A DNA stretch of 53,678 nt from Candidatus Magasanikiibacteriota bacterium (GTDB lineage Bacteria > Patescibacteriota > Patescibacteriia > Magasanikbacterales > UBA922): NCBI GenBank assembly GCA_016193335.1, contig JACPSK010000006.1, positions 1 to 53,678 of the forward strand, in the 5' to 3' direction. Positions within the stretch are counted from its first letter, which is position 1, and every line of letters starts with the position of its first letter. Position numbers and translations under genes: made by a program. The notes below the pieces were generated by a model. It was given only the letters and a program-made list of their open reading frames with translations. It did not search any database and had not been told where the DNA came from. This document shows, piece after piece, positions 1 through 53,678 of the stretch.

Positions 1-106
1 TATAGGTCTCCCAATTTGAAAAAACCGCTCTACCGAGCTTAATTTCCAAAACACAAGTGTACTTTGATGAAAATGATCGGCAAATGTCGCTCAATTTAGC
101 GGAAAG

Positions 107-305
107 TTAACGCAACACGAGTGCGCTTCCGAGTATGCGAAGCCGCGCCGTTATTATTAGGACAAACTTTCACTTTCAGATAATCGTATTTTAGCAGATT
201 TAGCCCTTGATTTCAATAAGCGCGGTTTGGGTGAGGAAAATAGCGATACCTTTGAAAATATAAAATTTATCGCTATTTTCTGAACCGCATACTCGGTGTT
301 ATCGG
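107..305. repeat. attC-like hairpin 1 (one arm degenerate)
   Basis: CCGAGTATGCG (~130-140) pairs with CGCATACTCGG (~287-297), followed by the core GTTATCG at 298-304; internal stem GAAAATAGCGATA/TATCGCTATTTTC. Confidence 0.5.
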
Positions 306-436
306 ATGTAAATTATTTTGCCCCAAATTTTTATCGCAACAATTTTCTACGATCTTACACACAGTTGATTTTTTTAGCCACATAGTGTAAGGTTTTCGAC
401 AGGTACAACAACCCTATACAAACAAGGAGGACTGAG

Positions 437-1219
437 ATGGACGCAAACAATCCTATTGGATCTGACGGCCGCACCTACCACCTCGAAACGCGCGAGGGTG
501 ACCTCGCCAGGCACTGTTTGCTCGTCGGTTCGCCCGAACGAGCGGAGATGATCGCGAACACACTGTTCACTGATGGTAAGCTCGTAGGAGACCACCGTGG
601 CCTCAAGTCGTTCACCGGCACGGTGGAGGGCGTGCCGATGTCGGTGGTTACGACCGGAATGGGCAGTGCGTCTACAGCTATCGTTTTGCCTGAAACGGTC
701 TACTCGGGTGCCGAGCGCCTCATCCGTGTCGGCTCGTGCTCGACGCTCTGGCCGGAACCGAGGCCGGGCGAGTCGGCCATCTGCACCGGTGCAGTCCGTC
801 TAGACGGCGCCAGCGAGAACTGGGCGCCGATCGAGTACCCGGCCGTGGCGGACTTCCGCGTCGTGAGCGCCATGGTCGAGGCGGCGAAAGAACTTGGCCT
901 TCCGCATCACGTCGGCATCGGTGCCACGACCACCTGCTTCAACGAAGGGCAGGCAAGGCCGGACATCTCGGGCTACCTTCCGCCTCGGCTCAAGGCCATG
1001 CATGAGGAATTCGTCCAGCGGGGCGTCCTCTTTTACTCGATGGAGGAGGCGACGCTGTTCGTGTGGTGCTCCACGCACGGCAAGAACCTGTGGGCCGGCG
1101 CGGTGGATGCCATCTATGGCAACCGCCACACTAACGAGCTCGAGGTTCGCGGCGAGGAGGAGGCCGCGCGCATTGCCATTCGGGCGTTGCTCATCCTCAA
1201 CGGGCGTTACCCGCTGTAG
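437..1219 (+). CDS. udp: Uridine/nucleoside phosphorylase (PNP_UDP_1 family)
   Basis: YHL, GSPERA, TTGMGSAS, IRVGSC, SMEEATL motifs; SD AAGGAGG upstream; much more GC-rich than its flanks. Confidence 0.85.
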   Translation: MDANNPIGSDGRTYHLETREGDLARHCLLVGSPERAEMIANTLFTDGKLVGDHRGLKSFTGTVEGVPMSVVTTGMGSASTAIVLPETVYSGAERLIRVGSCSTLWPEPRPGESAICTGAVRLDGASENWAPIEYPAVADFRVVSAMVEAAKELGLPHHVGIGATTTCFNEGQARPDISGYLPPRLKAMHEEFVQRGVLFYSMEEATLFVWCSTHGKNLWAGAVDAIYGNRHTNELEVRGEEEAARIAIRALLILNGRYPL

Positions 1220-1274
1220 TTCGTGGACGGGCGTAGCAGTTTATTCAATCAACACAACCGAGGAGGTTACACAC

Positions 1275-1308
1275 GAGCTGTCTTGCAGAAGGGCAGCTCT
1301 TTCATTTT
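1275..1308 (+). terminator. Probable intrinsic terminator of udp
   Basis: GAGCTGTCTT-GCAG-AAGGGCAGCTC hairpin followed by a T-rich tract. Confidence 0.5.
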
Positions 1309-1364
1309 AAAAAATTGTTGCGATAAAAAATTTCAATAAAAATTGGGGGCAAAATAATTTATTT

Positions 1365-1492
1365 CCGATAACGTCCGCGTGTATGCGATGTTTGCTGGCT
1401 GTATAATATCGCGAAGCGGTACAGCCAGCAAATATGGGCGGAGGCTTGCGGAGGTACTGAGCAAGCCGTAGCCGCATACACGCTGTTAGCTG
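1365..1492. repeat. attC-like recombination site 2
   Basis: CCGATAAC-gtcc-GCGTGTATGCG ... CGCATACACGC-t-GTTAGCT; AAC/GTT cores, asymmetric spacer, internal stems (TTTGCTGGCTGTA/TACAGCCAGCAAA and GGCTTGC/GCAAGCC). Confidence 0.7.
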
Positions 1493-1570
1493 ATGTATTC
1501 CTTTTCTTTTGTTTTCTGATAAGAAAACTTGTTTTATAAAAATTTTCAAATTTCTTTTTCCGTTTTGGGC

Positions 1571-1686
1571 GAAGGGCAGAGGGGAATTAAAGGGGTGAAT
1601 GCCCGAAGCCCAAAACACCTATTTCTAGTTTGAGGGAGGGGCAAGAGGGGAACAAAAGGGGTGAATTGCCCCAACCTCAAACACCT
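1571..1686. repeat. Two tandem imperfect ~50 bp repeats
   Basis: GGGCA(A)GAGGGGAAnnAAAGGGGTGAAT(T)GCCC...AAACACCT occurs at ~1574 and ~1639. Confidence 0.6.
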
Positions 1687-1744
1687 TATTGATATAATTC
1701 CGTATAAAATTCACTAAAAACTGTTTCTAGCGTATTGGTTTCGT

Positions 1745-3166
1745 TTAGTTTTTCCAAATATTTTCAAAAAAAGTATCAACATCAGTGTATCCCAAATTTG
1801 ATGATAATGTTTTTATGAATTTTGATGCATCAATTTTGTCGAGTATTTCACTTTCGAGTTCAATATTGTTTTCTATCAGCTTTTTGTAAACAACAAAATA
1901 AGGGTTGCTGTTAACCTGTTTAATGGCTTCTTTGATAAGCTCTTTTACGGTTTTAGTTTTGTCCGTTCTGAGATCTATTTGGCTTAAAGTATCCTCACTC
2001 AAAAAATAATTTTCAATGCAGTATTTGTTGAGCTGTATTAGGTTGCTATATTTTGTTGATAGGTCTGTGCTTGGAATCGGATTATTATCGTTGTCGATCA
2101 GGAAATATGTATTTTGGACGTTTAGATTTTTGAATACTTCTGAGTATTTTTTAACTTCGCCACAGCCACCGTTCAAAATTGATACTTCTAAACTTTTTCC
2201 TGTAAGCGATTTAATTTTTTCAAGGATTTTTTTATGCGATTTATCTTCAACGTAAGCAATCTTGCTTTCAGTAGTAATGCCACCAATGATTTTTACTAGA
2301 TCTCCTGCCAGCGCTTGCTGTATGCCGTCGTTTGGCTTTTGTTTTGCGATTATCTTTCCATCTTCCCACACTAAAAATTGAGTTTTCTTTAGGAAGGGGT
2401 CTATGAAGCATGCACGAGAGTGAGTCACGATAATTATCTGTTTTTTGTGTTCATCACAAAACCAGTCCAGAAATTGAAAAAGCTTTTCCTCAAGTTGCCA
2501 GTTTAAATGCACTTCTGGCTCATCTATCAAATAGACTTTTGTGGAATCTTTTGCGTAAAAAATTGCAAACATCAATGATATTAAGGCATTTTCGCCCGAG
2601 CTAAGTTGAGATGGAGTTAAGTCGAAACCAGCTTTTTTGAATGAAAATTGATATTTGGTATTTTCTATATCCCAAGTAAAAGTGATTTGATAATCAAATA
2701 CCTTTTGCAGGATCGTCGTATAGCTTGTTGCTGATTGAGTTGTTGCGTCAATTTTCGGAGTGTTTTTGTTGACTAAGTCTTCTGCATGTAAAACAAGATA
2801 TTCCGAAATAGACTTTATCGTTTGAAAATTATCATCCTGTATATTTTGGTTTAAAAAGGTGCCTAAAGTACTTGTTCTTGCATTTTCATCTTTTCGGATA
2901 ATTTTTTGTGCTTGCTCGATCAACACTTTTTGAGCATTTCTTTTTGGACTAAAAGCGGCTATGTCTTTTGGTTTAGCATTGTCAAAAAATTCAACATTAT
3001 TTCCGCCTCTTTGTGAGAGAATGTGATTTAATAATTGCGTTTTGCCAGTGCCGTTACCACCAGCTATCACATTGAATCCCGGCTTAAACTCGATTTTCTG
3101 TTTAAAAATTGAGCTGAAAAGATCAACCTGAACGCTTTTGATGTAATTTTGTTGCTCGTCGCTCAT
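1745..3166 (-). CDS. ABC/AAA ATPase fused to a TOPRIM-like domain (OLD-family / PARIS AriAB-like defence protein)
   Basis: Walker A GGNGTGKT, signature LSSGE, Walker B LIDEPEVHL, H-loop VTHS; C-terminal YVED...LIDND...CIENY TOPRIM-like motifs. Confidence 0.75.
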   Translation of the reverse strand: MSDEQQNYIKSVQVDLFSSIFKQKIEFKPGFNVIAGGNGTGKTQLLNHILSQRGGNNVEFFDNAKPKDIAAFSPKRNAQKVLIEQAQKIIRKDENARTSTLGTFLNQNIQDDNFQTIKSISEYLVLHAEDLVNKNTPKIDATTQSATSYTTILQKVFDYQITFTWDIENTKYQFSFKKAGFDLTPSQLSSGENALISLMFAIFYAKDSTKVYLIDEPEVHLNWQLEEKLFQFLDWFCDEHKKQIIIVTHSRACFIDPFLKKTQFLVWEDGKIIAKQKPNDGIQQALAGDLVKIIGGITTESKIAYVEDKSHKKILEKIKSLTGKSLEVSILNGGCGEVKKYSEVFKNLNVQNTYFLIDNDNNPIPSTDLSTKYSNLIQLNKYCIENYFLSEDTLSQIDLRTDKTKTVKELIKEAIKQVNSNPYFVVYKKLIENNIELESEILDKIDASKFIKTLSSNLGYTDVDTFFENIWKN

Positions 3167-3177
3167 ATGTGGTCTCG

Positions 3178-5451
3178 TTATAGATTCTTTAACTCATTTA
3201 AAACCTCCTCCACATTCCCATTGTGAACCAAGAAGAAATGGAGCTTACCCTTGCCGAGTTTTACCCATTCGTCAGCGATAAGGATTTTGTATCCAGTATC
3301 TTCGTTACTGATTCGGTCTTCGCCTTTCCATTCAAGAGCAACGATATTGCCTTTTTTGGTGAGGGCGATAAAATCGGGATAAAACTTATTTTTCTGCCAG
3401 CCTAGAATATAGAAGGGGTCTTGCTTTTCACGATTGCGAACCCAAAACTCAACATTCGGTAGGCTATCAAGGTCTAGGCGTTCAACAAAACTTAATTCCT
3501 CCTTGTTTAGCTTGTCGATTTTTTCGTAGTAATTTTTGTTGAACTCTTGGGGTATTTGCTCTTTGAGCGTGATTGTTTCAGGGAAGTTCTCAAACGCCTT
3601 GGTCGCAATCTTCTTTTTCGCCACAAACTCAATGAAACGCTTTTTGGCGTAGGCTTCAAGCACGCTGTTTATGGCTTCGTTCAAGCGATCAAGGAACAAG
3701 TAGCGATTGACGGAAAGCTCGGCCAAAGATTTCTGCTTTAGTTGGTAATCAACGGCTTTATCAATGAATTTTACTTTGTTGGGCTTATCAAGCAGGGTAA
3801 AGCGGAGCTTTTTATCAAGCCATTGCACCAATTCCTGTTTTGAAAAGTTTTTGTCGCGGTAAGTAAGATTAAGAATTTGCTGTTTGCCCTTGTGCCATTT
3901 GTTGTCGTCCTCAATATCAATAATGGCGCGACCGTCATTGTCATAATGAATTTCAAAATCAAATTCGGCGTTTTGTTTGGCAAGTTCAAAATCTTCGCCG
4001 ATCAGTTCCTCGAAAGTCAGTTTTTCGTCCTCTAAACTCATCATCGGCACGGCAAAATCTTTTTTCACGGCTCGGTTTACTTCTTTGGGGTCTTTTGCGG
4101 TATCGCCGTTTGATGAAGCACCAATCAAATCAAGTTTGCTGTAGCCGTTTCTTTCAAGTCCTGAAATGATGTTGCTGACCGCTTCATTGAAGTTTTTGGC
4201 GGAAGCGAAAATGTAGGAGCGGTTTAATGCCTCGTTTTTCTTTCGTTTCGCATAGGGCATACGGATAATACGCCCGATGATCTGCTCTACGGCGATTTTT
4301 GCACCGACATTTGCAACGGAAATGAGGACATAAGCAAAAGAACAGTCCCAACCCTCGGCAAGTGCGCTAACGGTTATGATGTAGCGAATTTTGCATTTCT
4401 TGCTGAATAAATCCACACCCTCTAAATCGTTTCGGTCTGATGTTTTGATTGCGATTTCGTCCTCGGAAATTTTGGCGGAAAGCAAATACTCTTTGATCTG
4501 TTCAACTGTCACGTTATTTTGTGTTTGGCTCTTTGGCTGCGCTTGGATAAGTGCAATAGGGCGTATGTATTCGCCTGTATTCTTTTTGCCTTCTTTTTCA
4601 AGTTCGGCTCGTTTCTCAAGTCCGCGAGCAACGGCGTTTTTCCATTGGGCGGAGCTTTCAAGCACAAGCGGAATTTTCACCATTTGCTCGTCTTTGAGTT
4701 CGGCTGGGGAAATGTCCACCAAAATATTACTGCCGGAGCGTGGCGTAGCGGTGTATTCAATTACAAAACTTGGATTCAGACTATTGAGAAAATCCATTGA
4801 AAGCTCGGTTTTGGTTTTGTGTCCTTCATCAATCACCACAAGCGGATTGCTCATGCGGACGACATTTGCGAGCGAGTTTATGATTGTACCTTCCTCGTCC
4901 TTCTCAAGATCGTCTCGGTCATCAAGATTTTCAAAATGGCTCAAGAGCGAGCCGTTTTCCTGATAAACTTTGTATTTCTTTTGCAGTGTTTTTTCTTTGC
5001 GGAAAGCCTCCAAGCTGGAAATGATAATGCAAAGATTGTCCTGCACATCTTCTTTTCTGATTCGCAATGCTTCCTCGTTTGAAAAAATACGCACGCCGTT
5101 TTGAAAAGCCTCGTCTAAAACCTGTCTATGCCAGTCATTGCGGTCTTTAAACTTCTTGAGTGTTTGGGTTTTTATGGCTTCAGACGGTACAAACCACATC
5201 ACAATACCTCTATCCATTTTGTGCTTGAGGAAAGAGCGCATGATTTCGTTGACGGCATGACAGCCGACAAGCGTTTTTCCTCCGCCGGTCGGGATTTTGA
5301 CGCAAACAAAAGGAACATCACCGAAAAAGTCGCCGTGATACGGTCGGTCGGTTTCGCCCATGAAGGCATATTTTGGCCCGACGGCCTCTATACCTTTGAG
5401 ATAGGCTTTGAGTTTGTCTAACGCTGATTGTTGATATTTTTTGAGTTCCAT
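3178..5451 (-). CDS. res: Type III restriction enzyme Res subunit
   Basis: PTGGGKT, DEGH, YTATP, EGWD, QIIGRIIR helicase motifs; C-terminal YPDF...EWKG PD-(D/E)xK nuclease. Confidence 0.9.
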   Translation of the reverse strand: MELKKYQQSALDKLKAYLKGIEAVGPKYAFMGETDRPYHGDFFGDVPFVCVKIPTGGGKTLVGCHAVNEIMRSFLKHKMDRGIVMWFVPSEAIKTQTLKKFKDRNDWHRQVLDEAFQNGVRIFSNEEALRIRKEDVQDNLCIIISSLEAFRKEKTLQKKYKVYQENGSLLSHFENLDDRDDLEKDEEGTIINSLANVVRMSNPLVVIDEGHKTKTELSMDFLNSLNPSFVIEYTATPRSGSNILVDISPAELKDEQMVKIPLVLESSAQWKNAVARGLEKRAELEKEGKKNTGEYIRPIALIQAQPKSQTQNNVTVEQIKEYLLSAKISEDEIAIKTSDRNDLEGVDLFSKKCKIRYIITVSALAEGWDCSFAYVLISVANVGAKIAVEQIIGRIIRMPYAKRKKNEALNRSYIFASAKNFNEAVSNIISGLERNGYSKLDLIGASSNGDTAKDPKEVNRAVKKDFAVPMMSLEDEKLTFEELIGEDFELAKQNAEFDFEIHYDNDGRAIIDIEDDNKWHKGKQQILNLTYRDKNFSKQELVQWLDKKLRFTLLDKPNKVKFIDKAVDYQLKQKSLAELSVNRYLFLDRLNEAINSVLEAYAKKRFIEFVAKKKIATKAFENFPETITLKEQIPQEFNKNYYEKIDKLNKEELSFVERLDLDSLPNVEFWVRNREKQDPFYILGWQKNKFYPDFIALTKKGNIVALEWKGEDRISNEDTGYKILIADEWVKLGKGKLHFFLVHNGNVEEVLNELKNL

Positions 5452-5453
5452 AA

Positions 5454-6998
5454 TTAGTAGATTTTAACTTCGTAGGGAATTTGCTTGAAGACAACATTGT
5501 ATTTTTCAAGCGTGGTTTCATCGAGTAAGCACTTGTCGGCGTAGACAACTTTTTTGCTATCGTTCTTTTTTAGTTTTTTCAAGAAAGATTTGCTCAACAC
5601 ATTTTCGCCTTTTTCTTTATAGATCAGATAATACTCGATTTCCGCGTACTCGCCGATATAATTTGCCGATACTTTGGCATGGTCAATGTTGGTTTGCGTT
5701 TCGGTAAAATAAATGTAGGTTGCGAATTGATCAAAGTCGCAGGTGTCCTCGATTTGACCTTCTTCATCAAATAGCGGTTTGCTGAGTTCGCAATATTCAA
5801 AGCCGTCTTTATATCCATATTTTTCACTTGCCCGTTTTACTCTTTCTGCAGTGATGTTTTTTGCGACCTCGTCTTCCATTTCAACAAGAATAAATTTGCG
5901 GTTTCCGCCATCCTCTTTGTTCAAGTCTAAAACGGCGTGGCCTGTTGTGCCCGAACCAGCGAAAGAATCCAGTATTAAATCGTTACTATTAGAGGAAAGT
6001 TGAATAATTCTTTTTAAAAGTCGAACAGGCTTAGGTGTTGCAAAGCCATTTTCAGGAAAAATATTTTTATAATCCTTTTTTGCCTCATCGTTACTTCCTA
6101 CTTCGTCATACAACCAAATAGTTTTTGGTATCACTCCTTGTTTCATTTCGTTTAGGTATTTTTTGAGACGTGGTACGGCATCGCCTTTTTTACCAAACCA
6201 AATTGTCCCTTCTTTGTCGGCTCCTTTTAATGTTTGTACGCTGTATCGAGGAAAAGTTCCGGCCGGTGGCCGCCATTTTACGCCATTTTCAAAAGTAAAT
6301 TCATATCCCGTGTCTGTGCCACTTTTTGCATGAAGTGGTTGGGTCATCCAAGGCCCCCGAGGATCGTTATCTGGATTTTTATAACGAGCGTCTTGCTCTT
6401 CTGTTCGCGCAATTAAATTGATATTAAAATTAGTATTCTTTTTATCTTTTGCGTAACAGACAATAAAATCATGGGTGGCTGAAAAATATTTTGCGTCATT
6501 ACTTTGGGTATATTTTTTTTGCCATATGATATTTGCAACAAAATTTTCTTCTCTAAAAATCTCATCCAATACCTGTTTCAAGTTGCAATGCTCGTTATCA
6601 TCAATGGATACAAATATAGAGCCGTCATCTGATAATAAATCTCTAAGTAACTTGAGGCGCGGATACATCATACAAAGCCATTTGTCATGCCGGCAAAGAT
6701 CCTCTGAATCTCGACCAACCACTTTTCCTAGCCATTTCTTGATTTTAGGAGAATTAACTTTGTCATTATAAATCCATCCTTCATTTCCCGTGTTATATGG
6801 TGGATCAATATAGATACATTTTACTTTGCCAGTATAAAAAGGCATGAGTGCTTTTAATGCTTCAAGATTGTCGCCGTGAATGATCAGATTTTGAGAATTG
6901 CCTACTGAAGCCGACTTAATTTTTTTGAGTAGCCGAAAGGGAACCTCTTTATCGTGGTTTACTACTGCTTCTTTTCCAATCCAGTTTAATGTAGGCAT
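5454..6998 (-). CDS. mod: Type III R-M Mod subunit (N6-adenine methyltransferase)
   Basis: MPTLNWIGK start, GDNLEAL, IYIDPPYNTG, TPKP, LDSFAGSGTT. Confidence 0.92.
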   Translation of the reverse strand: MPTLNWIGKEAVVNHDKEVPFRLLKKIKSASVGNSQNLIIHGDNLEALKALMPFYTGKVKCIYIDPPYNTGNEGWIYNDKVNSPKIKKWLGKVVGRDSEDLCRHDKWLCMMYPRLKLLRDLLSDDGSIFVSIDDNEHCNLKQVLDEIFREENFVANIIWQKKYTQSNDAKYFSATHDFIVCYAKDKKNTNFNINLIARTEEQDARYKNPDNDPRGPWMTQPLHAKSGTDTGYEFTFENGVKWRPPAGTFPRYSVQTLKGADKEGTIWFGKKGDAVPRLKKYLNEMKQGVIPKTIWLYDEVGSNDEAKKDYKNIFPENGFATPKPVRLLKRIIQLSSNSNDLILDSFAGSGTTGHAVLDLNKEDGGNRKFILVEMEDEVAKNITAERVKRASEKYGYKDGFEYCELSKPLFDEEGQIEDTCDFDQFATYIYFTETQTNIDHAKVSANYIGEYAEIEYYLIYKEKGENVLSKSFLKKLKKNDSKKVVYADKCLLDETTLEKYNVVFKQIPYEVKIY

Positions 6999-7253
6999 AG
7001 GCTTATTTTGGTTTGACTTCCGCTGTATTATAGCGCGTTAGCACTAGTTATAAAATAAGGTTTTCGGAGCGACCAGCGGGAGCGGAGAAAACATCCGAAC
7101 TGGCTGGCGATAGCCAGACAGCCCCCCTCATCAAAAAAGCGTTTCCGTAGCGGAGCGGAGGAAACACCATATTTCCCCTTATAAATAAAGAAAAAGAAAT
7201 TTGAAAATTTTTTAAAACAATTGGGCGATAGCCCAGAAAAGAAAAGGAATATT

Positions 7254-7320
7254 TCAGCTAACTAGCTATTATATGTACAGTTTACATCTAGTCAACCAAA
7301 ATGGTATTGATATATGTACT
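7254..7320 (-). other. Candidate attI-like site
   Basis: Minus strand reads ...TGTACATATAATAGCTA-GTTAGCTGA; the GTT core has no attC hairpin; direct repeats TATATGTAC at 7270-7278 and 7311-7319. Confidence 0.4.
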
Positions 7321-7350
7321 CTTAAAAAAAACCATCTTAGACCCGCTCGC

Positions 7351-8199
7351 CTAAATCCGCTCCACCCAATGACCATCCACTTCCACTTCCAATTCGAGGA
7401 ATATTTTTCTGTTGAATGCTTGTTCCAGCTCTTTTCTGGCCATTTGTCCTATTTCCTTTATTCTTTGTCCTCCCGCCCCCACTATCATCCGTTTGTAACG
7501 CGGTTCGCTGGTCAAAACACGCGCTGATATCACCATAATGTCGGTTTTTTCTTCTACGCCGTCCACCTCCACGTTCACCGAGTAGGGGACTTCTTTTTCA
7601 AGAACTGAAAAAACTTTTTCTCTCACAATTTCAGCTATCCAAAATTCTCTGTCCACGTTTGTAAGTTGTTCTTGCGGATACAGAGCTTCTCCTTCCGGCA
7701 TTACTCCGGCAAGTTTTTCTCGCAGTGGCGCTATATGGCTGGCTTTGAGAGCGGACAAGCTGAATACGGCGTCAAAATCCCCGGCCATATTGAGGTATTG
7801 TTCTTTGTGTATTCGTTCTCGTTCGCCGAGATCGCTTTTGTTCAAGACGAGGATTTTGAACACATCAAGATGACGTATGAGCCCGTATATATATTTTTCT
7901 TCGTCTCCTATTTCACGGGTCGGGTCAACCACATAGACAATGGCATCCACGCCATCGAGGGCTTCTTTGGCTTTTTGAATGAGTTTTCCCGAGAGGCGGC
8001 TTCGTCTATCTTTAAAAATGCCGGGCGTGTCGATAAGAACCACTTGTCCTTGGTCTGTGTTTAAGACTCCGTGTATAATATGTCTGGTCATTTGGGGCCT
8101 AAAGCTGGTGGCCGCGATTTTGGTGCCAACGAGGGTGTTGAGCAAAGTGGATTTTCCCACATTGGAACGGCCTACCAGTACTGCAAATCCTGATTTCAT
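7351..8199 (-). CDS. era: GTPase Era
   Basis: GRSNVGKST, DTPG, NKSD, C-terminal KH domain (EVPYS, GAGG). Confidence 0.95.
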   Translation of the reverse strand: MKSGFAVLVGRSNVGKSTLLNTLVGTKIAATSFRPQMTRHIIHGVLNTDQGQVVLIDTPGIFKDRRSRLSGKLIQKAKEALDGVDAIVYVVDPTREIGDEEKYIYGLIRHLDVFKILVLNKSDLGERERIHKEQYLNMAGDFDAVFSLSALKASHIAPLREKLAGVMPEGEALYPQEQLTNVDREFWIAEIVREKVFSVLEKEVPYSVNVEVDGVEEKTDIMVISARVLTSEPRYKRMIVGAGGQRIKEIGQMARKELEQAFNRKIFLELEVEVDGHWVERI

Positions 8200-8312
8200 A
8201 CGCGCATGTTTGATAAAAGTTTTATAATCTTTTTTAGTTATGGTTGTTTTGCCTTTTTCCCCATACTAGCAGGCTCTTGCCTAAATTTCAACCCTTCGCT
8301 ATACTTCTGTCT

Positions 8313-8759
8313 ATGAAAGTTATCTTGCTACAAGACGTCCCGGGTACGGGAAAACAGGGAGAAATAAAAGAAGTAAGCCAGGGTTTTGCCCGAAATTTTT
8401 TGTTTAAAAAAAGTATGGCGAAGCTGGCCAGTCTTGCCGCTGTTTCGGATCTGCATGCCCATATTCGCAAGAAAGAAAAGGAAGAAGAGGCTGATTTGAA
8501 GACTCAGCAAAAAACGGCTTCAAAGCTCGACGGCGCTGAAATTGAAATTTTGGAAAAAATCAATGATGAAGGCAGACTCTACGCCTCGATAAATTCTCAA
8601 AAAATCGCCAATGCCATAGATAAGCAGCTCAATCTCAGCATCAAACCAAAACAGGTGAGTATTTCTTCTCCTATCAAAGCGGTAGGAGAGTACACGGTGC
8701 GCGTTGAATTTGAACATGGTCTGGAAGCTGAACTCCACGTCAATGTGAACCCGGCCTAG
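8313..8759 (+). CDS. rplI: 50S ribosomal protein L9
   Basis: [30 protein letters not shown]; start moved to the ATG at 8313. Confidence 0.95.
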
Positions 8760-8760
8760 T

Positions 8761-8784
8761 CCCTCCATCATCGGAGGGTTTTTT
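8761..8784 (+). terminator. Intrinsic terminator of rplI
   Basis: CCCTCC-ATCATC-GGAGGG-TTTTTT. Confidence 0.8.
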
Positions 8785-9042
8785 GTGTATGGATGATTTT
8801 GAAGTGGGAAATTCAAGGTTTGTATTTTGCGGTTTTGGCACTTTTTTTTGAAATCCGCGTATGGTATACTCATCTCGTTTACTTGTTCGGATTTGAATGT
8901 CCCGCGTTTCTGAAGGTATAAAAGTTTGGGATGAGCTGAGAACAGCTGATGAGTCGGTCTTATTCTGAATAATTTGAACATTGAGGAAACAAATTTTGTT
9001 TTTTTAAAAATATAACACAATAACGCGTAAATTTTTCACATT

Positions 9043-10683
9043 ATGGCCAAACTCAAAAGAACGAAATTTATTTTTGTGGCGGGCGGTGTCTTGTCCGGAG
9101 TGGGCAAGGGAGTAACATCCGCGTCACTCGGAGCCATATTCAAGTCAAAAGGATTTTCGGTTACTGCTCTCAAAATAGACCCTTATATCAATATAGACGC
9201 CGGCACCATGAACCCCACTGAACACGGCGAGGTTTTTGTTCTTGATGACGGAGATGAAACAGACCAAGACATGGGGAATTACGAACGTTTTCTTGATACA
9301 GATTTGAGCTCTGCGAATTATATGACCACGGGTCGAGTGTATCTGAGTGTTATTCAGGCAGAACGGGCCATGAAGTACAAGGGCAAAAATGTGGAGGTGG
9401 TTCCCGACATTCCGCGAGAAGTCATACGACGGATCGAGGAGGCCGCCAAACGCGCCGAAGCTGAAATCGTGATCACTGAAATAGGGGGGACCGTGGGGGA
9501 GTATCAGAATATTTTGTTTCTTGAAGCGGTTCGTGAAATGAAACTCAGAGCCCCCAAAGATATTGCCGTGGTATTGGTGAGCTATTTGCCTATTCCTTCT
9601 CATCTCGGCGAGATGAAGACCAAGCCTACCCAGCACGCCCAGCGCCAGCTCAATAGCGCGGGATTGCACGCGGATATGATTATAGCTCGGGGCTCCACTA
9701 CTTTGGATGAAGTTCGCAAACAAAAGCTTGCCATGCTCTGCGGCGTTCCCAAGGAATATTCCATTTCCGCTCCGGATGTTGAATCTATCTATGAGATTCC
9801 TCTCAAATTGGAAGAGCAGAATACAGGAAATAAATTATTAAAAGTATTGGAACTCAAGCCCAAAGCGAGTAATCTGGCCAAGTGGAAACATTTTGTCCAT
9901 TCTATAGCCCATCCGTTTAAAGAGGTTCGGATAGCCGTGGTTGGCAAGTATTTTGGAACCGGAAAATTCACCTTGGCCGATTCCTATATATCGGTCATCG
10001 AGTCTGTAAAACACGCGTCCTGGCATTATGGAGCCAAACCTGTTTTAGATTGGATTGATTCTGAAGAATTCGAAAAAAATCCCAAAAAACTTAAAGAATT
10101 GAAAGCCTATGACGGTATCATTGTGCCCGGGGGTTTTGGGCATCGCGGAGTGGAGGGGATAATACTCGCCATCAATTTCGCGCGTACAGAGAATATTCCT
10201 TATTTCGGTCTTTGCTACGGAATGCAGCTCGCTTGCGTGGAGTTTGCTCGGAATGTCCTGGGCAAAAAAGGAGCCAATACCGTGGAGATGGACCCCAAGA
10301 CTCCTTATCCCATTATTATCGTAAATCCTTACCAAGAACGAAATATACAGCAAAACAGGTACGGCGGCACTATGCGCCTCGGCGCTTATCATTGTGCTAT
10401 AAAAAAGGGAAGCAAAGCGCATAAAGCATACAAAAAAGATCATATTTCAGAGCGCCACAGGCATCGTTATGAGTTCAATAACGAATACAGAGATGAAATG
10501 GCCAAAGCGGGCATGGAGGTAGCGGGGGTTAACCCGGAATCTGATCTTGTTGAAATTGTTGAGCTCCGCGATCATCCTTTTTTTCTGGGAACCCAATTTC
10601 ACCCTGAATTCAAAACAAAGCCCATGCGGCCGCATCCTTTATTTCAAGCTTTCGTTGGGGCGGCCTTGAAAAGCAAGACTTGA
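9043..10683 (+). CDS. pyrG: CTP synthase
   Basis: GGVLSGVGKG, KIDPYIN, GLCYGMQ, ERHRHRYE, QFHPE. Confidence 0.98.
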   Translation: MAKLKRTKFIFVAGGVLSGVGKGVTSASLGAIFKSKGFSVTALKIDPYINIDAGTMNPTEHGEVFVLDDGDETDQDMGNYERFLDTDLSSANYMTTGRVYLSVIQAERAMKYKGKNVEVVPDIPREVIRRIEEAAKRAEAEIVITEIGGTVGEYQNILFLEAVREMKLRAPKDIAVVLVSYLPIPSHLGEMKTKPTQHAQRQLNSAGLHADMIIARGSTTLDEVRKQKLAMLCGVPKEYSISAPDVESIYEIPLKLEEQNTGNKLLKVLELKPKASNLAKWKHFVHSIAHPFKEVRIAVVGKYFGTGKFTLADSYISVIESVKHASWHYGAKPVLDWIDSEEFEKNPKKLKELKAYDGIIVPGGFGHRGVEGIILAINFARTENIPYFGLCYGMQLACVEFARNVLGKKGANTVEMDPKTPYPIIIVNPYQERNIQQNRYGGTMRLGAYHCAIKKGSKAHKAYKKDHISERHRHRYEFNNEYRDEMAKAGMEVAGVNPESDLVEIVELRDHPFFLGTQFHPEFKTKPMRPHPLFQAFVGAALKSKT

Positions 10684-10697
10684 CGCATTTATCATTT

Positions 10698-12905
10698 TTA
10701 ATGGCAGAAACTTCGCAGTCTCCTGATGCTCAGGCTTTTGGCGTTTTTCGCTCGTCTTAAGGTCTCATTTTTATCTCCGGAAAGACCTTGTTCAATCCAT
10801 GTCTGTTTGAGCAAATTTTGTGTGAGATCTTGGATTTTTATTATTCCCCGTCTCGCGCCATGCTGGTACAAGCCATCCGTGCTCCAGCGTTGAGCGTGGA
10901 CATATTCGAGAGATATGGGAAGGCCGTCCGCGTATTCCACGCTTGAAATGATGGCGATATGATCTCGCATCTGGTCTGTTCCGGACTTTAAGATAACGAT
11001 CATATCGCCGGGTCTGATTTCTGATAAGAGTATTTCCACGCTGTTTTTTGAATCAGCGAGAGTCTCAACATTCGTATTTTCAAGATGTCTCAAATTTTTG
11101 ATCAGATTTCTAAGTGGGTTGATCGAGCTTGCCAGGCGTATTTGTTTTTTGAGCTTTGCTTTCCCTCGGGCAACAGATTCTGCTTCCAAGACATGATACG
11201 CGAATCCGGAACAATCCACGCCCAGTCCATTTTCCACTAAAAATTGTTTTATTTGTTCAGGCTTGAACTCTTCCAAGGGTATATTTTTTTGCAGAGCCAA
11301 GAGTTCTGCCTCTTCAATGATTTCTTGAGGACTGCCTTTGCCGATCATTACGCCGAGCCCCGCTCTCAGCTTGGCTCGTTTGTTGTTTATATAAGGGCAA
11401 GATATAGTGAATCTTCCCCATTTCAGATGTTCGTAATTTTCGATGAGTCCAAGCGTTTTGTCGGACAAAGTAAGAATGTCTTCTTTTTTTGCTTCAAGCC
11501 CGGGATATTTTGGGTCAGAATCGGTTTGCTCAGCCTTTGCGGTTTTGCTTCTTGTGATCTGAATGGCCTTGTGAATCTCTTTTTTTGGCGCTTCGTTTAG
11601 ATTTTTCTTTTTTCGATTTTCGTATGCGCTGCTTATCTGGTTTTTAAGGGCCTCTTGAATCTGCTCGCCGATTTCATTAAACTGATTATGTTTTTTCATG
11701 ATTCCTTTTGGACTTTGGATCCTTATGAGATCGGCCCCTGTTTTTTGTCCTTCATATATCATCGTATTGAAACCTGAATTTTCAAGTTGCGTGGAAAGCC
11801 GACCTCGTTTTTCTTCTGTCATTGAGATCTCATCCGAATTCCGCAAAATGATTTGAGCGCCATCTTCGATTGGTATGGATTGGCAGGTTTTTGTTGTATC
11901 TTCGTTTAGAAGACTTAGGACGTGAAGCTCAAAAAGCGTCATGGCTTGGATTTTTTTATGTGTCTCATTTTGGCGGGCTTTATCTTGCAGTATGGACTCA
12001 AAGCTCGCGCTGGCCGGCTGGCGCATGTTTATTTCAAGAAGGTAGAGACGCTCACTCTTTTCGTCCATAATAAAATCAAGGCCAAAGAGCCCGCGCCAGC
12101 CCTCTTGATGGAGTTTTTTCCCGATTTCCTTGCTTATATTTTTGATACTTTCTGCTATTTTTTCTTTGGCAGAGAACCCAAGGCCCAAGGCCCAATCATT
12201 TCCAATGGTAGCGAATTTTTGGAAACTAAAAGGCTTAATGCCGGTGATTTGATAACTTAGGTTGCCAGTGATTACTGAGCCGTCCCTCGCCACGATATTG
12301 TTTATCGTGAGGCTGGGACCTCTTATGTACTCACTGACGCGAACTGGTCTTTGAGGAAATTTGGATTGAATGATTTCTAGGTTTTCTTTATTCTCCAAGA
12401 GAATCGTGCCGAGCCCTGTGTGCGATCTGTTGAATTGGAGAATGAAAGGGCGTCCGGGCCATTGGGCTTCTCTGCAGAGTTTTATTTCATGTAGTGGCAA
12501 ATACCTGGAAATCGGCCCGAGCCATTCTACTTGAGAAATTTTTTCTTCCACTTTTGATGCCAGTTTCGCCGAAGGGTTTAAAAGGTTCCATCCCTTGTCC
12601 GAGCATATTTGTTCTATAAGAGCAGTATTTTTGAAAACCATCAGGTTTGGTTTTGATTCGAATGTAAAAGATTCTATGATGCCTTTTTCAGACGCGCGTG
12701 TAAGCAATTCGTGTGTGTCGAGGGGACGGCTGTTTTCTATGAGTACAATATGTGTTCTGTCTTTTGTCAATGATTTGGCAAAGCCGGATGAATTTGAGAT
12801 AATATAAAAGCCGGGAGTATCCAGACCCAAGCCGATGGCACGCTCAAGATCCCTTGTTACGTAGACCACAGGATTCTTGCTCAGAGTTTTTCCGATTTCT
12901 TCCAT
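10698..12905 (-). CDS. ATP-grasp domain protein fused to a C-terminal NlpC/P60-like domain
   Basis: EEKISQ, HTGLGT, EYIRG, GLFGLDF, LLEINMR (ATP-grasp); GVDCSGF...RPGDMI...DHIAII...H (NlpC/P60). Confidence 0.65.
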   Translation of the reverse strand: MEEIGKTLSKNPVVYVTRDLERAIGLGLDTPGFYIISNSSGFAKSLTKDRTHIVLIENSRPLDTHELLTRASEKGIIESFTFESKPNLMVFKNTALIEQICSDKGWNLLNPSAKLASKVEEKISQVEWLGPISRYLPLHEIKLCREAQWPGRPFILQFNRSHTGLGTILLENKENLEIIQSKFPQRPVRVSEYIRGPSLTINNIVARDGSVITGNLSYQITGIKPFSFQKFATIGNDWALGLGFSAKEKIAESIKNISKEIGKKLHQEGWRGLFGLDFIMDEKSERLYLLEINMRQPASASFESILQDKARQNETHKKIQAMTLFELHVLSLLNEDTTKTCQSIPIEDGAQIILRNSDEISMTEEKRGRLSTQLENSGFNTMIYEGQKTGADLIRIQSPKGIMKKHNQFNEIGEQIQEALKNQISSAYENRKKKNLNEAPKKEIHKAIQITRSKTAKAEQTDSDPKYPGLEAKKEDILTLSDKTLGLIENYEHLKWGRFTISCPYINNKRAKLRAGLGVMIGKGSPQEIIEEAELLALQKNIPLEEFKPEQIKQFLVENGLGVDCSGFAYHVLEAESVARGKAKLKKQIRLASSINPLRNLIKNLRHLENTNVETLADSKNSVEILLSEIRPGDMIVILKSGTDQMRDHIAIISSVEYADGLPISLEYVHAQRWSTDGLYQHGARRGIIKIQDLTQNLLKQTWIEQGLSGDKNETLRRAKNAKSLSIRRLRSFCH

Positions 12906-13010
12906 AATGGAAAGAGTATAGTCAAAAACAGTGATTAAATCAAGGAAAAGGACCTTTAGGAATTTTTAATTTACAATAATCCCTTCAATTTTAAACTTCT
13001 GGGCTTAGGT

Positions 13011-13970
13011 ATGGAACATATTTACAAAGAACTGAAAAAATACGGCTCAGTCAAAATCGATGAAGCTTTGAAAAAACACACTACTTTTAAGATAGGGGGC
13101 AATGCCCGTTTTTTTGTGTCTGTTGAAAATACTGATCGTCTTGTGGAACTTTTGCGTTTTTTGGACGCGGAAGGGATCAATCACATGGCGATTGGTGGCG
13201 GAAGCAATATGCTCGCTCATGATTCTGGTTTTGACGGGGTTTTGATACATATTAATACCAAGCAAAAGAGCGTAGAAGATAATGAAATTAGAGCAGAAGC
13301 CGGCTGTATAACGGTTGATATCGCGCAGTTTTCAATACAACACGGTTTAACCGGTTTTGAGTGGGGTGTGGGAGTGCCCGGCAGTATAGGCGGCGCGGTA
13401 CGAGGCAATGCCGGGGCTATGGGTTCTCAAATGCAAGATTCTCTGAAGAGTATAAGGGCCTATGAAGATGGAGAAATTTTAGATATGAATAAGGAGGCCT
13501 GTGCTTTTGGCTACCGGGATTCTATTTTCAAACATTCGTCAAAGATCGTTTTGTCTCTTACTTTGTCGCTCAAAAAAGCAGAAAATAAAGAAGGCATGAA
13601 AACCGCTTTGGGGCATTTGGCTTACAGAAATAAGACTCAGCCCAAGGGCTTTGCTTCCACTGGTTGCATATTTAAAAATCCTGACACCGAAACCAACAAA
13701 GTTTTGCTATTGAAACATTTTGATTCTCAAGACGAAAAAGTAAAACAATTTTTGAAAGTGGGAAAAATTTCCGCCGGTTGGCTTATTGAAAACGCCGGTT
13801 TAAAGGGTCTGAAGCAAGGGCAAGCTCTCATAAGTCCGGAACATGGCAATTTTATCGTCAATCTGGGAGTCGCTTCTTCTTCTGATGTTGTGGGGCTTAT
13901 TGAAAAAATAAAAGAGACGGTTTACACTACCTATGGTATTCTACTGGAGGAAGAAATACAAATTATATAG
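13011..13970 (+). CDS. murB: UDP-N-acetylenolpyruvoylglucosamine reductase
   Basis: HTTFKIGG, GGGSN, GVPGSIGGAVRGNAGA, GCIFKNP, HGNFIVN. Confidence 0.96.
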   Translation: MEHIYKELKKYGSVKIDEALKKHTTFKIGGNARFFVSVENTDRLVELLRFLDAEGINHMAIGGGSNMLAHDSGFDGVLIHINTKQKSVEDNEIRAEAGCITVDIAQFSIQHGLTGFEWGVGVPGSIGGAVRGNAGAMGSQMQDSLKSIRAYEDGEILDMNKEACAFGYRDSIFKHSSKIVLSLTLSLKKAENKEGMKTALGHLAYRNKTQPKGFASTGCIFKNPDTETNKVLLLKHFDSQDEKVKQFLKVGKISAGWLIENAGLKGLKQGQALISPEHGNFIVNLGVASSSDVVGLIEKIKETVYTTYGILLEEEIQII

Positions 13971-13989
13971 CTATTATTAATGTTCCCAT

Positions 13990-14334
13990 ATGATGATTAC
14001 CATACACGCCACGGGCATGGATATGAATGAAACTCTGCGATTGTACGCCGAGGAAAAGATAAGAGGCCTGGAAAAATTTTTTGACAATATACAGAAAGCT
14101 GAAATAGATATGGGACTTCGAAACCATCACCACCAGAAAGGAAAAATATATTATGCGGAGGTGAATGTGCATGTGCCTAAACGTGTGATGCGTATTGTCA
14201 AAGAAGCGGAGGATTTGTACAAAGCCATAGACAAGGTGAGGGATCATTACAAAGTTGAATTTGACCGGATGAAAGGCAAACTGAGGGCCAAGGATAAAAA
14301 AATTTTGCGGGAGAATAAAATATATCAGGAGTAA
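13990..14334 (+). CDS. hpf: Ribosome hibernation factor HPF/RaiA
   Basis: LRLYAEEKI...EDLYKAID, S30AE pattern. Confidence 0.9.
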   Translation: MMITIHATGMDMNETLRLYAEEKIRGLEKFFDNIQKAEIDMGLRNHHHQKGKIYYAEVNVHVPKRVMRIVKEAEDLYKAIDKVRDHYKVEFDRMKGKLRAKDKKILRENKIYQE

Positions 14335-14345
14335 GAGTTATATTT

Positions 14346-14909
14346 ATGAGACGACAAAATTTTTTATACAAATATATCAAAGGGGATAAGTTTCTTAACG
14401 TCGGTAACGCAGAGTATGGAGGGGGGTATCATAATGATTTAATCAACAGATACCCGGAGGTGGATTTTTATGGGCTTGATGTCGCAAAATTAGATAATGT
14501 ACAAAGACAATTCATCGGATCCTGTGAAGATATGCCTTTCGATGATAATACTTTTGACACAGTATATATGGGCGAGGTCATCGAGCATGTTTGGAATCCT
14601 TTGGCGGCTGTAAAGGAAGCTTATAGAGTGCTTAAACCTGGCGGTTTGTATATATTCGACACTCCGAACCCTTACTCATTATCACGTATCTTACGTTACA
14701 GTCTGAAACGATCTGATCATCTTGGTAATCCTGATCATAAAATTTTTTTTTCAAGAGCGACAATAAATAAACTTTTAGCCATTGCGGGGTTTACTTTAGT
14801 AGAATTTACCACTGAAAATAATTTCAGCACTCATTTTTTCAGCTTTAATTTTCCAACTAAATTGTTCTGGCATTTTGGAGAGTGCTATTTGGTTGCCGCG
14901 AAAAAATGA
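14346..14909 (+). CDS. Class I SAM-dependent methyltransferase
   Basis: FLNVG, YGLDV, MPFDDNTFD, EVIEHV, RVLKPGG, TPN. Confidence 0.85.
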   Translation: MRRQNFLYKYIKGDKFLNVGNAEYGGGYHNDLINRYPEVDFYGLDVAKLDNVQRQFIGSCEDMPFDDNTFDTVYMGEVIEHVWNPLAAVKEAYRVLKPGGLYIFDTPNPYSLSRILRYSLKRSDHLGNPDHKIFFSRATINKLLAIAGFTLVEFTTENNFSTHFFSFNFPTKLFWHFGECYLVAAKK

Positions 14910-15129
14910 AATATTAGGGGATTGGGGTCGGCTCTCAATAACGAAGGTTCTGGAGCCGAGCTGGACAAAGAAAAGGCAGACCTTAGCCCGCCAGGTGAAT
15001 GCGCGGGCTGGGAGCCTCGCGAGCCCGGATGCAGTTGTCGCCCTGGTCTCTTTCATTTTTGCTGCCTCCCAGCAGGCAGAAATTTGCTTTATAATAGGCG
15101 ATTTTTGTGCTTTTGTCACAAGCTCCGCA

Positions 15130-16401
15130 GTAGATACAAATAAAAGGTTACCCAAATCACTTTTCTAATTCTGGTATCCCACAGTGTTTTTGTAAAGAAA
15201 ATACGACTTGTAATCGTCGGTCAATTTCACGCTTCATGGTCAGCGGATTAAGCGTTTCATGTTCTTGTCGTAATTTTGTTTTTACTGTTTCACTGACGTC
15301 GTTTCGTTCTAACACTCGTTGGTACGGTGTTTTAGATCGTTTTTCTCTCGTTACTTTCCATAGTGCTCCAATCCGTTTTTTTGCAACAATTCGGCGCGAA
15401 GCGACGAAGTGATTTAAATACGGTGTAAGCACATCGTACACAGAATTAAGCGCACTGACAACCTCGGTGGCGTCAAGGCGTGTATAACCAACCCACCGAC
15501 GGACAATATGTCCGTTACGTTCTTCCACAAAACAGTTATCATTTTTTCGGTTCGGTCGTGAGCGGGTGAGCCGTACGCCTTGCTCTTCACACCAATCATG
15601 GCAGTGCCAGTTAATGAATTCACTCCCCGAATCCGGATGCCATTCGACAACAGGAAAAGGGAGCTCTTTAATCATCTGTACCATGCTGGTAACGGTGGCC
15701 GTTTGCCCTTTGTTCAGTTGTGCGCGGCGGGCACCCCACAATGTTGGCACATCAGTCGCATTGACCGTGTAAATGAAGTCGCCGACGAGCGTGTGGCCAC
15801 AGTGCGCCACGATGTCAATTTGTTCGGTGCCAACGGATGCGGTATCCCAATCACCGCTACGCACCGGGATGAGGGTATGAATGGCTCCGGTGCTGGTCGT
15901 GCTTTTACCGTGGACAACGAATCGTTTTCGCGCGAATTTCACTACCCGCTTTTTCATGGCGCCAAGGCTCATAGCGAGAAGCTTGGTCGTTGCCTCCGTA
16001 CAGTGTTTCCACTGTTTATCTCTTACGAGAATATGTACGTAGTCGGATAGCACGCCGTGGAGGTTCTCCGCGCATGGTTCGCTCGCCGTGTCCCACACGT
16101 CTTTAAGGGCAGCGATGACATCGGGTGTGTAAACCGTTTTACGTCCTCGTCGTTCTTCCGTACCGGTTCGGTGCATCTGGATGCGCCGAAATGAGCGTGG
16201 TACCGACTTCGGATGAACTCCGGCGATGAAACAGATGTTTTCCACTATTTTTCCTCGTTTCTTTTTATCCTTCCTGGCTTTAAGCCATTCCTGTAAATGC
16301 TCCTGGTAGATGTTGTTTTTGGTGGTCATATTCATATGATCACCATGGTAACCGAATTAGTATCTACCCGACAGATTTCGGTAACTGTTATTTGTATCTA
16401 C
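15130..16401 (-). mobile_element. Insertion sequence with ~29 bp imperfect terminal inverted repeats (ISNCY/IS481-like DDE)
   Basis: Left end GTAGATACAAATAAAAGGTTACCCAAATC; right end (reverse complement) GTAGATACAAATAACAGTTACCGAAATC; no clear target duplication. Confidence 0.8.
15157..16335 (-). CDS. DDE transposase (rve integrase core)
   Basis: QIDIVAHCG, HPDSGSEFIN, TRSRPNRKNDNCFVEERN, KTPYQRVL. Confidence 0.88.
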   Translation of the reverse strand: MNMTTKNNIYQEHLQEWLKARKDKKKRGKIVENICFIAGVHPKSVPRSFRRIQMHRTGTEERRGRKTVYTPDVIAALKDVWDTASEPCAENLHGVLSDYVHILVRDKQWKHCTEATTKLLAMSLGAMKKRVVKFARKRFVVHGKSTTSTGAIHTLIPVRSGDWDTASVGTEQIDIVAHCGHTLVGDFIYTVNATDVPTLWGARRAQLNKGQTATVTSMVQMIKELPFPVVEWHPDSGSEFINWHCHDWCEEQGVRLTRSRPNRKNDNCFVEERNGHIVRRWVGYTRLDATEVVSALNSVYDVLTPYLNHFVASRRIVAKKRIGALWKVTREKRSKTPYQRVLERNDVSETVKTKLRQEHETLNPLTMKREIDRRLQVVFSLQKHCGIPELEK

Positions 16402-16624
16402 AACGAAGCTCTTGCGCAGAGTATATTTTTCCTGTAACATACTAGAGTTTTAGTTACTTATCTGTACAATCAGTCTCTTTTTATTATTTTTTAATTTCGA
16501 TCAGATCGGGCAAGCTGGTGTAATTTTCTGTAGTCTGTTTCGCAAAGGTCTGGTATGGGTGATATCCGCTGATTCGTTCGGATTCTCTCGGTAAGCTGGC
16601 GGAGAAATTGAATTTACTTTAATT

Positions 16625-19522
16625 ATGAACATCCTGGAAAAACTATTTGGAAATTTGAATAAAAAATATCTCAAAGAGATTACGCCTTTGGTGGCAGATA
16701 TCAATAAATTCGAAGCTGATTTTGAGCGTCTTTCAGGAACAGAGCTCAAGGAAAAGACTGCTGAATTCAGAGCAAGACTTGCTCAGGGTCAAAGTCTTGA
16801 GGATATTCTCCCGGAAGCCTATGCCGCGGTCCGGGAAGCGGCCAAGCGTACTCTCGCCATGCGCCATTATGATGTCCAGCTCATTGGAGGCATAGCTTTG
16901 CACCGAGGCATGATCGCTGAAATGAGAACCGGAGAAGGGAAGACCCTCGTTGCCACCTTGCCGAGCTATTTGAACGCGTTGGAAGGCAAAGGTGTTCATG
17001 TGATTACGGTTAATGATTATCTTGCCAAGCGTGATGCGGTGTGGATGGGCCAGATTTATGACGCGTTGGGCTTGAGCGTGGGAATTATTCAAAATTTGCG
17101 CGTTAGCTTTTTGTATGACGTTTCTTTTAAAGGGGGACAAGAAGGAACTCCTTTAGACACTGAACGCGATCAGGAGGGGAGTTTTAAAGTGGAAGACGAA
17201 TATTTGAAGCCGGCCACGAGACAAGAGGCTTATCGTGCAGATATCACCTATGGGACAAACAATGAATTCGGTTTTGATTATCTTCGGGACAATATGGTTC
17301 AGAATCTCGAAGATATGGTGATGCGTCCGGGCAATGAAATGCATTACGCGATTGTGGACGAAGTTGACTCCATTCTGATAGATGAGTCGAGAACTCCGCT
17401 TATCATTTCCGCTCCGACAGAGCAGGCCACCGAGCAATACTACCAATTTGCCAATTTGGTAAAACAGCTGAAAGAAAATGAAGATTATAACGTGGACGAA
17501 AAAATGCGGAGTTCCACTCTTACCGAGCAAGGCATCATGAAGTTTGAGGAGTGGCTTGGGATTGAAAATATATATGTGGAAGCGGGCATACGCACGGTGC
17601 ATCATATAGAGCAGGCTTTAAAAGCAGAGGTTTTGTTTAAACGAGACAAAGATTATATCGTGGATGATGGAGAAGTTATTATTATAGACGAATTTACAGG
17701 CAGAAAGATGCCCGGCCGCCGCTATTCCGAAGGTCTGCACCAGGCCATAGAAGCCAAAGAAGGAGTGCGTATCCAGCGTGAGAGCCAGACACTGGCCACC
17801 ATTACCTACCAGAATTTATTTCGCATGTACCGCAAACTTTCCGGCATGACCGGAACCGCGGAAACCGAAAAAGAAGAATTTTACAAAATTTACGGTCTCG
17901 ATGTTTTGGTTTTGCCCACCAACAAGCCGGATCAAAGAAAAGATCTTCAAGATAGAATTTATAAAACAGAACTTGGCAAATACAAAGCCGTGGCAGAACT
18001 TATACAAGAACGCCGAGATAGGGGACAGCCGATTTTGGTGGGCACTATTTCTGTGGAAAAAAATGAACGCTTGAGCGAATATCTCAATGCCTGTGGCATA
18101 GCTCACGAAGCCTTAAACGCCAAGAACCACGAGCGTGAGGGGCAGATTATCGCACAGGCCGGCCGTCCGGGCGCTGTTACTTTGGCCACAAATATGGCCG
18201 GCCGAGGAGTGGACATCAAATTGGGCGGCGCTCCGGTGGATTCGGAAGAAGAAGCAAAAGTAAAAGCCGCCGGAGGTTTGTTTGTGCTCGGAACCGAACG
18301 CCATGAATCCAGACGCATAGACAACCAGCTTCGCGGACGCGCGGCTCGCCAGGGAGATTTGGGTATGACGCAATTTTTTGTTTCAACCGACGACGATCTC
18401 ATGCGTATATTTGCCGGAGACAGGCTCAAAGGCGTAATGACACGGCTCAAAGTTCCCGAAGACATGCCTATAGAACAAAAAATGGTCACCCGGATGCTCG
18501 AGAACGCTCAGAAAAAGGTAGAGGCTCATCATTATGATATGCGCAAGCATCTTTTGGAATATGATGACGTGCTCAATAAACAGCGCGATGTTATATACAA
18601 AAAGCGCAGGGAAATTTTGGAACTGTACAAGACTCAATTTTTTTCGGTTTCAGAAACCTTGGATGGAGGATCTGCGGAACTTGGGGCCGCAAAAGATTCC
18701 GGGTCTGTATTGACATTGGACAATACAGAGACATCCGGGCTCATGGAGCCGGGGGACGCCGTTTTGCCTGTTGAAGAAAAACAAAAGAGCTTTGTTTCTC
18801 TTGAAGAGCTCATCATAGACATGATAGAGTCTGAAATTGAATTTGTCGTTGGTTTTCATACGAATACTGAAACAGGTCAAGATTGGAATATAAGCGAAAT
18901 TTACGAAACCATGAAAACCATATTTCCTTTCAATTCTTCTGAGAAAGAAAATTTTTTCGCTGTCGGCAAGCACAGAGGAAACAGCGATACCGCTGATTTT
19001 GAAGCCCGATCAAAACTCACCGAGTTTTTATCTGCCAAAGCCCGTGTTCAATTTGAAGTTTTGAGGGCAGAGATAGCTCGCCAAGCTCCCACTGAAAAAG
19101 ATTCAAAACATATATTCATTGAACTTCAAAAAAGCGTTTTGCTTCGTTCTTATGATGCTTTGTGGGTGGAACATTTGGTTTCCATAGATTATTTGCGCAC
19201 GAGCATAGGACTAAGAGGTTATGCTCAGCGCGATCCTTTGCTTGAATACAAACGCGAGAGTTTTTCTTTATTCAACCAATTGTTATCTGACATACAAAAA
19301 GAAGTCGTCTATACTTTTTTCAAGCTCTCAATAGGCATTCAGCTCGCGCCTTCGGTGATGGCCAACGATAAGATGACTCTCAAAGGAGCCGAAAAGACCA
19401 CTGTCACCGCGGGCGGTGAAGCGGTGGGCAAAGAGCGTTCTTCTGACGGAGAAAAAGTAGGGCGTAATGACCCCTGCCCTTGCGGTTCGGGCAAGAAATA
19501 TAAGCGATGTCATGGGGCTTGA
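16625..19522 (+). CDS. secA: Preprotein translocase subunit SecA
   Basis: [31 protein letters not shown]-terminal [14 protein letters not shown]. Confidence 0.98.
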
Positions 19523-19677
19523 TTTTGTTTTTTCCTTTTTTATCTCTGTCCTTTCTGAAGTTTTGACTCTGGGTTTACCAGACGAGCATGGTAATGTAGT
19601 TTTATTGACTCCGACGCGAAAAGTCCCAAATGGTGGAAAAATGTTCTAGATTTTCCCATAACTGGTATTATCAAGAG

Positions 19678-19699
19678 GATGCCCACAAGGCATCTTTTT
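19678..19699 (+). terminator. Possible terminator between secA and the terpene cyclase gene
   Basis: GATGCC-CACAA-GGCATC-TTTTT. Confidence 0.45.
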
Positions 19700-19759
19700 A
19701 GTTTTTTTTAATATAGCCTTGGTATTGTTTCATGTGCTTGTAACATAATTTTACATCGC

Positions 19760-21712
19760 ATGACAGATAATATACAAAAGGGTATAGATTTTCTCATTTC
19801 AGAACAAAAGTCTAATAGCGCTTTTGCGTCCTTTTCCTCTCCAGACCCCTATTCCTTTACCACTGGCTTAAGATATCGTTCCAATTTCAGCCTTTCCATG
19901 ATTTTGTTGGCCAGCAAGGAGTTGTCTAAATATGACAAACGCGTAGAATCTCTGAGAGAGTATTTGGCTCTTTTTCTTTTGAAGGAAAAAAGTTCTTTTT
20001 GGTCTTTCAATTACTGGCAGAGAGATTCCGAAGAATATAAGAGACTTCCTTACCCCGATGATCTGGATGATACTTTTTCAGCTCTTGCGGCTTTGCATTC
20101 GTACAATCCGGATATTATAGATGGTTCAATATTGGCTTCTGTATCAAACCTGTTGCTAACAAATGAAATCCAAGAGGGTGGGCCGTATCGTACCTGGCTT
20201 CTCTCTTCTGACGCTGATCAAAAATATAGAGAAGACGTGGATTTTGTCGTCAACATCAATATCGCTTATTTTCTTTCATTATATGAAATTGAGCTTCCCA
20301 ATCTGTCGGCTTTTATCGATACTCATGTTGCTTCGGAATTGTATGCTTCAAAATATTATCCGGCTTCATATCAGGCCGTATATTTTTTGTCTCGTTTCTA
20401 TAAAGGACCATATCTTGAGAAGTTTCGTACCTATATACAGAGCCTTTACCATAGTGCGCTTGCCGAAGAACATAGCGTGCACGCCGCTTTGCTCTCTTCG
20501 GCCATGTTGAACCAACATAGCTTCTCGCCGGAAAGCACGCGAATGCTGGAACATATAACGCGAAGCCAGTTAAAAGACGGATCCTGGCCTGCTTTTGGAT
20601 TTTGTGTGGACCCGGAGATAAACGGGAAAACACACTATTCCGGTTCCCGAGCCTTAAGCACTGCTTTGTGTTTGGAAGCTCTGTGTTCTTATCAATCTAA
20701 AATTGAGATGCTTTCATCTGTTTTTTTGAGTCCTCATCAGACACCAGATAAGATATGTTCCTTCAGGACTCGGGTGCTGAAAAAGCTTTCAGATCAGCGT
20801 GCCGTTTTGCCGGAGATTTTGCTTTCGCCTTTCGATTGTGTAATGAACAGAATAGTACAACTGGATCTTTCTTATCCTATTTCCTCGCTTCCTTTTATCT
20901 TTGCCCAAGCCAACTCATGTTTGAGAGATATTAATAGCGCAACACTCGAAGATTTGGGCCTCGCGTCTCTTTATGGCTGGGCAGCGTATACCGCTTTTGA
21001 CGATTGTTGTGACGAGAATGCAAAAAATCGGATTTCCGTCGGCATTTATTGTTTTAGGAGAATGCAGACTTTATTTTTGTCTCTTATGAGACAGATTCCG
21101 TCTTTTGTATCTCTCATGGACACTATACTTGGCCGAGCTGAACATGCTTTGCAATGGGAAATAAGCAAAGCTCGGGTAGGGGAGTCCGGTATTTCTATTC
21201 CAGAATATGGCGATCGTTTGATTTTGGCCGACAGATCTCTCGGGCACGCGCTTGGCGTATTGGCTGTTTTTTTCTTTAAAGGTTTTTCGATTGGTTCTCC
21301 GGAGCTAAAGTCAATGCTTCGTTTTTTTGGACAACATCTTATCGCGAGACAACTCTCTGACGACATGCATGATGTTGAAGAGGATATAGATTTCGGACGT
21401 TTGAGTTTTGTCTGCGCAGACAGTCTCTCTTATCTGGATTTTGTGGCAAAAATTAATCAAAAAAATTTAAAGAAAATGAAGAAAGATATTTTGGAAAAGT
21501 TTTGGAGTGAACGTATCGGGGCTGTCGTGGATATTGGTTTATCTCACATTGAACAGGCTTTCCAGGCTCTTTCGGAGTTGAGAGACGTCTATGATGTCTC
21601 AATGTTCGCTTCACTTTTATCCCGTGATAAGGAACTTCTGACAGGCGCGAAAAAAGAAACACAGGCTATTCAGGCTTTTCTTAGATTTTTTAATCCGTCT
21701 TTACGCATTTAG
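19760..21712 (+). CDS. Putative bifunctional terpene enzyme: class II cyclase beta domain plus class I (prenyltransferase/terpene synthase) alpha domain
   Basis: N-half: FNYW...YPDDLDDT, DFVVNINI, SKYY, QW-type SQLKDGSW. C-half: AFDDCCDE and RQLSDDMHD aspartate-rich motifs. Confidence 0.7.
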   Translation: MTDNIQKGIDFLISEQKSNSAFASFSSPDPYSFTTGLRYRSNFSLSMILLASKELSKYDKRVESLREYLALFLLKEKSSFWSFNYWQRDSEEYKRLPYPDDLDDTFSALAALHSYNPDIIDGSILASVSNLLLTNEIQEGGPYRTWLLSSDADQKYREDVDFVVNINIAYFLSLYEIELPNLSAFIDTHVASELYASKYYPASYQAVYFLSRFYKGPYLEKFRTYIQSLYHSALAEEHSVHAALLSSAMLNQHSFSPESTRMLEHITRSQLKDGSWPAFGFCVDPEINGKTHYSGSRALSTALCLEALCSYQSKIEMLSSVFLSPHQTPDKICSFRTRVLKKLSDQRAVLPEILLSPFDCVMNRIVQLDLSYPISSLPFIFAQANSCLRDINSATLEDLGLASLYGWAAYTAFDDCCDENAKNRISVGIYCFRRMQTLFLSLMRQIPSFVSLMDTILGRAEHALQWEISKARVGESGISIPEYGDRLILADRSLGHALGVLAVFFFKGFSIGSPELKSMLRFFGQHLIARQLSDDMHDVEEDIDFGRLSFVCADSLSYLDFVAKINQKNLKKMKKDILEKFWSERIGAVVDIGLSHIEQAFQALSELRDVYDVSMFASLLSRDKELLTGAKKETQAIQAFLRFFNPSLRI

Positions 21713-21790
21713 GAGATACACATTCCGCAAGCTCCATAAAGAGTCTGTCTCTTATAGAGATTCCGGAATGTCCGGCCCAGCGTTTTGATG

Positions 21791-23686
21791 CTAGGCCGTG
21801 TTGTCTTCTTGATCCGTTCCTCTTCTGGGACGATTCAAGACGCGAGAACCTGGCGCTCTGTCAAATCTGAGCACACGCTCAGTCTGAGTAGGCCTGGCCC
21901 CCTCAGGCATGACGGTAAACGAACAGATCGCAGTCTGTTTGTTTACTCGTTTGCCAAGACTTGTAAAGACCCGTTGGCCCACCACAGTCTCCGCTCCTGC
22001 TCTGAGGTTGGGCATCATGTTGCGCATGCCTGCGGACATGAGCTCTTTCAGAGCGGGCAAAGACACAGCTGTGGTCCCCGGGTCAGCCACCCCTTGGACG
22101 CGGGAGGCAAAGTTTACCTCCGGTCCAACGATGTCGAGGACACCGTTTATGATGGCCAAGGAGGCAGACCCGAAGTGCACGGCGATCCTGAGCTCAAAGG
22201 GCGAGCACTCGGCCAGTATGGCTTCGTGGATGCCGTCAGCGGCGCGGATGGCTGCCCAAATGACGTCAGCATGGTTCAGACCTCTGTGGTCTCCGGGGTA
22301 ACCCAGAGGAAAGTAGGCCATGCCGCCATCTCCCAAGGTTTTGGGTATCACCCCGCCTTCTCGGAGGATCGAACCCTGGGCCAGCTCATGCAAGCGCTTG
22401 ATCCGGGCGACCATTTCCCTCGAATCCCAACCCTTGGTGGTAAATCCGACCATGTCGAGGAAGATGACCGCCATCTCGAGCGGCAGATCCTCGAAGGTTC
22501 TTGGGTTGTACAAGAGGGCCGAGATCACTTCTTCGCTGTCCGGAACCGTGCCCCGAAGCTTGCGACGATGCGCCGCGACTTCGGCATCAGCCTGATCCAG
22601 CTTTTGGCTCGCGGCGCTGAGGAGCCTTTCAGTTTGAGCCTTGCGCTCCGTCCTCCTCATGATCGCGTCCGCGACAAAGAAGAAGAAGCTCCGGAGGCGT
22701 TGCGGCCGCCAGGTGACCTCGAAGGCCGAGTTCCGGAAGCGATGTTCGGATCGATCCGAACACTGCAACAAGACCGGACCACGCAAGACAGGATGTTGGG
22801 CCGGTGAACCATCAGGCTTGCGGCAGACCGTGCAAGGCGTCTGGAGACTTACGTCGTCCAGCACCCGGATGGCCGGCAGAAGTCCTTGTATAGGACTTTC
22901 CACAGCTCCTGAAGTGCTTGTGATCAGCCCGTCTTTCCTGGCCGGCAGATACACGCGCTTGCCAAAAACGCGACCGTTGATCTTGAGAAGGCCGCCTTCC
23001 TCATCCCAGTCCACGCTGGAATCGGGGGCGTACCTTTCCACAAGAGCCTGTGGCGTCATAGCGAGAGCGCTGAGGCGAGGCAAGGGTTCTTTTTCCTGGC
23101 CCCAGAACAGCTGCACTCCCCGTCCGTGTCCGGGTATGAAGCTCGTAATGGACCAGAAGTCTTCAACCGGCGGCGTGTTGTTATGATCATGGACCATCAC
23201 GATCACGCCGTTGCCGGCTCCGGTCTGTACGAAGCGTATACGCTTGTTGCGAGGGTCGAGGCATTTTTCGGCCTCCACCTCGACGTTGCGATACCCATCA
23301 AGCGGGCTCGTGAGTCGGCGGCCCAGCCAGGTGGCGGCAAAGCTGGCCTTGAGAGCCATGGTGCCAAAAGCCGTGTGACGGCTCGCGGCGCCGGCTTCAA
23401 AGAGATGCCAGCCGTGTCCCAATACTTGGATCATGGCCGCTTCCACGAGCCGCCATTCTTCCATGCTCACCCGCAGGTCTGGGTAAGGCCGGATCAAACC
23501 GGTATGCCGGTTCATCTCGTCCGACAAATCCGCGCAAGCCCGCGCAAGCTCCGAACTCAGAGGTTTCATGGCTAGGAGGAAACGCCCCACGCCATCTTTC
23601 CCCGAGTAATCGCGCTCAAAATAAGCGCGATACGTGGCCCAGTTCGGGCCCAAGTTGATCCAACGCCTGCCGTTCCCAGTCATCAT
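21791..23686 (-). CDS. Class III adenylate/guanylate cyclase with an N-terminal putative sensor domain
   Basis: VIFLDMVGFT, KTLGDG, LRIAVHFG, DIVGPEVNFASRVQ; coiled coil before the cyclase; start set at 23686 after a GAGGGGG SD; GC-rich. Confidence 0.85.
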   Translation of the reverse strand: MMTGNGRRWINLGPNWATYRAYFERDYSGKDGVGRFLLAMKPLSSELARACADLSDEMNRHTGLIRPYPDLRVSMEEWRLVEAAMIQVLGHGWHLFEAGAASRHTAFGTMALKASFAATWLGRRLTSPLDGYRNVEVEAEKCLDPRNKRIRFVQTGAGNGVIVMVHDHNNTPPVEDFWSITSFIPGHGRGVQLFWGQEKEPLPRLSALAMTPQALVERYAPDSSVDWDEEGGLLKINGRVFGKRVYLPARKDGLITSTSGAVESPIQGLLPAIRVLDDVSLQTPCTVCRKPDGSPAQHPVLRGPVLLQCSDRSEHRFRNSAFEVTWRPQRLRSFFFFVADAIMRRTERKAQTERLLSAASQKLDQADAEVAAHRRKLRGTVPDSEEVISALLYNPRTFEDLPLEMAVIFLDMVGFTTKGWDSREMVARIKRLHELAQGSILREGGVIPKTLGDGGMAYFPLGYPGDHRGLNHADVIWAAIRAADGIHEAILAECSPFELRIAVHFGSASLAIINGVLDIVGPEVNFASRVQGVADPGTTAVSLPALKELMSAGMRNMMPNLRAGAETVVGQRVFTSLGKRVNKQTAICSFTVMPEGARPTQTERVLRFDRAPGSRVLNRPRRGTDQEDNTA

Positions 23687-23869
23687 CTTGCCCCCCCTCA
23701 TCTTATGAGAAAAAAGAACTACCTCATACTGTGTGTGTCTGTATTCAATCAGCAGAATGTTTTTTTGTCAAGATAATTATCTAATTTTAGCTATTTTTTC
23801 TTTAGGTTCATTGGTATCTCTGCTATTTTTTGTTATACTTATATAAATTTTGACGAAATTCTTGATTAT

Positions 23870-25315
23870 ATGTTTCAGAACAGATCTGTTCAGTTATTAT
23901 TTGGTATTTATGTGCGCTTAGCCTTTTTAGTGGTGAGTGTTCTTCATTACGGAGCTATACTCATAGGCGAACATTTTTTCCTTAAAGAAGACAGACCCAG
24001 ATTGTGGCGTCTGGCTGTGCACCGTCACAATCGCGTTATGTTGAAGATCGCGGGAATTAAGCTTGATATAAAAAGTCCTGTCCCTGATTTGGACGGCCCG
24101 GCGCTTTTTGCCACCAATCATCCCTCCATTTTTGATGGTTTTGTGTTTTTTTCTTTGCTGGGCCCTGATATTATACCGGTTACGGCTCCTGCGGCCGATT
24201 TCGCTTTTCCTTTTAACAAAGTATTTCCCAAAATGGGCGTTATAGATATTGTGAGAGATAAAGAAGACGAAAGAAAATACAAAAAGAGCTACACAAAAAA
24301 AGCAGGTTTGGAAAAAATTATTTCAACCTTAAAAGATGGTAAAAAAGTTTTGATTTTTCCGGAAGGTCATTTGGAACGAATTAAAGAACTGCACTACATA
24401 CATACGGGAACGGCGCGCGTATCTCTGAGGTCAAAGAGCCTAGTAATAATGGCCACCTTGATTGGATTAGAGAAAATAGCCATAGATAATATCAGGCTGA
24501 GGCCAGGAACCATACATGTATATTTCGGGCGAGCTTTGCAAGCGCCGGCCATTTCCAAACATCTTCCGTTCCGCAAAGTTGTTATTGCCTTCACCAAAGA
24601 TATAGAAAGAGAACTCATTAGAATGCTGCCTTCCCGCTATATTCCTGATTACATAAAAAGACCGGGTGGAGACTCAATAGGCGTTTTTATAGACGTGGAC
24701 AAGACCGTCTACCGTGGGTATTCTCAAAAAGATTTTTTAAGATTTTTGGTTAAACACAAAAAAATTTCTCGTTTTCACTATTACAGGGTATTCGCGTATC
24801 TTTTATTGGAAAAATGCAGGCTTATTTCGCATCAGACTTTGTCCGAGAGGGCTTTGTTGATCTTGAAAGGATATTCAGTCGCCAGAGTTGAAAAAGAAGC
24901 TGAGCGTTTTTTTAACCAAAAAGCGGTGTTCCGTCTTAACGCTCATATGTTGCATATTATAAAAGACCATGCTGAACAAGGACATCATCTAGTCTTTGTC
25001 ACAGAGACGATTTCCCCCTTGGCACGTCAGTTTGAGAGGTATTTTAAGACCTATTCCAGTTTGGATACGGTGATTCATGTTTCAGGAGGAAGGTACACAG
25101 GAGTCATGGCGCGTTATTGTTGGGGTCGGGAAAAAGCTCTGCTCACCCAGTGCTATGCTTTGGAACATCATATTGATCTGAAAAAAAGTTATGCCTACGC
25201 TGATTCCATTAGTGATGTATTTTTTTTGGAATCAGTGGGTCATCCGGTGGCAGTAAAGCCAAAACAAAAATTAAAAATAACTGCCATGCAACGTGGCTGG
25301 CAGATTTTGGTTTAA
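23870..25315 (+). CDS. PlsC-type acyltransferase fused to a HAD-IB phosphatase
   Basis: NHPSIFD (HxxxxD), IFPEG; FIDVDKT (DxDxT), GREKA, AYADSISD. Confidence 0.85.
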   Translation: MFQNRSVQLLFGIYVRLAFLVVSVLHYGAILIGEHFFLKEDRPRLWRLAVHRHNRVMLKIAGIKLDIKSPVPDLDGPALFATNHPSIFDGFVFFSLLGPDIIPVTAPAADFAFPFNKVFPKMGVIDIVRDKEDERKYKKSYTKKAGLEKIISTLKDGKKVLIFPEGHLERIKELHYIHTGTARVSLRSKSLVIMATLIGLEKIAIDNIRLRPGTIHVYFGRALQAPAISKHLPFRKVVIAFTKDIERELIRMLPSRYIPDYIKRPGGDSIGVFIDVDKTVYRGYSQKDFLRFLVKHKKISRFHYYRVFAYLLLEKCRLISHQTLSERALLILKGYSVARVEKEAERFFNQKAVFRLNAHMLHIIKDHAEQGHHLVFVTETISPLARQFERYFKTYSSLDTVIHVSGGRYTGVMARYCWGREKALLTQCYALEHHIDLKKSYAYADSISDVFFLESVGHPVAVKPKQKLKITAMQRGWQILV

Positions 25316-25343
25316 TGTTTAATGTAATCAGAGTCCAAGACTT

Positions 25344-25688
25344 TTAGGATTCTAGAAATAAAGCCAATGAAGCGCCGAGGAGCCCGATGTCGCGCACGAT
25401 TACGTTTTCCATGCCACTCGCGGTGCTGATGAGCACTCCGGCGAGATGCAGAGACGCGAAAAATGCGGCTATTTTGACCCGTACCCCTGTGATGATCCAG
25501 GCTCCAAGAAGCATGTCAATAATGGCCGTGCTTTTCATAAATTGCTCCAGATTTCCCGGTATTTTGCTTTGAGCCCATTCTTGCATGAAACTTCCCCACA
25601 AAAGCGGTTCAGACCAAATAAGCCAGCCAATCCAGATAAAGGTGATGCCCAAACCAAGGCGCAAGCTGATGAGAGCTGATTTTCTCAT
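25344..25688 (-). CDS. DoxX family membrane protein
   Basis: LRLGLGITFIWIG, VRDIGLLG; hydrophobic helices. Confidence 0.75.
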   Translation of the reverse strand: MRKSALISLRLGLGITFIWIGWLIWSEPLLWGSFMQEWAQSKIPGNLEQFMKSTAIIDMLLGAWIITGVRVKIAAFFASLHLAGVLISTASGMENVIVRDIGLLGASLALFLES

Positions 25689-25745
25689 ATGTAAAAGATA
25701 ACTTAAGGAATCTCATGGCGAGACGCCTTGCTTAATGGATCTATA

Positions 25746-25786
25746 TTAGAACCCATCTCAAAATTATTTTTTAGAATAGGTTCTAA
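25746..25786. repeat. Dispersed palindromic repeat copy
   Basis: TTAGAACCCATCTCAAAATTATTTTTTAGAATAGGTTCTAA. Confidence 0.6.
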
Positions 25787-26077
25787 GGAAAAGTAAAAAA
25801 TGATTTTGTATTCTTGGATATCTGACCTTTCTCTATCAATACTTTCACAAGTATACATGTATATGAGAAAAAAGAAAAATGAAATTATTCGATATATTGT
25901 ACCCGTTGACCGGATATGAACGAGATGTCATACTGTCTTTATACGGAGCGCTTTTGGCTTCTCAGATTTTTTCTCATTCCATCATCATTTAGTGACAGAT
26001 TTGGATTCATCCGCCATTCCTTAACAAGGTCACGGAAATTTAATCTATAATCTTTTTATTTTTAATTTTTTAAACCT

Positions 26078-26476
26078 ATGCTTTGGCCTCAACTATCGCA
26101 ATATTCTGATCTCGGTTTTTTTCTTCTGCGTTTGTCTGTCGCTCTTATTTTTTTGTATCATGCTTGGCCTAAGATGAAAAATCCCAAAGCTTTTGCCGGT
26201 ATGATGGGGGGCCAAAATATGGTTTGGTTTCCCTTTGTTTTGGGTCTGGCCGAGCTTGTTGGAGCTCTTGGAGTTCTAAGCGGTGTTTGGTTGCAAGTCT
26301 CTGCTTTGATTCTGGTTTTTGTGATGCTTGGAGCCATGAGCATGAAAATAGGGAAGTGGAAAATCCCTTTTTCCGCTATGGATAAGATGGGCTGGGAATT
26401 TGATTTGATTTTGCTCGCCGCCAGTCTCTTGCTTTTGTTCTCCGGTGGCGGCGCAATGTTGATACTGGGTGTTTAA
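26078..26476 (+). CDS. DoxX family membrane protein
   Basis: LLRLSVALIFLYHAWPK, AELVG, GWEFDLILL. Confidence 0.85.
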   Translation: MLWPQLSQYSDLGFFLLRLSVALIFLYHAWPKMKNPKAFAGMMGGQNMVWFPFVLGLAELVGALGVLSGVWLQVSALILVFVMLGAMSMKIGKWKIPFSAMDKMGWEFDLILLAASLLLLFSGGGAMLILGV

Positions 26477-26477
26477 G

Positions 26478-26518
26478 TTTGAAACTGGCTCAAAATTATT
26501 TTTGAGCCGAGGCTCTAG
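26478..26518. repeat. Dispersed palindromic repeat copy between convergent genes
   Basis: TTTGAAACTGGCTCAAAATTATTTTTGAGCCGAGGCTCTAG; near-identical to the reverse complement of 52427-52466. Confidence 0.75.
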
Positions 26519-27048
26519 ACAATTTCCTTGCTCAACAAACTGGTCTTTTTTGCGTAGTAAGTTCCCGTTTCGTAGATTCCGGCGAGGATGCAAATATAAA
26601 ATAAATCAGCAAAAAGACTGTTTTTGAAAAAGGGTATGGCCATGACATAGCTCTGAACCAATCCGTTTAGATTGTGCGCATACATAGTCCCAAAAAGCCA
26701 CACCGCCGCGTTCGTAATTAAGAAAAAAATAATTGATCCGAGCATAGTGCCTCCTATGATCCTGCTCAGGCGTCTTTTTTTTCTTATTATTAAACCTATC
26801 AGTCCCATGATGATAAATCCCAGATACACGGATATCATAATGGCAGGATTGTAAAATCCTATAATCATATCACTCAAAAACATGGCACTGAGCGGAAGCA
26901 GTAAAGCTATACGTTTTGGAAGATATACTCCGCCAAAAATGGCCAGGGCTCCTATGGGAGCGAAATTCGCGGGATGGGGGAGGAGCCTGGCGCTCACTCC
27001 AAGAGCAAGGGTGATGAGAACAATAAAAATATCGTTTTTATTTTTCAT
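26515..27048 (-). CDS. DUF6580-type membrane protein, ECF S-component-like (putative cobalamin uptake)
   Basis: RLLPHPANFAPIGALAIFGG, MFLSD, FFLITNAAVW, YVMAIPFF; multiple TM helices; last gene of the riboswitch operon. Confidence 0.7.
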   Translation of the reverse strand: MKNKNDIFIVLITLALGVSARLLPHPANFAPIGALAIFGGVYLPKRIALLLPLSAMFLSDMIIGFYNPAIMISVYLGFIIMGLIGLIIRKKRRLSRIIGGTMLGSIIFFLITNAAVWLFGTMYAHNLNGLVQSYVMAIPFFKNSLFADLFYICILAGIYETGTYYAKKTSLLSKEIV

Positions 27049-27110
27049 ATAGGTATCGCGATGTTTTGTCGTCTTATTTGACTGAGTTGGAAATAATTTC
27101 AGTCAGCTTA

Positions 27111-29870
27111 TTATACCAGAGTGCGGATAAAGCGCCAGCCGATGAATACTCCCAGACTGAGAGTCGCCACGAGAGCGCTGTTAAAAATTTTTTTGACAAT
27201 CCTGGCTATAAGAGGTTCAGATTCTGGTATTTGCTCAATGCCTTTCTCTTCTTCAATTTTTTGGTCCTCTGTGTTTTGTCCTTGATCTGCTTGTTGGCCT
27301 GAAATTTCGGGCTCAGCATTTCCTTCCGCTTTATTTTCTGTGTCCGATATTTTTTTTTCGTTTAAGCTTTGAGTCTTCTTCGTTTCGGAAAGATTGGAAG
27401 CGGAGCTTTGGGCCGCTTTGTTTGTTTGGTCTTGTCCTGGTGCGGATTCTTTTTCTTTGTTGTTTTGGATCATCCTTTCGTCTGCTTGTTTTTCCGGCTC
27501 TGTTTTGGCTTCAGACATCGGGGCTTCAATGATTTGCGTGGAATCTGCGTTTGTCTCTATGTTTGGAATCGGGAAACCCCCGCTCCCACTTTGTGTTGTG
27601 TCCCCTTTGTTGTTTTGGCTTGGACTTTGTGGTTTTGTGAAAGCAAACAATAGTTGTTCCCATGTCTTTTTTTGACTTGCCGGTATGGCATAAGCAGTGG
27701 CCCAGATTCTGTTGTTTATGTTTTCAGAAGCCAAGATGCCACCGTCTTCACCTTGTTGGGCAGCGAGATAATCAAAAGGATTTTTATTATTTTTAACCCA
27801 GAGCTCTGGATCTTCGCCAAGAGCCAGAATACCTTGAATTGCCCAACTGCTGCTGTATGTATTGCCAAATCCCGCGTCTGATCCTTGCTCTGCCACAAGA
27901 TATGAGCGGGCCTTTGAGAGAGCTTCTTTGACGCCTGCTTTATCCGTAAAGGCGGATAAAGCTTGAATGCCGGCCGCAGTCATATCTACGCTTCCCCAGG
28001 AACCTTCTGTTTGTTTTGAGAGTATGAAATCAGCGCTTTTCGAGATCATTGATTCTGTCGCGGCATATCCGGCTTTGTTCAAAACAATGAGAGCAAAAAT
28101 GTCGTCGTTCACCAGATTTGAATCTCCAAATTGTGTTCCATCGAAACCTGCCGTGATCTGTTCTATGTAATTTAAATTAGTGTCAGAGTATGGATTAATC
28201 CCCAGAGCCATTAGAGCCATGGCTCTTCGTTCAAAATCCGCGAGCGTATTTATCCCGATGAAAGGGCTTGGATTTGATAAAAGATATGTTTTTAGAAGAT
28301 TTTTATTTTCACTGTTTAATCCATGCGAGGCGAAACTTAAGGCTGTCCAGTCTGTGTATAAGGTCGAACTGCCAAAAGAGCCGTCCGTATTTTGATGTTT
28401 AATCAAGAAATCTACGGCTGATTCCAGATTAAATATACTTTTTGAAACATTACTGTCCGTTTGAATCCCTTGCGAATTTGTCTGAGGTGGCTGGGCCACG
28501 CTGTTCCCACAGGTTGTGCAACTTTGATTCACTGTTTGCGCCAGAACTTTTACTTTGAGTGCATGACTTCTGCTTTTTCCGTTTTCATGCGCGAATACCA
28601 AGAAATCGCCGTCCTTATCCGGTATCCATGTCAAAGTTCCTGAGGCCGATTGTACAAGCGTTGAGTTGATATAAAAGTCCAAGCTTCCTGAATAGGGCTC
28701 AAATATATTGCTTTCATCGCTCCAGATCAGAGAAGAAATGTTTATTGGCGTGCCGACTTCTGTGCTTGTGGCAGAAGCTTCCAAGAATAGCGGATCCATA
28801 TCCCAAGCCCCATAGGTCAAAAGCAGCTCATCTCCATTGTTCAGTTCAAGATCAGCAAGCCCCAGATCCGCCAGCTTATTATTATGCCGTACAATCCAAA
28901 ATTCACTGAAATCAACCGCGTTTTCTATGGTATTTATACGGTCCAAGAACAATCCGAAAGACAACGCCGTAACCTGATAGCTCAGAAGCCCCAAGTCAGA
29001 CGCCTGTTCAAGAGCACAGATGGCTTTTGAAGAAGAGAAGGAGAATGTGGAACTGGCGCTGTCGCTTACACTGCAAGCTTCTTCCAAAGTCAGACCGGTG
29101 TCTACTGCTTCGTTCAATCCGCTTACAATATGCAGAGTAATTTGGGGAGCCGGCGGCTTCTCTGCAATAGAAAGAGAAATAGCCTTGCTTCTTGTTTTGT
29201 TTTTTTGTTCAACATATATAGAAAAATCGCCTGTATTTTGAGCTTCCCAACTCAAGCTGCTGCTCGTAATTTCATATATCTCTGTGCCAATATGTATGCT
29301 ACTGCTTACGATCTGATTTTGTGTGATGAAGGCGTTTGATTCGTCTTCCCAACTGAAGATATTGATATCAATCAAATCGCCAAGTTCTGCCGTGCTGGTG
29401 GAAAGTTCCACTTTCAAGGGATCCATATCCCAAGCCCCATAGGTCAAAAGCAGTTCATCTCCATTGTTCAGTTCAAGATCAGCAAGCCCCAGATCCGCCA
29501 GCTTATTATTATGCCGCACAATCCAAAATTCACTGAAATCAACCGCGTTTTCCGTATTATTTATACGGTCCAAGAACAATCCGAAAGACGACGCCGTAAC
29601 CTGGTAGCTCAGAAGCCCCAACTCAGACGCCTGCTCAAGAGCACAGATGGCTTTTGAAGAAGAGAAAGAGAATATGGAACTGGCGCTGTCGTTTATTTCA
29701 CAGTCCGCTTCAAGCGTTATGGTTTTTTGGACAATATGTTCAACAGGGGATTCGATTCTGAGCTGGACCTGGATGGCGTCTTGGGCCGCTGTCTGCCCGG
29801 GCCAGAGAAAAATCACGGCGAGAAATCCCAGAGATATTGTCTGAATCAAGGCTTTATTCTTCTTTTTCAT
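27111..29870 (-). CDS. Surface protein with two DUF4430 (transcobalamin beta-like) domains, Ig-like spacers, a prenyltransferase/squalene-oxidase-repeat barrel, a stalk and a C-terminal TM anchor
   Basis: Signal peptide; duplicated FGLFLDRIN...FW...G...L..GD motif; QNTDGSFG, QTEGSW, QGSDAGFG, QGEDGG repeats; low-complexity linker; TM followed by RFIR. Confidence 0.75.
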   Translation of the reverse strand: MKKKNKALIQTISLGFLAVIFLWPGQTAAQDAIQVQLRIESPVEHIVQKTITLEADCEINDSASSIFSFSSSKAICALEQASELGLLSYQVTASSFGLFLDRINNTENAVDFSEFWIVRHNNKLADLGLADLELNNGDELLLTYGAWDMDPLKVELSTSTAELGDLIDINIFSWEDESNAFITQNQIVSSSIHIGTEIYEITSSSLSWEAQNTGDFSIYVEQKNKTRSKAISLSIAEKPPAPQITLHIVSGLNEAVDTGLTLEEACSVSDSASSTFSFSSSKAICALEQASDLGLLSYQVTALSFGLFLDRINTIENAVDFSEFWIVRHNNKLADLGLADLELNNGDELLLTYGAWDMDPLFLEASATSTEVGTPINISSLIWSDESNIFEPYSGSLDFYINSTLVQSASGTLTWIPDKDGDFLVFAHENGKSRSHALKVKVLAQTVNQSCTTCGNSVAQPPQTNSQGIQTDSNVSKSIFNLESAVDFLIKHQNTDGSFGSSTLYTDWTALSFASHGLNSENKNLLKTYLLSNPSPFIGINTLADFERRAMALMALGINPYSDTNLNYIEQITAGFDGTQFGDSNLVNDDIFALIVLNKAGYAATESMISKSADFILSKQTEGSWGSVDMTAAGIQALSAFTDKAGVKEALSKARSYLVAEQGSDAGFGNTYSSSWAIQGILALGEDPELWVKNNKNPFDYLAAQQGEDGGILASENINNRIWATAYAIPASQKKTWEQLLFAFTKPQSPSQNNKGDTTQSGSGGFPIPNIETNADSTQIIEAPMSEAKTEPEKQADERMIQNNKEKESAPGQDQTNKAAQSSASNLSETKKTQSLNEKKISDTENKAEGNAEPEISGQQADQGQNTEDQKIEEEKGIEQIPESEPLIARIVKKIFNSALVATLSLGVFIGWRFIRTLV
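28792..29691. repeat. 273 bp intragenic direct repeat (28792-29064 and 29419-29691)
   Basis: About 12 mismatches by manual alignment; offset 627 bp, in frame. Confidence 0.9.
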
Positions 29871-30549
29871 AGTTCCATTCTATTATGTCATCCTGTTTAA
29901 TATGATAGGCAGAGACGCCTATCTGGGCTTTGACGCCATTGATATAATAAATCCAGTATTGTTTTTCTTTTGTGTTGTTTGATAATTCGTTTATGCTCTC
30001 TATGAAGAAGCCAAGCCCTGGGCCAAAGTTTTTGCTTGTAAATGTGAAGCCTGGATTTTTTTGGGCCGTTTCATTCATTGCTTCATAAAGCGATGCGTTT
30101 ACCCCCACGTCCATTTCATAGTTTTCTTCTTTTATTTTGAGTGTGAAATGTTTTGTCTCAGAGGATTTTGCTTCCTTTTCCGGTGTTTCTGTGAATGGCG
30201 CGTCATCTCTTTGAGATCTTGGGGCAGTGTCAGCCGCATAATTCGAATTTGTTTGAGCATCTGATGTTTTTTCATTGGCAGCAGCTTTCGGGTTCAAGGC
30301 TTTGGCGTTGTTTTGATATTTTTGTTTGTCAGTATCTGTTTCTTCAAGGGCTGTATCTTTGTTATTTTTTGCGGTTTTTTCCGAAGTATCTTGGATTTCT
30401 ATTCCATTCTCTTGCAAAGCATATATTTTTTTTGAGAAAAAATTTGGCGCGGATGAATTGAAACCTAGCACGCCGCTTGTGAGAGCCAGTATTCCAAAAA
30501 ATCCGAGGAGGATATAATAGATTTTATGTTTTTGATGAAAATCACGCAT
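29854..30549 (-). CDS. Membrane-anchored DUF4430 domain protein (CbrS-like)
   Basis: N-terminal TM, low-complexity stalk, GLGFFIESIN...YWIYYING...GVSAY...DDIIEWNY. Confidence 0.8.
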   Translation of the reverse strand: MRDFHQKHKIYYILLGFFGILALTSGVLGFNSSAPNFFSKKIYALQENGIEIQDTSEKTAKNNKDTALEETDTDKQKYQNNAKALNPKAAANEKTSDAQTNSNYAADTAPRSQRDDAPFTETPEKEAKSSETKHFTLKIKEENYEMDVGVNASLYEAMNETAQKNPGFTFTSKNFGPGLGFFIESINELSNNTKEKQYWIYYINGVKAQIGVSAYHIKQDDIIEWNYEKEE

Positions 30550-30631
30550 AAAAAAATCCTTCCCAGCAGAGAAAGACTATATGGCGATATCTGGCCAAAG
30601 GCCTTTGATATCCTTTTCCTGCTCGGGATAT

Positions 30632-30814
30632 ATGCATATTTGAAGATCGGACTCCTGTCTTCGCTTTGCTACCTTGGGTAAGTGTCTCATTTTTTTTGAC
30701 TCTTATCCTAGATGTAGCCCCTGATGGGGGCGAAGCCAGATTACCGTTGCGGCACAGTGGAGGAATTCCTTGCCATAGATATGGCTTGGGCACCTCACTT
30801 CCACAAATATACAT
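30632..30814 (-). ncRNA. Cobalamin riboswitch
   Basis: Minus strand GGAAGTGAGGTG...AATTCCTCCACTGTGCCGCAACGGTAA...GAAGACAGGAGTCCG; closing helix ATGTATATTTG/CAAATATGCAT; directly upstream of DUF4430 genes. Confidence 0.78.
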
Positions 30815-30829
30815 TTGAATTGTAAGTGA

Positions 30830-30858
30830 AAGGTATCACGGCTTTTATGCACTGTCAA
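30830..30858 (-). promoter_or_regulatory. Sigma70 promoter for the riboswitch operon
   Basis: TTGACA-17 bp-TACCTT with extended TG, just upstream of the riboswitch. Confidence 0.6.
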
Positions 30859-30910
30859 ATGTCGTTCTCACAATAGATTTTATGGTTCTGGGGATAACTC
30901 CAAGCCCATG

Positions 30911-31000
30911 TTTCCATAACATATTTTTATAAATTCTGCGGAGTCAGTCCGCTTCGCTCTCGCACTCGTCCTTAGGATTTATAAAAATCTGTTATGGAAA
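30911..31000. repeat. 90 bp palindromic element
   Basis: TTTCCATAACATATTTTTATAAAT ... ATTTATAAAAATCTGTTATGGAAA. Confidence 0.7.
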
Positions 31001-31093
31001 GATAGGCTATTATAATTCGATGGCTATCCGGACACAGCGGGCATTGCGTCTTCTCCTTGTTTTTTCGGCCACATTAGGCTAGCATAGGCGGAT

Positions 31094-32056
31094 ATGTGGA
31101 TACAGGATTGTATATCTAAGCACAAACCCATTCTTGCGCTTTCACCCATGGCAGACATGACAGATTCTGCTTTTTGTCAAATGGTGAGACGTATAGGCGG
31201 AGCTGATATCGTTTTTAGGGAGATGGTGAGCAGTGAAGCTATTGTCAGACATAATGAGAAAACTTTGGGGATGACGGATTTCCTTGATCAGGAACGGCCT
31301 ATCGTACAGCAGATTTTCGGTGCTGATCCTCTAACCATGGCCAAAGCGGCTGCCATTGTGATGGAAGAGTCCAACCCCGAAGGCATAGACATAAACATGG
31401 GCTGTCCGGTGTACAAAATTACCAGCAATTTTAATGGCGCCGCTTTGATGAAAGAACCTGGACGCGCCGCTTTGATTATTAAAGAGATTAAAAGAGCCAT
31501 CGGCTTGGTTCCTCTCTCTGTAAAAATCCGGCTTGGATGGAATGATCAGGATGAATTCAAAACATTTATTCCGATTCTCGAAAACGCCGGAGCTGATCTT
31601 ATCACCATTCATGGCAGGACCAAGGCACAAGGATACTCGGGAAAGAGTGATTGGGAGCGTATAAGACAGGCAAAGGAAATCGCTCAGGTTCCTGTTTTGG
31701 CGAATGGCGATATACACGAGGCCTTTCAGGTATCAGATGTTTTGATACAAACTGCTGCTGACGGGGTGCTTATCGCTCGCGGAGCTTTGGGCAACCCTTG
31801 GTTTTTTAGGCAAGTTTTAGATCCTGCGTATCGCGTTTCTCTCAAAGAGCGGTTGAGAGTGGTATTGGAACACGCGAGTTTGCATCTTGCTCAATATGGA
31901 GAACGAGGCATGCTTTCTTTTAGAAAGCATCTTGCTTGGTATTTTAAGACACAGAAAATGGGGGTCGAATTCCCGGGGATCAAAGACCTGCGGGCCCGAC
32001 TCGTTCGGGTTTCCACCATCGCTGATCTCGAGAATATTTTGGGTGAATTATCTTAG
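31094..32056 (+). CDS. dusB: tRNA-dihydrouridine synthase
   Basis: LSPMADMTD, DINMGCP, SVKIRLG, TIHGRT, ANGDI, ARGALGNPW. Confidence 0.92.
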   Translation: MWIQDCISKHKPILALSPMADMTDSAFCQMVRRIGGADIVFREMVSSEAIVRHNEKTLGMTDFLDQERPIVQQIFGADPLTMAKAAAIVMEESNPEGIDINMGCPVYKITSNFNGAALMKEPGRAALIIKEIKRAIGLVPLSVKIRLGWNDQDEFKTFIPILENAGADLITIHGRTKAQGYSGKSDWERIRQAKEIAQVPVLANGDIHEAFQVSDVLIQTAADGVLIARGALGNPWFFRQVLDPAYRVSLKERLRVVLEHASLHLAQYGERGMLSFRKHLAWYFKTQKMGVEFPGIKDLRARLVRVSTIADLENILGELS

Positions 32057-32154
32057 AGAAAGCTTCAAGGTTCGGTTTTGATCAGGTTCGGTCAAAAAAT
32101 CTCTGAATCTAGTCCTAGCAAAAAAGTAGTTTGATTCTCTATGGCAAGGAAGTT

Positions 32155-33546
32155 TTATAGCAATGTATCGCAGATTTTTACGGCAAGTCCGGTGTAATCA
32201 GAAGGTTCCAGATTTTTTAGTATCTGCTTATTTTTTTCATCGAAGGGAAGCGATTCGATCATGGATTTAAAAAGATTTTCATCCATTTTTTGTCCCTGGC
32301 TTATCTGTTTTATTTGTTCATAAGCTTCCTTGTTTCCCTGTTTGCGGAGAAAGGTTTGCAAGATCTCAGTAAGCACTTCCCAATGCTGGTTTAGCTCTTC
32401 TCGAGAACGATTTTCGTCGGCTTCTATGCCTTGCAAGCCCTTTGTAAGGTTTTTTATAGCCAAAAGAGAATGGCCCAGGCCTATTCCTTGGTTGCGCAAG
32501 ACCGTGCTGTCTGATAAATCTCTCTGAAGTCTGGAAACAGGTAATTTTTGAGCGAGATGGTTAAGAATGGCATTGGACAAACCGGCGTTTCCTTCGGCAT
32601 TTTCAAACTCTATAGGGTTAACTTTGTGGGGCATGGTGCTCGAGCCTATACCATGTTTTTTTTGGGTAAGTACGCCTCTCATGATATAGAGCCAAATATC
32701 TTGGCTCACATCAATGAGGATGCTGTTTATTCTCGATACGGATTGGTACTGTTCTGAAAGAGAATCTTTGCTTTCCACTTGAGTGCTGTATAGATTTGGC
32801 TCGAGGCCAAGAGACAGAATAAATTTTTTTGAAAATTCAAGCCAGTCCATCTGAGGGTAGGCGATACTCATGGCGCCCCAGGTTCCCGTTGCCCCATTGA
32901 GTTTACCTTGTAAAGGCAGGTTTTTGAGTCTGATAATTTGGCGTTTTAGACGAGCAAAAAAAACGGCGAATTCTTTGCCCAGAGTCGTGGGCGTGGCGCT
33001 TTGTCCGTGAGTGAGTCCAAGAAGAGGAATATTTTTTTGTTGGAGTGAAAAGATTTTTAATTCATCTATCAGAGTGTCCAGTCGGGGCAGGTATACACGT
33101 TTTAAAGCATGCTTCCATGCCAAAGCATGAGCGAGATTGTTTATATCTTCAGAGGTGAGGCCGAAGTGAATAAAAGGAATTTTGGTCCCCGCATTGATTT
33201 CTGAACATTTTAGACGCAGAAAATATTCCACTGCTTTGAGATCGTGTTTTGTTTCCTGTTCTATTCGCTTTATAGTTTGCGCGTCTTTGAAGGAGAATGT
33301 TCTATACCAAGAGCGGAGAATCTCGGCTTCATGCCGAGAGCATGTTTGCAATTCAGGTATTTCCTCAGCTTCGCTGAGAGCTATAAGGTATTCTATTTCC
33401 ACCAGAAGCCTGTATCTGAGAAGAGCGAATTCTGAAAAAAAAGACCTTAGTTCCCCTGTGTCTTTTTTGTATCTTCCATCTATAGGAGAAATGACCAGGA
33501 GACTCTGTAGGTTTTTTTCAAATTCAAACTCCTCTGATGGACTCAT
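32155..33546 (-). CDS. purB: Adenylosuccinate lyase
   Basis: SPIDGRY, HFGLTSEDINN, THGQ, GSSTMPHKVNPIEFEN, SRLQRDL. Confidence 0.96.
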   Translation of the reverse strand: MSPSEEFEFEKNLQSLLVISPIDGRYKKDTGELRSFFSEFALLRYRLLVEIEYLIALSEAEEIPELQTCSRHEAEILRSWYRTFSFKDAQTIKRIEQETKHDLKAVEYFLRLKCSEINAGTKIPFIHFGLTSEDINNLAHALAWKHALKRVYLPRLDTLIDELKIFSLQQKNIPLLGLTHGQSATPTTLGKEFAVFFARLKRQIIRLKNLPLQGKLNGATGTWGAMSIAYPQMDWLEFSKKFILSLGLEPNLYSTQVESKDSLSEQYQSVSRINSILIDVSQDIWLYIMRGVLTQKKHGIGSSTMPHKVNPIEFENAEGNAGLSNAILNHLAQKLPVSRLQRDLSDSTVLRNQGIGLGHSLLAIKNLTKGLQGIEADENRSREELNQHWEVLTEILQTFLRKQGNKEAYEQIKQISQGQKMDENLFKSMIESLPFDEKNKQILKNLEPSDYTGLAVKICDTLL

Positions 33547-33558
33547 ATCATTTGGATT

Positions 33559-34857
33559 TTATCGTATTATGGTCAGTTCTCTATCCGGTCCGAGAGATAT
33601 GATGCTTAAGGGGCATTTGAGATTTTTTTCAATGAATTCCGTGTATATTTTCATTTCTCTGGGCATGGAATCATATCCTTGTTCTGTCATGCGTTTGTAT
33701 TCATGCTCTTTGTATGGCCTCCAACCGGGCAAGCTCAGATACACCGGCTTTGCGTTTCTCATAAGCGAGAGACTCGCCGGCATTTCTTGGATGCTTTTGC
33801 TTCCTGCGCGGTATCCCACGCATATCTTTATCTTATTAAGTCCCCCCAATATATCTAATTTTGTGATAGCCAAAGCGTTCAGTCCGCTCAATCTCACTGA
33901 CTGCCGAACTTGGACGAGGTCCAGCCAGCCAACTCTCCTGGCTCTGCCTGTGGTTGTTCCATATTCGTGCCCGCGTTCGCGCAATTCCTGGCCCAATGGT
34001 CCTTTGAGTTCAGTTGGGAAGGGACTTTCTCCCACGCGGCTCACATAAGCTTTCATCACTCCGATCCGTGTGCTTTTGTGGTTCATGGCCAATCCTGAAC
34101 CCACTTCAGCATATCCGGCGACATTGTTGCTACTGGTATTGTAAGGGTAAAGACCGTGATCGAGGTCAAGACACATGCCTTGTGCGCCTTCAAAAAGTAT
34201 GCGTTTGCCTTCGCGGTAAGCTTGTGAAAGTTCATATTCAGTGTCACAAACATATTTCGACAGGCGTTTCCCGTAATATGTATAATTTTGGAAAATCGAT
34301 TCCAGGGATTCTTCTAATGACTTGCCTGATAATGATTTGAAAAGAGCCTCATTAAATTGATAGGCTTTTTTGAGTTTTTCTTTAAAAATATCCGGTTCCA
34401 GAAGATCTATCATGCGTATTCCATGCCGGTAGGCTTTGTCCGCGTAAACCGGAGCTATGCCACGCTTTGTGCTTCCGGCCGCCAGGCTTCCTTGATGTTC
34501 TGAAAGCGCGGAATCCAGAGCAATATGATAAGGGAAAATAACATGAGCTCGCTGGCTTATTTTCAAACGGGAATGGATGCCTCGTTCACCGAGCTTATCT
34601 ATTTCTTCTATAAGCACTCGAGGATCGATTACAGTCCCTGCTCCTATAACACAAACACAGCGGGGATTCAAAATACCGGAGGGCACTAAATGGAGTTTGT
34701 AGATTTCCTTGCCCGCGACCAGGGTATGACCCGCGTTGTTTCCCGCGTGGAAGCGCACTGCATAATCCGCTTCTTTGGCGCAATAATCGGCTATTTTGCC
34801 TTTTCCTTCATCTCCCCACTGGGCGCCTACAATTATAGTACATTGTTCTACTTTCAT
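33559..34857 (-). CDS. purA: Adenylosuccinate synthetase
   Basis: GAQWGDEGKGK, NAGHT, EGAQG, EYGTTTGRARR; start at MKVEQ. Confidence 0.97.
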   Translation of the reverse strand: MKVEQCTIIVGAQWGDEGKGKIADYCAKEADYAVRFHAGNNAGHTLVAGKEIYKLHLVPSGILNPRCVCVIGAGTVIDPRVLIEEIDKLGERGIHSRLKISQRAHVIFPYHIALDSALSEHQGSLAAGSTKRGIAPVYADKAYRHGIRMIDLLEPDIFKEKLKKAYQFNEALFKSLSGKSLEESLESIFQNYTYYGKRLSKYVCDTEYELSQAYREGKRILFEGAQGMCLDLDHGLYPYNTSSNNVAGYAEVGSGLAMNHKSTRIGVMKAYVSRVGESPFPTELKGPLGQELRERGHEYGTTTGRARRVGWLDLVQVRQSVRLSGLNALAITKLDILGGLNKIKICVGYRAGSKSIQEMPASLSLMRNAKPVYLSLPGWRPYKEHEYKRMTEQGYDSMPREMKIYTEFIEKNLKCPLSIISLGPDRELTIIR

Positions 34858-34859
34858 AG

Positions 34860-35705
34860 CTATTTTGCTTTTAGGGAAGCGGCGAGCACTGTGTTTGAGA
34901 GCAGTTTCGCAACAGTAATGGGCCCTACACCTCCGGGCGTTGGGGTTATCCAAACGTTTTTATCCGCGAAACTTTGTACGTCTACGTCTCCGGTCATTTT
35001 TTTGTTCACAAAATCAACACCCGTGTCTATGATGACTGCTCCATCGGAAACCATATCTCCGCTTAGAATACCGAATTTTCCAACTCCTGTAATAATAATG
35101 TCAGCACGGAGACATTTTTCTCTGGTATCTCTGGTAATACTGTTACACGTGCTAAGACTCGCCCTTGCGTTCATCATCATAATGGCGAGCGGTTTGCCGA
35201 CCAATGCCCCCATGCCTATGATCGTTACATTTTTGCCGGGCAATTCAATCTTCAGTTCTTTGAGAATCTCCAAGACGGCGGCAGGGGTAGGTGGCAAGAG
35301 ACTTTGAGTATTCATTACCAGTTTTCCGAGATTTATATTCGTGAGACAGTCCACATCTGCCAAAGGGTTTATTGCATTCAAGACTTCAGCCGTAAATTCC
35401 GGATAGGGCAGAGGCAGCTGTACAATGAGTCCATTCGGATTTTCCTGACTCTGTATTTCTTCCACTTTAGAGATGATGAGATTTTTTCCCGCGTCAGGGG
35501 GTAATTGGTGGAGTTTAAAATTAATTCCCACATTTCGCGCCGCTTCTCCTTTTTTTGAAACATAAGTTTTTGAAGGCTTGTCGTCTCCTACCAAAAGAAC
35601 GGCGAGAGAGGGGATAGCGCCTTGTTTTTTGAGCTCTTCGACTTTCGTCTTTGTCTGCTCAAGAATTCGATCCGCGATTGTTTTGCCGTTTATGAGCTGG
35701 GACAT
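34860..35705 (-). CDS. folD: Methylene-THF dehydrogenase/cyclohydrolase
   Basis: YVSKK, VQLPLP, DVD, VGKP, TPTPGGVGPIT; start at MSQLING. Confidence 0.95.
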   Translation of the reverse strand: MSQLINGKTIADRILEQTKTKVEELKKQGAIPSLAVLLVGDDKPSKTYVSKKGEAARNVGINFKLHQLPPDAGKNLIISKVEEIQSQENPNGLIVQLPLPYPEFTAEVLNAINPLADVDCLTNINLGKLVMNTQSLLPPTPAAVLEILKELKIELPGKNVTIIGMGALVGKPLAIMMMNARASLSTCNSITRDTREKCLRADIIITGVGKFGILSGDMVSDGAVIIDTGVDFVNKKMTGDVDVQSFADKNVWITPTPGGVGPITVAKLLSNTVLAASLKAK

Positions 35706-35799
35706 TTGAGAGGAATAATTTTTTCGTTGGCTGCGAAAATTCGCTTTGCTCATCGCGCAGCACCGCGATAATTTTGTAAAACAAAATTATTTTGCGGTG

Positions 35800-35870
35800 C
35801 TCGGGGACAAGGATTCGAACCTCGGTTACCAGGGCCAGAACCTGGTGTCCTACCACTAGACGATCCCCGA
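35800..35870 (-). tRNA. tRNA-Gln (CTG)
   Basis: Acceptor stem TCGGGGA/TCCCCGA, anticodon arm CCAGG-TTCTGGC-CCTGG, T-loop GTTCGAATC; CCA not encoded. Confidence 0.95.
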
Positions 35871-35961
35871 ATATATATCCAGATATGCTATCTGAATTGC
35901 TATTCTGTCTTTTTTCTAAAGTCTGTTTCCAAATGGAAACTTCACGGCATTTTTGAGGATA

Positions 35962-36960
35962 TCAGTTGTCTATCTCAGCTCCCTCATGCAGATTTTCTAA
36001 AAAACGTTCACTTACCACTATTATATCAGACCAGCGCCAGCCATGAGCAAGAAATATCGTTTCATTCGCTATATGACGTTTTGATTCATCGTCCAGCAAA
36101 AATACCTTGGGGTTTTCTTTGGTTTTTACCAAAGATCCTCGAACGAGTTTTTTTTCATTCACTATCGGTGAATAACCCTCGCGGGTTTCTTGCCCATCGT
36201 CAAACCCGTCGTCATCGCTATCAGCGAGCCATAGAGCGCTGCCTTGTTTTATTTCTTCTATTTTTGTCAAACCGTCTTTGTCCCCGTCAAGTTCTGCGCT
36301 TTTTTGGAGATTTTTTTGCGTGAATATGGCCTTTTTTTGTCCGTATTTTGTTTTGTTGGCAGGCAGGAAATCGTGCATCGCGTTCACGAGTGTATCATAG
36401 GAATAGCGATAGTCAAGTCCGCGCCCTACGCCAGGTTCCTGAGTTATAAATTCTTGGGTTTCGTCATCGTATCCTTTCACTACCACGGTGTGATAATCCG
36501 GGCCTCCTCGCAGAAAATAGGGGTTATTGAGCTGTTTCCCGTACAGAGGGACTATAACCGGTCTTTGCATGTCTAACTCTGATTTAATATCTTCTACGCT
36601 CGGATCCTCAACTTCTTTCGCTTCCCAATTGAAAAAATTGTTAATAATTTCAACAATCTGGCTTACGTTTGTGTCTTTATTGAATCCGAAGTGTTTATTT
36701 TCAATGTTTACAATACGCAAAATTTCGTCATGAGCTGTTTTTTTTGGTATTCGTTCAGCTTGAAATCCTTTATAAAATTGGTCCACGATTAGGATAGTGG
36801 CTTCTTCGCAAGCGTCTTGCCAAGGCTGTCGCCAATCGCTGTAAGGAGCTTGCAAAGTAAAAGGGACCCTCAGAGTGAAGGCAAAAACTTTTTGGCTTAT
36901 GGTGAGGCCAAATAGTATCGCGAGGCAAAACGCCATACGGGCGGAAAATGCGATTTTCAT
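35962..36960 (-). CDS. Exported C39-like peptidase with Ca-binding DxDxDG repeats
   Basis: Signal peptide; QAP...DACEEA, YHTVVVKGYD; DGDKDGL, DSDDDG. Confidence 0.75.
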   Translation of the reverse strand: MKIAFSARMAFCLAILFGLTISQKVFAFTLRVPFTLQAPYSDWRQPWQDACEEATILIVDQFYKGFQAERIPKKTAHDEILRIVNIENKHFGFNKDTNVSQIVEIINNFFNWEAKEVEDPSVEDIKSELDMQRPVIVPLYGKQLNNPYFLRGGPDYHTVVVKGYDDETQEFITQEPGVGRGLDYRYSYDTLVNAMHDFLPANKTKYGQKKAIFTQKNLQKSAELDGDKDGLTKIEEIKQGSALWLADSDDDGFDDGQETREGYSPIVNEKKLVRGSLVKTKENPKVFLLDDESKRHIANETIFLAHGWRWSDIIVVSERFLENLHEGAEIDN

Positions 36961-36963
36961 GGC

Positions 36964-38532
36964 TTAAGAAATTAGTTCTCCGCCAAACGCAGAGGCCAAA
37001 TGCTGCAATTCTTTTTGGGTTTCGTCAAGAGAACCTTGTTCCACTATCACCCGCAGACAAACCGGCAGCTTCAAAATTTCTGAAAAAGCGGATTCTATGG
37101 TTTGTCTATTTTTGCTTTCTATTATTTTTTCTTTATGAAAGTCGAAAGAGGCCTTCATGACCACGCAATTGTTTTCAACAGAATCCACTTCACACATTTT
37201 TAAAATGAAAACGAGAGATGGATGAGTTTTTTCTACTGCCGAAAGTACGAGAGGCCACGCTTCGTTCACCTGTTTTTTTTCTAGAATAATGTCTACTTCC
37301 GGTTTTTCTGTTTCAGTATGCCTCTGCGTGTCTGTTTTTGCCTCTATTTTTTGGGGTATTGTCTTGGGTTCTTTGTTGTTCTCTTCATTTTTGTCGGTTT
37401 TTTTCTGGTTCGTTTTTTTTGTCTCTTCTTTTGTCGCTGCTTGAGCTTCTGTTTCTTGCCCCCATTCCAAGATAAGCATTTCAAGCGGAAGAGAGGGAAT
37501 GGGAGCCGAGGGGATTTGGCCTGCCCGTTTCATGAATAGTTCTATGAGCTTGAGAAGCTTCCGAGCGTTCATGGTTTTGAGTATCTGTTCCAGAGTCTGA
37601 AGTTCATGCTGAGAAAATTTGTCGGCCGCTAATGCATTGTTATTTTGGTAAATGGCTATGTCGCGGAGCAATGAAATCATATCTTCGGCAAATTGATCGA
37701 AGCGGAGGCCTTCTTCGCTCATGTGCTGTAGGAGTGCGAGGGCTTTGGGTTTATCGTTTTGATTGAGTAAATCTATCAATTCATATTGAATCTCGCGCTT
37801 TGTGCTCGGTATGATGAATTCAATCAATTCCGCGGTGATATGTTTTTCTCCTGAGGCCATCGCGTGATCGAGGAGCCCTATGGCGTCTCGCACGCAGCCT
37901 TCACTTTTTTGGGCGATTCTTTCGAGGACTTCTTCATCCAGACTTATGCCTTCTTTTTTGCCTACAGCTGAAAGATGTTCCATCATTTCTGTTTTCGAGA
38001 TTTTTATAAAATTGAATTTCTGACAGCGAGAAACAATGGTTACCGGCACCTTATGCAATTCGGTGGTCGCCAGAATAAACAAAACTTGGCTTGGGGGCTC
38101 TTCCAGGGTTTTTAGAAGAGCGTTAAAGGCCTGTGGCGAAAGCATGTGGACTTCATCGATGATGAATATTTTATAAGCAAGCCGTGTGGGTCTGAATTGA
38201 GCGTTCTCTATAATATTTTGTCGCACATTATCCACTCCGGTATGGCTGGCGGCATCTATTTCTATCACATCTATGGCAGAACCCGAGCTTATTTCTGTAC
38301 AGCTGCCGCAGGCGCCGCAGGGTTCAGCGTCATCTTTTTTTCGTTTCAGACAATTAAGGGCCTTAGCTAGAATTCTTGCCAGGCTTGTCTTTCCCACCCC
38401 TCGAGGGCCTGAAAATAAGTAGGCATGAGCCGGTTTTTCTTTTTTTACTTGGTTCGTGATTGTTTGTACAATATGTTTTTGATTCACCACTTCTTTGAAT
38501 TTTTGGGGGCGATGGGTATGGTATAGTGCCAT
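36964..38532 (-). CDS. dnaX: DNA polymerase III subunit gamma/tau
   Basis: RPQKF, GPRGVGKT, Zn-binding cysteines, EIDAAS, DEVHML, SRC. Confidence 0.97.
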   Translation of the reverse strand: MALYHTHRPQKFKEVVNQKHIVQTITNQVKKEKPAHAYLFSGPRGVGKTSLARILAKALNCLKRKKDDAEPCGACGSCTEISSGSAIDVIEIDAASHTGVDNVRQNIIENAQFRPTRLAYKIFIIDEVHMLSPQAFNALLKTLEEPPSQVLFILATTELHKVPVTIVSRCQKFNFIKISKTEMMEHLSAVGKKEGISLDEEVLERIAQKSEGCVRDAIGLLDHAMASGEKHITAELIEFIIPSTKREIQYELIDLLNQNDKPKALALLQHMSEEGLRFDQFAEDMISLLRDIAIYQNNNALAADKFSQHELQTLEQILKTMNARKLLKLIELFMKRAGQIPSAPIPSLPLEMLILEWGQETEAQAATKEETKKTNQKKTDKNEENNKEPKTIPQKIEAKTDTQRHTETEKPEVDIILEKKQVNEAWPLVLSAVEKTHPSLVFILKMCEVDSVENNCVVMKASFDFHKEKIIESKNRQTIESAFSEILKLPVCLRVIVEQGSLDETQKELQHLASAFGGELIS

Positions 38533-38780
38533 AAAATCAAGATATTTTTCAGATACTTAGGCATGAAATTGTCATGGACTTTCATAGTATATAGCAGTTG
38601 TGGAAAAAGGTAAACGATATATTGCGTTTTGTTTTGCGGTGTTTGTATTTTTTAAGTATGTTTGTTTTTTATCCGGAGATAAGGGAGTTTTTTCCGCCTA
38701 CTTGTATTCTTTCGGTTTCTATGCTATACTATGGATAATAGTATATAAGTCTTTTATTCAGTCATTATTAATATAGTTTT

Positions 38781-39038
38781 ATGCCAAGAAAAGCCAATCC
38801 AGCTCTTCTCAAGCCCTTGAAACTCTCTGCGGCGCTTGAGGCAGTCGTGGGCCCAGGGCCCTTAGCTCGGGGAGAAGTCGTGAAGAAATTGTGGGAGTAT
38901 ATAAAATCTCACAATCTTCAGAATCCAGCGAACAAACGCAATATCATGGCAGACGACAAATTGCGGCCCTTATTCGGTGGCAAGAGCGAAGTAAATATGT
39001 TTGAAATGACCAAATTGGTTTCCGGACACATGAGTTAA
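38781..39038 (+). CDS. Stand-alone SWIB/MDM2 domain protein
   Basis: LSAALEAVVG...RGEVVKKLWEYIKSHNLQ...DDKL...MFEMTK. Confidence 0.9.
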   Translation: MPRKANPALLKPLKLSAALEAVVGPGPLARGEVVKKLWEYIKSHNLQNPANKRNIMADDKLRPLFGGKSEVNMFEMTKLVSGHMS

Positions 39039-39050
39039 ATTCAGGATATG

Positions 39051-39086
39051 AAAAAATAAACCCCAAAAAACGGGGTTTATTTTTTT
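39051..39086. terminator. Bidirectional terminator
   Basis: AAAAAATAAACCCC-AAAAAAC-GGGGTTTATTTTTT between convergent genes. Confidence 0.75.
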
Positions 39087-39186
39087 ATCTTTCTATTCTT
39101 CTATGGTCTCTATAAAATTTCTAGAGACCATAGTCAGAATGCAGAGGCTATTCTTCCTCTGCGAAAAGAACGTTTAGCCTATCGTT

Positions 39187-40041
39187 TCAGGCCGGCCTGG
39201 CTGCCAGTCTGCCGATGAAGGCCACAAGAAGCGCTATGAAAGCATCACGGCTTTTTGTAGCCGTATCAGCCACTTCTTCATGCGAGAGCTCTTGGCCCGT
39301 GATCCCCGCGGCCATGTTGGTAACGCAGGAGATTCCCAGGATCTCGAGTGGATCCTGGCCCAAACGTTGGGCTACCTGGCGAGCCATGTGGCGAGCCGCG
39401 ATCACTTCAGGAACTGTGCTCATTCCAACTAAGTCGGCGCCGGCTTTTCGAGCCATCTCCACTTCTGCCGGTGTCTCGTAGGTAGGGCCCGAGAAGGCGG
39501 CATAGACTCCCTCGCGGAGTTCCATGCCCAGAGTTCTGGCAGCATCCTGTGCCAGAAGACGAAGCCTTCGGGAGTAGACATCTGTCATGTCTGGGAAGCG
39601 GGTGCCGAGCCTGTCATCATTCGGTCCGCGCAGAGGATTTACGCCCATCAGGTTAACATGGTCTCTTATCAAGACCAAGTTTCCTGGCCTGTAATCTCTG
39701 TCCACGCCTCCCGCGGCATTGGTGACGATGAGGGTTTTGATGCCCATGGCCACCATAACACGGACCGGGAAGACCACAGTGTCCATGTCATGCCCTTCAT
39801 AAAAGTGCACGCGGCCTTGCAAAGCCACGACATTCACTCCGGCCACGCGGCCAAAACAGACCTGCCCCGAATGTCCCTCAACGCTCGGCTCAGGGAAATG
39901 GGGGATGCCCCGGAAGGAATGTTTCTCTGCATCTTCAAAGGTGTCGGCAAAGGCCCCAAGCCCCGAGCCGAGCACCAGTCCAACGCTCGGACATCGGTCA
40001 AGGGCTCGCAGAGCTTCAAAAATTCTGTCGTAGGCTTTCAA
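39187..40041 (-). CDS. punA: Purine-nucleoside phosphorylase (trimeric type)
   Basis: LGSGLG, GRVHFYEG, TNAAGG, GPTYETPAE, GMST, TNMAAG, HEEV; TTG start after a GGAGA SD; GC-rich. Confidence 0.92.
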   Translation of the reverse strand: MKAYDRIFEALRALDRCPSVGLVLGSGLGAFADTFEDAEKHSFRGIPHFPEPSVEGHSGQVCFGRVAGVNVVALQGRVHFYEGHDMDTVVFPVRVMVAMGIKTLIVTNAAGGVDRDYRPGNLVLIRDHVNLMGVNPLRGPNDDRLGTRFPDMTDVYSRRLRLLAQDAARTLGMELREGVYAAFSGPTYETPAEVEMARKAGADLVGMSTVPEVIAARHMARQVAQRLGQDPLEILGISCVTNMAAGITGQELSHEEVADTATKSRDAFIALLVAFIGRLAARPA

Positions 40042-40173
40042 TTTGTCTTCTCCGTAGTTTGAGTACAGCTTACTTAATATCACGAATAAGAGGCAAAGTC
40101 CAATCTCGCCGTATCGCACATAAATATTTTTATGGGTCAGAGTGGCTAAGCAATTCTTTTATCTTAGGTGGAA

Positions 40174-40224
40174 AAACTAAAATTTAAAAAAACAGGTTAA
40201 ACCTGTTTTTTTAAATTTTAGTTT
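40174..40224. terminator. Perfect 24 bp inverted repeat, probable terminator
   Basis: AAACTAAAATTTAAAAAAACAGGT-TAA-ACCTGTTTTTTTAAATTTTAGTTT, just after the stop at 40234. Confidence 0.7.
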
Positions 40225-40233
40225 AAGATAAAA

Positions 40234-40947
40234 CTATTTTGAGATGATATTTTCCACTGCCCCCCAGTCGCTCTTGGCGTCTTCGGGTACGATCAAAACC
40301 ACTTCATCACCCGGTTTTCCTTTGTAAAAGGTGGCCGAAGCCGTAAGGATTTTGTACATTCTTCCTGCCTGTTCCACTGTCCATTTTTGCGATTCTTCAT
40401 CAAAGCGTAGTACTCCGATTATTCGTTTTCTTTGACAGGGGCCGATTTGTTTAAACAAAAATTGTCCGTTTGCTTTGATGCTAAGCTTCATCATATCTCC
40501 TTCGACCAATTTTGATTTGCTGGCGTAATTCGGAGCCACGGCATATTCTTTTCCGTCCGGGCCCACCATTTTTTCTCCATTAAAAACTCCTTCCACTATT
40601 TGTTCACCGCTCGGCAGGCTTACCGATTCCGTTTCTCTTATTTTATTATTGTATTGTTCTATCGGTGAAATTTTTTCTCCTTGCAAGAGTCTGAGAAGTC
40701 CCTCTACTTGGTCTTTTATAGCGTAAGCCGTTCGTTTGATCTGCTCCAGATTCGTAATTTGAGATTCTTTTGTTGAGTCTTGCTGAAGGCTTTGCTGTAT
40801 TTCTGTGTTTTTTTCATCTCTCGTGCTTTGGTTTGGGACTTGCGCCATTTGATGGGATATGCCGGAAGTTTTTTCCGCGACGGGCAGCTCTTCCATGTGA
40901 AGATCTGAAAAATGTTCGCCGTTTAGAATGTCTGATATTTGATTCAT
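40234..40947 (-). CDS. Conserved CPR-type hypothetical protein
   Basis: EGVFNGEKM...YAVAPNYASKSKLVEGD...FKQIGP motif, recalled from CPR genomes; start at MNQISD. Confidence 0.65.
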   Translation of the reverse strand: MNQISDILNGEHFSDLHMEELPVAEKTSGISHQMAQVPNQSTRDEKNTEIQQSLQQDSTKESQITNLEQIKRTAYAIKDQVEGLLRLLQGEKISPIEQYNNKIRETESVSLPSGEQIVEGVFNGEKMVGPDGKEYAVAPNYASKSKLVEGDMMKLSIKANGQFLFKQIGPCQRKRIIGVLRFDEESQKWTVEQAGRMYKILTASATFYKGKPGDEVVLIVPEDAKSDWGAVENIISK

Positions 40948-41058
40948 ATGTTTGTGTTTATGTTTTATGAGCGGCTGAGACCGGGAAGATTTCCCAAAAT
41001 TATTTTTTTTCGTTTTCGTATGAACAGGCCAATGGAGCATCTGTGTTTTTTTGGTATC

Positions 41059-43635
41059 CTACAGGGAGGCCTCTATCATATCTGTTTTGCCGCTTTTTTC
41101 CGCGCCACCGAGTTTGGTTCTTTCAAGTATTTCAGCTTCCACAATACCTCGATCTCTGCCATATTTCAAGCGAGACAATTGCTTTATGGCTTCGCCCAGT
41201 TCTTTGTTGCCCGGTTTCGGAGGATAACTCAGCATACTAAAGGGCTTGGCCGTCTCATTGTCTATGAGCAATTTGGTATAGTAAGAAAATTGTTGAGGAT
41301 TCAAGAGATCATAAGATCCAAACACAGGGGCAAACTCTTTTGCCAGTATATCCGCGTCCTCAGGGCCAATACGCCCTACGCACATGGTTCCCACATTGCC
41401 GAGCACCGCGTCCCGAATCGCGGATTTTCCTTTGTCGTCGGTGAGTTGGCCCATGTATTGGTGCGCGATAATAAGATCAAGCCGATATTTGCGGGCTTCT
41501 GAGAGAATGGTTGAGATTGAGTCAGTTACAAAATTTTGGAATTCGTCAATATAAAGATAAAAATCTTTTCGATGTTCTTCGTCCGTGGAGGCCCGGGCCA
41601 TGGCAGCCATCTGAAGTTTGGCGACCACAATGAGGCCAAGAAGTTTGGCGTTAACTTCGCCCGTGGTGCCTTTGGAAAGATTAACCAAGAGAATTTTTTC
41701 TTCGTCCATGAGTTCGCGGAAATTGAATCCTGATTTTTGCTGTCCCATGATATTGCGCATCATTTCATTTTCCACGAATCTGCCTACCTTTGAAATAAGA
41801 TAGCCGAGCATTTCTGATTTGTGAAAATCGCTCGTTTGCGCCATTTCTTTTTCCCAAAAGGCTCTTACCACCGGATCTTTGAGTTTCACCAGATATTTTT
41901 TTACATACGCGTTGTCTGTAAACATCCGGGGAATATCTATAATGGTTCCGGGGTCATTGAGGTCTGCCATGAGAGTAAGCATGACATTTCTCATGTTGTG
42001 CTCAAACATGGGCCCTATCATTTCCGGAGGGAAGAGTTTGTAGAAAATGCTGATCATTTCCTGGACCGCGAAGTCTTTTTGATCTTCGGTTTTTGCCTCG
42101 AGCATGTTGAGGCCTATGGGCCGCTCGAGATCAGAAGGGTTGAAAATCACTACGTCATCAGCTCGGTGTTTGGGCACATGTTTGAGCACGTCTTCCACCA
42201 GGTCTCCATGCGGGTCCACCACGCAAACGCCTTTGTCGTTTTGTATGTCTTGTATGGCCAAATTTTGTATCAGTACCGATTTTCCAGTGCCTGATTTGCC
42301 GATAATATAGAGATGGCGGCGACGATCGGCTTCTTTGATGAATATGGAAGTATCTATGCCTCGGTATTTAACATGGCCGAGGAGAAGCCCTGAATTCGCC
42401 ACGTTGGATGGAGGAGGAGCCGTGCGCCCGCTTAGCCATTTGATATTTGGAGCTTCGGTGGAATGAAGCGGCAGATGCCATAGTCCGGCCATTTCTTCGG
42501 TGTTCACCAGCGTTTTGCGATGTTCATGAAAGCTTCGGTAGATGAATTCCTGGATGATTTTTTTTTGATTCCGCGGCATAATGGCGCCAAATTCATTGCC
42601 ATAACGGTAGAGATTGAATTGGCTGAATGAGTTGAGAATGTTTTCCAGATTTAAGCGCGCTGTATTTTCATTGTCCGACGCGGAGACAACTCGTATGGTC
42701 ATATCCAGACCTCCTTTGGACAATTTTTGTTCAATTCCCTTGAGCATTTCTTCTTCCATGGAAGAAAGCTGGTAGCGGTTGTTCATGGATTGATGATCCT
42801 TGTTTGAGGAACTCAAAACCACTTCGCGGAATGCTTTGCCACTTTTGCCTATGCCTTGCATAAAGCGACTTCTATGCGCGACACGTTCAAATTTTTCCCC
42901 TTTTTTAACTTCTCTCACTATGTAGACTCCTTGTCTGCGCCAGGATCGCTTCGCGGAACGAATTATGTATTGGACTGCCACTGAACTGTTTTCCTCGCGT
43001 ACCCGTGAAAGCGCGTTCAACAAAGAAGACAAAGGATCGGAATCCATGCTTTTGTATGTCTTGAAGGGGAAGACAAGGGTTTTTTTGGCGGCGAGATAAG
43101 ATCCGAGAACAGTACTTTGGGGCCCGAAGATATTATAATCACTCATTTCTTCTATGTGAGCGTAAGGATATTGAGCATGAATCTGCTGTTCGAGAAAATT
43201 ACGTAATTTGTGCGGCACGGCCACGTAAAAATAAATAAGGCTGTTGTGCACTACCAGTTCAAAAGAAAGATGATCCGAACGTCCGCGGAACCAGCTGAGT
43301 ACGCCTCGTTCAGCTCGAAGCCCCGCTATGGTGGCAAACAAAGTTTCGGTAATGCCGATTTCTTCTTTTATGTGTTCGAGTCTGTCTTCCTGCTGAGGAT
43401 TTTGGCCTGTTCCTTCGGATTTTCGTTCTTTGGGAACTTGGATTTGGAGTACCACTCGGTCAAAAGCTCCTGCTATCTTAAAAATATTTCTCGTGAATAT
43501 GCTGACAAGATACGATAAGCTCCCTATGGCAAGAATGACCAAGAGGGAGAGAATGATACTAAAAAAAACATCAGCGCCCGGTGTCGGATTTCCTGAAAGA
43601 GACCCGTATTGATTATTGAGAAAAAGCTGAAGCAT
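41059..43635 (-). CDS. VirD4/TraD-like coupling ATPase (HerA/FtsK superfamily)
   Basis: N-terminal TM; HLYIIGKSGTGKS, DPHGD, LYIDEFQNF, SEARKY, AHQY. Confidence 0.85.
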   Translation of the reverse strand: MLQLFLNNQYGSLSGNPTPGADVFFSIILSLLVILAIGSLSYLVSIFTRNIFKIAGAFDRVVLQIQVPKERKSEGTGQNPQQEDRLEHIKEEIGITETLFATIAGLRAERGVLSWFRGRSDHLSFELVVHNSLIYFYVAVPHKLRNFLEQQIHAQYPYAHIEEMSDYNIFGPQSTVLGSYLAAKKTLVFPFKTYKSMDSDPLSSLLNALSRVREENSSVAVQYIIRSAKRSWRRQGVYIVREVKKGEKFERVAHRSRFMQGIGKSGKAFREVVLSSSNKDHQSMNNRYQLSSMEEEMLKGIEQKLSKGGLDMTIRVVSASDNENTARLNLENILNSFSQFNLYRYGNEFGAIMPRNQKKIIQEFIYRSFHEHRKTLVNTEEMAGLWHLPLHSTEAPNIKWLSGRTAPPPSNVANSGLLLGHVKYRGIDTSIFIKEADRRRHLYIIGKSGTGKSVLIQNLAIQDIQNDKGVCVVDPHGDLVEDVLKHVPKHRADDVVIFNPSDLERPIGLNMLEAKTEDQKDFAVQEMISIFYKLFPPEMIGPMFEHNMRNVMLTLMADLNDPGTIIDIPRMFTDNAYVKKYLVKLKDPVVRAFWEKEMAQTSDFHKSEMLGYLISKVGRFVENEMMRNIMGQQKSGFNFRELMDEEKILLVNLSKGTTGEVNAKLLGLIVVAKLQMAAMARASTDEEHRKDFYLYIDEFQNFVTDSISTILSEARKYRLDLIIAHQYMGQLTDDKGKSAIRDAVLGNVGTMCVGRIGPEDADILAKEFAPVFGSYDLLNPQQFSYYTKLLIDNETAKPFSMLSYPPKPGNKELGEAIKQLSRLKYGRDRGIVEAEILERTKLGGAEKSGKTDMIEASL

Positions 43636-43656
43636 AACGTGAGGCTTCTGGCCTAG

Positions 43657-44250
43657 CTATTTTTGTTCATGTTTGAGCGTGATAATTCGGTCTGCTTTGA
43701 TTTTTGCTTCTTGTTCCAAGAAAAATCGATTGATCCCCGGAAGCATTTTAAGCCATTCCACCAGAAGTCTGAAGATTTGTTTTATTTTTATGTGTGAATC
43801 TTTGAGCAGATTTCGTATCTTCCAAGCCGTTTCTTCGCCTTTTATTTTGAATTCCTGTTTTTGCACCGGCGTGAGCTCCTGGTACGCATCGTTTAATCCT
43901 TCTTCGAGAATATGTTCTATTTTTATGGTTACTGGATCTTTGGTCTGGGGCATGACCGACTTTGCCTTTTGTTTTTTGGCGCCCAATTTTTTTCTAAGGC
44001 TTTTCAAGGTTTCGTCAAGGAAACTTTCTTGGCTTCGAATCGAGAGTGGTTCTTTCTTTTCTGATTTTTCCTGTTCTTGGCCGCCGATACGCGGAATTTC
44101 GGGCGCGGATTCGGGAGCCCGAGGTTTTGGTTCAAAGACCGGGACTGGAATTTGATCCAAAATAGAAGCGGGTTTTTGCTCGGCCGCCAGAAGAAAGTCT
44201 TTATCTTCGTTCATCTCTCCTGGTTTGAGATTATTATTTTGGACTGGCAT
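43657..44250 (-). CDS. Hypothetical protein
   Basis: Open frame co-oriented with the ATPase; C-terminal WLKMLPGINRFFLEQEAKIK looks conserved. Confidence 0.65.
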   Translation of the reverse strand: MPVQNNNLKPGEMNEDKDFLLAAEQKPASILDQIPVPVFEPKPRAPESAPEIPRIGGQEQEKSEKKEPLSIRSQESFLDETLKSLRKKLGAKKQKAKSVMPQTKDPVTIKIEHILEEGLNDAYQELTPVQKQEFKIKGEETAWKIRNLLKDSHIKIKQIFRLLVEWLKMLPGINRFFLEQEAKIKADRIITLKHEQK

Positions 44251-44352
44251 AGCTCAATGGCGAGAAATAAAGCGTATATGGACATGCGCATTTCATAGTA
44301 TAGCAAAAAGAAACTGGAAAAGCCACGTTTTTTTGGTCTGGATTAATCGGAG

Positions 44353-44376
44353 CAGCTCAAAATTATTTTTGAGGTG
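44353..44376. repeat. Dispersed palindromic repeat copy
   Basis: CAGCTCAAAATTATTTTTGAGGTG, just downstream of the cysS stop. Confidence 0.65.
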
Positions 44377-44382
44377 GATGTA

Positions 44383-45756
44383 TTATTTTTCTATCCTGCT
44401 TATTTTTTGTCCTTCAGGCGTGTCTTCCACCAAAAACCCCAATGAATGGATATCGTCTCGTAAAGTATCGCTTGTTTGAAAATTTTTCCCTTCGCGAGCT
44501 TTTTGTCTTTGTTTCAAGAGTTCCTGAACTTCATGCGGAATATGAAGAGGTCTCCCGGGGAATGTCCGGAGTTCAAGAGCGAGTATCTTATCAAAGGCAG
44601 AAATCATCGCTAGAGATACTGTTTTTTGTTTCAGGGCATTTTGAAGCACTGCCAACGCTTCAGCCGTGTTTAGGTCATCACGGATAGCGCCGAAAAATTC
44701 TTGTATCACGTGGGGGTCTCCCGGTTCCTGTTCTGAAATTTCGGCGATACGGCTACGCAGATGTTTGAGTCCTTGTTCGGCCGCTTCGAGCGCTTTCCAA
44801 GAGAAAGCGATCTGTTTCCTGTAGTGAGCCTGCAGGAGAAAATAACGGTAGGAGAGAGCGGATATGTCTCGTTTTATGATCCTTTCAAGAGTAATGAAAT
44901 TATCTCCGGATTTAGCCATTTTTTCTTTATCTCCAAAGCTTAGAAATTCTCCATGCAGCCAATACTGCACCCAGGGTTTAATTCCTGTCGTTGCTTCGGT
45001 CTGAGCTATTTCATTGCTGTGATGCACGGGAATATGATCTATACCGCCGCAATGAATGTCAAATTGTTCTCCAAGGTATTTTACACTCATGGCCGAACAT
45101 TCTATATGCCAGCCGGGAAATCCCATTTTTCCGAAAGCCTCCCATTCCATTTGACGTTTTTCCTCTGGTTTTGAAAATTTCCATAAGGCAAAATCATGGA
45201 GATTTTTTTTTGAACCCAAAGAAACTCGAGCTCCGGGTTTGAGTTCTTGTGTTTGGAGACCGGCCAATTTTCCGTAATCCGGTATTTTGGAGCTGTCAAA
45301 ATAAATGCCGTCTTCTGTTTCATAGCTTATTCCCTTTTCAGTGAGCTTTCGAACCATTTCAATCTGCTCTGGAATATGGTCTGTGGCCTTGCACCATAAT
45401 GAGGGTTCAAGAATGTTGAGCCGCGAAAGGTCTTGTTTGAAAGCTTCTGTGTATTTCGCGGCTATATCCCAGGCGCTCTGTCCTTCGCGTTTTGAACCTT
45501 TTTCCATTTTGTCTTCTCCGTTATCCGCGTCGTCGCTCAGATGTCCCACATCTGTTATGTTCATGACATGATACACGTCATATCCTTCTTGTTTAAGAGT
45601 TCTTTTGAGAATATCTTCAAATACATAGGTGCGCAAATTTCCTATATGGGCGTAGTTGTAAACCGTGGGGCCGCAGGTGTACATGCCGACTTTTTTCCCG
45701 TGCAGCGGTTTAAAACTTTCTTTTTTGCGTGTGAGGCTGTTGTACAGTTTTAACAT
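44383..45756 (-). CDS. cysS: Cysteinyl-tRNA synthetase
   Basis: CGPTVY, HIGN, GWHIECSAM, KMAKS; start at MLKLYN. Confidence 0.97.
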   Translation of the reverse strand: MLKLYNSLTRKKESFKPLHGKKVGMYTCGPTVYNYAHIGNLRTYVFEDILKRTLKQEGYDVYHVMNITDVGHLSDDADNGEDKMEKGSKREGQSAWDIAAKYTEAFKQDLSRLNILEPSLWCKATDHIPEQIEMVRKLTEKGISYETEDGIYFDSSKIPDYGKLAGLQTQELKPGARVSLGSKKNLHDFALWKFSKPEEKRQMEWEAFGKMGFPGWHIECSAMSVKYLGEQFDIHCGGIDHIPVHHSNEIAQTEATTGIKPWVQYWLHGEFLSFGDKEKMAKSGDNFITLERIIKRDISALSYRYFLLQAHYRKQIAFSWKALEAAEQGLKHLRSRIAEISEQEPGDPHVIQEFFGAIRDDLNTAEALAVLQNALKQKTVSLAMISAFDKILALELRTFPGRPLHIPHEVQELLKQRQKAREGKNFQTSDTLRDDIHSLGFLVEDTPEGQKISRIEK

Positions 45757-45967
45757 AGTTTGTATAACCGGTGGTGTGTCGGCAAGAGAAAGGCGTTCTT
45801 CTGTCTTGGTTGGAATAAGAGAAGGTGATGATGCCTCGTCTTTCGTCATGATTTTTATATCGCGATTTCCCAGTCTTTAGTATAGGCGAGCAAGTAAACT
45901 AAAGCAAGCGCATTTGATTTTTTTTTATTTTTTTTCTATACTTGAGCATTAGAATATTTTTATATAT

Positions 45968-46309
45968 ATGAAATTATTATTAAGATGGATTATAAACGCG
46001 GCCATGCTCATGGTTTTGGCATTATATTTGCCTGGCATAGAAGTGGAAGGATGGTATGCCGCTTTTATGAGCGCCCTTCTTTTGGGCTTGCTAAACGCGC
46101 TTCTGAGACCACTCTTGCTTTTGTTTACTTTACCCATTAATATCCTTACGCTTGGACTTTTTACTTTTGTCATAAACGGCTTATTGTTCTGGTTTGTTTC
46201 GAGTATTGTGGAAGGTTTTTCAGTATCAGGCTTCTGGAGCGCTTTTTGGGCGGCCTTTATTATGAGCGTTTGCAATTGGCTGGTGAGTTCTTTGTCTGAT
46301 AAGAAATAA
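45968..46309 (+). CDS. 4-TM holin-like (YvlD/superfamily IV) membrane protein
   Basis: LLNALLRPLL...LPINILTLGLFTFVING...GFWSAF. Confidence 0.85.
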   Translation: MKLLLRWIINAAMLMVLALYLPGIEVEGWYAAFMSALLLGLLNALLRPLLLLFTLPINILTLGLFTFVINGLLFWFVSSIVEGFSVSGFWSAFWAAFIMSVCNWLVSSLSDKK

Positions 46310-46347
46310 AATCTATTTCGAAATAAGCCCCGGCACATTTTTTGCCT

Positions 46348-47160
46348 ATGCTTGATGCATTTTTTAGAAATTTGAAACAAGTCTTCGCTTCAAAAAAATT
46401 CCTGCTCTATCCATTTTTTGGGGTAGCGGTTTTTTTTGTTTTGTTTTTGCTTGCTTATTTTGTCCGGCAACAGGCTCTTCTCGTGTTTCAAGAGCACAGT
46501 GAAGCTTTAAAACAGGGGAATTTGAAAGAGGCTTACGATTTGACTTCATCGTTTTTTCAAGATGAGGTGTCTTACACGGTTTTTGAAAATTTTTTTCTTT
46601 TTTCAGCTTCAAATCTTGACATGATAAAGATCAAAGAAAAAGATACAGAACGCAGAACGGCGACAATCTTGGCTGAATTCACCTTCAAAGACGGCTCTCC
46701 GTCAATATTGCTTAGCTATGTGCTAAGCAAGGACTCTGGACTCTGGCGGATCAGCTCTATAGATGGAAGCAAGAAGGGAGAAGAGCTGAAAGCCATAGGC
46801 GTTGGGGTTCCTGCCATTACTAGTGTTCAGTTGGGTTCAGGCTTGAGTGAAGAGCCCTCTGTCCTTAGAGAGCAGACTGATTTTGATAGATATGAAAGCA
46901 TAGACATGGTGGGACAAGTTTTCCATGTGCAACCGGGAGCGGAACTGAACGCGGTCCTCTATAATATGGAGCAAGACAGACAAATAGCCGAGAAAACTTT
47001 GAATGTTCCTGATGGCCAAGATTCATTTAAGTATTTTTTTTCGTTTAAACGCGGTGAAGAAGGACATTTTGTAGGCAATTACGAAATAAGGCTTAAGTTA
47101 AGGGTGGGAGGAGACGGTTCTGCTTTTATTTATCAAACCTATTCTCTGCGCGTGATCTAA
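46348..47160 (+). CDS. Membrane-anchored hypothetical protein
   Basis: N-terminal TM, EAYDLTSSFFQ...GLWRI NTF2-like pattern, C-terminal beta-rich domain. Confidence 0.6.
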   Translation: MLDAFFRNLKQVFASKKFLLYPFFGVAVFFVLFLLAYFVRQQALLVFQEHSEALKQGNLKEAYDLTSSFFQDEVSYTVFENFFLFSASNLDMIKIKEKDTERRTATILAEFTFKDGSPSILLSYVLSKDSGLWRISSIDGSKKGEELKAIGVGVPAITSVQLGSGLSEEPSVLREQTDFDRYESIDMVGQVFHVQPGAELNAVLYNMEQDRQIAEKTLNVPDGQDSFKYFFSFKRGEEGHFVGNYEIRLKLRVGGDGSAFIYQTYSLRVI

Positions 47161-47164
47161 GACT

Positions 47165-47863
47165 ATGGCCAAAAAACAATTAAAAATAATTTCAGTGGGA
47201 GGATCTATTATTATTCCAAAGACAGGATTTGATATTTCTTTTCTCAAAAAGTTTCGCCGTCTTTTGATTAAGGAGATAAAAAAAGGCCAGCGTTTTATTT
47301 TGGTGGTGGGAGGAGGCACAACGTGCAGGATGTATCAAGGGGCGGCCGCCAAGATCAGCCGTTTGAGTTCAGAGGATTTGGATTGGATTGGCATTCAGAG
47401 CACTGTCTTCAACGCTCATTTTATGCGTTTCATGTTCAAAGATTACGCCTATTCCAAGATTGTTCAGAATCCAAGTGAAAAAATATCCAGCGCTAAGCCT
47501 ATTGTCGTGGCCGCCGGATGGAAGCCTGGCGCTTCAACCGATATGGATACAGTGCTTCTTGCCAAGACTTATGGAGCCAAAGAGCTTATAAACCTCTCCA
47601 ATGTGTCTTATGTGTATGATAAAGATCCGCGCAAACACGCGGGCGCGAAAAAAATAGAACAGATTGATTGGAAAACATTCAGAAAAGATATTGTGGGCAT
47701 GGGCGCTTCTTGGAAGCCGGGAAGCAATCTGCCCTTCGATCCCGTGGCCAGCAAAGAGGCCGAGAGCCTGGGCCTTAAAGTTTTGATGCTGGATGGAACA
47801 GACCTCAAAGAAGTAGAAAAGGCTCTTCAAGGTGATCAATTTAAAGGCACACTTATTTGGTAA
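47165..47863 (+). CDS. pyrH: UMP kinase, archaeal type
   Basis: SVGGSII, VVGGG, DWIGI, PGASTD, VYDKDP, PFDP. Confidence 0.9.
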   Translation: MAKKQLKIISVGGSIIIPKTGFDISFLKKFRRLLIKEIKKGQRFILVVGGGTTCRMYQGAAAKISRLSSEDLDWIGIQSTVFNAHFMRFMFKDYAYSKIVQNPSEKISSAKPIVVAAGWKPGASTDMDTVLLAKTYGAKELINLSNVSYVYDKDPRKHAGAKKIEQIDWKTFRKDIVGMGASWKPGSNLPFDPVASKEAESLGLKVLMLDGTDLKEVEKALQGDQFKGTLIW

Positions 47864-47883
47864 AAATAAGTTTTGGATTCGAT

Positions 47884-48984
47884 TTAGAGCATTCGCGCGT
47901 ATCCCAAGCTGGCGTTAAGTTCAATGTTTTGTCCATTTTTCAGTTGTTTTGAAGCTGTACCGGTGCCTACCAGACAGGGTTTGCCGAGTTCGCGGCTTAT
48001 AATAGCGGCATGAGTCAATATTCCGCCTCGGTCTGTGATAATCCCGGCGCATTGCTTCATGAGCGGCACATACTCAGGACTTGTCATGTCGCAAATCAAT
48101 ATTTCGTCTTTGGAAAGCTGAGCCTCCGCAATCTCGTTCGGCGCTATAATACGCGCTCTGCCTCGCGTCATTCCGGGACTTCCGGTGCGGCCGCTTAGCT
48201 TTTCATGCGTTTCTGTATTTTTTGAAGGTATCAAAGACTTGTGTGAATACAATGCCGGCAATATTCGATTGTAGTCTATAAACCACAATCCGTATTGACT
48301 GGAGGTGGTTGTTTCAAAATATCCTTGAATATAATTTTTTACGAAAGAAGTTTCGAGGACTTTTTTTATTTTTTTCTGTAATTCGGTATCAGACACCTCT
48401 AAAAAAGAAATAATTTTTTTTAATTCTGCCAGAGCCGCTTCATTTTTTTCACTCAATCTCCAGTCCTTAAAATCAAAATGAAACTCTATGGGTTTTGGAT
48501 TCTCATAAAAGCCCTGGGTTAGTTTTTCGTGGCTGTCCGCTATGATTTCTCCAAAGAATCCCTGTTCATTGAGTACCGAGATGCTGGACCAGAGATGATC
48601 ACTCGGGTGAGGAATAAAATGCGCGTCATAGAGACTATGGTCTATCTTTTGTTCTTTGAACCAGCCTTTGAAAACCTCATGAACCGTAAACCCGCGCATT
48701 CGCAGTTTGGGAAGCCGCTGATCTCGCGGCACGAGCCTCAGCGCGCAAAGATCATTCCCGTGTTCCTGGATGTATGCCAGACATTCCGCAGATCCGCGGA
48801 ATACATCTTGGGCGGGAAAGATTGTTGGCTTATCGAAGGGGAAGGGGATCACAGAAGCCAATGTCTCCATGCGAGCGCGTTTTGTATTATCTTCTTGGCG
48901 CATCTCTCCTGATTTAGCGTGTCCGATCTGTTCTAGCCATTCGGTGAGAGAGATTTGTTTTTTGAGAAGGGTTTGTAATTCCAT
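47884..48984 (-). CDS. Protein with a C-terminal PEP-utilising phosphohistidine (swivel) domain
   Basis: MTSPEY...TDRGGILTHAAIISRELGKPCLVG. Confidence 0.8.
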   Translation of the reverse strand: MELQTLLKKQISLTEWLEQIGHAKSGEMRQEDNTKRARMETLASVIPFPFDKPTIFPAQDVFRGSAECLAYIQEHGNDLCALRLVPRDQRLPKLRMRGFTVHEVFKGWFKEQKIDHSLYDAHFIPHPSDHLWSSISVLNEQGFFGEIIADSHEKLTQGFYENPKPIEFHFDFKDWRLSEKNEAALAELKKIISFLEVSDTELQKKIKKVLETSFVKNYIQGYFETTTSSQYGLWFIDYNRILPALYSHKSLIPSKNTETHEKLSGRTGSPGMTRGRARIIAPNEIAEAQLSKDEILICDMTSPEYVPLMKQCAGIITDRGGILTHAAIISRELGKPCLVGTGTASKQLKNGQNIELNASLGYARML

Positions 48985-49077
48985 ATAGGAAATATAGTAT
49001 ATCGTTGTTGCATTGACACGTAAAATCAGCTACGCTTCAGTACAGCATATCATATACCACTATTAAGGTGTACTAAG

Positions 49078-50883
49078 ATGTCAGATACTCAAACTATAAA
49101 AGACAAACTGGACATCGTTGATTTTATTGCTGACTATGTCCAGCTCAAGCCTGCCGGAGTAAACCATAAGGGTCTTTGTCCTTTTCACCAAGAAAAGTCC
49201 CCGTCTTTTATGGTAAGTCGTCAAAATCAGGTTTGGCATTGTTTCGGTTGCTCCAAAGGAGGAGATATTTTCAGTTTTGTTCAGGAAATGGAAGGATTGG
49301 AATTCATAGAGGCTTTGAAGCTCTTGGCCGATAAAGCAGGGGTGGAGCTTGAAAGCCGCGAACGGTCTCAGATAGATTCAAGCAAAAAAAATAGGATAAA
49401 ACAGATCAACACAGAGGCCGCTCGTTTTTATCATCATTTTTTGCTTCGCATGCCGAACGCCCGTCCTGCTTACGAGTATCTCAAAAGCAGAGGACTGAGA
49501 GAGCAGGGCATTGAAGAATGGCAGATCGGTTTTATACCTGTTCAATGGGATTTGCTCACCCAATATTTGCTAAAAAAAGGGCAGAGTATAGAAGATTTGG
49601 TGGATGCCGGCATTACCATAAAAAAGGATCAGGCTAACTCGTTCAGCAAACAAGGCTATTATGATCGTTTTAGAGGAAGGATTATGTTTCCCATTAAAGA
49701 CGTGCATGGCACGGTCGTTGGTTTTACCGGCAGACTTTTGAAAGAAGATCCATCTGCCGGAGGAAAATATGTGAATACGCCCCAAACCTTGCTCTATGAT
49801 AAATCTCGCGTATTATTTGGTTTGGATAAAGCAAAACAAGAAATACGTTCCAAAGATTTTATCATTGTGGTAGAGGGGCAAATGGACGTAATTTCCTCGC
49901 ATCAGGCAGGACAGCATAATGTGGTGGCTTCGAGCGGTACGGCTTTTACAGAGCAGCAGATAGCGCTTATTAAGCGTTTTACAAAAAATGTCCGCATAGC
50001 TTTTGACACTGACTCTGCCGGAATCTCTGCGACTGAACGGGGGATTGACCTGGCTCTGGAAATCGGTTTGTCTGTAGATCTCATTCAGTTGCCTCCGGAA
50101 GCCGGAAAAGACCCTGCTGATTGTATTCAAAAAGACAAGGATATGTGGTTCAAAGCGGTTGAATCCATCAAACCGGTAATGACATGGCATCTGGACCGGA
50201 TTTTGAGAAAATTTCATCTGGATGATCTAAAACAGAAACAAGAAGCAGTGGATCTCTGTCTCCAAAAAATCCGTAAAATTCCTTACGCTGTGGAGCGGGA
50301 TTATTGGCTTAAAGAACTGGCTTCTCGGACCGGAGTGGACCATAGCGTTCTTCGTGAAGATCTCAAACGTATAAGCGATGACGCGCTTCGTGTTCGATCT
50401 CCATCTCAAAATTCCACTGTTTTGGACTCAGCTCAACAAAGTAGAGCCGTGAATGACAACTCACTTATGCTTGTTGAGGAGCTTTGCGGTCTTTTGTTGG
50501 GCCACAGAGAATTGGCGCCTCTGGCTTTTTCTTCTGGCCTGGAAGATACGCTATCCACATACCCCCTGCATGCCGAGCTTTACGGATTTCTTAAGATCGA
50601 GTATACTAAACATGGCTCTCTGGATATAGAGATGTTTCGGAATACGGTTCCCGAGAGGCTTAAACATCTCTTCCAAGTACTTCTCATGAGATCTGAGTTG
50701 GTTTTTTCAAATGCGGAATTTTTTGATCCTCGCAAGGAATTTTTGTCTGTTTCAGAACGCCTGAAGAAAGAACACAGATTCAAAAGAAACCAAAATTTAA
50801 GCACCAGAATAGCTCAGGCAGAGCAAAGCGGAGACAAAGTTCTTCTTGGATCGCTTATAAAAGAATTTCAAGAATTGCAGTAA
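49078..50883 (+). CDS. dnaG: DNA primase
   Basis: CPFH...HCFGC Zn finger, DRFRGRIMFP, KYVN, VEGQMD, FDTDSAG, KDPAD. Confidence 0.97.
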   Translation: MSDTQTIKDKLDIVDFIADYVQLKPAGVNHKGLCPFHQEKSPSFMVSRQNQVWHCFGCSKGGDIFSFVQEMEGLEFIEALKLLADKAGVELESRERSQIDSSKKNRIKQINTEAARFYHHFLLRMPNARPAYEYLKSRGLREQGIEEWQIGFIPVQWDLLTQYLLKKGQSIEDLVDAGITIKKDQANSFSKQGYYDRFRGRIMFPIKDVHGTVVGFTGRLLKEDPSAGGKYVNTPQTLLYDKSRVLFGLDKAKQEIRSKDFIIVVEGQMDVISSHQAGQHNVVASSGTAFTEQQIALIKRFTKNVRIAFDTDSAGISATERGIDLALEIGLSVDLIQLPPEAGKDPADCIQKDKDMWFKAVESIKPVMTWHLDRILRKFHLDDLKQKQEAVDLCLQKIRKIPYAVERDYWLKELASRTGVDHSVLREDLKRISDDALRVRSPSQNSTVLDSAQQSRAVNDNSLMLVEELCGLLLGHRELAPLAFSSGLEDTLSTYPLHAELYGFLKIEYTKHGSLDIEMFRNTVPERLKHLFQVLLMRSELVFSNAEFFDPRKEFLSVSERLKKEHRFKRNQNLSTRIAQAEQSGDKVLLGSLIKEFQELQ

Positions 50884-51029
50884 ATTTTTTGAGTTCAGAT
50901 CACCCTGAGGTCCTGACTAAAGGTTATCTAGGGACAGGAGATTAAATTTATTATATTTAAATTAAAAATACATAGCCATTGTGTGGCGTAATGGCACGCT
51001 AAGAGTGTTATTACGTTTTTATCACATTC

Positions 51030-52430
51030 ATGCCAAAGAAAAGGAGTACAATCAAAACCGGACGTCGCCCTAGGAAAGCTTCGTCCTCCTCGGCCGTCAA
51101 AAAAGCGGTCTCAACAAAGTCTCGCTCTATCAGAAAGGCCTCAACCATACATTCAAAAGCAGGCTCAAAAAAAATAGTTCAAGCGAGCAAAGAACGCATT
51201 TCAGGATCTCAGACTTCAAAGAAAAATCAGACCTCTCATACAGCCCAGAAAAGGGCTTCAAAAAAAAGAGGTTTTCAGAATTTTCGCTCTTTCAATAAAA
51301 AAGAAAAGGAAGCCCTTATTTCAGTGAATCCGCCCAAGAACGCGGAAGTTTTGTTTTTGATTCAAAAAGGACGCAACAGAGGCTTTCTCATTGAAAAAGA
51401 AGTTTTGAGCCTTTTCCCTTATTTGGAGTGCTACATTCCTGAGTTTGAATATTTTTTGGATATTCTTGATAAAAATAGCATACAAATTGTAAGCGGTCCT
51501 GAAGGGGGTCTTCTTGGCCAGCGCCATGCCACTTCTCATATTATCAACAAATTACAAGGAGAACAGCCGGATGTGGAACGCGGGTTTTTTGATTTGGGCA
51601 GTATTTCTCAGGACTCCATTCAAATGTATTTGCGAGAAATAGGCAAAGTTCCACTTTTGAATGCTGAAGAAGAAGTGGCTTTGGCAAAAAGAAAAGAACG
51701 GGGCGACAAAGACGCCGAACACCGCATGATAGAGGCCAACCTGCGTTTGGTAGTTTCCATAGCCAAGAAATTTGTGGGCAAAAGTCTGTCTTTGCTTGAT
51801 CTGATTCAAGAAGGAAACATTGGTTTGTTCCGCGCGGTCAAAAAATTTGATTACCGCAAAGGTTATAAATTTTCCACATATGCCACGTGGTGGATACGCC
51901 AAGCCATAACGAGAGCTCTTGCCGATCATTCGAGAACCATCAGAATTCCGGTGCACATGGTGGAAACCATAAACCGGCTCACTCAGATGCAAAGACGTCT
52001 TCTCCAGGATCTGGGCCGCAAAGCCACCCCCGAAGAATTGGCCGCTGAAATGGGAGAAGAAGTGGAGAAGATAAGACATATCATAAAAATTTCCCAGGCC
52101 ACGGTTTCTCTTGAAACTTCGGTGGGAGACGACGACGATGACGACACTTCGCTTTCTGACTTTATTGAGGACGTAAAAAATGTGAGCCCAGTTCAGGCGG
52201 CCGGTTCAGAGCTTTTGAAAGGGTATATTACCGAAGCCATTGCCGATTTATCGCCTCGGGAAAAGAAAATTCTTGAGATGCGTTTTGGTTTGGCAGATGG
52301 GGTGACGCATACGCTCGAAGAAGTGGGCAAGGAATTTGGCGTTACGAGAGAAAGAATACGTCAAATTGAAGCAAAAGCTCTTGAAAAAATTCAAGGTTTT
52401 GAGGTTATTGAAAAATTGAGAGACTATTAG
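51030..52430 (+). CDS. rpoD: RNA polymerase primary sigma factor
   Basis: [49 protein letters not shown]; long basic N-terminal extension. Confidence 0.97.
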
Positions 52431-52594
52431 AACCCAGCTCAAAAATAATTTTGAGCCAGTTTCAAAGCAGTTTTGAGGGAAAAAAGTGAAGATTGAGAGA
52501 GACATAAACGGTATTATGACGAGGAAAGCTGAACTTTTTAGACCCAAAACTGATTGAAAATGGGCCATGAGTTATTTTTGAGCTGAGGCTCTAA
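52427..52594. mobile_element. MITE-like element with ~22 bp terminal inverted repeats
   Basis: Left TTAGAACCCAGCTCAAAAATAA; right (reverse complement) TTAGAGCCTCAGCTCAAAAATAA; overlaps the rpoD stop codon. Confidence 0.55.
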
Positions 52595-52625
52595 GATTGT
52601 ACAGTTTCCCTTTGTTCGTGAAAGA

Positions 52626-52648
52626 GCCGCCTGAAAGGCGATTTTTTT
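52626..52648 (+). terminator. Intrinsic terminator downstream of rpoD
   Basis: CGCCT-GAA-AGGCG-ATTTTTTT. Confidence 0.6.
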
Positions 52649-52723
52649 GTATTGGACGAATTAAGCGAATAGAAATGAATGGATATGGTCTCAGAACCAT
52701 CCTTTACATCCCACACACAACCA

Positions 52724-52912
52724 CCCCTTAGATCCCCTCCTTAGTAAAGGAGGGGATCGTGGATGCGAGGTCTCCGCCCGCCTTTACTAAGGGGAGAACT
52801 CTCAGTATCGGTCTCTCCCCCTTTATTAAGGGGGAGATGTAAGAGGGGGTTTGGGAGTTTATTCAGACAATCTCACAAGCACCCCTTGCAGCCCCCTCCT
52901 TGTGGAGGAGGA
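52724..52912. repeat. Cluster of REP-like hairpins
   Basis: GATCCCCTCCTTAGTAAAGGAGGGGATC, CCTTTACTAAGG, TCTCCCCCTTTATTAAGGGGGAGA, CCCCCTCCTTGTGGAGGAGG. Confidence 0.7.
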
Positions 52913-53020
52913 GAACAAGAGATGGTGTGGATTTTCGCGCCAACACTTTTTTCATATTGACTTTCTTTTCTTACTATGGGATACTGGTTTTCGTTTTCCA
53001 ACAAGGGAGGAAAAACGCAC

Positions 53021-53437
53021 ATGGATCGTACGGAACGTTATCTCGTTTTTTATCACTATGCGCTGGCCTTGCTTCTGGGAAGATCTGGAGACGGAGTTGC
53101 TGCTGAGGCCTCTCGGGCCTTCGAAGACTTTGACCTCAAGGATGACTGGGGATCATGCACCTTTACGGCCATCATGATCTCTCGGATGGGAGTTCCGGCT
53201 GATTGGCGAGACCTCTTTGTGAGAGCCATTCTCTCTGCGATTTGTCGTTTTGACGACGACAATCTCCATCGCGCCTGTGGGCTCGCACTTCTCAAGCTCG
53301 ATGCTCGGGATGAGCTCGAAGCCCACTACCGGACGGCAGAGACCGGGTCTCAAGACCTGGAATGTCTGGGCGCTGTGCTTGATCATATGAGGATTTCCCG
53401 GCCGACTCGGGGAGACGACGAGACTGCGGCAGCCTAG
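53021..53437 (+). CDS. GC-rich hypothetical helical protein
   Basis: SD GGGAGG before MDRTER; possible TTGACT-17-GATACT promoter. Confidence 0.55.
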   Translation: MDRTERYLVFYHYALALLLGRSGDGVAAEASRAFEDFDLKDDWGSCTFTAIMISRMGVPADWRDLFVRAILSAICRFDDDNLHRACGLALLKLDARDELEAHYRTAETGSQDLECLGAVLDHMRISRPTRGDDETAAA

Positions 53438-53595
53438 CCTGTTCTAGGCTTTTGAGCTCATCACTGTGCGCGCATTCCTTTGTATTTATCGCGATGAATG
53501 CGAAGGAATAAAAATATCCCCGGAATGGGGATGTTTTATTATCTCTATAAACCACCGGCGTAGCCGGGGTGTGTACGTTTGAAGGCGACGCCGTA

Positions 53596-53627
53596 TACTA
53601 CCACCGCCCGGCAGGGCGGTGGTAGTA
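53596..53627. repeat. Perfect 14 bp hairpin
   Basis: TACTACCACCGCCC-GGCA-GGGCGGTGGTAGTA. Confidence 0.7.
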
Positions 53628-53678
53628 GTAAGCTATACGCGTATGCAACAACATAAACGTACGATACGTACCCTATCA

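Follow-up and report, generated by a model that had tools for sequence, protein, structure and literature searches.

Near one end of a contig from a groundwater CPR/Patescibacteria bacterium (genome of 1.1 Mb, 44% GC), two gene-bearing segments, here called A and B, each begin and end with long inverted repeats and are joined by a hairpin. Which kind of mobile element is this? An earlier note on the window (the whole stretch of DNA analysed, 53,678 nucleotides) had proposed an integron-like cassette system of CPR bacteria, served in trans. The present analysis comes to a similar reading, as both the architecture and the boundaries of the mobile unit turned out to be integron-like: positions 124-7262 probably form an array of two cassettes belonging to an integron-like system of site-specific gene capture that is typical of Patescibacteria, the likely enzyme being a recombinase encoded on another contig (C5). 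This kind of array appears to be a widespread, apparently undescribed integron type with an unusual recombinase and long matching cassette ends.

Layout, cargo and insertion sequence

In the minus-strand direction, the array starts at an attI-like site next to era, a refinement of the earlier account, and the order is: attI-like site, cassette B, attC_B, cassette A and, finally, attC_A, cut by an insertion sequence (IS) (Table 1). In the attI-like site, 40 of the first 57 columns are invariant across three copies. Of all sigma-70-like matches in the first 7.4 kb, the best one (7295 to 7268, 11/12) also lies here and reads into cassette B.

Table 1. Features of the array and its flanks, in window positions.
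Feature	Positions	Strand	Basis
Right end of IS4-like insertion sequence	1..123	+	100% match to the C1 IS copy
attC_A, attC-like hairpin after cassette A in array direction, R' side cut by the IS	124..297	-	Fold, covariance model, match in G007
Cassette A; end repeats 298-349 and 1308-1372	298..1372	-	Inverted repeats, homologues
attC_B, 112-nt attC-like site between TAAC and GTTA	1373..1484	-	Fold, covariation, covariance model
Cassette B, 5,778 nt; end shells 7124-7262 (5' in array direction) and 1485-1631 (3')	1485..7262	-	
attI-like junction region	7263..7320	-	Homology to the site beside the C5 recombinase
era GTPase, housekeeping flank outside the element	7351..8199	-	

The cargo is, as had been claimed, of a defensive and metabolic nature; defence systems are also found among the cargo of integrons. 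Cassette B carries three genes: (i) a type III methyltransferase (6998-5454); (ii) a type III restriction enzyme (5451-3178); and (iii) an AriA/GajA-like ATPase (3166-1745). A single cassette of 5.8 kb with three genes differs from the integron norm. Cassette A contains a nucleoside/uridine phosphorylase gene (437-1219, plus strand) that runs opposite to the array direction. Its GC content is 61-66%, versus 44% for the genome, and homologues of the phosphorylase are 80-93% identical, some of them named as other Patescibacteria. A source outside CPR for this high-GC gene was considered and discarded: the nearest homologues with a named source (80-83%) are from Magasanikbacteria, and the closest ones (87-93%) are nameless.

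The beginning of the window belongs to the IS. Positions 1-124 are 100% identical to C1:1206-1329, at the right end of a full copy (C1:1-1328; 1,328 bp; 18-bp inverted ends) whose transposase has the Pfam domains DDE_Tnp_1 and DUF4372; its terminal inverted repeat lies at 106-123 of the window, the same 18-mer being present at both IS ends. Consequently, the hairpin previously placed at 107-305 stands only in part: 124-297 is attC-like, while 107-123 is the IS end. For the same reason, positions 1-105 were rejected as a third cassette.

The IS lies within attC_A, a few bases ahead of the R' core. Each of the three IS flanks seen (window 123/124, C2:96807/96808 and C1:1328/1329) abuts an array site within about 10 nt of the crossover point, although targeting cannot be deduced from only three flanks. 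Insertion sequences of the IS1111-attC group, which have a DEDD enzyme, target integron attC sites; the IS described here resembles them in abutting recombination sites at the three flanks seen but has a DDE (IS4-like) transposase and 18-bp inverted ends. Continuity from the end of C2 through the IS to the start of C6, with a target duplication, was also considered and set aside, the flanks being only 6/8 alike.

Recombination sites, mobile unit and cassette ends

The attC-like hairpin described between the two segments is well founded: as DNA, 1360-1497 folds at -37.5 kcal/mol on the plus strand (z -6.2; 0/200 shuffles as good) and at -32.7 on the minus strand, and the region 100-312 folds at -32.5 kcal/mol (z -3.0). 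attC_B is composed of a covarying L stem of 11-12 bp and two inner hairpins. In an alignment of 11 sites, 8 of the 12 predicted L-stem pairs show compensatory changes, and the 3' arm has two extra bases. Rfam gave no match at the hairpins. A naive finder of AAC...GTT plus a stem proved too noisy (333 matches genome-wide at 11/12 pairs) and, hence, a covariance model was adopted instead. The model scores 101.8 bits at 1360-1497, where attC_B had itself served as seed, and 27.1 bits (E 0.014) at 209-310, i.e., at attC_A, which closely matches an intact site in G007. The search for further copies in the 1.1-Mb genome returned only four matches, all of them in arrays and all on one strand.

More widely, 98 attC sites of 49-208 nt (13-nt flanks included) were located in 25 loci. 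Like their integron counterparts, they are imperfect palindromes lying between R'' and R' cores (..AAC/GTT..), with an inner L stem and a variable loop, and for 92 of the 98 the predicted fold is more stable on the bottom than on the top strand; 23 of 90 sites were out of register. Core motifs are kept at every cassette boundary, both in this genome and in its relatives. The conserved core measures 13 nt (GTTAnnnGAAATA / TACATCnnnTAAC) versus 7 nt in integrons.

Two cassettes common to different genera or families delimit the mobile unit. The first one (G001 versus G029) is 86.9% identical over 708 nt, from GTT +1 to a point some 100 nt beyond the cassette end; the second one (G029 versus G047) is 78% identical over 1117 nt, from -3 to +125/131. 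In these shared cassettes, upstream sequences and neighbours are unrelated. Since homology extends from the GTT core through the downstream attC, the mobile unit comprises a cassette and the attC that follows it, exchanged at GTT as in integrons (the crossover is placed to within the shared GTTA, not to one bond).

Contigs of an independent sample (X5) show array variants: in some, a B-type end adjoins another attC exactly at 7262/7263, in agreement with this mobile unit; in others, attC_A occurs without the IS or a different cassette end precedes attC_B. Contig joints of this sort have short sides (20-44 nt) and may stem from other organisms, and stretches uncovered in X6 and X8 are uninformative. 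The joints 125-1463, 312-1484, 319-1641, 142-281 and 1379-1481, among others, were rejected as excision products on account of their short sides and the unknown letters between them, and are treated as related sites elsewhere. Neither a recombination event nor a circle or excision joint was directly visible in the contigs, which cannot reveal rare forms.

Regarding the inverted ends, the arms reported for both segments were found: in A, 298-339/1331-1372 (42 nt, 88%) and 325-349/1308-1332 (25 nt, 92%); in B, 1485-1510/7237-7262 (26 nt, 92%) and 1533-1560/7190-7217 (28 nt, 93%). In a generic scan for GTT...AAC inverted repeats (19/24 matches), the window pairs were not distinct from background, with 25 pairs genome-wide versus 5-106 for other trinucleotide cores. 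That the inverted ends are not due to chance follows from the relatives: at positions 14-30, beyond the core, the two ends of the same cassette are complementary in 36 of 66 cassette intervals, versus 0/44 neighbour pairs flanking one attC and 64/4290 random pairs (the remaining 30 intervals fall below the threshold, some through boundary error). Thus, the long complementarity is present as claimed, but it is general in the lineage instead of peculiar to these two cassettes. Two traits set these cassettes apart from those of integrons: (i) every cassette is bounded by inverted ends particular to it, 25-75 nt long and containing a conserved 2-nt mismatch, the two ends differing in a fixed manner (AAAT vs ATGT) in about 41 of the 66 cassettes; and (ii) conserved end shells of about 140 nt are reused around different cargo.

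What the complementarity does is another matter. It is conceivable, though rather doubtful, that the arrays are real but their matching ends act in RNA (5'-3' pairing for insulation or processing), or are the relic of gene insertion into palindromic empty units. Several observations fit such an explanation: 4 of the 66 intervals are units of about 102 nt without an ORF; the B shells (139-147 nt) are 87-89% identical to cassette ends in two other genera (G028 and G011), where they enclose unrelated cargo; the 5' shell of B has a small hairpin followed by a T run; and an X8 contig, subject to the reservation on short-sided joints, links 1620 to 7136 as a shell without cargo, with a depth of 100-204 over the shell versus 0-12 over the cargo. 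Against a role in RNA, the better-folding strand is the antisense (bottom) one, not that of the sense transcript. Likewise, complementarity is kept while the sequences differ between cassettes, which argues for present selection and not for a relic.

The recombinase and its distribution

The absence of a tyrosine recombinase from the window, as first noticed, extends to the whole of its contig, which lacks any PF00589 protein. The search for IntI/Xer-like recombinases in the genome gave two such proteins, on C5 and C1. The second of them, XerD-like and 345 aa long, is likelier the housekeeping Xer. C5, a different contig of this metagenome-assembled genome, encodes a 280-aa Xer/IntI-like tyrosine recombinase (304-1146, plus strand), with a homologous attI and cassette start 83 nt away from the gene and a cassette end at 1-220. 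The integron layout, in which recombinase and attI lie beside an array of co-oriented, mostly single-ORF cassettes and the recombinase gene diverges from them, is present on C5 and absent inside the window; the latter resembles a CALIN, i.e., an array without recombinase. This candidate enzyme elsewhere in the genome, adjoining its own attI and cassette, agrees with the proposal of a system served in trans.

The C5 recombinase resembles XerA/XerD and IntI to about the same degree. Among NCBIfam models, XerA matches best, narrowly missing its cutoff, while TIGR02249 scores 191.8 bits (cutoff 265) in two stretches. Residues 13-179 align to 8-174 of VchIntIA and residues 204-279 to 242-317; in between, the recombinase has 24 residues where VchIntIA takes 67, and the IntI-specific region of about 35 aa is absent. 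In the IntegronFinder paper, integrons are defined by an integrase with an IntI-specific domain of about 35 residues near patch III (Cury et al., 2016; PMC4889954). On this test of membership, the C5 recombinase falls outside the integron integrases.

The covariance model found co-oriented clusters in 36 of 60 relatives; as seven of these had supplied seed sites, the figure for non-seed genomes is 29/53, and the counts refer to related genomes, not to independent samples. Across the phylum, 28 of 150 sampled genomes have matches. Recombinase homologues (E <= 1e-49) occur in 26 of the 60 relatives, 21 with and 5 without attC matches; among the other 34, 15 have attC matches without a full recombinase match, 6 of them with a partial one. 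Twelve loci have at least 245 nt of sequence upstream of the recombinase, and in 11 of them a cassette begins on that side at a distance of 83-150 nt. The divergent layout recurs in 3 of 5 more distant genomes checked (G076, G197 and G117), and in 54 of the 66 intervals the longest ORF points the same way as the array.

Many recombinase genes are located 100-340 nt from a contig end; these arrays break assemblies. A search of genome contigs with the recombinase yielded no more than two loci, neither of them relevant (one in a Bacteroidales MAG, the other in a Lysobacter MAG), and these were left unused. In the literature searched, no paper was found linking integrons or attC sites with Patescibacteria/CPR, so that the host phylum is a further difference from known integrons; the supplementary tables of IntegronFinder might list CPR matches.

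Given such an enzyme, Xer-type integrative modules (IMEX- or pdif-like) must be weighed, in which double-stranded dif-like cores would be exchanged and the hairpins and inverted ends would be incidental, or else terminators or regulators. This is unlikely. The recombinase scores best against XerA/XerD models and has no IntI insertion, and modules bounded by inverted recombinase-site-like ends recall pdif modules, which are flanked by inverted recombinase sites. Nevertheless, in Xer/dif systems (IMEX, Acinetobacter plasmid pdif, archaeal XerA) both partners are expected to carry a core of about 28 bp with two inverted arms and a 6-8 bp spacer, and no such two-armed core common to both was seen by eye at the junctions: sequence is shared only on the cassette side of GTT, while the attI and attC sides differ, which is the integron pattern. 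The covarying L stem and the strong strand asymmetry of folding also speak against dif-type exchange, as do the direct, not alternating, order of units with a hairpin attC between them and the presence of a separate XerD-like gene.

Finally, it is highly improbable that A and B are non-autonomous transposons (TIR elements or MITEs) inserted between palindromes and mobilised by a DDE transposase, for instance the one belonging to the IS at the window start, since, despite the long terminal inverted repeats on each segment and the presence of that IS in these arrays, the ends of the IS (the sole nearby source of a DDE transposase) are unrelated to the cassette ends, the flanks of B differ and show no target-site duplication, the shared units begin at GTT and include the downstream attC, the arrays share one orientation and are linked to a tyrosine recombinase, and the two ends of a cassette differ in the fixed manner described above.

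Proposed mechanism and meaning

In the integron-like reading preferred here, the C5 recombinase, encoded divergently beside its own attI and first cassette, would act in trans on the era-side array. Exchange would take place at the conserved GTT of the GTTAnnnGAAATA core and move a cassette with its downstream attC; by analogy with integrons, attC probably recombines as a folded bottom strand. Within the array, the inverted ends of a cassette are not opposite one another. Once the cassette is excised as a circle, they would lie on either side of attC and roughly double the stem in predicted energy: the circle junction modelled for B has a folding energy of -93.4 kcal/mol versus -46.7 in the array context. 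Such an extension would mark and stabilise the recombination site of the free cassette, which is the most speculative step.

A broader proposal is made tentatively, at rather less than an even chance: Patescibacteria may have their own phylum-wide class of integron, with a short Xer-like integrase in which the IntI domain was either lost or never present and with cassettes built on reusable palindromic shells. Empty palindromic units of about 100-260 nt would receive a gene, and their halves would end up flanking it. If so, these arrays would show cassettes in the course of being made, and what is recognised in a free cassette would be the structure formed by its long self-complementary ends.

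In any case, the feature is real, and it is a variant of the integron theme with two departures: (i) a recombinase without the IntI domain; and (ii) self-complementary ends reaching beyond the core. Because architecture and mobile unit are integron-like while the hallmark domain is missing, the definition of integron integrase is put to the test, a point relevant to the origin of IntI from Xer. Software that relies on the IntI domain would probably call these arrays CALINs or overlook them. How integron cassettes are made is an open question in integron biology, and the inverted ends, their fixed mismatch and the reused shells offer a concrete handle on it. The genomes of CPR/Patescibacteria are very small, and these bacteria are thought to rely on exchanging genes; a gene-capture system present in about a fifth of the phylum sample could explain part of the turnover of their accessory genes, defence included.

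Array architecture and attC-like sites

The genome comprises 1.106 Mb in eight contigs at 44-45% GC, the window being bases 1-53,678 of C6; the named homologues of the window's proteins belong to the Patescibacteria group. The inverted repeats that an earlier note had described in cassettes A and B are found at its positions, with arms of 25-42 nt at 88-93%, and the hairpin joining both cassettes does fold, at -37.5 kcal/mol as + strand DNA (z -6.2) and at -32.7 kcal/mol on the - strand. The left junctions (285-310 and 1472-1497) are direct repeats, 85% alike. Rfam gave no match at the window hairpins. A and B share end motifs of fixed asymmetry: on the minus strand, a cassette starts with GTTAnnnGAAATA and finishes with TACATCnnnTAAC, and the order is attI-like region, B, attC_B, A, attC_A. 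The three genes of B run with the array, attC_B coming after them, and B meets the era side with no hairpin between, much as the first cassette of an integron abuts attI. The cargo is both defensive (type III restriction-modification genes and an ATPase in B) and metabolic (a phosphorylase in A), as had been proposed.

Features of the window and of related loci
Feature	Location	Strand	Remarks
Cassette A	298-1372		arms 42 nt at 88% + 25 nt at 92%
Cassette B	1485-7262		arms 26 nt at 92% + 28 nt at 93%
attC_A	124-297	-	attC-like
attC_B	1373-1484		attC-like
attI-like region	7263-7320		era side
PNP_UDP_1 phosphorylase	437-1219	+	A cargo; 61-66% GC
Type III methyltransferase		-	B cargo; PADLOC 3.3e-190
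Type III restriction enzyme		-	B cargo; 1.5e-86
AriA/GajA-like ATPase		-	B cargo
era	7351-8199	-	beyond B
G-rich 43-nt direct repeats	1578-1620; 1644-1686		79% alike; within B's conserved 3' shell
IS copies	window 1-123; C1:1-1328; C2:96808-96944
Array recombinase	C5:304-1146		280 aa; 83 nt from, and divergent from, a cassette start with the same core motif
23S-5S rRNA unit	locus L001 (C5), 1570-5141		directly downstream of array recombinase; no 16S rRNA gene precedes the unit on C5
XerD-like recombinase	locus L005 (C1:516460-519990), 1048-2085		345 aa
Third attI-like copy	C1:1329-1405		directly after IS
Second array	locus L002 (C2:86945-96944), 7356-9866
"Empty" cassettes	L043 1595-1696, 4586-4687; L034 2286-2386; L029 2344-2446	L034, L029: - coordinates	~102 nt
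Near-perfect palindromes	window 30907-31004; near C1:104369, 337494, 485105, 501240; C4:14661; C5:37744

The hairpins covary. In an alignment of 11 attC sites from eight genomes, a conserved 13-nt core lies on either side of a 12-pair inner stem, and 8 of the 12 pairs carry compensatory changes. A covariance model built from these sites located four copies in the genome itself, all within arrays and on one strand, two of them non-seed. Among 60 same-order relatives, 36 genomes match (29/53 without the seed genomes), their sites being clustered in one orientation, as many as 25 to a genome; furthermore, 28 of 150 genomes sampled evenly across the phylum do so, one of which (G076) has 14 sites spanning 25 kb. 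In the second array of the genome, one cassette encodes a NUDIX hydrolase and three others hold one small ORF each, none of which has a Pfam family; at the far end of this array, a HicA-toxin gene and its DUF7387 partner adjoin riboflavin genes.

Recombinase and attI-like sites

The window holds no tyrosine recombinase, as the earlier note had observed: the two PF00589 recombinases of the whole genome lie outside it, and are (i) the Xer/IntI-like array recombinase on C5; and (ii) an XerD-like enzyme on C1. The latter is the likelier housekeeping Xer, since XerD is its top model (233 bits) and it is just 34% identical to the array recombinase in the catalytic half. The best NCBIfam match of the array recombinase is XerA_Arch, "site-specific tyrosine recombinase/integron integrase" (215.7 bits, cutoff 220); the scores for XerD and for the integron-integrase model are 194.5 and 191.8 bits, the latter in two stretches (its cutoff is 265). 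Its closest solved structure is VchIntIA (2a3v, 2.9e-39) and the next XerA (1.1e-38). According to Cury et al. (PMC4889954), IntI is defined by an IntI-specific region of ~35 residues. In the VchIntIA alignment, chain residues 175-241 are unaligned and 24 query residues bridge the gap; hence, that region is missing from the array recombinase. Judged from its sequence, the enzyme is not an IntI by the field's criterion, and the system is for that reason classed as integron-like in its working, outside the IntI family. The XerD-like enzyme carries a lysine-rich insertion (~26 residues) at the position of the IntI specific domain, where the array recombinase has none.

The array recombinase belongs to a very large family: of the 8,000 candidates scored, 5,064 proteins reach E <= 1e-30, mostly of ~270 aa and many of them on 1-5 kb contigs. 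Homologues (E <= 1e-49) occur in 26/60 same-order relatives; many sit 100-340 nt from a contig end, which indicates that assemblies break right upstream of the gene. At 11 of the 12 loci with upstream DNA, a cassette begins 83-150 nt from the gene (nine by script, two from inspected junctions). Recombinase and attC sites also occur together: attC matches are present in 21 of the 26 recombinase-positive relatives and in 15 of the other 34, six of these 15 having partial recombinase matches. The recombinase stands at the array head, divergent, in G076, G197 and G117, and on a different contig from the array in G105; none was found in G173.

The C5 junction region is homologous to the attI-like region of the window; among the first 57 columns of the alignment, 40 are invariant in the three copies compared. 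The third copy, on C1, is 96% identical to that of C5 and has no recombinase gene behind it. The window copy contains TTGACT-16-TATAAT, directed towards B, the top promoter-like match in the first 7.4 kb; the total count of such matches there is not higher than in shuffles.

Mobile unit and complementary cassette ends

Cassette intervals (64 stretches between consecutive model matches, plus A and B; n=66) have a median length of 824 nt. Their longest ORF is co-directional with the array in 54 and opposite in 8; the other 4 are ~102-nt units lacking an ORF. Two cassettes are common to genomes of different genera or families: 86.9% over 708 nt (G001 and G029) and 78% over 1,117 nt (G029 and G047). 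In both, homology runs from GTT (+1, -3) through the downstream attC as far as the next GTT; neither the preceding attC nor the cassette that follows is related. The unit shared across genomes is, on this comparison, an integron cassette unit. In sequencing run X5, one contig leads from a B-type end at 7262 directly into another attC, and another has a different cassette end ahead of attC_B, although either may come from another organism in the sample. The analysis shows the architecture, the covarying hairpins, the proximity and joint occurrence of recombinase and arrays, and the unit boundaries at GTT, and these bear out the integron-like array first read from the window. The boundaries tell against the rival reading of these segments as TIR transposons.

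End complementarity was scored at positions 14-30, which lie outside the conserved core (at least 12/17). A cassette's own ends are complementary in 36/66 intervals (misplaced boundaries explain part of the 30 misses, 23/90 sites being off register), ends flanking the same attC in 0/44 pairs, and random end pairs in 64/4,290. Variable positions 5-8 are fully matched in 30/66 own pairs versus 2/44 neighbours, and a fixed mismatch (5' end AAAT versus 3' end ATGT) recurs in ~41/66. Since own ends match and neighbours do not, the inverted ends are a property of the cassette and travel with it; the two would come together only in an excised circle. When the predicted circle junction of B is folded, as the note had proposed, the bottom strand reaches -93.4 and the top -85.5 kcal/mol, versus -46.7 and -40.9 in array context; circle-junction shuffles average -20.9. 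The bottom strand is predicted to fold better than the top at 92/98 sites (mean difference -2.7 kcal/mol). This argues against an RNA-level origin of the repeats, as sense-RNA structure would favour the reverse; a relic origin is the other form of that rival.

In two other genomes (G028, G011), unrelated cargo is enclosed by sequences 87-89% identical to the outer 139-147 nt of B. In run X8, depth is 100-204 at the ends of B versus 0-12 over its cargo, and one contig links 1620 to 7136. "Empty" cassettes are nothing but a pair of complementary halves; those in G001, two in number, share both their first 34 and their last 34 nt. The near-perfect palindromes, which surfaced as noise of the hairpin finder, are a separate family of long repeats scattered genome-wide, with ends ...CCTTCATAAC / GTTATGAAGG....

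Insertion sequence and proposed mode of action

Bases 1-124 of the window match C1:1206-1329 without a difference; there lies the right-hand end of an IS4-like element (IS) of 1,328 bp, whose inverted ends are perfect over 18 bp and whose transposase is of the DDE_Tnp_1/DUF4372 type. Thus, of the hairpin placed at 107-305, the attC-like site stands and the part up to 123 is IS end; the site is interrupted just before its far core. X5, an independent groundwater sample (0.80 of sampled words), has a contig with attC_A lacking the IS and another cassette end before attC_A. All three IS flanks seen (attC_A, an attC remnant on C2, the attI-like copy on C1) lie ~10 nt or less from an array crossover point, and reads of the source run cover the IS about four times as deeply as the neighbouring sequence (45 versus 11). 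The IS may target array recombination sites, and it accounts for the contig breaks.

Searches of article full texts gave no paper tying integrons or attC to CPR taxa; the term "CPR" does not occur in the text of IntegronFinder 2.0 (PMC9024848), nor is a CPR taxon mentioned in the three passages covered. Which enzyme acts, the folding of the sites as single strands and the role of the inverted ends are inferred; an Xer/dif-type mechanism on double-stranded DNA is a further rival reading. The findings are best explained by a gene-capture system of Patescibacteria that resembles an integron and would work in trans at a secondary, attI-like site next to era.

Follow-up and report, generated by a model that had tools for sequence, protein, structure and literature searches.

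What does a terpene cyclase fused to an isoprenoid-synthase-like domain do in a CPR bacterium? The question is raised by a protein encoded in the window, the 53,678-nucleotide stretch of DNA analysed here. The genome to which the window belongs is 1.106 Mb long, in 8 contigs, and is 93% complete. Its small size and the named homologues of the protein, which are from Patescibacteria lineages, are consistent with the earlier placement of the organism as a probable CPR bacterium. The initial annotation had read the protein as a pathway within one protein, by which a prenyl diphosphate is elongated or ionised and then cyclised.

Gene and domain structure of the enzyme

The gene and the features of its product that are needed below are as follows.

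19673..19699, + strand: terminator-like hairpin (11-bp stem and T run) between secA and the enzyme gene, from a consensus scan
19760..21712, + strand: enzyme gene, stop codon included, encoding 650 residues in two domains, a cyclase β domain and a prenyltransferase-like α domain
19760..20719, + strand: class II terpene cyclase domain, a single α/α6 barrel (TC-β), residues 1-320
20054..20074, + strand: PDDLDDT, the DxDD general-acid motif, residues 99-105
20354..20359, + strand: Y199-Y200, of which Y200 aligns with the Tyr partner of the general acid
20567..20587, + strand: QLKDGSW, a QW-type motif, residues 270-276
20747..21709, + strand: α domain with a trans-isoprenyl diphosphate synthase fold, the proposed Trp prenyltransferase (P) domain, residues 330-650
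20999..21013, + strand: first Asp-rich motif, DDCCD, D414-D418
21350..21385, + strand: second Asp-rich motif, QLSDDMHDVEED, Q531-D542

The reading frame, taken from the ORF listing and its translation, begins with ATG and has no internal stop, and a genome-wide search finds the gene in single copy. The hairpin between secA and the enzyme gene suggests that the gene is transcribed on its own, the scan being a pattern match only, with 4 sites found against 2.9 expected in shuffled sequences. No RNA datasets with the gene are listed, and the DNA datasets that contain it are groundwater metagenomes, possibly those from which the genome was obtained. At least 610 homologues are found at E ≤ 1e-3. 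The best 120 of these, which are 604-722 residues long with a coverage of 84-100%, form the conservation alignment of full-length homologues, with 32-38% identity to the protein of the window. D101, D103, T105, D414, D418, Q531, D534, H537, D538 and D542 are invariant in all 120 sequences, and at least 90% of these keep D100, D104, W276 and D535. Since the motifs are kept to this extent at such low identity, they are not due to chance. In the family tree, the enzyme of this genome forms the longest branch (1.8, against a median of 0.62).

The AlphaFold2 model of the enzyme (pLDDT 93, pTM 0.87) has an all-helical domain in residues 330-650, joined by a linker of low confidence (approximately residues 321-330) to residues 1-320, which form about 12 helices. 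The division into a cyclase half and an isoprenoid-fold half that had been proposed from the sequence is borne out by the translation, the alignment and this model: the N-terminal half is a single barrel with the DxDD and QW motifs, and the C-terminal half carries two DDxxD motifs (DDCCD at residues 414-418 and QLSDDMHD at residues 531-538), all conserved in the 120 homologues.

The closest relative of the N-terminal domain, by both sequence and fold, is the cyclase domain of AsDMS, the drimenol synthase of Aquimarina spongiae, in which TC-β is fused to a HAD phosphatase (PDB 9mhs, 9m7d; PMC12365925, as far as its accessible text goes). A phmmer search against the PDB matches the N-terminal domain to the AsDMS cyclase domain with an E-value of 1.1e-10, and the family profile matches the same domain over residues 28-310 with an E-value of 1e-15. 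Foldseek also places AsDMS at the top (E 1.9e-11), followed by the single-domain cyclases 8pak, 6ij1 and MstE (6sbb, E 5e-5), so that the structural comparison with drimenol synthase and MstE suggested in the initial annotation returns both. According to the accessible part of PMC12365925, the essential residues of AsDMS are D331 and D333, which form the acid pair, and Y427, the hydrogen-bond partner of the acid, while its diphosphate is bound by Y373, R378, R380, R425 and R513. This diphosphate-binding set is a feature of drimenol synthase and is not common to all class II cyclases.

With the residues counted by hand from the phmmer alignment, D101 and D103 correspond to D331 and D333 of AsDMS in the numbering of PMC12365925. 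Y200, which is invariant, aligns with Y427, and Y199 beside it is conserved in at least 90% of the sequences. QLKDGSW lies opposite QLADGGW of AsDMS in the alignment, and the family consensus shows the pattern Q..G.W. The diphosphate-binding arginines of AsDMS are not kept, as judged from the phmmer alignment and the family consensus. The positions of Y373, R378, R380, R425 and R513 are taken, respectively, by W146, by R157, which varies in the family, by D159, by K198 (P in the family consensus) and by E286. Because R380, R425 and R513 are replaced by D159, K198 and E286, a head group other than a diphosphate is plausible, as in MstE. Judged from these sequence features, the N-terminal domain is a class II cyclase of the protonation type with a single β domain and a relative of drimenol synthase, and its predicted activity, given the kept acid pair and Tyr, is probably a protonation-initiated cyclisation.

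The α domain, modelled alone (pLDDT 94.6, pTM 0.91), has the fold of a trans-isoprenyl diphosphate synthase. VIA-align places 286 of its 325 residues on solanesyl diphosphate synthase 9jqs with a Z score of 23.4 and an rmsd of 3.0 Å. The indole prenyltransferase Ord1 has a Z score of 20.8, the prenyltransferase domain of PvCPS 20.5 and class I cyclases at most 15.6. The top 39 entries are prenyl synthases and prenyltransferases of the IPPS fold, including Ord1, MoeN5, fused prenyltransferase domains and a small subunit, and the top Foldseek matches are all trans-prenyltransferases. The nearest structures are chain-elongating synthases, whose Z scores of 21-23 are slightly above that of Ord1.

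In the AlphaFold2 model, the two Asp-rich motifs are located at the C-terminal ends of two long helices, residues 393-417 for D414-D418 and residues 514-537 for D534-D538. The family consensus is YDDFLD for the first motif and QLNDDAHDWExD for the second, which is a full DDxxD (D534, D535 and D538) followed by D542 and is not degenerate. A Gln, Q531, precedes this DDxxD by three residues. A review ties a Gln and the first Asp of the second motif to Trp recognition (PMC13290415, in its accessible part), and Q531 and D534, both invariant in the 120 homologues, form such a pair. This Gln is not discriminating, since the canonical synthases encoded near the enzyme in related loci share it (FQIxDD).

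Although the fold of the C-terminal half is that of an isoprenoid synthase, as the initial annotation had it, a sequence match to the canonical synthases is missing. A Pfam search gives no PF00348 match on the enzyme at E ≤ 10, and neither NCBIfam nor Pfam, in the version searched, has a match on the α domain. (That version lacks PF28380, which is precomputed on some of the homologues.) With hhalign, the α domain and 13 co-located canonical synthases are related with a probability of 0.2% and an E-value of 0.27; the family profile finds no PDB synthase match to the α domain, and Ord1 is also undetected by sequence. The residues that bind IPP and the allylic diphosphate (the GGKxxR, RRG after the first motif, KT and GK elements) provide a further comparison. 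The canonical co-located synthases have seven invariant basic residues, K23, R26, R72, R73, K160, K216 and K226. In the family alignment, these conserved basic residues of chain-elongating synthases are not kept in the α domain, in which, apart from His, R433 (R104 of the domain) is the sole basic residue without variation. No stand-alone relatives of the α domain are found among shorter proteins, and the 20 matches of a profile search are mostly fragments or truncated forms of the same enzyme family. In the ESM Atlas, the nearest entries by features (0.95-0.96) are uncharacterised proteins of about 320 residues from other phyla, and are leads only.

The regulator-peptide-kinase cassette

The best 80 loci of enzyme homologues, surveyed with our own scripts, are from Patescibacteria only, and their gene order is response regulator, peptide, histidine kinase and enzyme. 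The response regulator, which is of the OmpR type, is present in 68 of the 80 loci and the kinase in 67, on the same strand as the enzyme. The gap between the kinase and enzyme genes has a median of 0 bp (63 loci), which points to translational coupling. Of the 68 kinases, which are multi-pass membrane proteins, 61 have 4-7 predicted segments in their first 230 residues. A polyprenyl synthase (PF00348) adjoins the enzyme in 13 of the 80 loci. Organism labels from outside the CPR are treated here as artefacts: the five genomes concerned are 0.9-1.6 Mb in size, L30 is found in none of them (13 of 14 controls), and the locus labelled Gammaproteobacteria (L014) is identical to one from Microgenomates (L015).

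The peptide is encoded by a previously unannotated reading frame of 34-43 codons upstream of the kinase gene and has an invariant Trp near its C-terminal end. A reading frame with the peptide motif is present in 47 of 49 regulator-kinase gaps when 30-nt flanks are included and in 41 of 49 strict gaps. The reverse strand gives none in the 49 gaps, and 100 shuffles give a mean of 0.32 gaps out of 49. A peptide HMM gives one match each, on the strand of the enzyme, in 70 of the 80 loci, 47 of the 70 being training sequences. In the translated peptide, the N-terminal 16 residues are kept and the middle is variable, and the invariant Trp is 1-7 residues from a C-terminus of variable length. L9 and R15 are invariant, and each of them is encoded by all six of its synonymous codons.

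The enzyme is co-inherited with this cassette. The sensor domain of the kinase occurs in 21 of 401 genomes of the phylum, namely in all 13 with the enzyme and in 8 of the 388 without it; PF00348 is found in 11 of the 13 enzyme-bearing genomes and in 146 of the 388 others. Five of the 8 sensor-positive, enzyme-free genomes, all 99-100% complete, were searched again with the family profile, which gave no match to the enzyme. In two of the four enzyme-free loci examined (G256 and G277), the peptide model gives a match, the order regulator, Trp peptide and kinase is kept, and the peptide retains both its leader and the PW motif, so the peptide and its conserved leader are not strictly dependent on the enzyme.

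In the genome of the window, the module is scattered, with the enzyme gene in the window and the polyprenyl synthase, peptide and kinase genes on a different contig (C1).

C1:27016-27123: precursor peptide of 36 residues, ending in NPWAP, the single match of the peptide HMM in the genome (E 1e-7)
C1:27318-28286: canonical polyprenyl synthase, separate from the enzyme and the proposed supplier of prenyl diphosphate

The peptide gene is not beside that of the enzyme; it is flanked on one side by the polyprenyl synthase gene and on the other by the gene of the orthologous kinase (536 bits), which has five predicted membrane segments. A check of the genome for MVA and MEP genes gives no recognisable pathway, and IspH, HMG-CoA reductase and mevalonate kinase are not found in this 93%-complete assembly. 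The single GHMP kinase of the genome, encoded in a glycosylation operon, is a heptose kinase of the HddA-like kind and not a mevalonate kinase. The gene at 47165-47863, considered as a candidate for isopentenyl phosphate kinase, encodes instead a UMP kinase of the archaeal type (172.5 bits, cut-off 158). A role of the enzyme as a replacement for UppS, in a genome without PF01255, was also rejected, since UppS is present in four of five enzyme-bearing genomes. The generalisation that CPR bacteria lack lipid and secondary metabolism, on which the initial annotation drew, is too broad, with a polyprenyl synthase in 157 of 401 sampled genomes of the phylum.

A model of the complex between the enzyme and the peptide of this genome has an ipSAE of 0.70, against 0.01 for the best of three controls. 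The ipSAE mark was calibrated on other pairs, being reached by 58 of 80 solved complexes and by 2 of 110 mismatched pairs, and is roughly valid here, where our own alignments were used. The contact agreement between runs is at least 63% and the pLDDT of the partner at least 62. In the model, residues 1-25 of the peptide, including L9 and R15, touch residues 122-141, 172-180, 540, 578-582 and 633-646 of the enzyme, among which L132, E136, G140, G141, L172, L179, W582, E633 and F640 are invariant or nearly so. Trp34 of the peptide is not confidently placed. At the level of a prediction, the model supports binding of the peptide leader by the enzyme.

Proposed reaction and competing explanations

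The explanation that we favour, and consider reasonably probable, is that the enzyme is a bifunctional maturase of a ribosomal peptide, similar to ChrPC and ComQ, which would prenylate the Trp of the peptide and then cyclise the prenyl chain. The canonical polyprenyl synthase would supply a C10-C20 prenyl diphosphate. The conserved N-terminal leader of the 36-residue peptide would dock in the groove between the two domains of the enzyme. The α domain would bind the prenyl diphosphate through Mg2+ on its Asp-rich motifs, ionise it and alkylate the indole of the invariant Trp. In the cyclase domain, D103, aided by D101 and Y200, would protonate the distal double bond of the peptide-bound chain, and the cyclisation would fold this chain into a drimane-like ring system. 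Presumably, the modified peptide would then be released, and the multi-pass histidine kinase and OmpR-type regulator that are inherited together with the enzyme would sense it. The analysis shows the identity of the two domains, the conservation of their catalytic residues, the cassette with its translated peptide, the co-inheritance and, at the level of a model, the docking of the leader, while the substrate, the order of the steps, the chain length, the export and the signalling are the parts of this scheme that we infer. The module most likely serves pheromone-like sensing rather than a free-terpene pathway.

The earlier picture of a one-protein pathway is thereby altered in part. Ionisation and cyclisation probably stand, with the peptide Trp as the acceptor, while a self-contained role on a free substrate is less well supported. 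Elongation and a free-diphosphate role are disfavoured by the linkage to the cassette, the missing basic residues and AsDMS arginines, the presence of a separate polyprenyl synthase and the complex model.

Several observations count against a peptide maturase. Of the 21 genomes with the kinase sensor domain, 8 give no match to the enzyme. The second Asp-rich motif keeps the complete DDxxD of chain-elongating synthases, in contrast to the degenerate motif (pseudo-SARM, NDxxx) of ComQ, StheQ and Ord1. The nearest structures to the α domain are chain-elongating (Z 21-23) and rank slightly above Ord1, and by sequence the domain has no link to any characterised family. The enzyme gene of the genome studied here is not linked to the cassette and lies on the longest branch of the tree, and the missing IspH, HMG-CoA reductase and mevalonate kinase leave the origin of the prenyl donor unexplained.

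Some of the same observations would be expected if the enzyme made a free terpenoid, with the α domain elongating and the β domain cyclising, as in PvCPS, or with the β domain making a bicyclic diphosphate that the α domain ionises. The product might then be a membrane-ordering lipid or a small terpenoid controlled by the intramembrane-sensing kinase and the regulator, by analogy with the DesK-DesR two-component control of a lipid desaturase. The multi-pass kinases (61 of 68 with 4-7 segments) agree with this, as does the existence of the cassette without the enzyme, which is expected of a merely regulated output; the chain-elongating nearest structures, the PvCPS prenyltransferase domain (Z 20.5), the two full DDxxD motifs, the action of AsDMS on free FPP and the adjoining polyprenyl synthase in 13 of 80 loci are also in line with it. 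However, the α domain has one invariant Arg against the seven invariant Lys and Arg of the canonical synthases, with no PF00348 match and no hhalign signal, and the diphosphate-binding arginines of AsDMS are missing from the cyclase domain. Since a drimenyl-type diphosphate is not allylic, its ionisation is chemically unfavourable. Production of a free terpenoid also leaves unexplained both why the enzyme is always accompanied by the peptide-kinase cassette (13 of 13) and why it is conserved surface residues that contact the peptide leader in the complex model. We regard it as unlikely.

Less probable still is that the small reading frame is not a substrate at all. It could encode a leader with a regulatory function, an arrest peptide like TnaC or SecM, or a small protein that modulates the kinase, with an indirect link to the enzyme. 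Its position directly upstream of the kinase gene and the retention of the leader and PW motif in two enzyme-free genomes would suit such a role, and Trp and Pro are typical of arrest peptides. The conservation pattern, however, is that of a RiPP precursor, whereas arrest peptides are conserved at the C-terminal end, and in the complex model the leader is bound to the enzyme with an ipSAE of 0.70, the best control reaching 0.01. The idea that the enzyme is a non-catalytic adaptor or sensor, a pseudo-enzyme that binds an isoprenoid for the kinase, draws on the translational coupling to the kinase and is very improbable: the acid pair, its Tyr partner and the metal-binding aspartates are invariant in 120 sequences at 32-38% identity, which argues for retained catalysis.

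With a peptide maturase as the preferred explanation, a wider and more speculative picture can be drawn, which we consider possible but on balance doubtful. Patescibacteria may have a phylum-specific system of cell-cell or cell-host signalling, in which a ribosomal peptide pheromone with a cyclised terpene on its Trp is made by the enzyme and read by a dedicated intramembrane-sensing kinase. The 8 of 21 genomes without the enzyme might use the unmodified peptide or listen to their neighbours, the unlinked and fast-evolving copy in the window might represent a new pherotype, and a terpene donor derived from the host might let the signal report host contact. The ultra-small CPR (Patescibacteria) account for a large share of bacterial diversity, and to our knowledge next to nothing has been learned about the means by which they perceive one another or their hosts. 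Through a conserved, compact module of peptide, enzyme, kinase and regulator, CPR signalling would become open to direct tests. If the proposal is right, terpene-cyclised ribosomal peptides, published only in 2024, would extend to a new phylum and to a signalling role, and enzymology would gain a minimal β-α cyclase/prenyltransferase with a predicted leader-binding groove. The genome studied here would indicate that a module whose genes are scattered can still function, or else decay, and it raises the question of the prenyl-donor source in an organism without the MEP or mevalonate pathway.

Comparison with related enzymes and signalling systems

PvCPS has a βγ didomain cyclase and a true GGPP synthase, with free diphosphates as substrates. 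Fungal chimeras of this type (PDB 7s09, 8v0f) join a class II cyclase to a C-terminal IPPS-fold domain, as does the enzyme here, which differs in having one barrel and in the missing basic residues of the synthase. AsDMS shares the single β barrel, the DxD acid pair, the Tyr and the QW motif with the N-terminal domain, and is distinguished by its fusion partner, a HAD domain in place of the α domain, and by the Arg set for the diphosphate of FPP, which is not kept here.

Ord1 and XiaM are all-α indole prenyltransferases, in which an IPPS-fold enzyme farnesylates indole (PMC12510300), and in the xiamycin pathway the linear indole-sesquiterpene precursor is then cyclised to a decalin (PMC12510300, PMC5481743), according to the accessible parts of these papers. 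The chemical logic, as described there, is the same as that of an α prenyltransferase and a drimane-type cyclase here, except that the two steps are carried out there by separate enzymes, of which the cyclase is a non-canonical one, on a free indole or Trp derivative.

The IPPS-fold enzymes of the Bacillus quorum-sensing cassette ComQXPA and of StheQ/StheX from Sphaerobacter have DDxxD as their first motif and a pseudo-SARM, NDxxx, as their second, and each prenylates a small peptide encoded next to it on a Trp near the C-terminal end (10.64898/2026.08.29.745113, in its accessible part). As far as that text describes ComQXPA, the Trp peptide, the IPPS-fold enzyme and the linked multi-pass histidine kinase and response regulator are common to it and to the cassette. 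The enzyme differs from ComQ, so described, in its added cyclase domain and its full DDxxD second motif in place of NDxxx, and gives no ComQ or PF00348 sequence signal. The order of the cassette, regulator, peptide, kinase and enzyme, also differs from that of ComQXPA. ComA is a regulator of a type other than OmpR. The enzyme may work like ComQXPA by analogy, and membership in that family is not claimed.

A further close parallel is the PC maturases ChrPC and NctPC, in which a prenyltransferase and a cyclase that modify ribosomal peptides are fused (Hubrich et al., Chem 2024, via PMC13290415). ChrPC, according to the accessible text of that review, combines a trans-IDS-like Trp prenyltransferase domain with a single-domain class II cyclase resembling MstE, which acts on the prenyl chain once it is in place and cyclises it. 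The enzyme type has thus already been published, while no published description of the CPR cassette was found; a literature search for terpene cyclases or ComQ/ComX in CPR, Patescibacteria or Saccharibacteria returned no paper, and Hubrich et al. 2024 and its supplements, which were outside this search, may list CPR homologues. Likened by the description in PMC13290415, ChrPC and the enzyme here both have the two types of domain in one polypeptide, a small Trp-bearing ribosomal peptide and a Gln upstream of the second motif. The two-component sensing cassette in which the enzyme is embedded is not mentioned for ChrPC in the accessible part of that review. In the enzyme here the cyclase domain is the N-terminal one, and its family, among the best 80 loci, belongs to Patescibacteria only.

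Domain architecture and conserved residues

The open reading frame at 19760-21712 (+) is real by both the ORF listing and its translation, which has 650 residues. Four motifs are read from the translation:

enzyme residues 99-105 (+), PDDLDDT
enzyme residues 270-276 (+), QLKDGSW
enzyme residues 414-418 (+), DDCCD
enzyme residues 531-538 (+), QLSDDMHD

All four lie where the initial annotation put them and, given their conservation in 120 homologues, are not due to chance. A database search (7998 scored candidates) finds at least 610 homologous proteins at E≤1e-3, and the best 120 of these, which form the conservation alignment, are 604-722 aa long, with 32-38% identity and 84-100% query coverage. 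Residues D101, D103, T105, Y200, D414, D418, R433, Q531, D534, H537, D538 and D542 are invariant in all 120. Even though no branch of the family tree is longer than that of the window's enzyme (1.8 versus a median of 0.62), this enzyme keeps every invariant family residue. None of the Pfam and NCBIfam models matches it.

The N-terminal domain is related to a bacterial drimenol synthase of solved structure, AsDMS, whose cyclase domain is matched by residues 93-308 in a single-sequence search (E 1.1e-10) and by residues 28-310 with the family profile (E 1e-15). The AlphaFold2 model of the enzyme is confident (pLDDT 93, pTM 0.87), and Foldseek ranks AsDMS first (E 1.9e-11); below it come single-domain class II cyclases, MstE among them, and below these squalene-hopene cyclase. 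Mutagenesis data for AsDMS, from PMC12365925, were placed by hand on the printed alignment. The invariant D101, D103 and Y200 are the counterparts of D331, D333 and Y427, described there as essential. R380, R425 and R513, which that paper lists among the residues gripping the FPP diphosphate, are not kept, the equivalent residues being D159, K198 (Pro in the family consensus) and E286. Since the acid residues are retained while those for the diphosphate are not, the class II acid machinery is intact and the head-group site is different. The same paper notes the likeness of MstE to AsDMS, and that MstE recognises a non-diphosphate aromatic head.

The C-terminal alpha domain, modelled alone (pLDDT 94.6, pTM 0.91), aligns best with trans-isoprenyl diphosphate synthases (Z 23.4, rmsd 3.0 Å over 286 residues), followed by the indole prenyltransferase Ord1 (Z 20.8), the prenyltransferase domain of fungal PvCPS (Z 20.5) and class I terpene cyclases (Z 15.6 at most); the Foldseek ranking agrees. 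In the AlphaFold2 model of the enzyme, the long helices 393-417 and 514-537 each carry one Asp-rich motif at their C-terminal end, as expected for the isoprenyl synthase fold. In sequence, hhalign detects no link between the domain and 13 canonical synthases (probability 0.2%), and a PDB search with the family profile finds no synthase. Those 13 synthases share seven invariant Lys/Arg residues and the alpha domain has only one, an Arg, a difference that speaks against ordinary chain elongation. The initial annotation was thus right about the reading frame and about a fusion of a class II cyclase with a class I isoprenoid domain, in view of the AsDMS homology and the isoprenoid-synthase fold; the AlphaFold/Foldseek comparison that it suggested leads from the first domain to AsDMS and MstE and from the second to trans-isoprenyl diphosphate synthases.

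Distribution, cassette and peptide

In an even sample of Patescibacteria, the enzyme gene occurs in 13 of 401 genomes and 12 of 320 genera, and in none of the three sampled genomes of the window's own family. A scan of one genome per species gives 361 relatives among 431 pattern matches. The best 80 of these relatives come from Microgenomates, Levyibacteriota, Daviesbacteria, Shapirobacteria, Saccharimonadia, Doudnabacteria and Paceibacterota, together with records labelled otherwise. Five oddly labelled genomes that were checked are small (0.9-1.6 Mb) and none has ribosomal protein L30, versus 13 of 14 controls; in addition, the enzyme proteins of two loci labelled 'uncultured Gammaproteobacteria' (L014) and 'Candidatus Microgenomates' (L015) are identical. 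Labels outside Patescibacteria were therefore treated as artefacts, and the taxonomy given publicly for several such assemblies seems unreliable.

ORFs were called and clustered around the enzyme in the 80 best loci. On the enzyme's strand, an OmpR-type response regulator is found in 68 loci and a histidine kinase with a multi-pass membrane N-terminus (by Pfam) in 67; 61 of 68 kinases have 4-7 predicted membrane segments. The median gap between kinase and enzyme is 0 bp (n=63 loci), and the two genes are translationally coupled. In 13 of the 80 loci the enzyme gene is followed by a canonical polyprenyl synthase; these loci are dispersed across the family tree (at least seven changes). As counts rather than statistical tests, related genomes not being independent, the kinase sensor domain (first 220 aa) occurs in 21 of the 401 genomes, comprising all 13 with the enzyme and 8 of 388 without it, and PF00348 in 11 of 13 versus 146 of 388. 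The two enzyme-bearing genomes that lack PF00348 are those with fragmentary enzyme matches.

The gap between regulator and kinase (median 228 bp, n=52 loci) contains an unannotated ORF of 34-43 codons, with the consensus M-x-x-(I/V)-x-x-x-(I/L)-L-T-D-K-x-x-R, a variable stretch, (P)W and 1-7 further residues. Of 49 gaps, 47 contain it when 30-nt flanks are included and 41 when the gap is taken strictly; the reverse strand of the 49 gives none, and 100 shuffles average 0.32 of 49. A peptide HMM matches 70 of the 80 loci, 47 of which supplied its training sequences, once per locus and always on the enzyme's strand; most of the loci missed are cut off upstream. L9, R15 and W34 are invariant in the 47 peptides. 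All six synonymous codons are used both for the invariant Leu and for the invariant Arg, which shows that the peptide is under selection and its ORF translated. Among the 80 best loci, the peptide-kinase-regulator module is specific to Patescibacteria.

The module and isoprenoid supply in the window's genome

No cassette lies beside the window's enzyme gene. Upstream is secA, with a terminator-like hairpin between them (19673-19699), and directly downstream is a high-GC gene on the opposite strand. Another contig of the genome, C1, carries:

C1:25444-26892, orthologous kinase (536 bits)
C1:27016-27123, 36-aa peptide ending NPWAP, immediately upstream of the kinase, the genome's only peptide match (E 1e-7)
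C1:27318-28286, PF00348 synthase, beyond the peptide, the genome's only one
C1:40990-41661, response regulator, 14 kb away

The module is here spread over two contigs. The high-GC gene is a 636-aa ORF (21791-23701, -) in a 2-kb stretch at 55.6% GC versus about 43% around it, which may be foreign DNA; it has a weak adenylate/guanylate cyclase domain match (29 bits, residues 410-555) and no NCBIfam match. Two genes upstream of the enzyme, a 392-aa ORF (15157-16335, -) weakly resembles IS3/IS481 transposases (E 2e-7 and 5e-7, well short of the cut-off) and may be related to the enzyme's separation from the cassette. Two genes downstream is a 481-aa fusion of PlsC-type acyltransferase and HAD-IB phosphatase domains (23870-25315, +). 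Just downstream of the cassette kinase, a SecD into which two peptidyl-prolyl isomerase domains of the PPIC type are inserted (Rotamase_3, 149 bits) is encoded at C1:22592-24631 (locus L097:6593-8629, -).

Elsewhere in the window, adjacent AAA/SMC_N ATPase, ResIII helicase and N6_N4 DNA methylase genes (1745-6998, -) resemble a unit for restriction-modification or defence. At 26515-30549 (-), a DUF6580 membrane protein (168 bits) precedes proteins of 919 and 231 aa, each with DUF4430. An 858-aa TrwB/VirD4-like type IV coupling protein (41059-43635, -; TrwB_AAD_bind, TraG-D_C) is consistent with the conjugation-type secretion system reportedly present in Patescibacteria. The UMP kinase (47165-47863, +) belongs to the archaeal type, scoring 172.5 bits with TIGR02076, which is above cut-off, against 46.8 bits with the bacterial model.

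The search for MVA/MEP genes proposed in the initial annotation finds neither IspH nor HMG-CoA reductase in this 93%-complete genome, nor UppS (PF01255), and its sole GHMP kinase was rejected as a mevalonate kinase, being a heptose kinase. The genome has two MraY-like GT4 transferase genes, a Mur ligase and an ArnC-like polyprenyl-phosphate glycosyltransferase, and MurB (13011-13970) is present although UppS is not detected. In five genomes that carry the enzyme, each from a different family, IspH is found in two, HMG-CoA reductase in one, neither in two and UppS in four; since this content varies, the enzyme family is not bound to one IPP route.

Predicted peptide binding and probable function

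The modelled complex of this genome's enzyme and peptide has an ipSAE of 0.70 (three runs: 0.69, 0.73, 0.70) versus 0.01 for the best of three controls. The mark used is one that 58 of 80 solved complexes and 2 of 110 mismatched pairs reach, counts that apply only approximately here, the alignments being self-supplied. Contacts agree between runs to at least 63%, with a partner pLDDT of at least 62. Peptide residues 1-25, L9 and R15 included, are placed in a groove between both enzyme domains. The cyclase domain contributes residues 122-141 and 172-180 to this groove, and the alpha domain residues 540, 578-582 and 633-646. Of these positions, nine are invariant or nearly so (L132, E136, G140, G141, L172, L179, W582, E633 and F640), and catalysis alone did not account for their conservation. 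The placement of Trp34 is not confident. The model supports a putative binding of the peptide to the enzyme.

A one-protein pathway to a free terpene, as first proposed, is not the likeliest function, since the cassette context, the altered head-group site and the missing basic residues point elsewhere. The enzyme most likely matures the small Trp peptide: it would prenylate the Trp and then cyclise the prenyl chain by acid catalysis. We infer this chemistry, the prenyl donor and a signalling role. Against peptide maturation, the cassette is also found without the enzyme: 8 of the 21 sensor-positive genomes give no enzyme match, and the family profile finds nothing in the five of these (99-100% complete) that were searched again. 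Two of four loci fetched from such genomes (L100 and L102, from different genomes, neither of which encodes a cyclase-prenyltransferase) keep the Trp peptide between regulator and kinase, so that the peptide and leader have a role independent of the enzyme; unrelated genes follow these cassettes, an ECF-type sigma factor and DUF5667 in L100 and RadC in L102. The Gln preceding the second motif, common to the Trp prenyltransferases described in PMC13290415, is common to ordinary synthases too and so does not discriminate between them.

Enzymes of this kind have already been published. The CPR cassette, with its sensing context, seems not to have been described in the literature searched, in which no paper linking such enzymes, peptides or cassette to CPR was found. 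A ComQXPA-like reading follows from the structural match to Ord1 and the ORFs in the regulator-kinase gap. By the ComQ-family features in the StheQ preprint (10.64898/2026.08.29.745113), however, ComQ and StheQ have a pseudo-SARM where the enzyme's second motif is a full DDxxD, a point against peptide maturation. In xiamycin biosynthesis, according to PMC5481743, a linear indole-sesquiterpene precursor is cyclised to a decalin. The enzyme is likened to ChrPC by the description of the latter in PMC13290415, where a trans-IDS-like Trp prenyltransferase domain is joined to a cyclase domain, which closes the prenyl group into a ring once it is installed; NctPC carries out the same chemistry there with an ABBA-fold transferase and an MstE-like cyclase.

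Follow-up and report, generated by a model that had tools for sequence, protein, structure and literature searches.

A putative B12-repressed operon for cobalamin scavenging and ECF-independent import in a Candidatus Magasanikiibacteriota bacterium

Overview of the operon

A three-gene operon of a Candidatus Magasanikiibacteriota bacterium (Patescibacteria, CPR; GCA_016193335.1, contig JACPSK010000006.1) probably scavenges and imports complete cobalamin under B12 repression and independently of an ECF module, as judged from sequence comparison and structure models. The window, that is, the whole stretch of DNA analysed, covers 53.7 kb, and the genome searched comprises 1.1 Mb and is 93% complete. 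On the minus strand, a leader (30594-30858) is followed by genes for a 231-aa DUF4430 protein, a 919-aa protein, and a 177-aa DUF6580 membrane protein, and relatives keep the same three-gene order. The promoter-like boxes, riboswitch, and three genes of the preliminary description were all recovered on this strand at the same positions. It had also reported no ECF ATPase or T subunit, BtuFCD, or TonB receptor in the window, and a Pfam scan of 7 window ORFs and then of 32 further ones likewise found none of these.

Promoter and riboswitch leader

A putative sigma-70-type promoter (30830-30858, minus strand), read from the sequence, is composed of TTGACA (30858-30853), a 17-nt spacer, and TACCTT (30835-30830). 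Approximately 6 nt separate it from the conserved ACAAT box downstream, where the leader alignment starts, and it is a plausible promoter of the operon. The -10 box is weak and matches just three of six consensus bases, which is why a consensus promoter scan did not report it.

A cobalamin-clan (AdoCbl-type) aptamer with the start of its expression platform is assigned to 30594-30833 (minus strand). The comparison with Rfam cobalamin models proposed in the preliminary description did return a match to RF00174 (Cobalamin; 30628-30855, minus strand; 19.3 bits, E 0.0044-0.013 for the short stretch searched), but this score is under the gathering score of 31.5 bits. Rfam gave no match across the window at the gathering threshold, and no cobalamin riboswitch match in the whole genome at E <= 0.001. 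R1, a covariance model built from the leaders of 13 relatives with the window's leader excluded, matched the leader over 30594-30833 with 101 bits (E 2.7e-22), and this is the sole R1 match in the 53.7-kb window and in the 1.1-Mb genome. R1 also matched upstream of 16 of 17 DUF4430 loci outside its training set, the miss being locus L027. Cobalamin-clan Rfam matches were found in 16 of 20 relatives' loci (15 to RF01482 and one to RF00174), and 5 of the 15 RF01482 matches reach the gathering score of 50. Alignment A3, itself fitted to the model, has 93.8% paired cells, compared with 35-48% when partners are slid, and 185 double-change cells, compared with 23-49. Two insertions atypical of the lineage enlarge the aptamer, one of about 27 nt in a hairpin loop and the other, of about 79 nt, in the P6-like helix. 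The R1 score and its uniqueness, the strong covariation, and the Rfam matches of relatives support the earlier claim of a cobalamin riboswitch, which is genuine but divergent.

A conserved CCCGAGCAGGAA box (30616-30627, minus strand), present in most relatives' leaders, stands right after the aptamer on its 3' side. Separate folding of the leader's 3' part shows that this box can pair with 30575-30562 in place of the downstream hairpin, a pairing that may form when the aptamer is unliganded. A terminator scan located this terminator-like element at 30550-30578 (minus strand), with the hairpin at 30578-30555 and a 7-T run at 30556-30550. The Shine-Dalgarno-like GGGAAGGA (30564-30557) is inside the hairpin and is separated by 7 nt from the downstream ATG at 30549. 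The hairpin may represent the OFF state; folding of the entire leader gives a minimum-free-energy structure that contains it together with the aptamer.

SLBB proteins of the operon

Gene 1 (29854-30549, minus strand) encodes a 231-aa membrane-tethered DUF4430 (transcobalamin-like SLBB) protein that matches PF14478 (60.5 bits, cut-off 23.8; 2.1e-16). Hydropathy places a hydrophobic segment near the N-terminus (aa 9-32), which a low-complexity linker joins to the SLBB domain at the C-terminal end (aa ~150-229). A lipobox-like Cys replaces the hydrophobic segment in some orthologues. Weak sequence similarity links it to two animal B12 carriers, in each case to the beta domain: haptocorrin 4kki (E 0.0014) and intrinsic factor.

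Gene 2 (27111-29870, minus strand) shares its first 17 nt with the end of gene 1 and encodes a 919-aa surface protein with hydrophobic termini, an N-terminal signal and a C-terminal tail. Pfam assigns two DUF4430 (PF14478) stretches (48.3 bits), and self-comparison, Pfam, and the model together define two tandem modules of ~209 aa (aa ~29-237 and 238-445; 28536-29786, minus strand), each composed of DUF4430/SLBB and a beta-sandwich. The modules share 59% identity over 204 aa (E 6e-75), and their 300-nt DNA core (28752-29051 and 29379-29678) is 90% identical. The AlphaFold2 model of aa 28-750 has a mean pLDDT of 88.5 and a pTM of 0.52, at which the packing of SLBB on toroid is not confidently predicted. 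The alpha/alpha toroid (aa ~476-743; 27642-28445, minus strand) was recognized by VIA-align of the model and by profile search. It superposes on terpene cyclases with Z 24.5 (rmsd 3.0, 251 aligned), on intrinsic factor 2pmv with Z 21.4 (rmsd 3.1, 234 aligned), on transcobalamins with Z 19.2-19.9, and on haptocorrin 4kki with Z 19.0. Profile A4 matched squalene-hopene cyclase in the PDB (E 4e-19), and the SQHop_cyclase_C match is sub-threshold (22.3 vs 26.1). PF01122 gave no match to the window's own gene 2 protein in the Pfam scan and sub-threshold matches in relatives, and many homologues bear precomputed PF01122 labels. A Glu/Gln/Ser/Lys-rich acidic stalk (aa ~746-885) and a hydrophobic tail (aa ~893-915; together 27111-27635, minus strand) are evident from composition and terminal sequence. 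The tail is a probable membrane anchor, and no LPXTG motif is visible.

In transcobalamin and intrinsic factor, the alpha/alpha toroid is the other half of the B12 clamp beside an SLBB-type beta domain. The preliminary description had seen both domain types in gene 2 and had proposed comparing a model with transcobalamin, and both points are borne out by the DUF4430/SLBB stretches and by the transcobalamin and intrinsic factor superpositions. Gene 2 thus shares both building blocks with animal transcobalamin, intrinsic factor, and haptocorrin (2bb5, 2pmv, 4kki); its toroid superposes over their whole alpha domain (Z 19-21.4), and their beta domain is in the same Pfam family as the SLBB domains here, with weak direct sequence matches. 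Unlike the animal carriers, gene 2 is membrane-tethered on a stalk, is accompanied by a separate single-SLBB protein, lacks PF01122 above threshold, and has a duplicated SLBB module in an SLBB-SLBB-toroid order that is the reverse of transcobalamin. This order, the missing PF01122 match in the window's protein, the higher Z for terpene cyclases (24) than for B12 carriers (19-21), and the pTM of the model are counted against the favoured explanation.

DUF6580 protein and cobalamin demand

Gene 3 (26515-27048, minus strand) encodes a 177-aa DUF6580 membrane protein (PF20221; 168 bits, cut-off 27). Its structure model (pLDDT 91.2, pTM 0.85) has the ECF S-component fold, in agreement with the S-component-like protein described earlier: VIA-align gives BtuM 8ovv with Z 15.2 (rmsd 2.7, 160 aligned), and ECF S-components fill the top 22 structural rows (Z 9.9-15.2), above MreD (Z 9.0). 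The fold does not single out B12, because the Z for BtuM is within 1 of that for RibU. All 57 sequences compared have His25. They have no conserved Cys, which is counted against the favoured explanation since BtuM needs its invariant Cys, as is the lack of a significant sequence match to solved S-components (best 6fnp_A, E 0.18). DUF6580 is proposed to be a B12 transporter that is independent of an ECF module. The lack of an evident energy source for such transport also counts against the proposal.

BtuG and BtuH lipoproteins of Bacteroides are reportedly riboswitch-controlled and capture B12 at the cell surface upstream of a transporter, as may be the case here, but they are said to have unrelated folds and to act with BtuB at the outer membrane. 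BtuM of Thiobacillus denitrificans (8ovv, 8c7p), the solved structure nearest to DUF6580, is also a small solitary S-component fold in an organism without an ECF module, and according to the available text it functions without one (PMC6072759). It has no detectable sequence similarity to DUF6580, carries an invariant Co-ligating cysteine (PMC6072759) that is absent from DUF6580 with its invariant His25, and is partnered by BtuB in Gram-negatives, whereas the partner of DUF6580 is a tethered SLBB protein. In ECF-CbrT (6fnp), whose chain 6fnp_A is the only solved one touched, weakly, by the DUF6580 profile, an S-component-type B12 transporter serves NrdJ and PduO, as proposed here, and the Lactobacillus delbrueckii cluster is described as nrdJ-cbrS-cbrT-pduO (PMC5997447). 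CbrT requires an EcfT/EcfAA' module (PMC5997447), which was not found here, and nrdJ-pduO is on a separate contig in this genome.

The class II ribonucleotide reductase suggested earlier as the B12 consumer is present: the sole PF02867-type ribonucleotide reductase of the genome is class II NrdJ (TIGR02504, 595 bits; PF08471). pduO, encoding a PduO adenosyltransferase, lies 70 nt downstream of nrdJ, and both are on another contig than the operon. No match to CobA, PF02310, CbiQ, FecCD, PF12822, CobS, or CbiB was obtained in the 93%-complete genome. EcfT was not found in it either, and CbiQ/EcfT is above cut-off in none of 101 related genomes, in line with the suggestion of a solitary S-component. 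In the favoured explanation, the bacterium cannot make or remodel corrinoids.

Distribution of the operon

Among 101 related genomes, which are not independent samples, DUF4430 occurs in 41 and DUF6580 in 43, including all 41 with DUF4430; in 38 of these 41, the two share a contig and an orientation and lie within ~4 kb of each other. In a phylum-wide sample of 201 genomes, DUF6580 was found in 53, DUF4430 in 59, and both in 50, and the pair is adjacent or within 4 kb in 41 of these 50. Out of 20 such close pairs taken for an upstream search, nine have a cobalamin-clan Rfam match (E <= 0.1) and R1 adds a tenth; four reach the gathering score, in three Rfam families (RF01482, RF00174, and RF01689). 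The smallest unit conserved across the phylum is the small SLBB gene with DUF6580. In the Atlas, a 95-member cluster has DUF6580 fused to a TonB-dependent receptor.

Within the window's own family, represented by 61 genomes (again not independent), the operon is present in 33, NrdJ at or above cut-off in 34, and both in 31. Across the related genomes, 21 of 58 with NrdJ lack the operon and 5 of 42 with the operon lack NrdJ above cut-off (G035 has fragments and G006 no ribonucleotide reductase at all), and both counts weigh against the favoured explanation. Therefore, the link between operon and NrdJ is not obligatory.

Alternative explanations

The surface proteins could bind B12 while DUF6580 helps to anchor or assemble them or is an MreD-like protein of the envelope, with import elsewhere or B12 mainly withheld from competitors. 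One DUF6580 cluster is auto-named 'putative MreD' in the Atlas, MreD appears in the fold list, no energiser is known, and the essential cysteine of BtuM is absent. This is rather unlikely, as the S-components all rank above MreD, the phylum-wide minimal unit is the small SLBB gene and DUF6580 alone, the FecCD, EcfT, and PF12822 alternatives were not found in the genome, and the TonB-dependent receptor fusion fits uptake. The operon might import another tetrapyrrole or incomplete corrinoid (haem, cobinamide, or another cobamide), its riboswitch only tying expression to B12 status. Haptocorrin-type binders are known to accept many corrinoids. The available part of Burroughs et al. allows 'B12 or its precursors' (PMC1796856), and haem was proposed as the substrate of an ECF-like operon in Lactobacillus sakei whose alpha and beta subunits resemble transcobalamin (bioRxiv 10.1101/864751, as far as available). 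Such a substrate is considered unlikely: in distant lineages, the gene pair is preceded by cobalamin-clan riboswitches that belong to three Rfam families, the operon tracks NrdJ in the window's family, and cobinamide could not be completed here because CobS and CbiB were not found in the genome.

That gene 2 encodes an enzyme of the terpene cyclase or prenyltransferase type and has nothing to do with B12 would agree with class II terpene cyclases being its top fold and sequence matches and with homologues publicly named 'terpene cyclase/mutase family protein'. It is highly improbable for a protein with a signal peptide, extracellular stalk, and anchor, whose toroid is fused to B12-carrier SLBB domains behind a cobalamin riboswitch; moreover, the profile g-a-D-i matches only one of the three Asp in the D-V-D-D stretch of squalene-hopene cyclase, which we take to be the catalytic motif. 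Scarcely credible is a chance Rfam match in a leader that is no riboswitch, leaving the operon unregulated by B12: the sub-threshold score and the empty genome-wide Rfam search would fit, but the R1 match, the matches in relatives, and the covariation argue against it.

Proposed mechanism and significance

In the favoured explanation of cobalamin scavenging and import, low intracellular adenosylcobalamin would leave the aptamer unliganded, and the CCCGAGCAGGAA box would pair just upstream of the ribosome-binding site, allowing transcription and translation of the operon. Ligand binding would instead let the hairpin at 30578-30555 and the T-run form, and the ribosome-binding site would be hidden or transcription terminated. 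The small SLBB protein would be tethered by its N-terminus and the large one held off the membrane by its ~140-residue stalk and C-terminal anchor. Both may bind corrinoids extracellularly, possibly taken from a host, the large one probably between SLBB domain and toroid. The corrinoid could then be handed over to DUF6580 for membrane passage that needs no ATPase module, the mode suggested for BtuM. PduO would adenosylate cobalamin in the cell, trapping it and supplying NrdJ.

Surface transcobalamin-like proteins of this kind, with a second SLBB paralogue in the operon, were already predicted to scavenge B12 by Burroughs, Balaji, Iyer, and Aravind in 2007 (PMC1796856). The available text describes similar signal peptides, surface anchoring, immunoglobulin-like spacer domains, SLBB fused N- or C-terminally to the toroid, and hosts without B12 synthesis (PMC1796856). 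Those operons have CbiO-like ATPases and CbiQ-like membrane proteins (PMC1796856), whereas here these were not found in the genome and the membrane partner is DUF6580; the word 'riboswitch' has 0 occurrences in the available text, and the paper predates knowledge of Patescibacteria. What is new is the DUF6580 partner and the setting in Patescibacteria.

Organization of the operon and its surroundings

The genome comprises 1.1 Mb in 8 contigs, is rated 93% complete, and carries the operon on its contig 6. The names given to homologues indicate Patescibacteria/CPR (Magasanikbacteria-like). The three open reading frames (ORFs) run head to tail on the minus strand. Gene 1 (30549-29854, minus strand) encodes a protein of 231 aa with a DUF4430 domain (PF14478, the SLBB domain of the transcobalamin beta-domain type; 60.5 bits in Pfam). 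Gene 2 (29870-27111, minus strand) shares its first 17 nt with the 3' end of gene 1 and encodes 919 aa with two DUF4430 stretches (48.3 bits) and a sub-threshold SQHop_cyclase_C match. Gene 3 (27048-26515, minus strand) encodes the 177-aa DUF6580 membrane protein (PF20221), which scores 168 bits against a cut-off of 27 over profile positions 4-154 of 162. A divergent Dus gene lies upstream, separated from the operon by a 540-nt gap. The preliminary description listed a promoter, a riboswitch, a DUF4430 protein, a large anchored protein, and an S-component-like protein, and these observations were confirmed, with the promoter only plausible. The putative promoter, read from the sequence, consists of a perfect TTGACA at 30858-30853 (minus strand), a 17-nt spacer, and a weak TACCTT; since the promoter scan did not report it, it is no more than plausible. 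Housekeeping genes were seen among the 39 ORFs of the window scanned with Pfam, and no ECF, BtuFCD, or TonB component was found there, in agreement with the same description.

Several other features surround the operon. A hairpin-forming palindrome of about 100 nt occupies 30904-31007, between the Dus gene and the promoter (-43 kcal/mol over 120 nt folded), and is responsible for spurious matches to miRNA families. Partial copies of its core, about 19 in addition, are scattered over contigs 1, 2, 4, 5, and 8, which makes it a member of a dispersed palindromic repeat family. Directly downstream of the operon are genes for two small membrane proteins of the DoxX family, at 25344-25688 (minus strand) and 26078-26476 (plus strand). 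Three adjacent genes at 1745-6998 (minus strand), encoding an AAA_15/AAA_21 ATPase, a ResIII helicase, and an N6_N4 DNA methylase, resemble a type III-like restriction-modification or defence cluster.

The leader as a divergent cobalamin riboswitch

At the gathering threshold, Rfam found only a single tRNA in the whole window and no cobalamin riboswitch. When a short stretch was searched, the RF00174 model of clan CL00101 matched 30628-30855 (minus strand) end to end, below its gathering threshold (19.3 bits against 31.5), which is insufficient to count by itself. The cmscan alignment runs from model position 1 to 189, and the GGUGC, GCCGCAAC, and AGGAG-CC blocks, including the B12-box region, agree with the family consensus; these blocks are invariant across 15 aligned leaders. 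The window leader aligns block for block with the leaders of its relatives and carries two extra insertions, which account for its low Rfam score.

An RF00174 search at E <= 0.01 gave 11 matches in 10 of the 101 related genomes, 8 of which directly precede a small DUF4430 gene in the same orientation. With looser filters, 15 of 20 relatives' loci were assigned to RF01482 (AdoCbl), five of these at or above the threshold of 50, and one to RF00174. The only above-threshold RF00174 match among the 101 relatives (99 bits) lies on contig 10 (loci L006 and L016) of G046, a genome without the operon. Genes for CobT, a TonB-dependent receptor, and an ABC ATPase on that contig misfit a Patescibacteria cell, and the contig is probably a contaminant in the assembly.

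A covariance model, R1, was built from the leaders of 13 relatives with the window sequence left out. R1 gave a single match in the window, at 30594-30833 (minus strand; 101 bits, E 2.7e-22), and matched the whole genome at the operon leader only. It also matched 29 of the 30 DUF4430 loci searched, including 16 of 17 outside the training set. In a 31-sequence alignment, which is fitted to the model, 93.8% of cells were paired versus 35-48% when the partners were slid. Double-change cells in this fitted alignment numbered 185 versus 23-49 in the slid controls, and such changes occurred in 18 of its 30 pairs. An independent MAFFT/RNAalifold alignment showed compensatory changes in 15 of 30 pairs. 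Together, the R1 matches, the block alignment, and the covariation indicate that the leader is a genuine riboswitch of the cobalamin clan that has diverged in this lineage and stands nearest to the AdoCbl family. The riboswitch proposed in the preliminary description, sub-threshold when Infernal was run against Rfam, is thus upheld through R1 and covariation. Rfam cobalamin models miss many Patescibacteria riboswitches, as only one of 101 genomes scored above threshold with RF00174, compared with 29 of 30 loci for R1.

R1 also detected a riboswitch in G044, a relative without DUF4430 and DUF6580 (L097:7977-8127, minus strand; 83.9 bits). It precedes the gene for an 838-aa protein (L097:5429-7945, minus strand) without a Pfam match, perhaps a further surface or uptake protein under B12 control. 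Near this locus lies a gene similar to one in the window (41059-43635, minus strand) that encodes an 858-aa homologue of TrwB/VirD4-like coupling proteins.

The minimum-free-energy fold of the whole leader contains the aptamer and a hairpin at 30578-30555 that spans the ribosome-binding site GGGAAGGA and has seven T directly after it. When the 5' half of the aptamer was removed, the conserved box CCCGAGCAGGAA (30627-30616) paired with the 5' arm of this hairpin instead. This alternative pairing suggests an OFF switch, in which transcription would terminate, the ribosome-binding site would be occluded, or both.

Surface proteins encoded by genes 1 and 2

In the gene 1 protein, a single hydrophobic segment at the N-terminus is joined by a polar linker of about 100 residues to an SLBB/DUF4430 domain at the C-terminus. 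In some orthologues, the hydrophobic segment is replaced by a lipobox-like cysteine. The beta domains of haptocorrin (E 0.0014) and intrinsic factor are weak sequence matches to the gene 1 protein.

The gene 2 protein is ordered as signal peptide, SLBB, sandwich, SLBB, sandwich, toroid (an alpha/alpha barrel domain), stalk, and putative anchor. The tandem modules of SLBB plus beta-sandwich are 209 aa each and mutually 59% identical, and a 300-nt core of their DNA is 90% identical. The stalk of about 140 residues is rich in Glu, Gln, Ser, and Lys, and a hydrophobic tail forms the C-terminus. In an AlphaFold2 model covering residues 28-750, the individual domains are predicted with confidence (pLDDT 88.5) and their relative arrangement is not (pTM 0.52). 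The comparison with transcobalamin called for by the preliminary description succeeded for the toroid, which superposes, and gave no confident packing of SLBB against toroid, the two domain types between which the eukaryotic carriers bind B12.

The toroid fold is shared with class II terpene cyclases, its best VIA superpositions (Z 24.5), and the family profile matched squalene-hopene cyclase by sequence (E 4e-19) and no B12 carrier. The catalytic motif of class II terpene cyclases is the D-x-D-D acid motif. It is not intact here, since in the profile alignment the cyclase D-V-D-D falls on g-a-D-i of the family consensus and one of three Asp is kept. The public name "terpene cyclase" given to gene 2 homologues is probably wrong, given the extracellular layout and the gene context. 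The toroid also aligns with the whole alpha domain of intrinsic factor (Z 21.4, rmsd 3.1, 234 residues) and superposes on transcobalamins (Z 19.2-19.9) and haptocorrin (Z 19.0). PF01122, the family of the N-terminal alpha domain of the eukaryotic carriers, had no Pfam match in the gene 2 protein, although the fold superposes. It was found in the proteins of four relatives at 17.5, 19.8, 24.2, and 21.8 bits, all below the cut-off of 25, and this label (eukaryotic cobalamin-binding protein) is precomputed on many database homologues of gene 2. The eukaryotic carriers also end in an SLBB beta domain, which is present once in gene 1 and twice in gene 2. However, they combine alpha domain, linker, and beta domain in one soluble chain, whereas the gene 2 protein is SLBB-first and probably anchored. 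The B12 carriers surfaced in the VIA comparison only and not in the whole-chain Foldseek list. That list was filled with alpha-2-macroglobulin and complement proteins, and kinship with these was rejected; the matches were read as a shared mix of beta-sandwich and thioester-type toroid.

DUF6580 as an S-component-fold protein

The gene 3 model (pLDDT 91.2, pTM 0.85) has the fold of an ECF S-component. The best 22 rows of the VIA comparison were all S-components (Z 9.9-15.2), headed by BtuM with bound cobalamin (8ovv, Z 15.2, rmsd 2.7, 160 of 177 residues), and RibU was within 1 Z of it. Foldseek also placed BtuM first (TM 0.68, E 0.04). Against solved structures, the DUF6580 sequence alone found nothing, and its profile gave a single weak match to 6fnp_A, a chain of ECF-CbrT (E 0.18). 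An ECF-type transporter needs EcfT and ATPases, and EcfT was not found in this genome. BtuM is a solitary S-component B12 transporter that requires an invariant cobalt-ligating cysteine, Cys80 in Thiobacillus denitrificans, according to PMC6072759. Like DUF6580 in this genome, it is found in organisms without an ECF module. In contrast, DUF6580 has no counterpart of that cysteine: across 57 aligned sequences, no column exceeds 23% Cys, while His25 is invariant in 57 of 57. A complex prediction of DUF6580 with the gene 1 SLBB domain gave no answer (score 0.00), which counts neither for nor against binding. No fused DUF6580 was found among longer proteins, which is weak evidence; nonetheless, the Atlas, which lists DUF6580 clusters from other phyla, contains one 95-member cluster in which DUF6580 is fused to a TonB-dependent receptor.

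Cobalamin demand and distribution of the operon

A class II NrdJ of 1178 aa is the only PF02867-type reductase in the genome, and a gene for a PduO-type adenosyltransferase lies 70 nt after nrdJ. CobA, the PF02310 B12-binding domain, EcfT/CbiQ, FecCD, PF12822, CobS, and CbiB were not found in this 93% complete genome, and CbiQ was above threshold in none of the 101 related genomes. The genome searches proposed earlier for nrdJ and for ECF modules thus returned the reductase and no CbiQ/EcfT match, respectively. With NrdJ and PduO present and the synthesis and importer genes not found, the gene content implies a cell that needs ready-made cobalamin and can adenosylate it, without a recognised importer.

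DUF4430 occurs in 41 and DUF6580 in 43 of the 101 related genomes; all 41 hold both, and in 38 of them the two are together on one contig. The 20 fetched operons contain, in order, a small SLBB gene, a large toroid protein (526-1022 aa), sometimes a further DUF4430-like ORF of about 125 aa, and finally DUF6580. Only G084 departs from this layout, with nothing but the small SLBB gene and DUF6580, again beside Dus; in G034, the operon is complete and its first gene has diverged. Among 201 genomes sampled across the phylum, DUF6580 was found in 53, DUF4430 in 59, and both in 50. By our own count, 41 of these 50 pairs are adjacent or within 4 kb, mostly as a minimal two-gene unit. Of 20 such pairs taken from other lineages, ten are preceded by a match to the cobalamin clan or to R1, and four of the 20 exceed Rfam thresholds, in three different families (RF01482, RF00174, and RF01689). 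A single in-frame TAA or TAG interrupts the DUF6580 or DUF4430 match in three phylum-level genomes, at G135:C24:107969-108746, G253:C6:34801-35277, and G212:C16:43968-44447; these could be pseudogenes, sequencing errors, or stop-codon reassignment.

In the window's family (61 genomes), 31 have the operon and NrdJ, three NrdJ only, and two the operon only; 18 further NrdJ genomes without the operon occur elsewhere in the order. These counts overstate independence because the genomes are related. About half of the family has, instead of the long NrdJ, another reductase of about 950-1000 aa that scores just under the cut-off of TIGR02504 (360-399 bits). Those genomes lack PduO, DUF4430, and DUF6580, which suggests a switch between B12-dependent and B12-independent lifestyles within one family.

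Relation to published work and significance

The SLBB superfamily was defined by Burroughs et al. 2007 (PMC1796856). As described in that article, bacterial surface proteins join SLBB to a toroid, which may lie on either side of it, and their operons often encode a second SLBB paralogue. The organisms concerned lack B12 synthesis, and B12 scavenging was predicted. The predicted partners there were CbiO/CbiQ, whereas the partner here is DUF6580. Other reports place ECF-CbrT in an nrdJ-cbrS-cbrT-pduO cluster (PMC5997447) and propose a transcobalamin-like pair of L. sakei for haem (bioRxiv 864751). Full-text searches of a limited library returned no mention of DUF6580 and no joint mention of Patescibacteria and a cobalamin riboswitch. 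Among the DUF4430 matches listed, no title or abstract opening concerned bacterial B12 capture.

The interpretation of the operon in the preliminary description is supported. By sequence and structural modelling, the operon appears to encode a transcobalamin-like surface scavenger of the predicted kind, here combined with an ECF-independent S-component family and a riboswitch subtype under-detected by Rfam. We give about an even chance to a wider reading, in which DUF6580 would be a third family of S-component-fold B12 transporters, new to the literature searched. It would be ECF-free, use an invariant His where BtuM uses Cys, and receive B12 from transcobalamin-type SLBB proteins tethered to the membrane. 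Patescibacteria would then take up B12 mainly through the SLBB-DUF6580 pair (both genes in 50 of 201 sampled genomes), with the stalked SLBB-toroid protein as a lineage add-on that reaches from the cell surface, possibly to a host cell surface.

Patescibacteria have minimal genomes, and in many of them DNA synthesis relies on a ribonucleotide reductase that requires B12. To our knowledge, they make no B12, and no characterised B12 entry route in them was found in the limited literature searched. If DUF6580 is a transporter, a function would be named for a Pfam family found in several phyla, and vitamin import by a solitary S-component would have a second example after BtuM. Its cobalt chemistry would be unlike that of BtuM, a point relevant to the ATP-free working of such proteins. 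It would also support the 2007 proposal that animal transcobalamin descended from bacterial surface scavengers.
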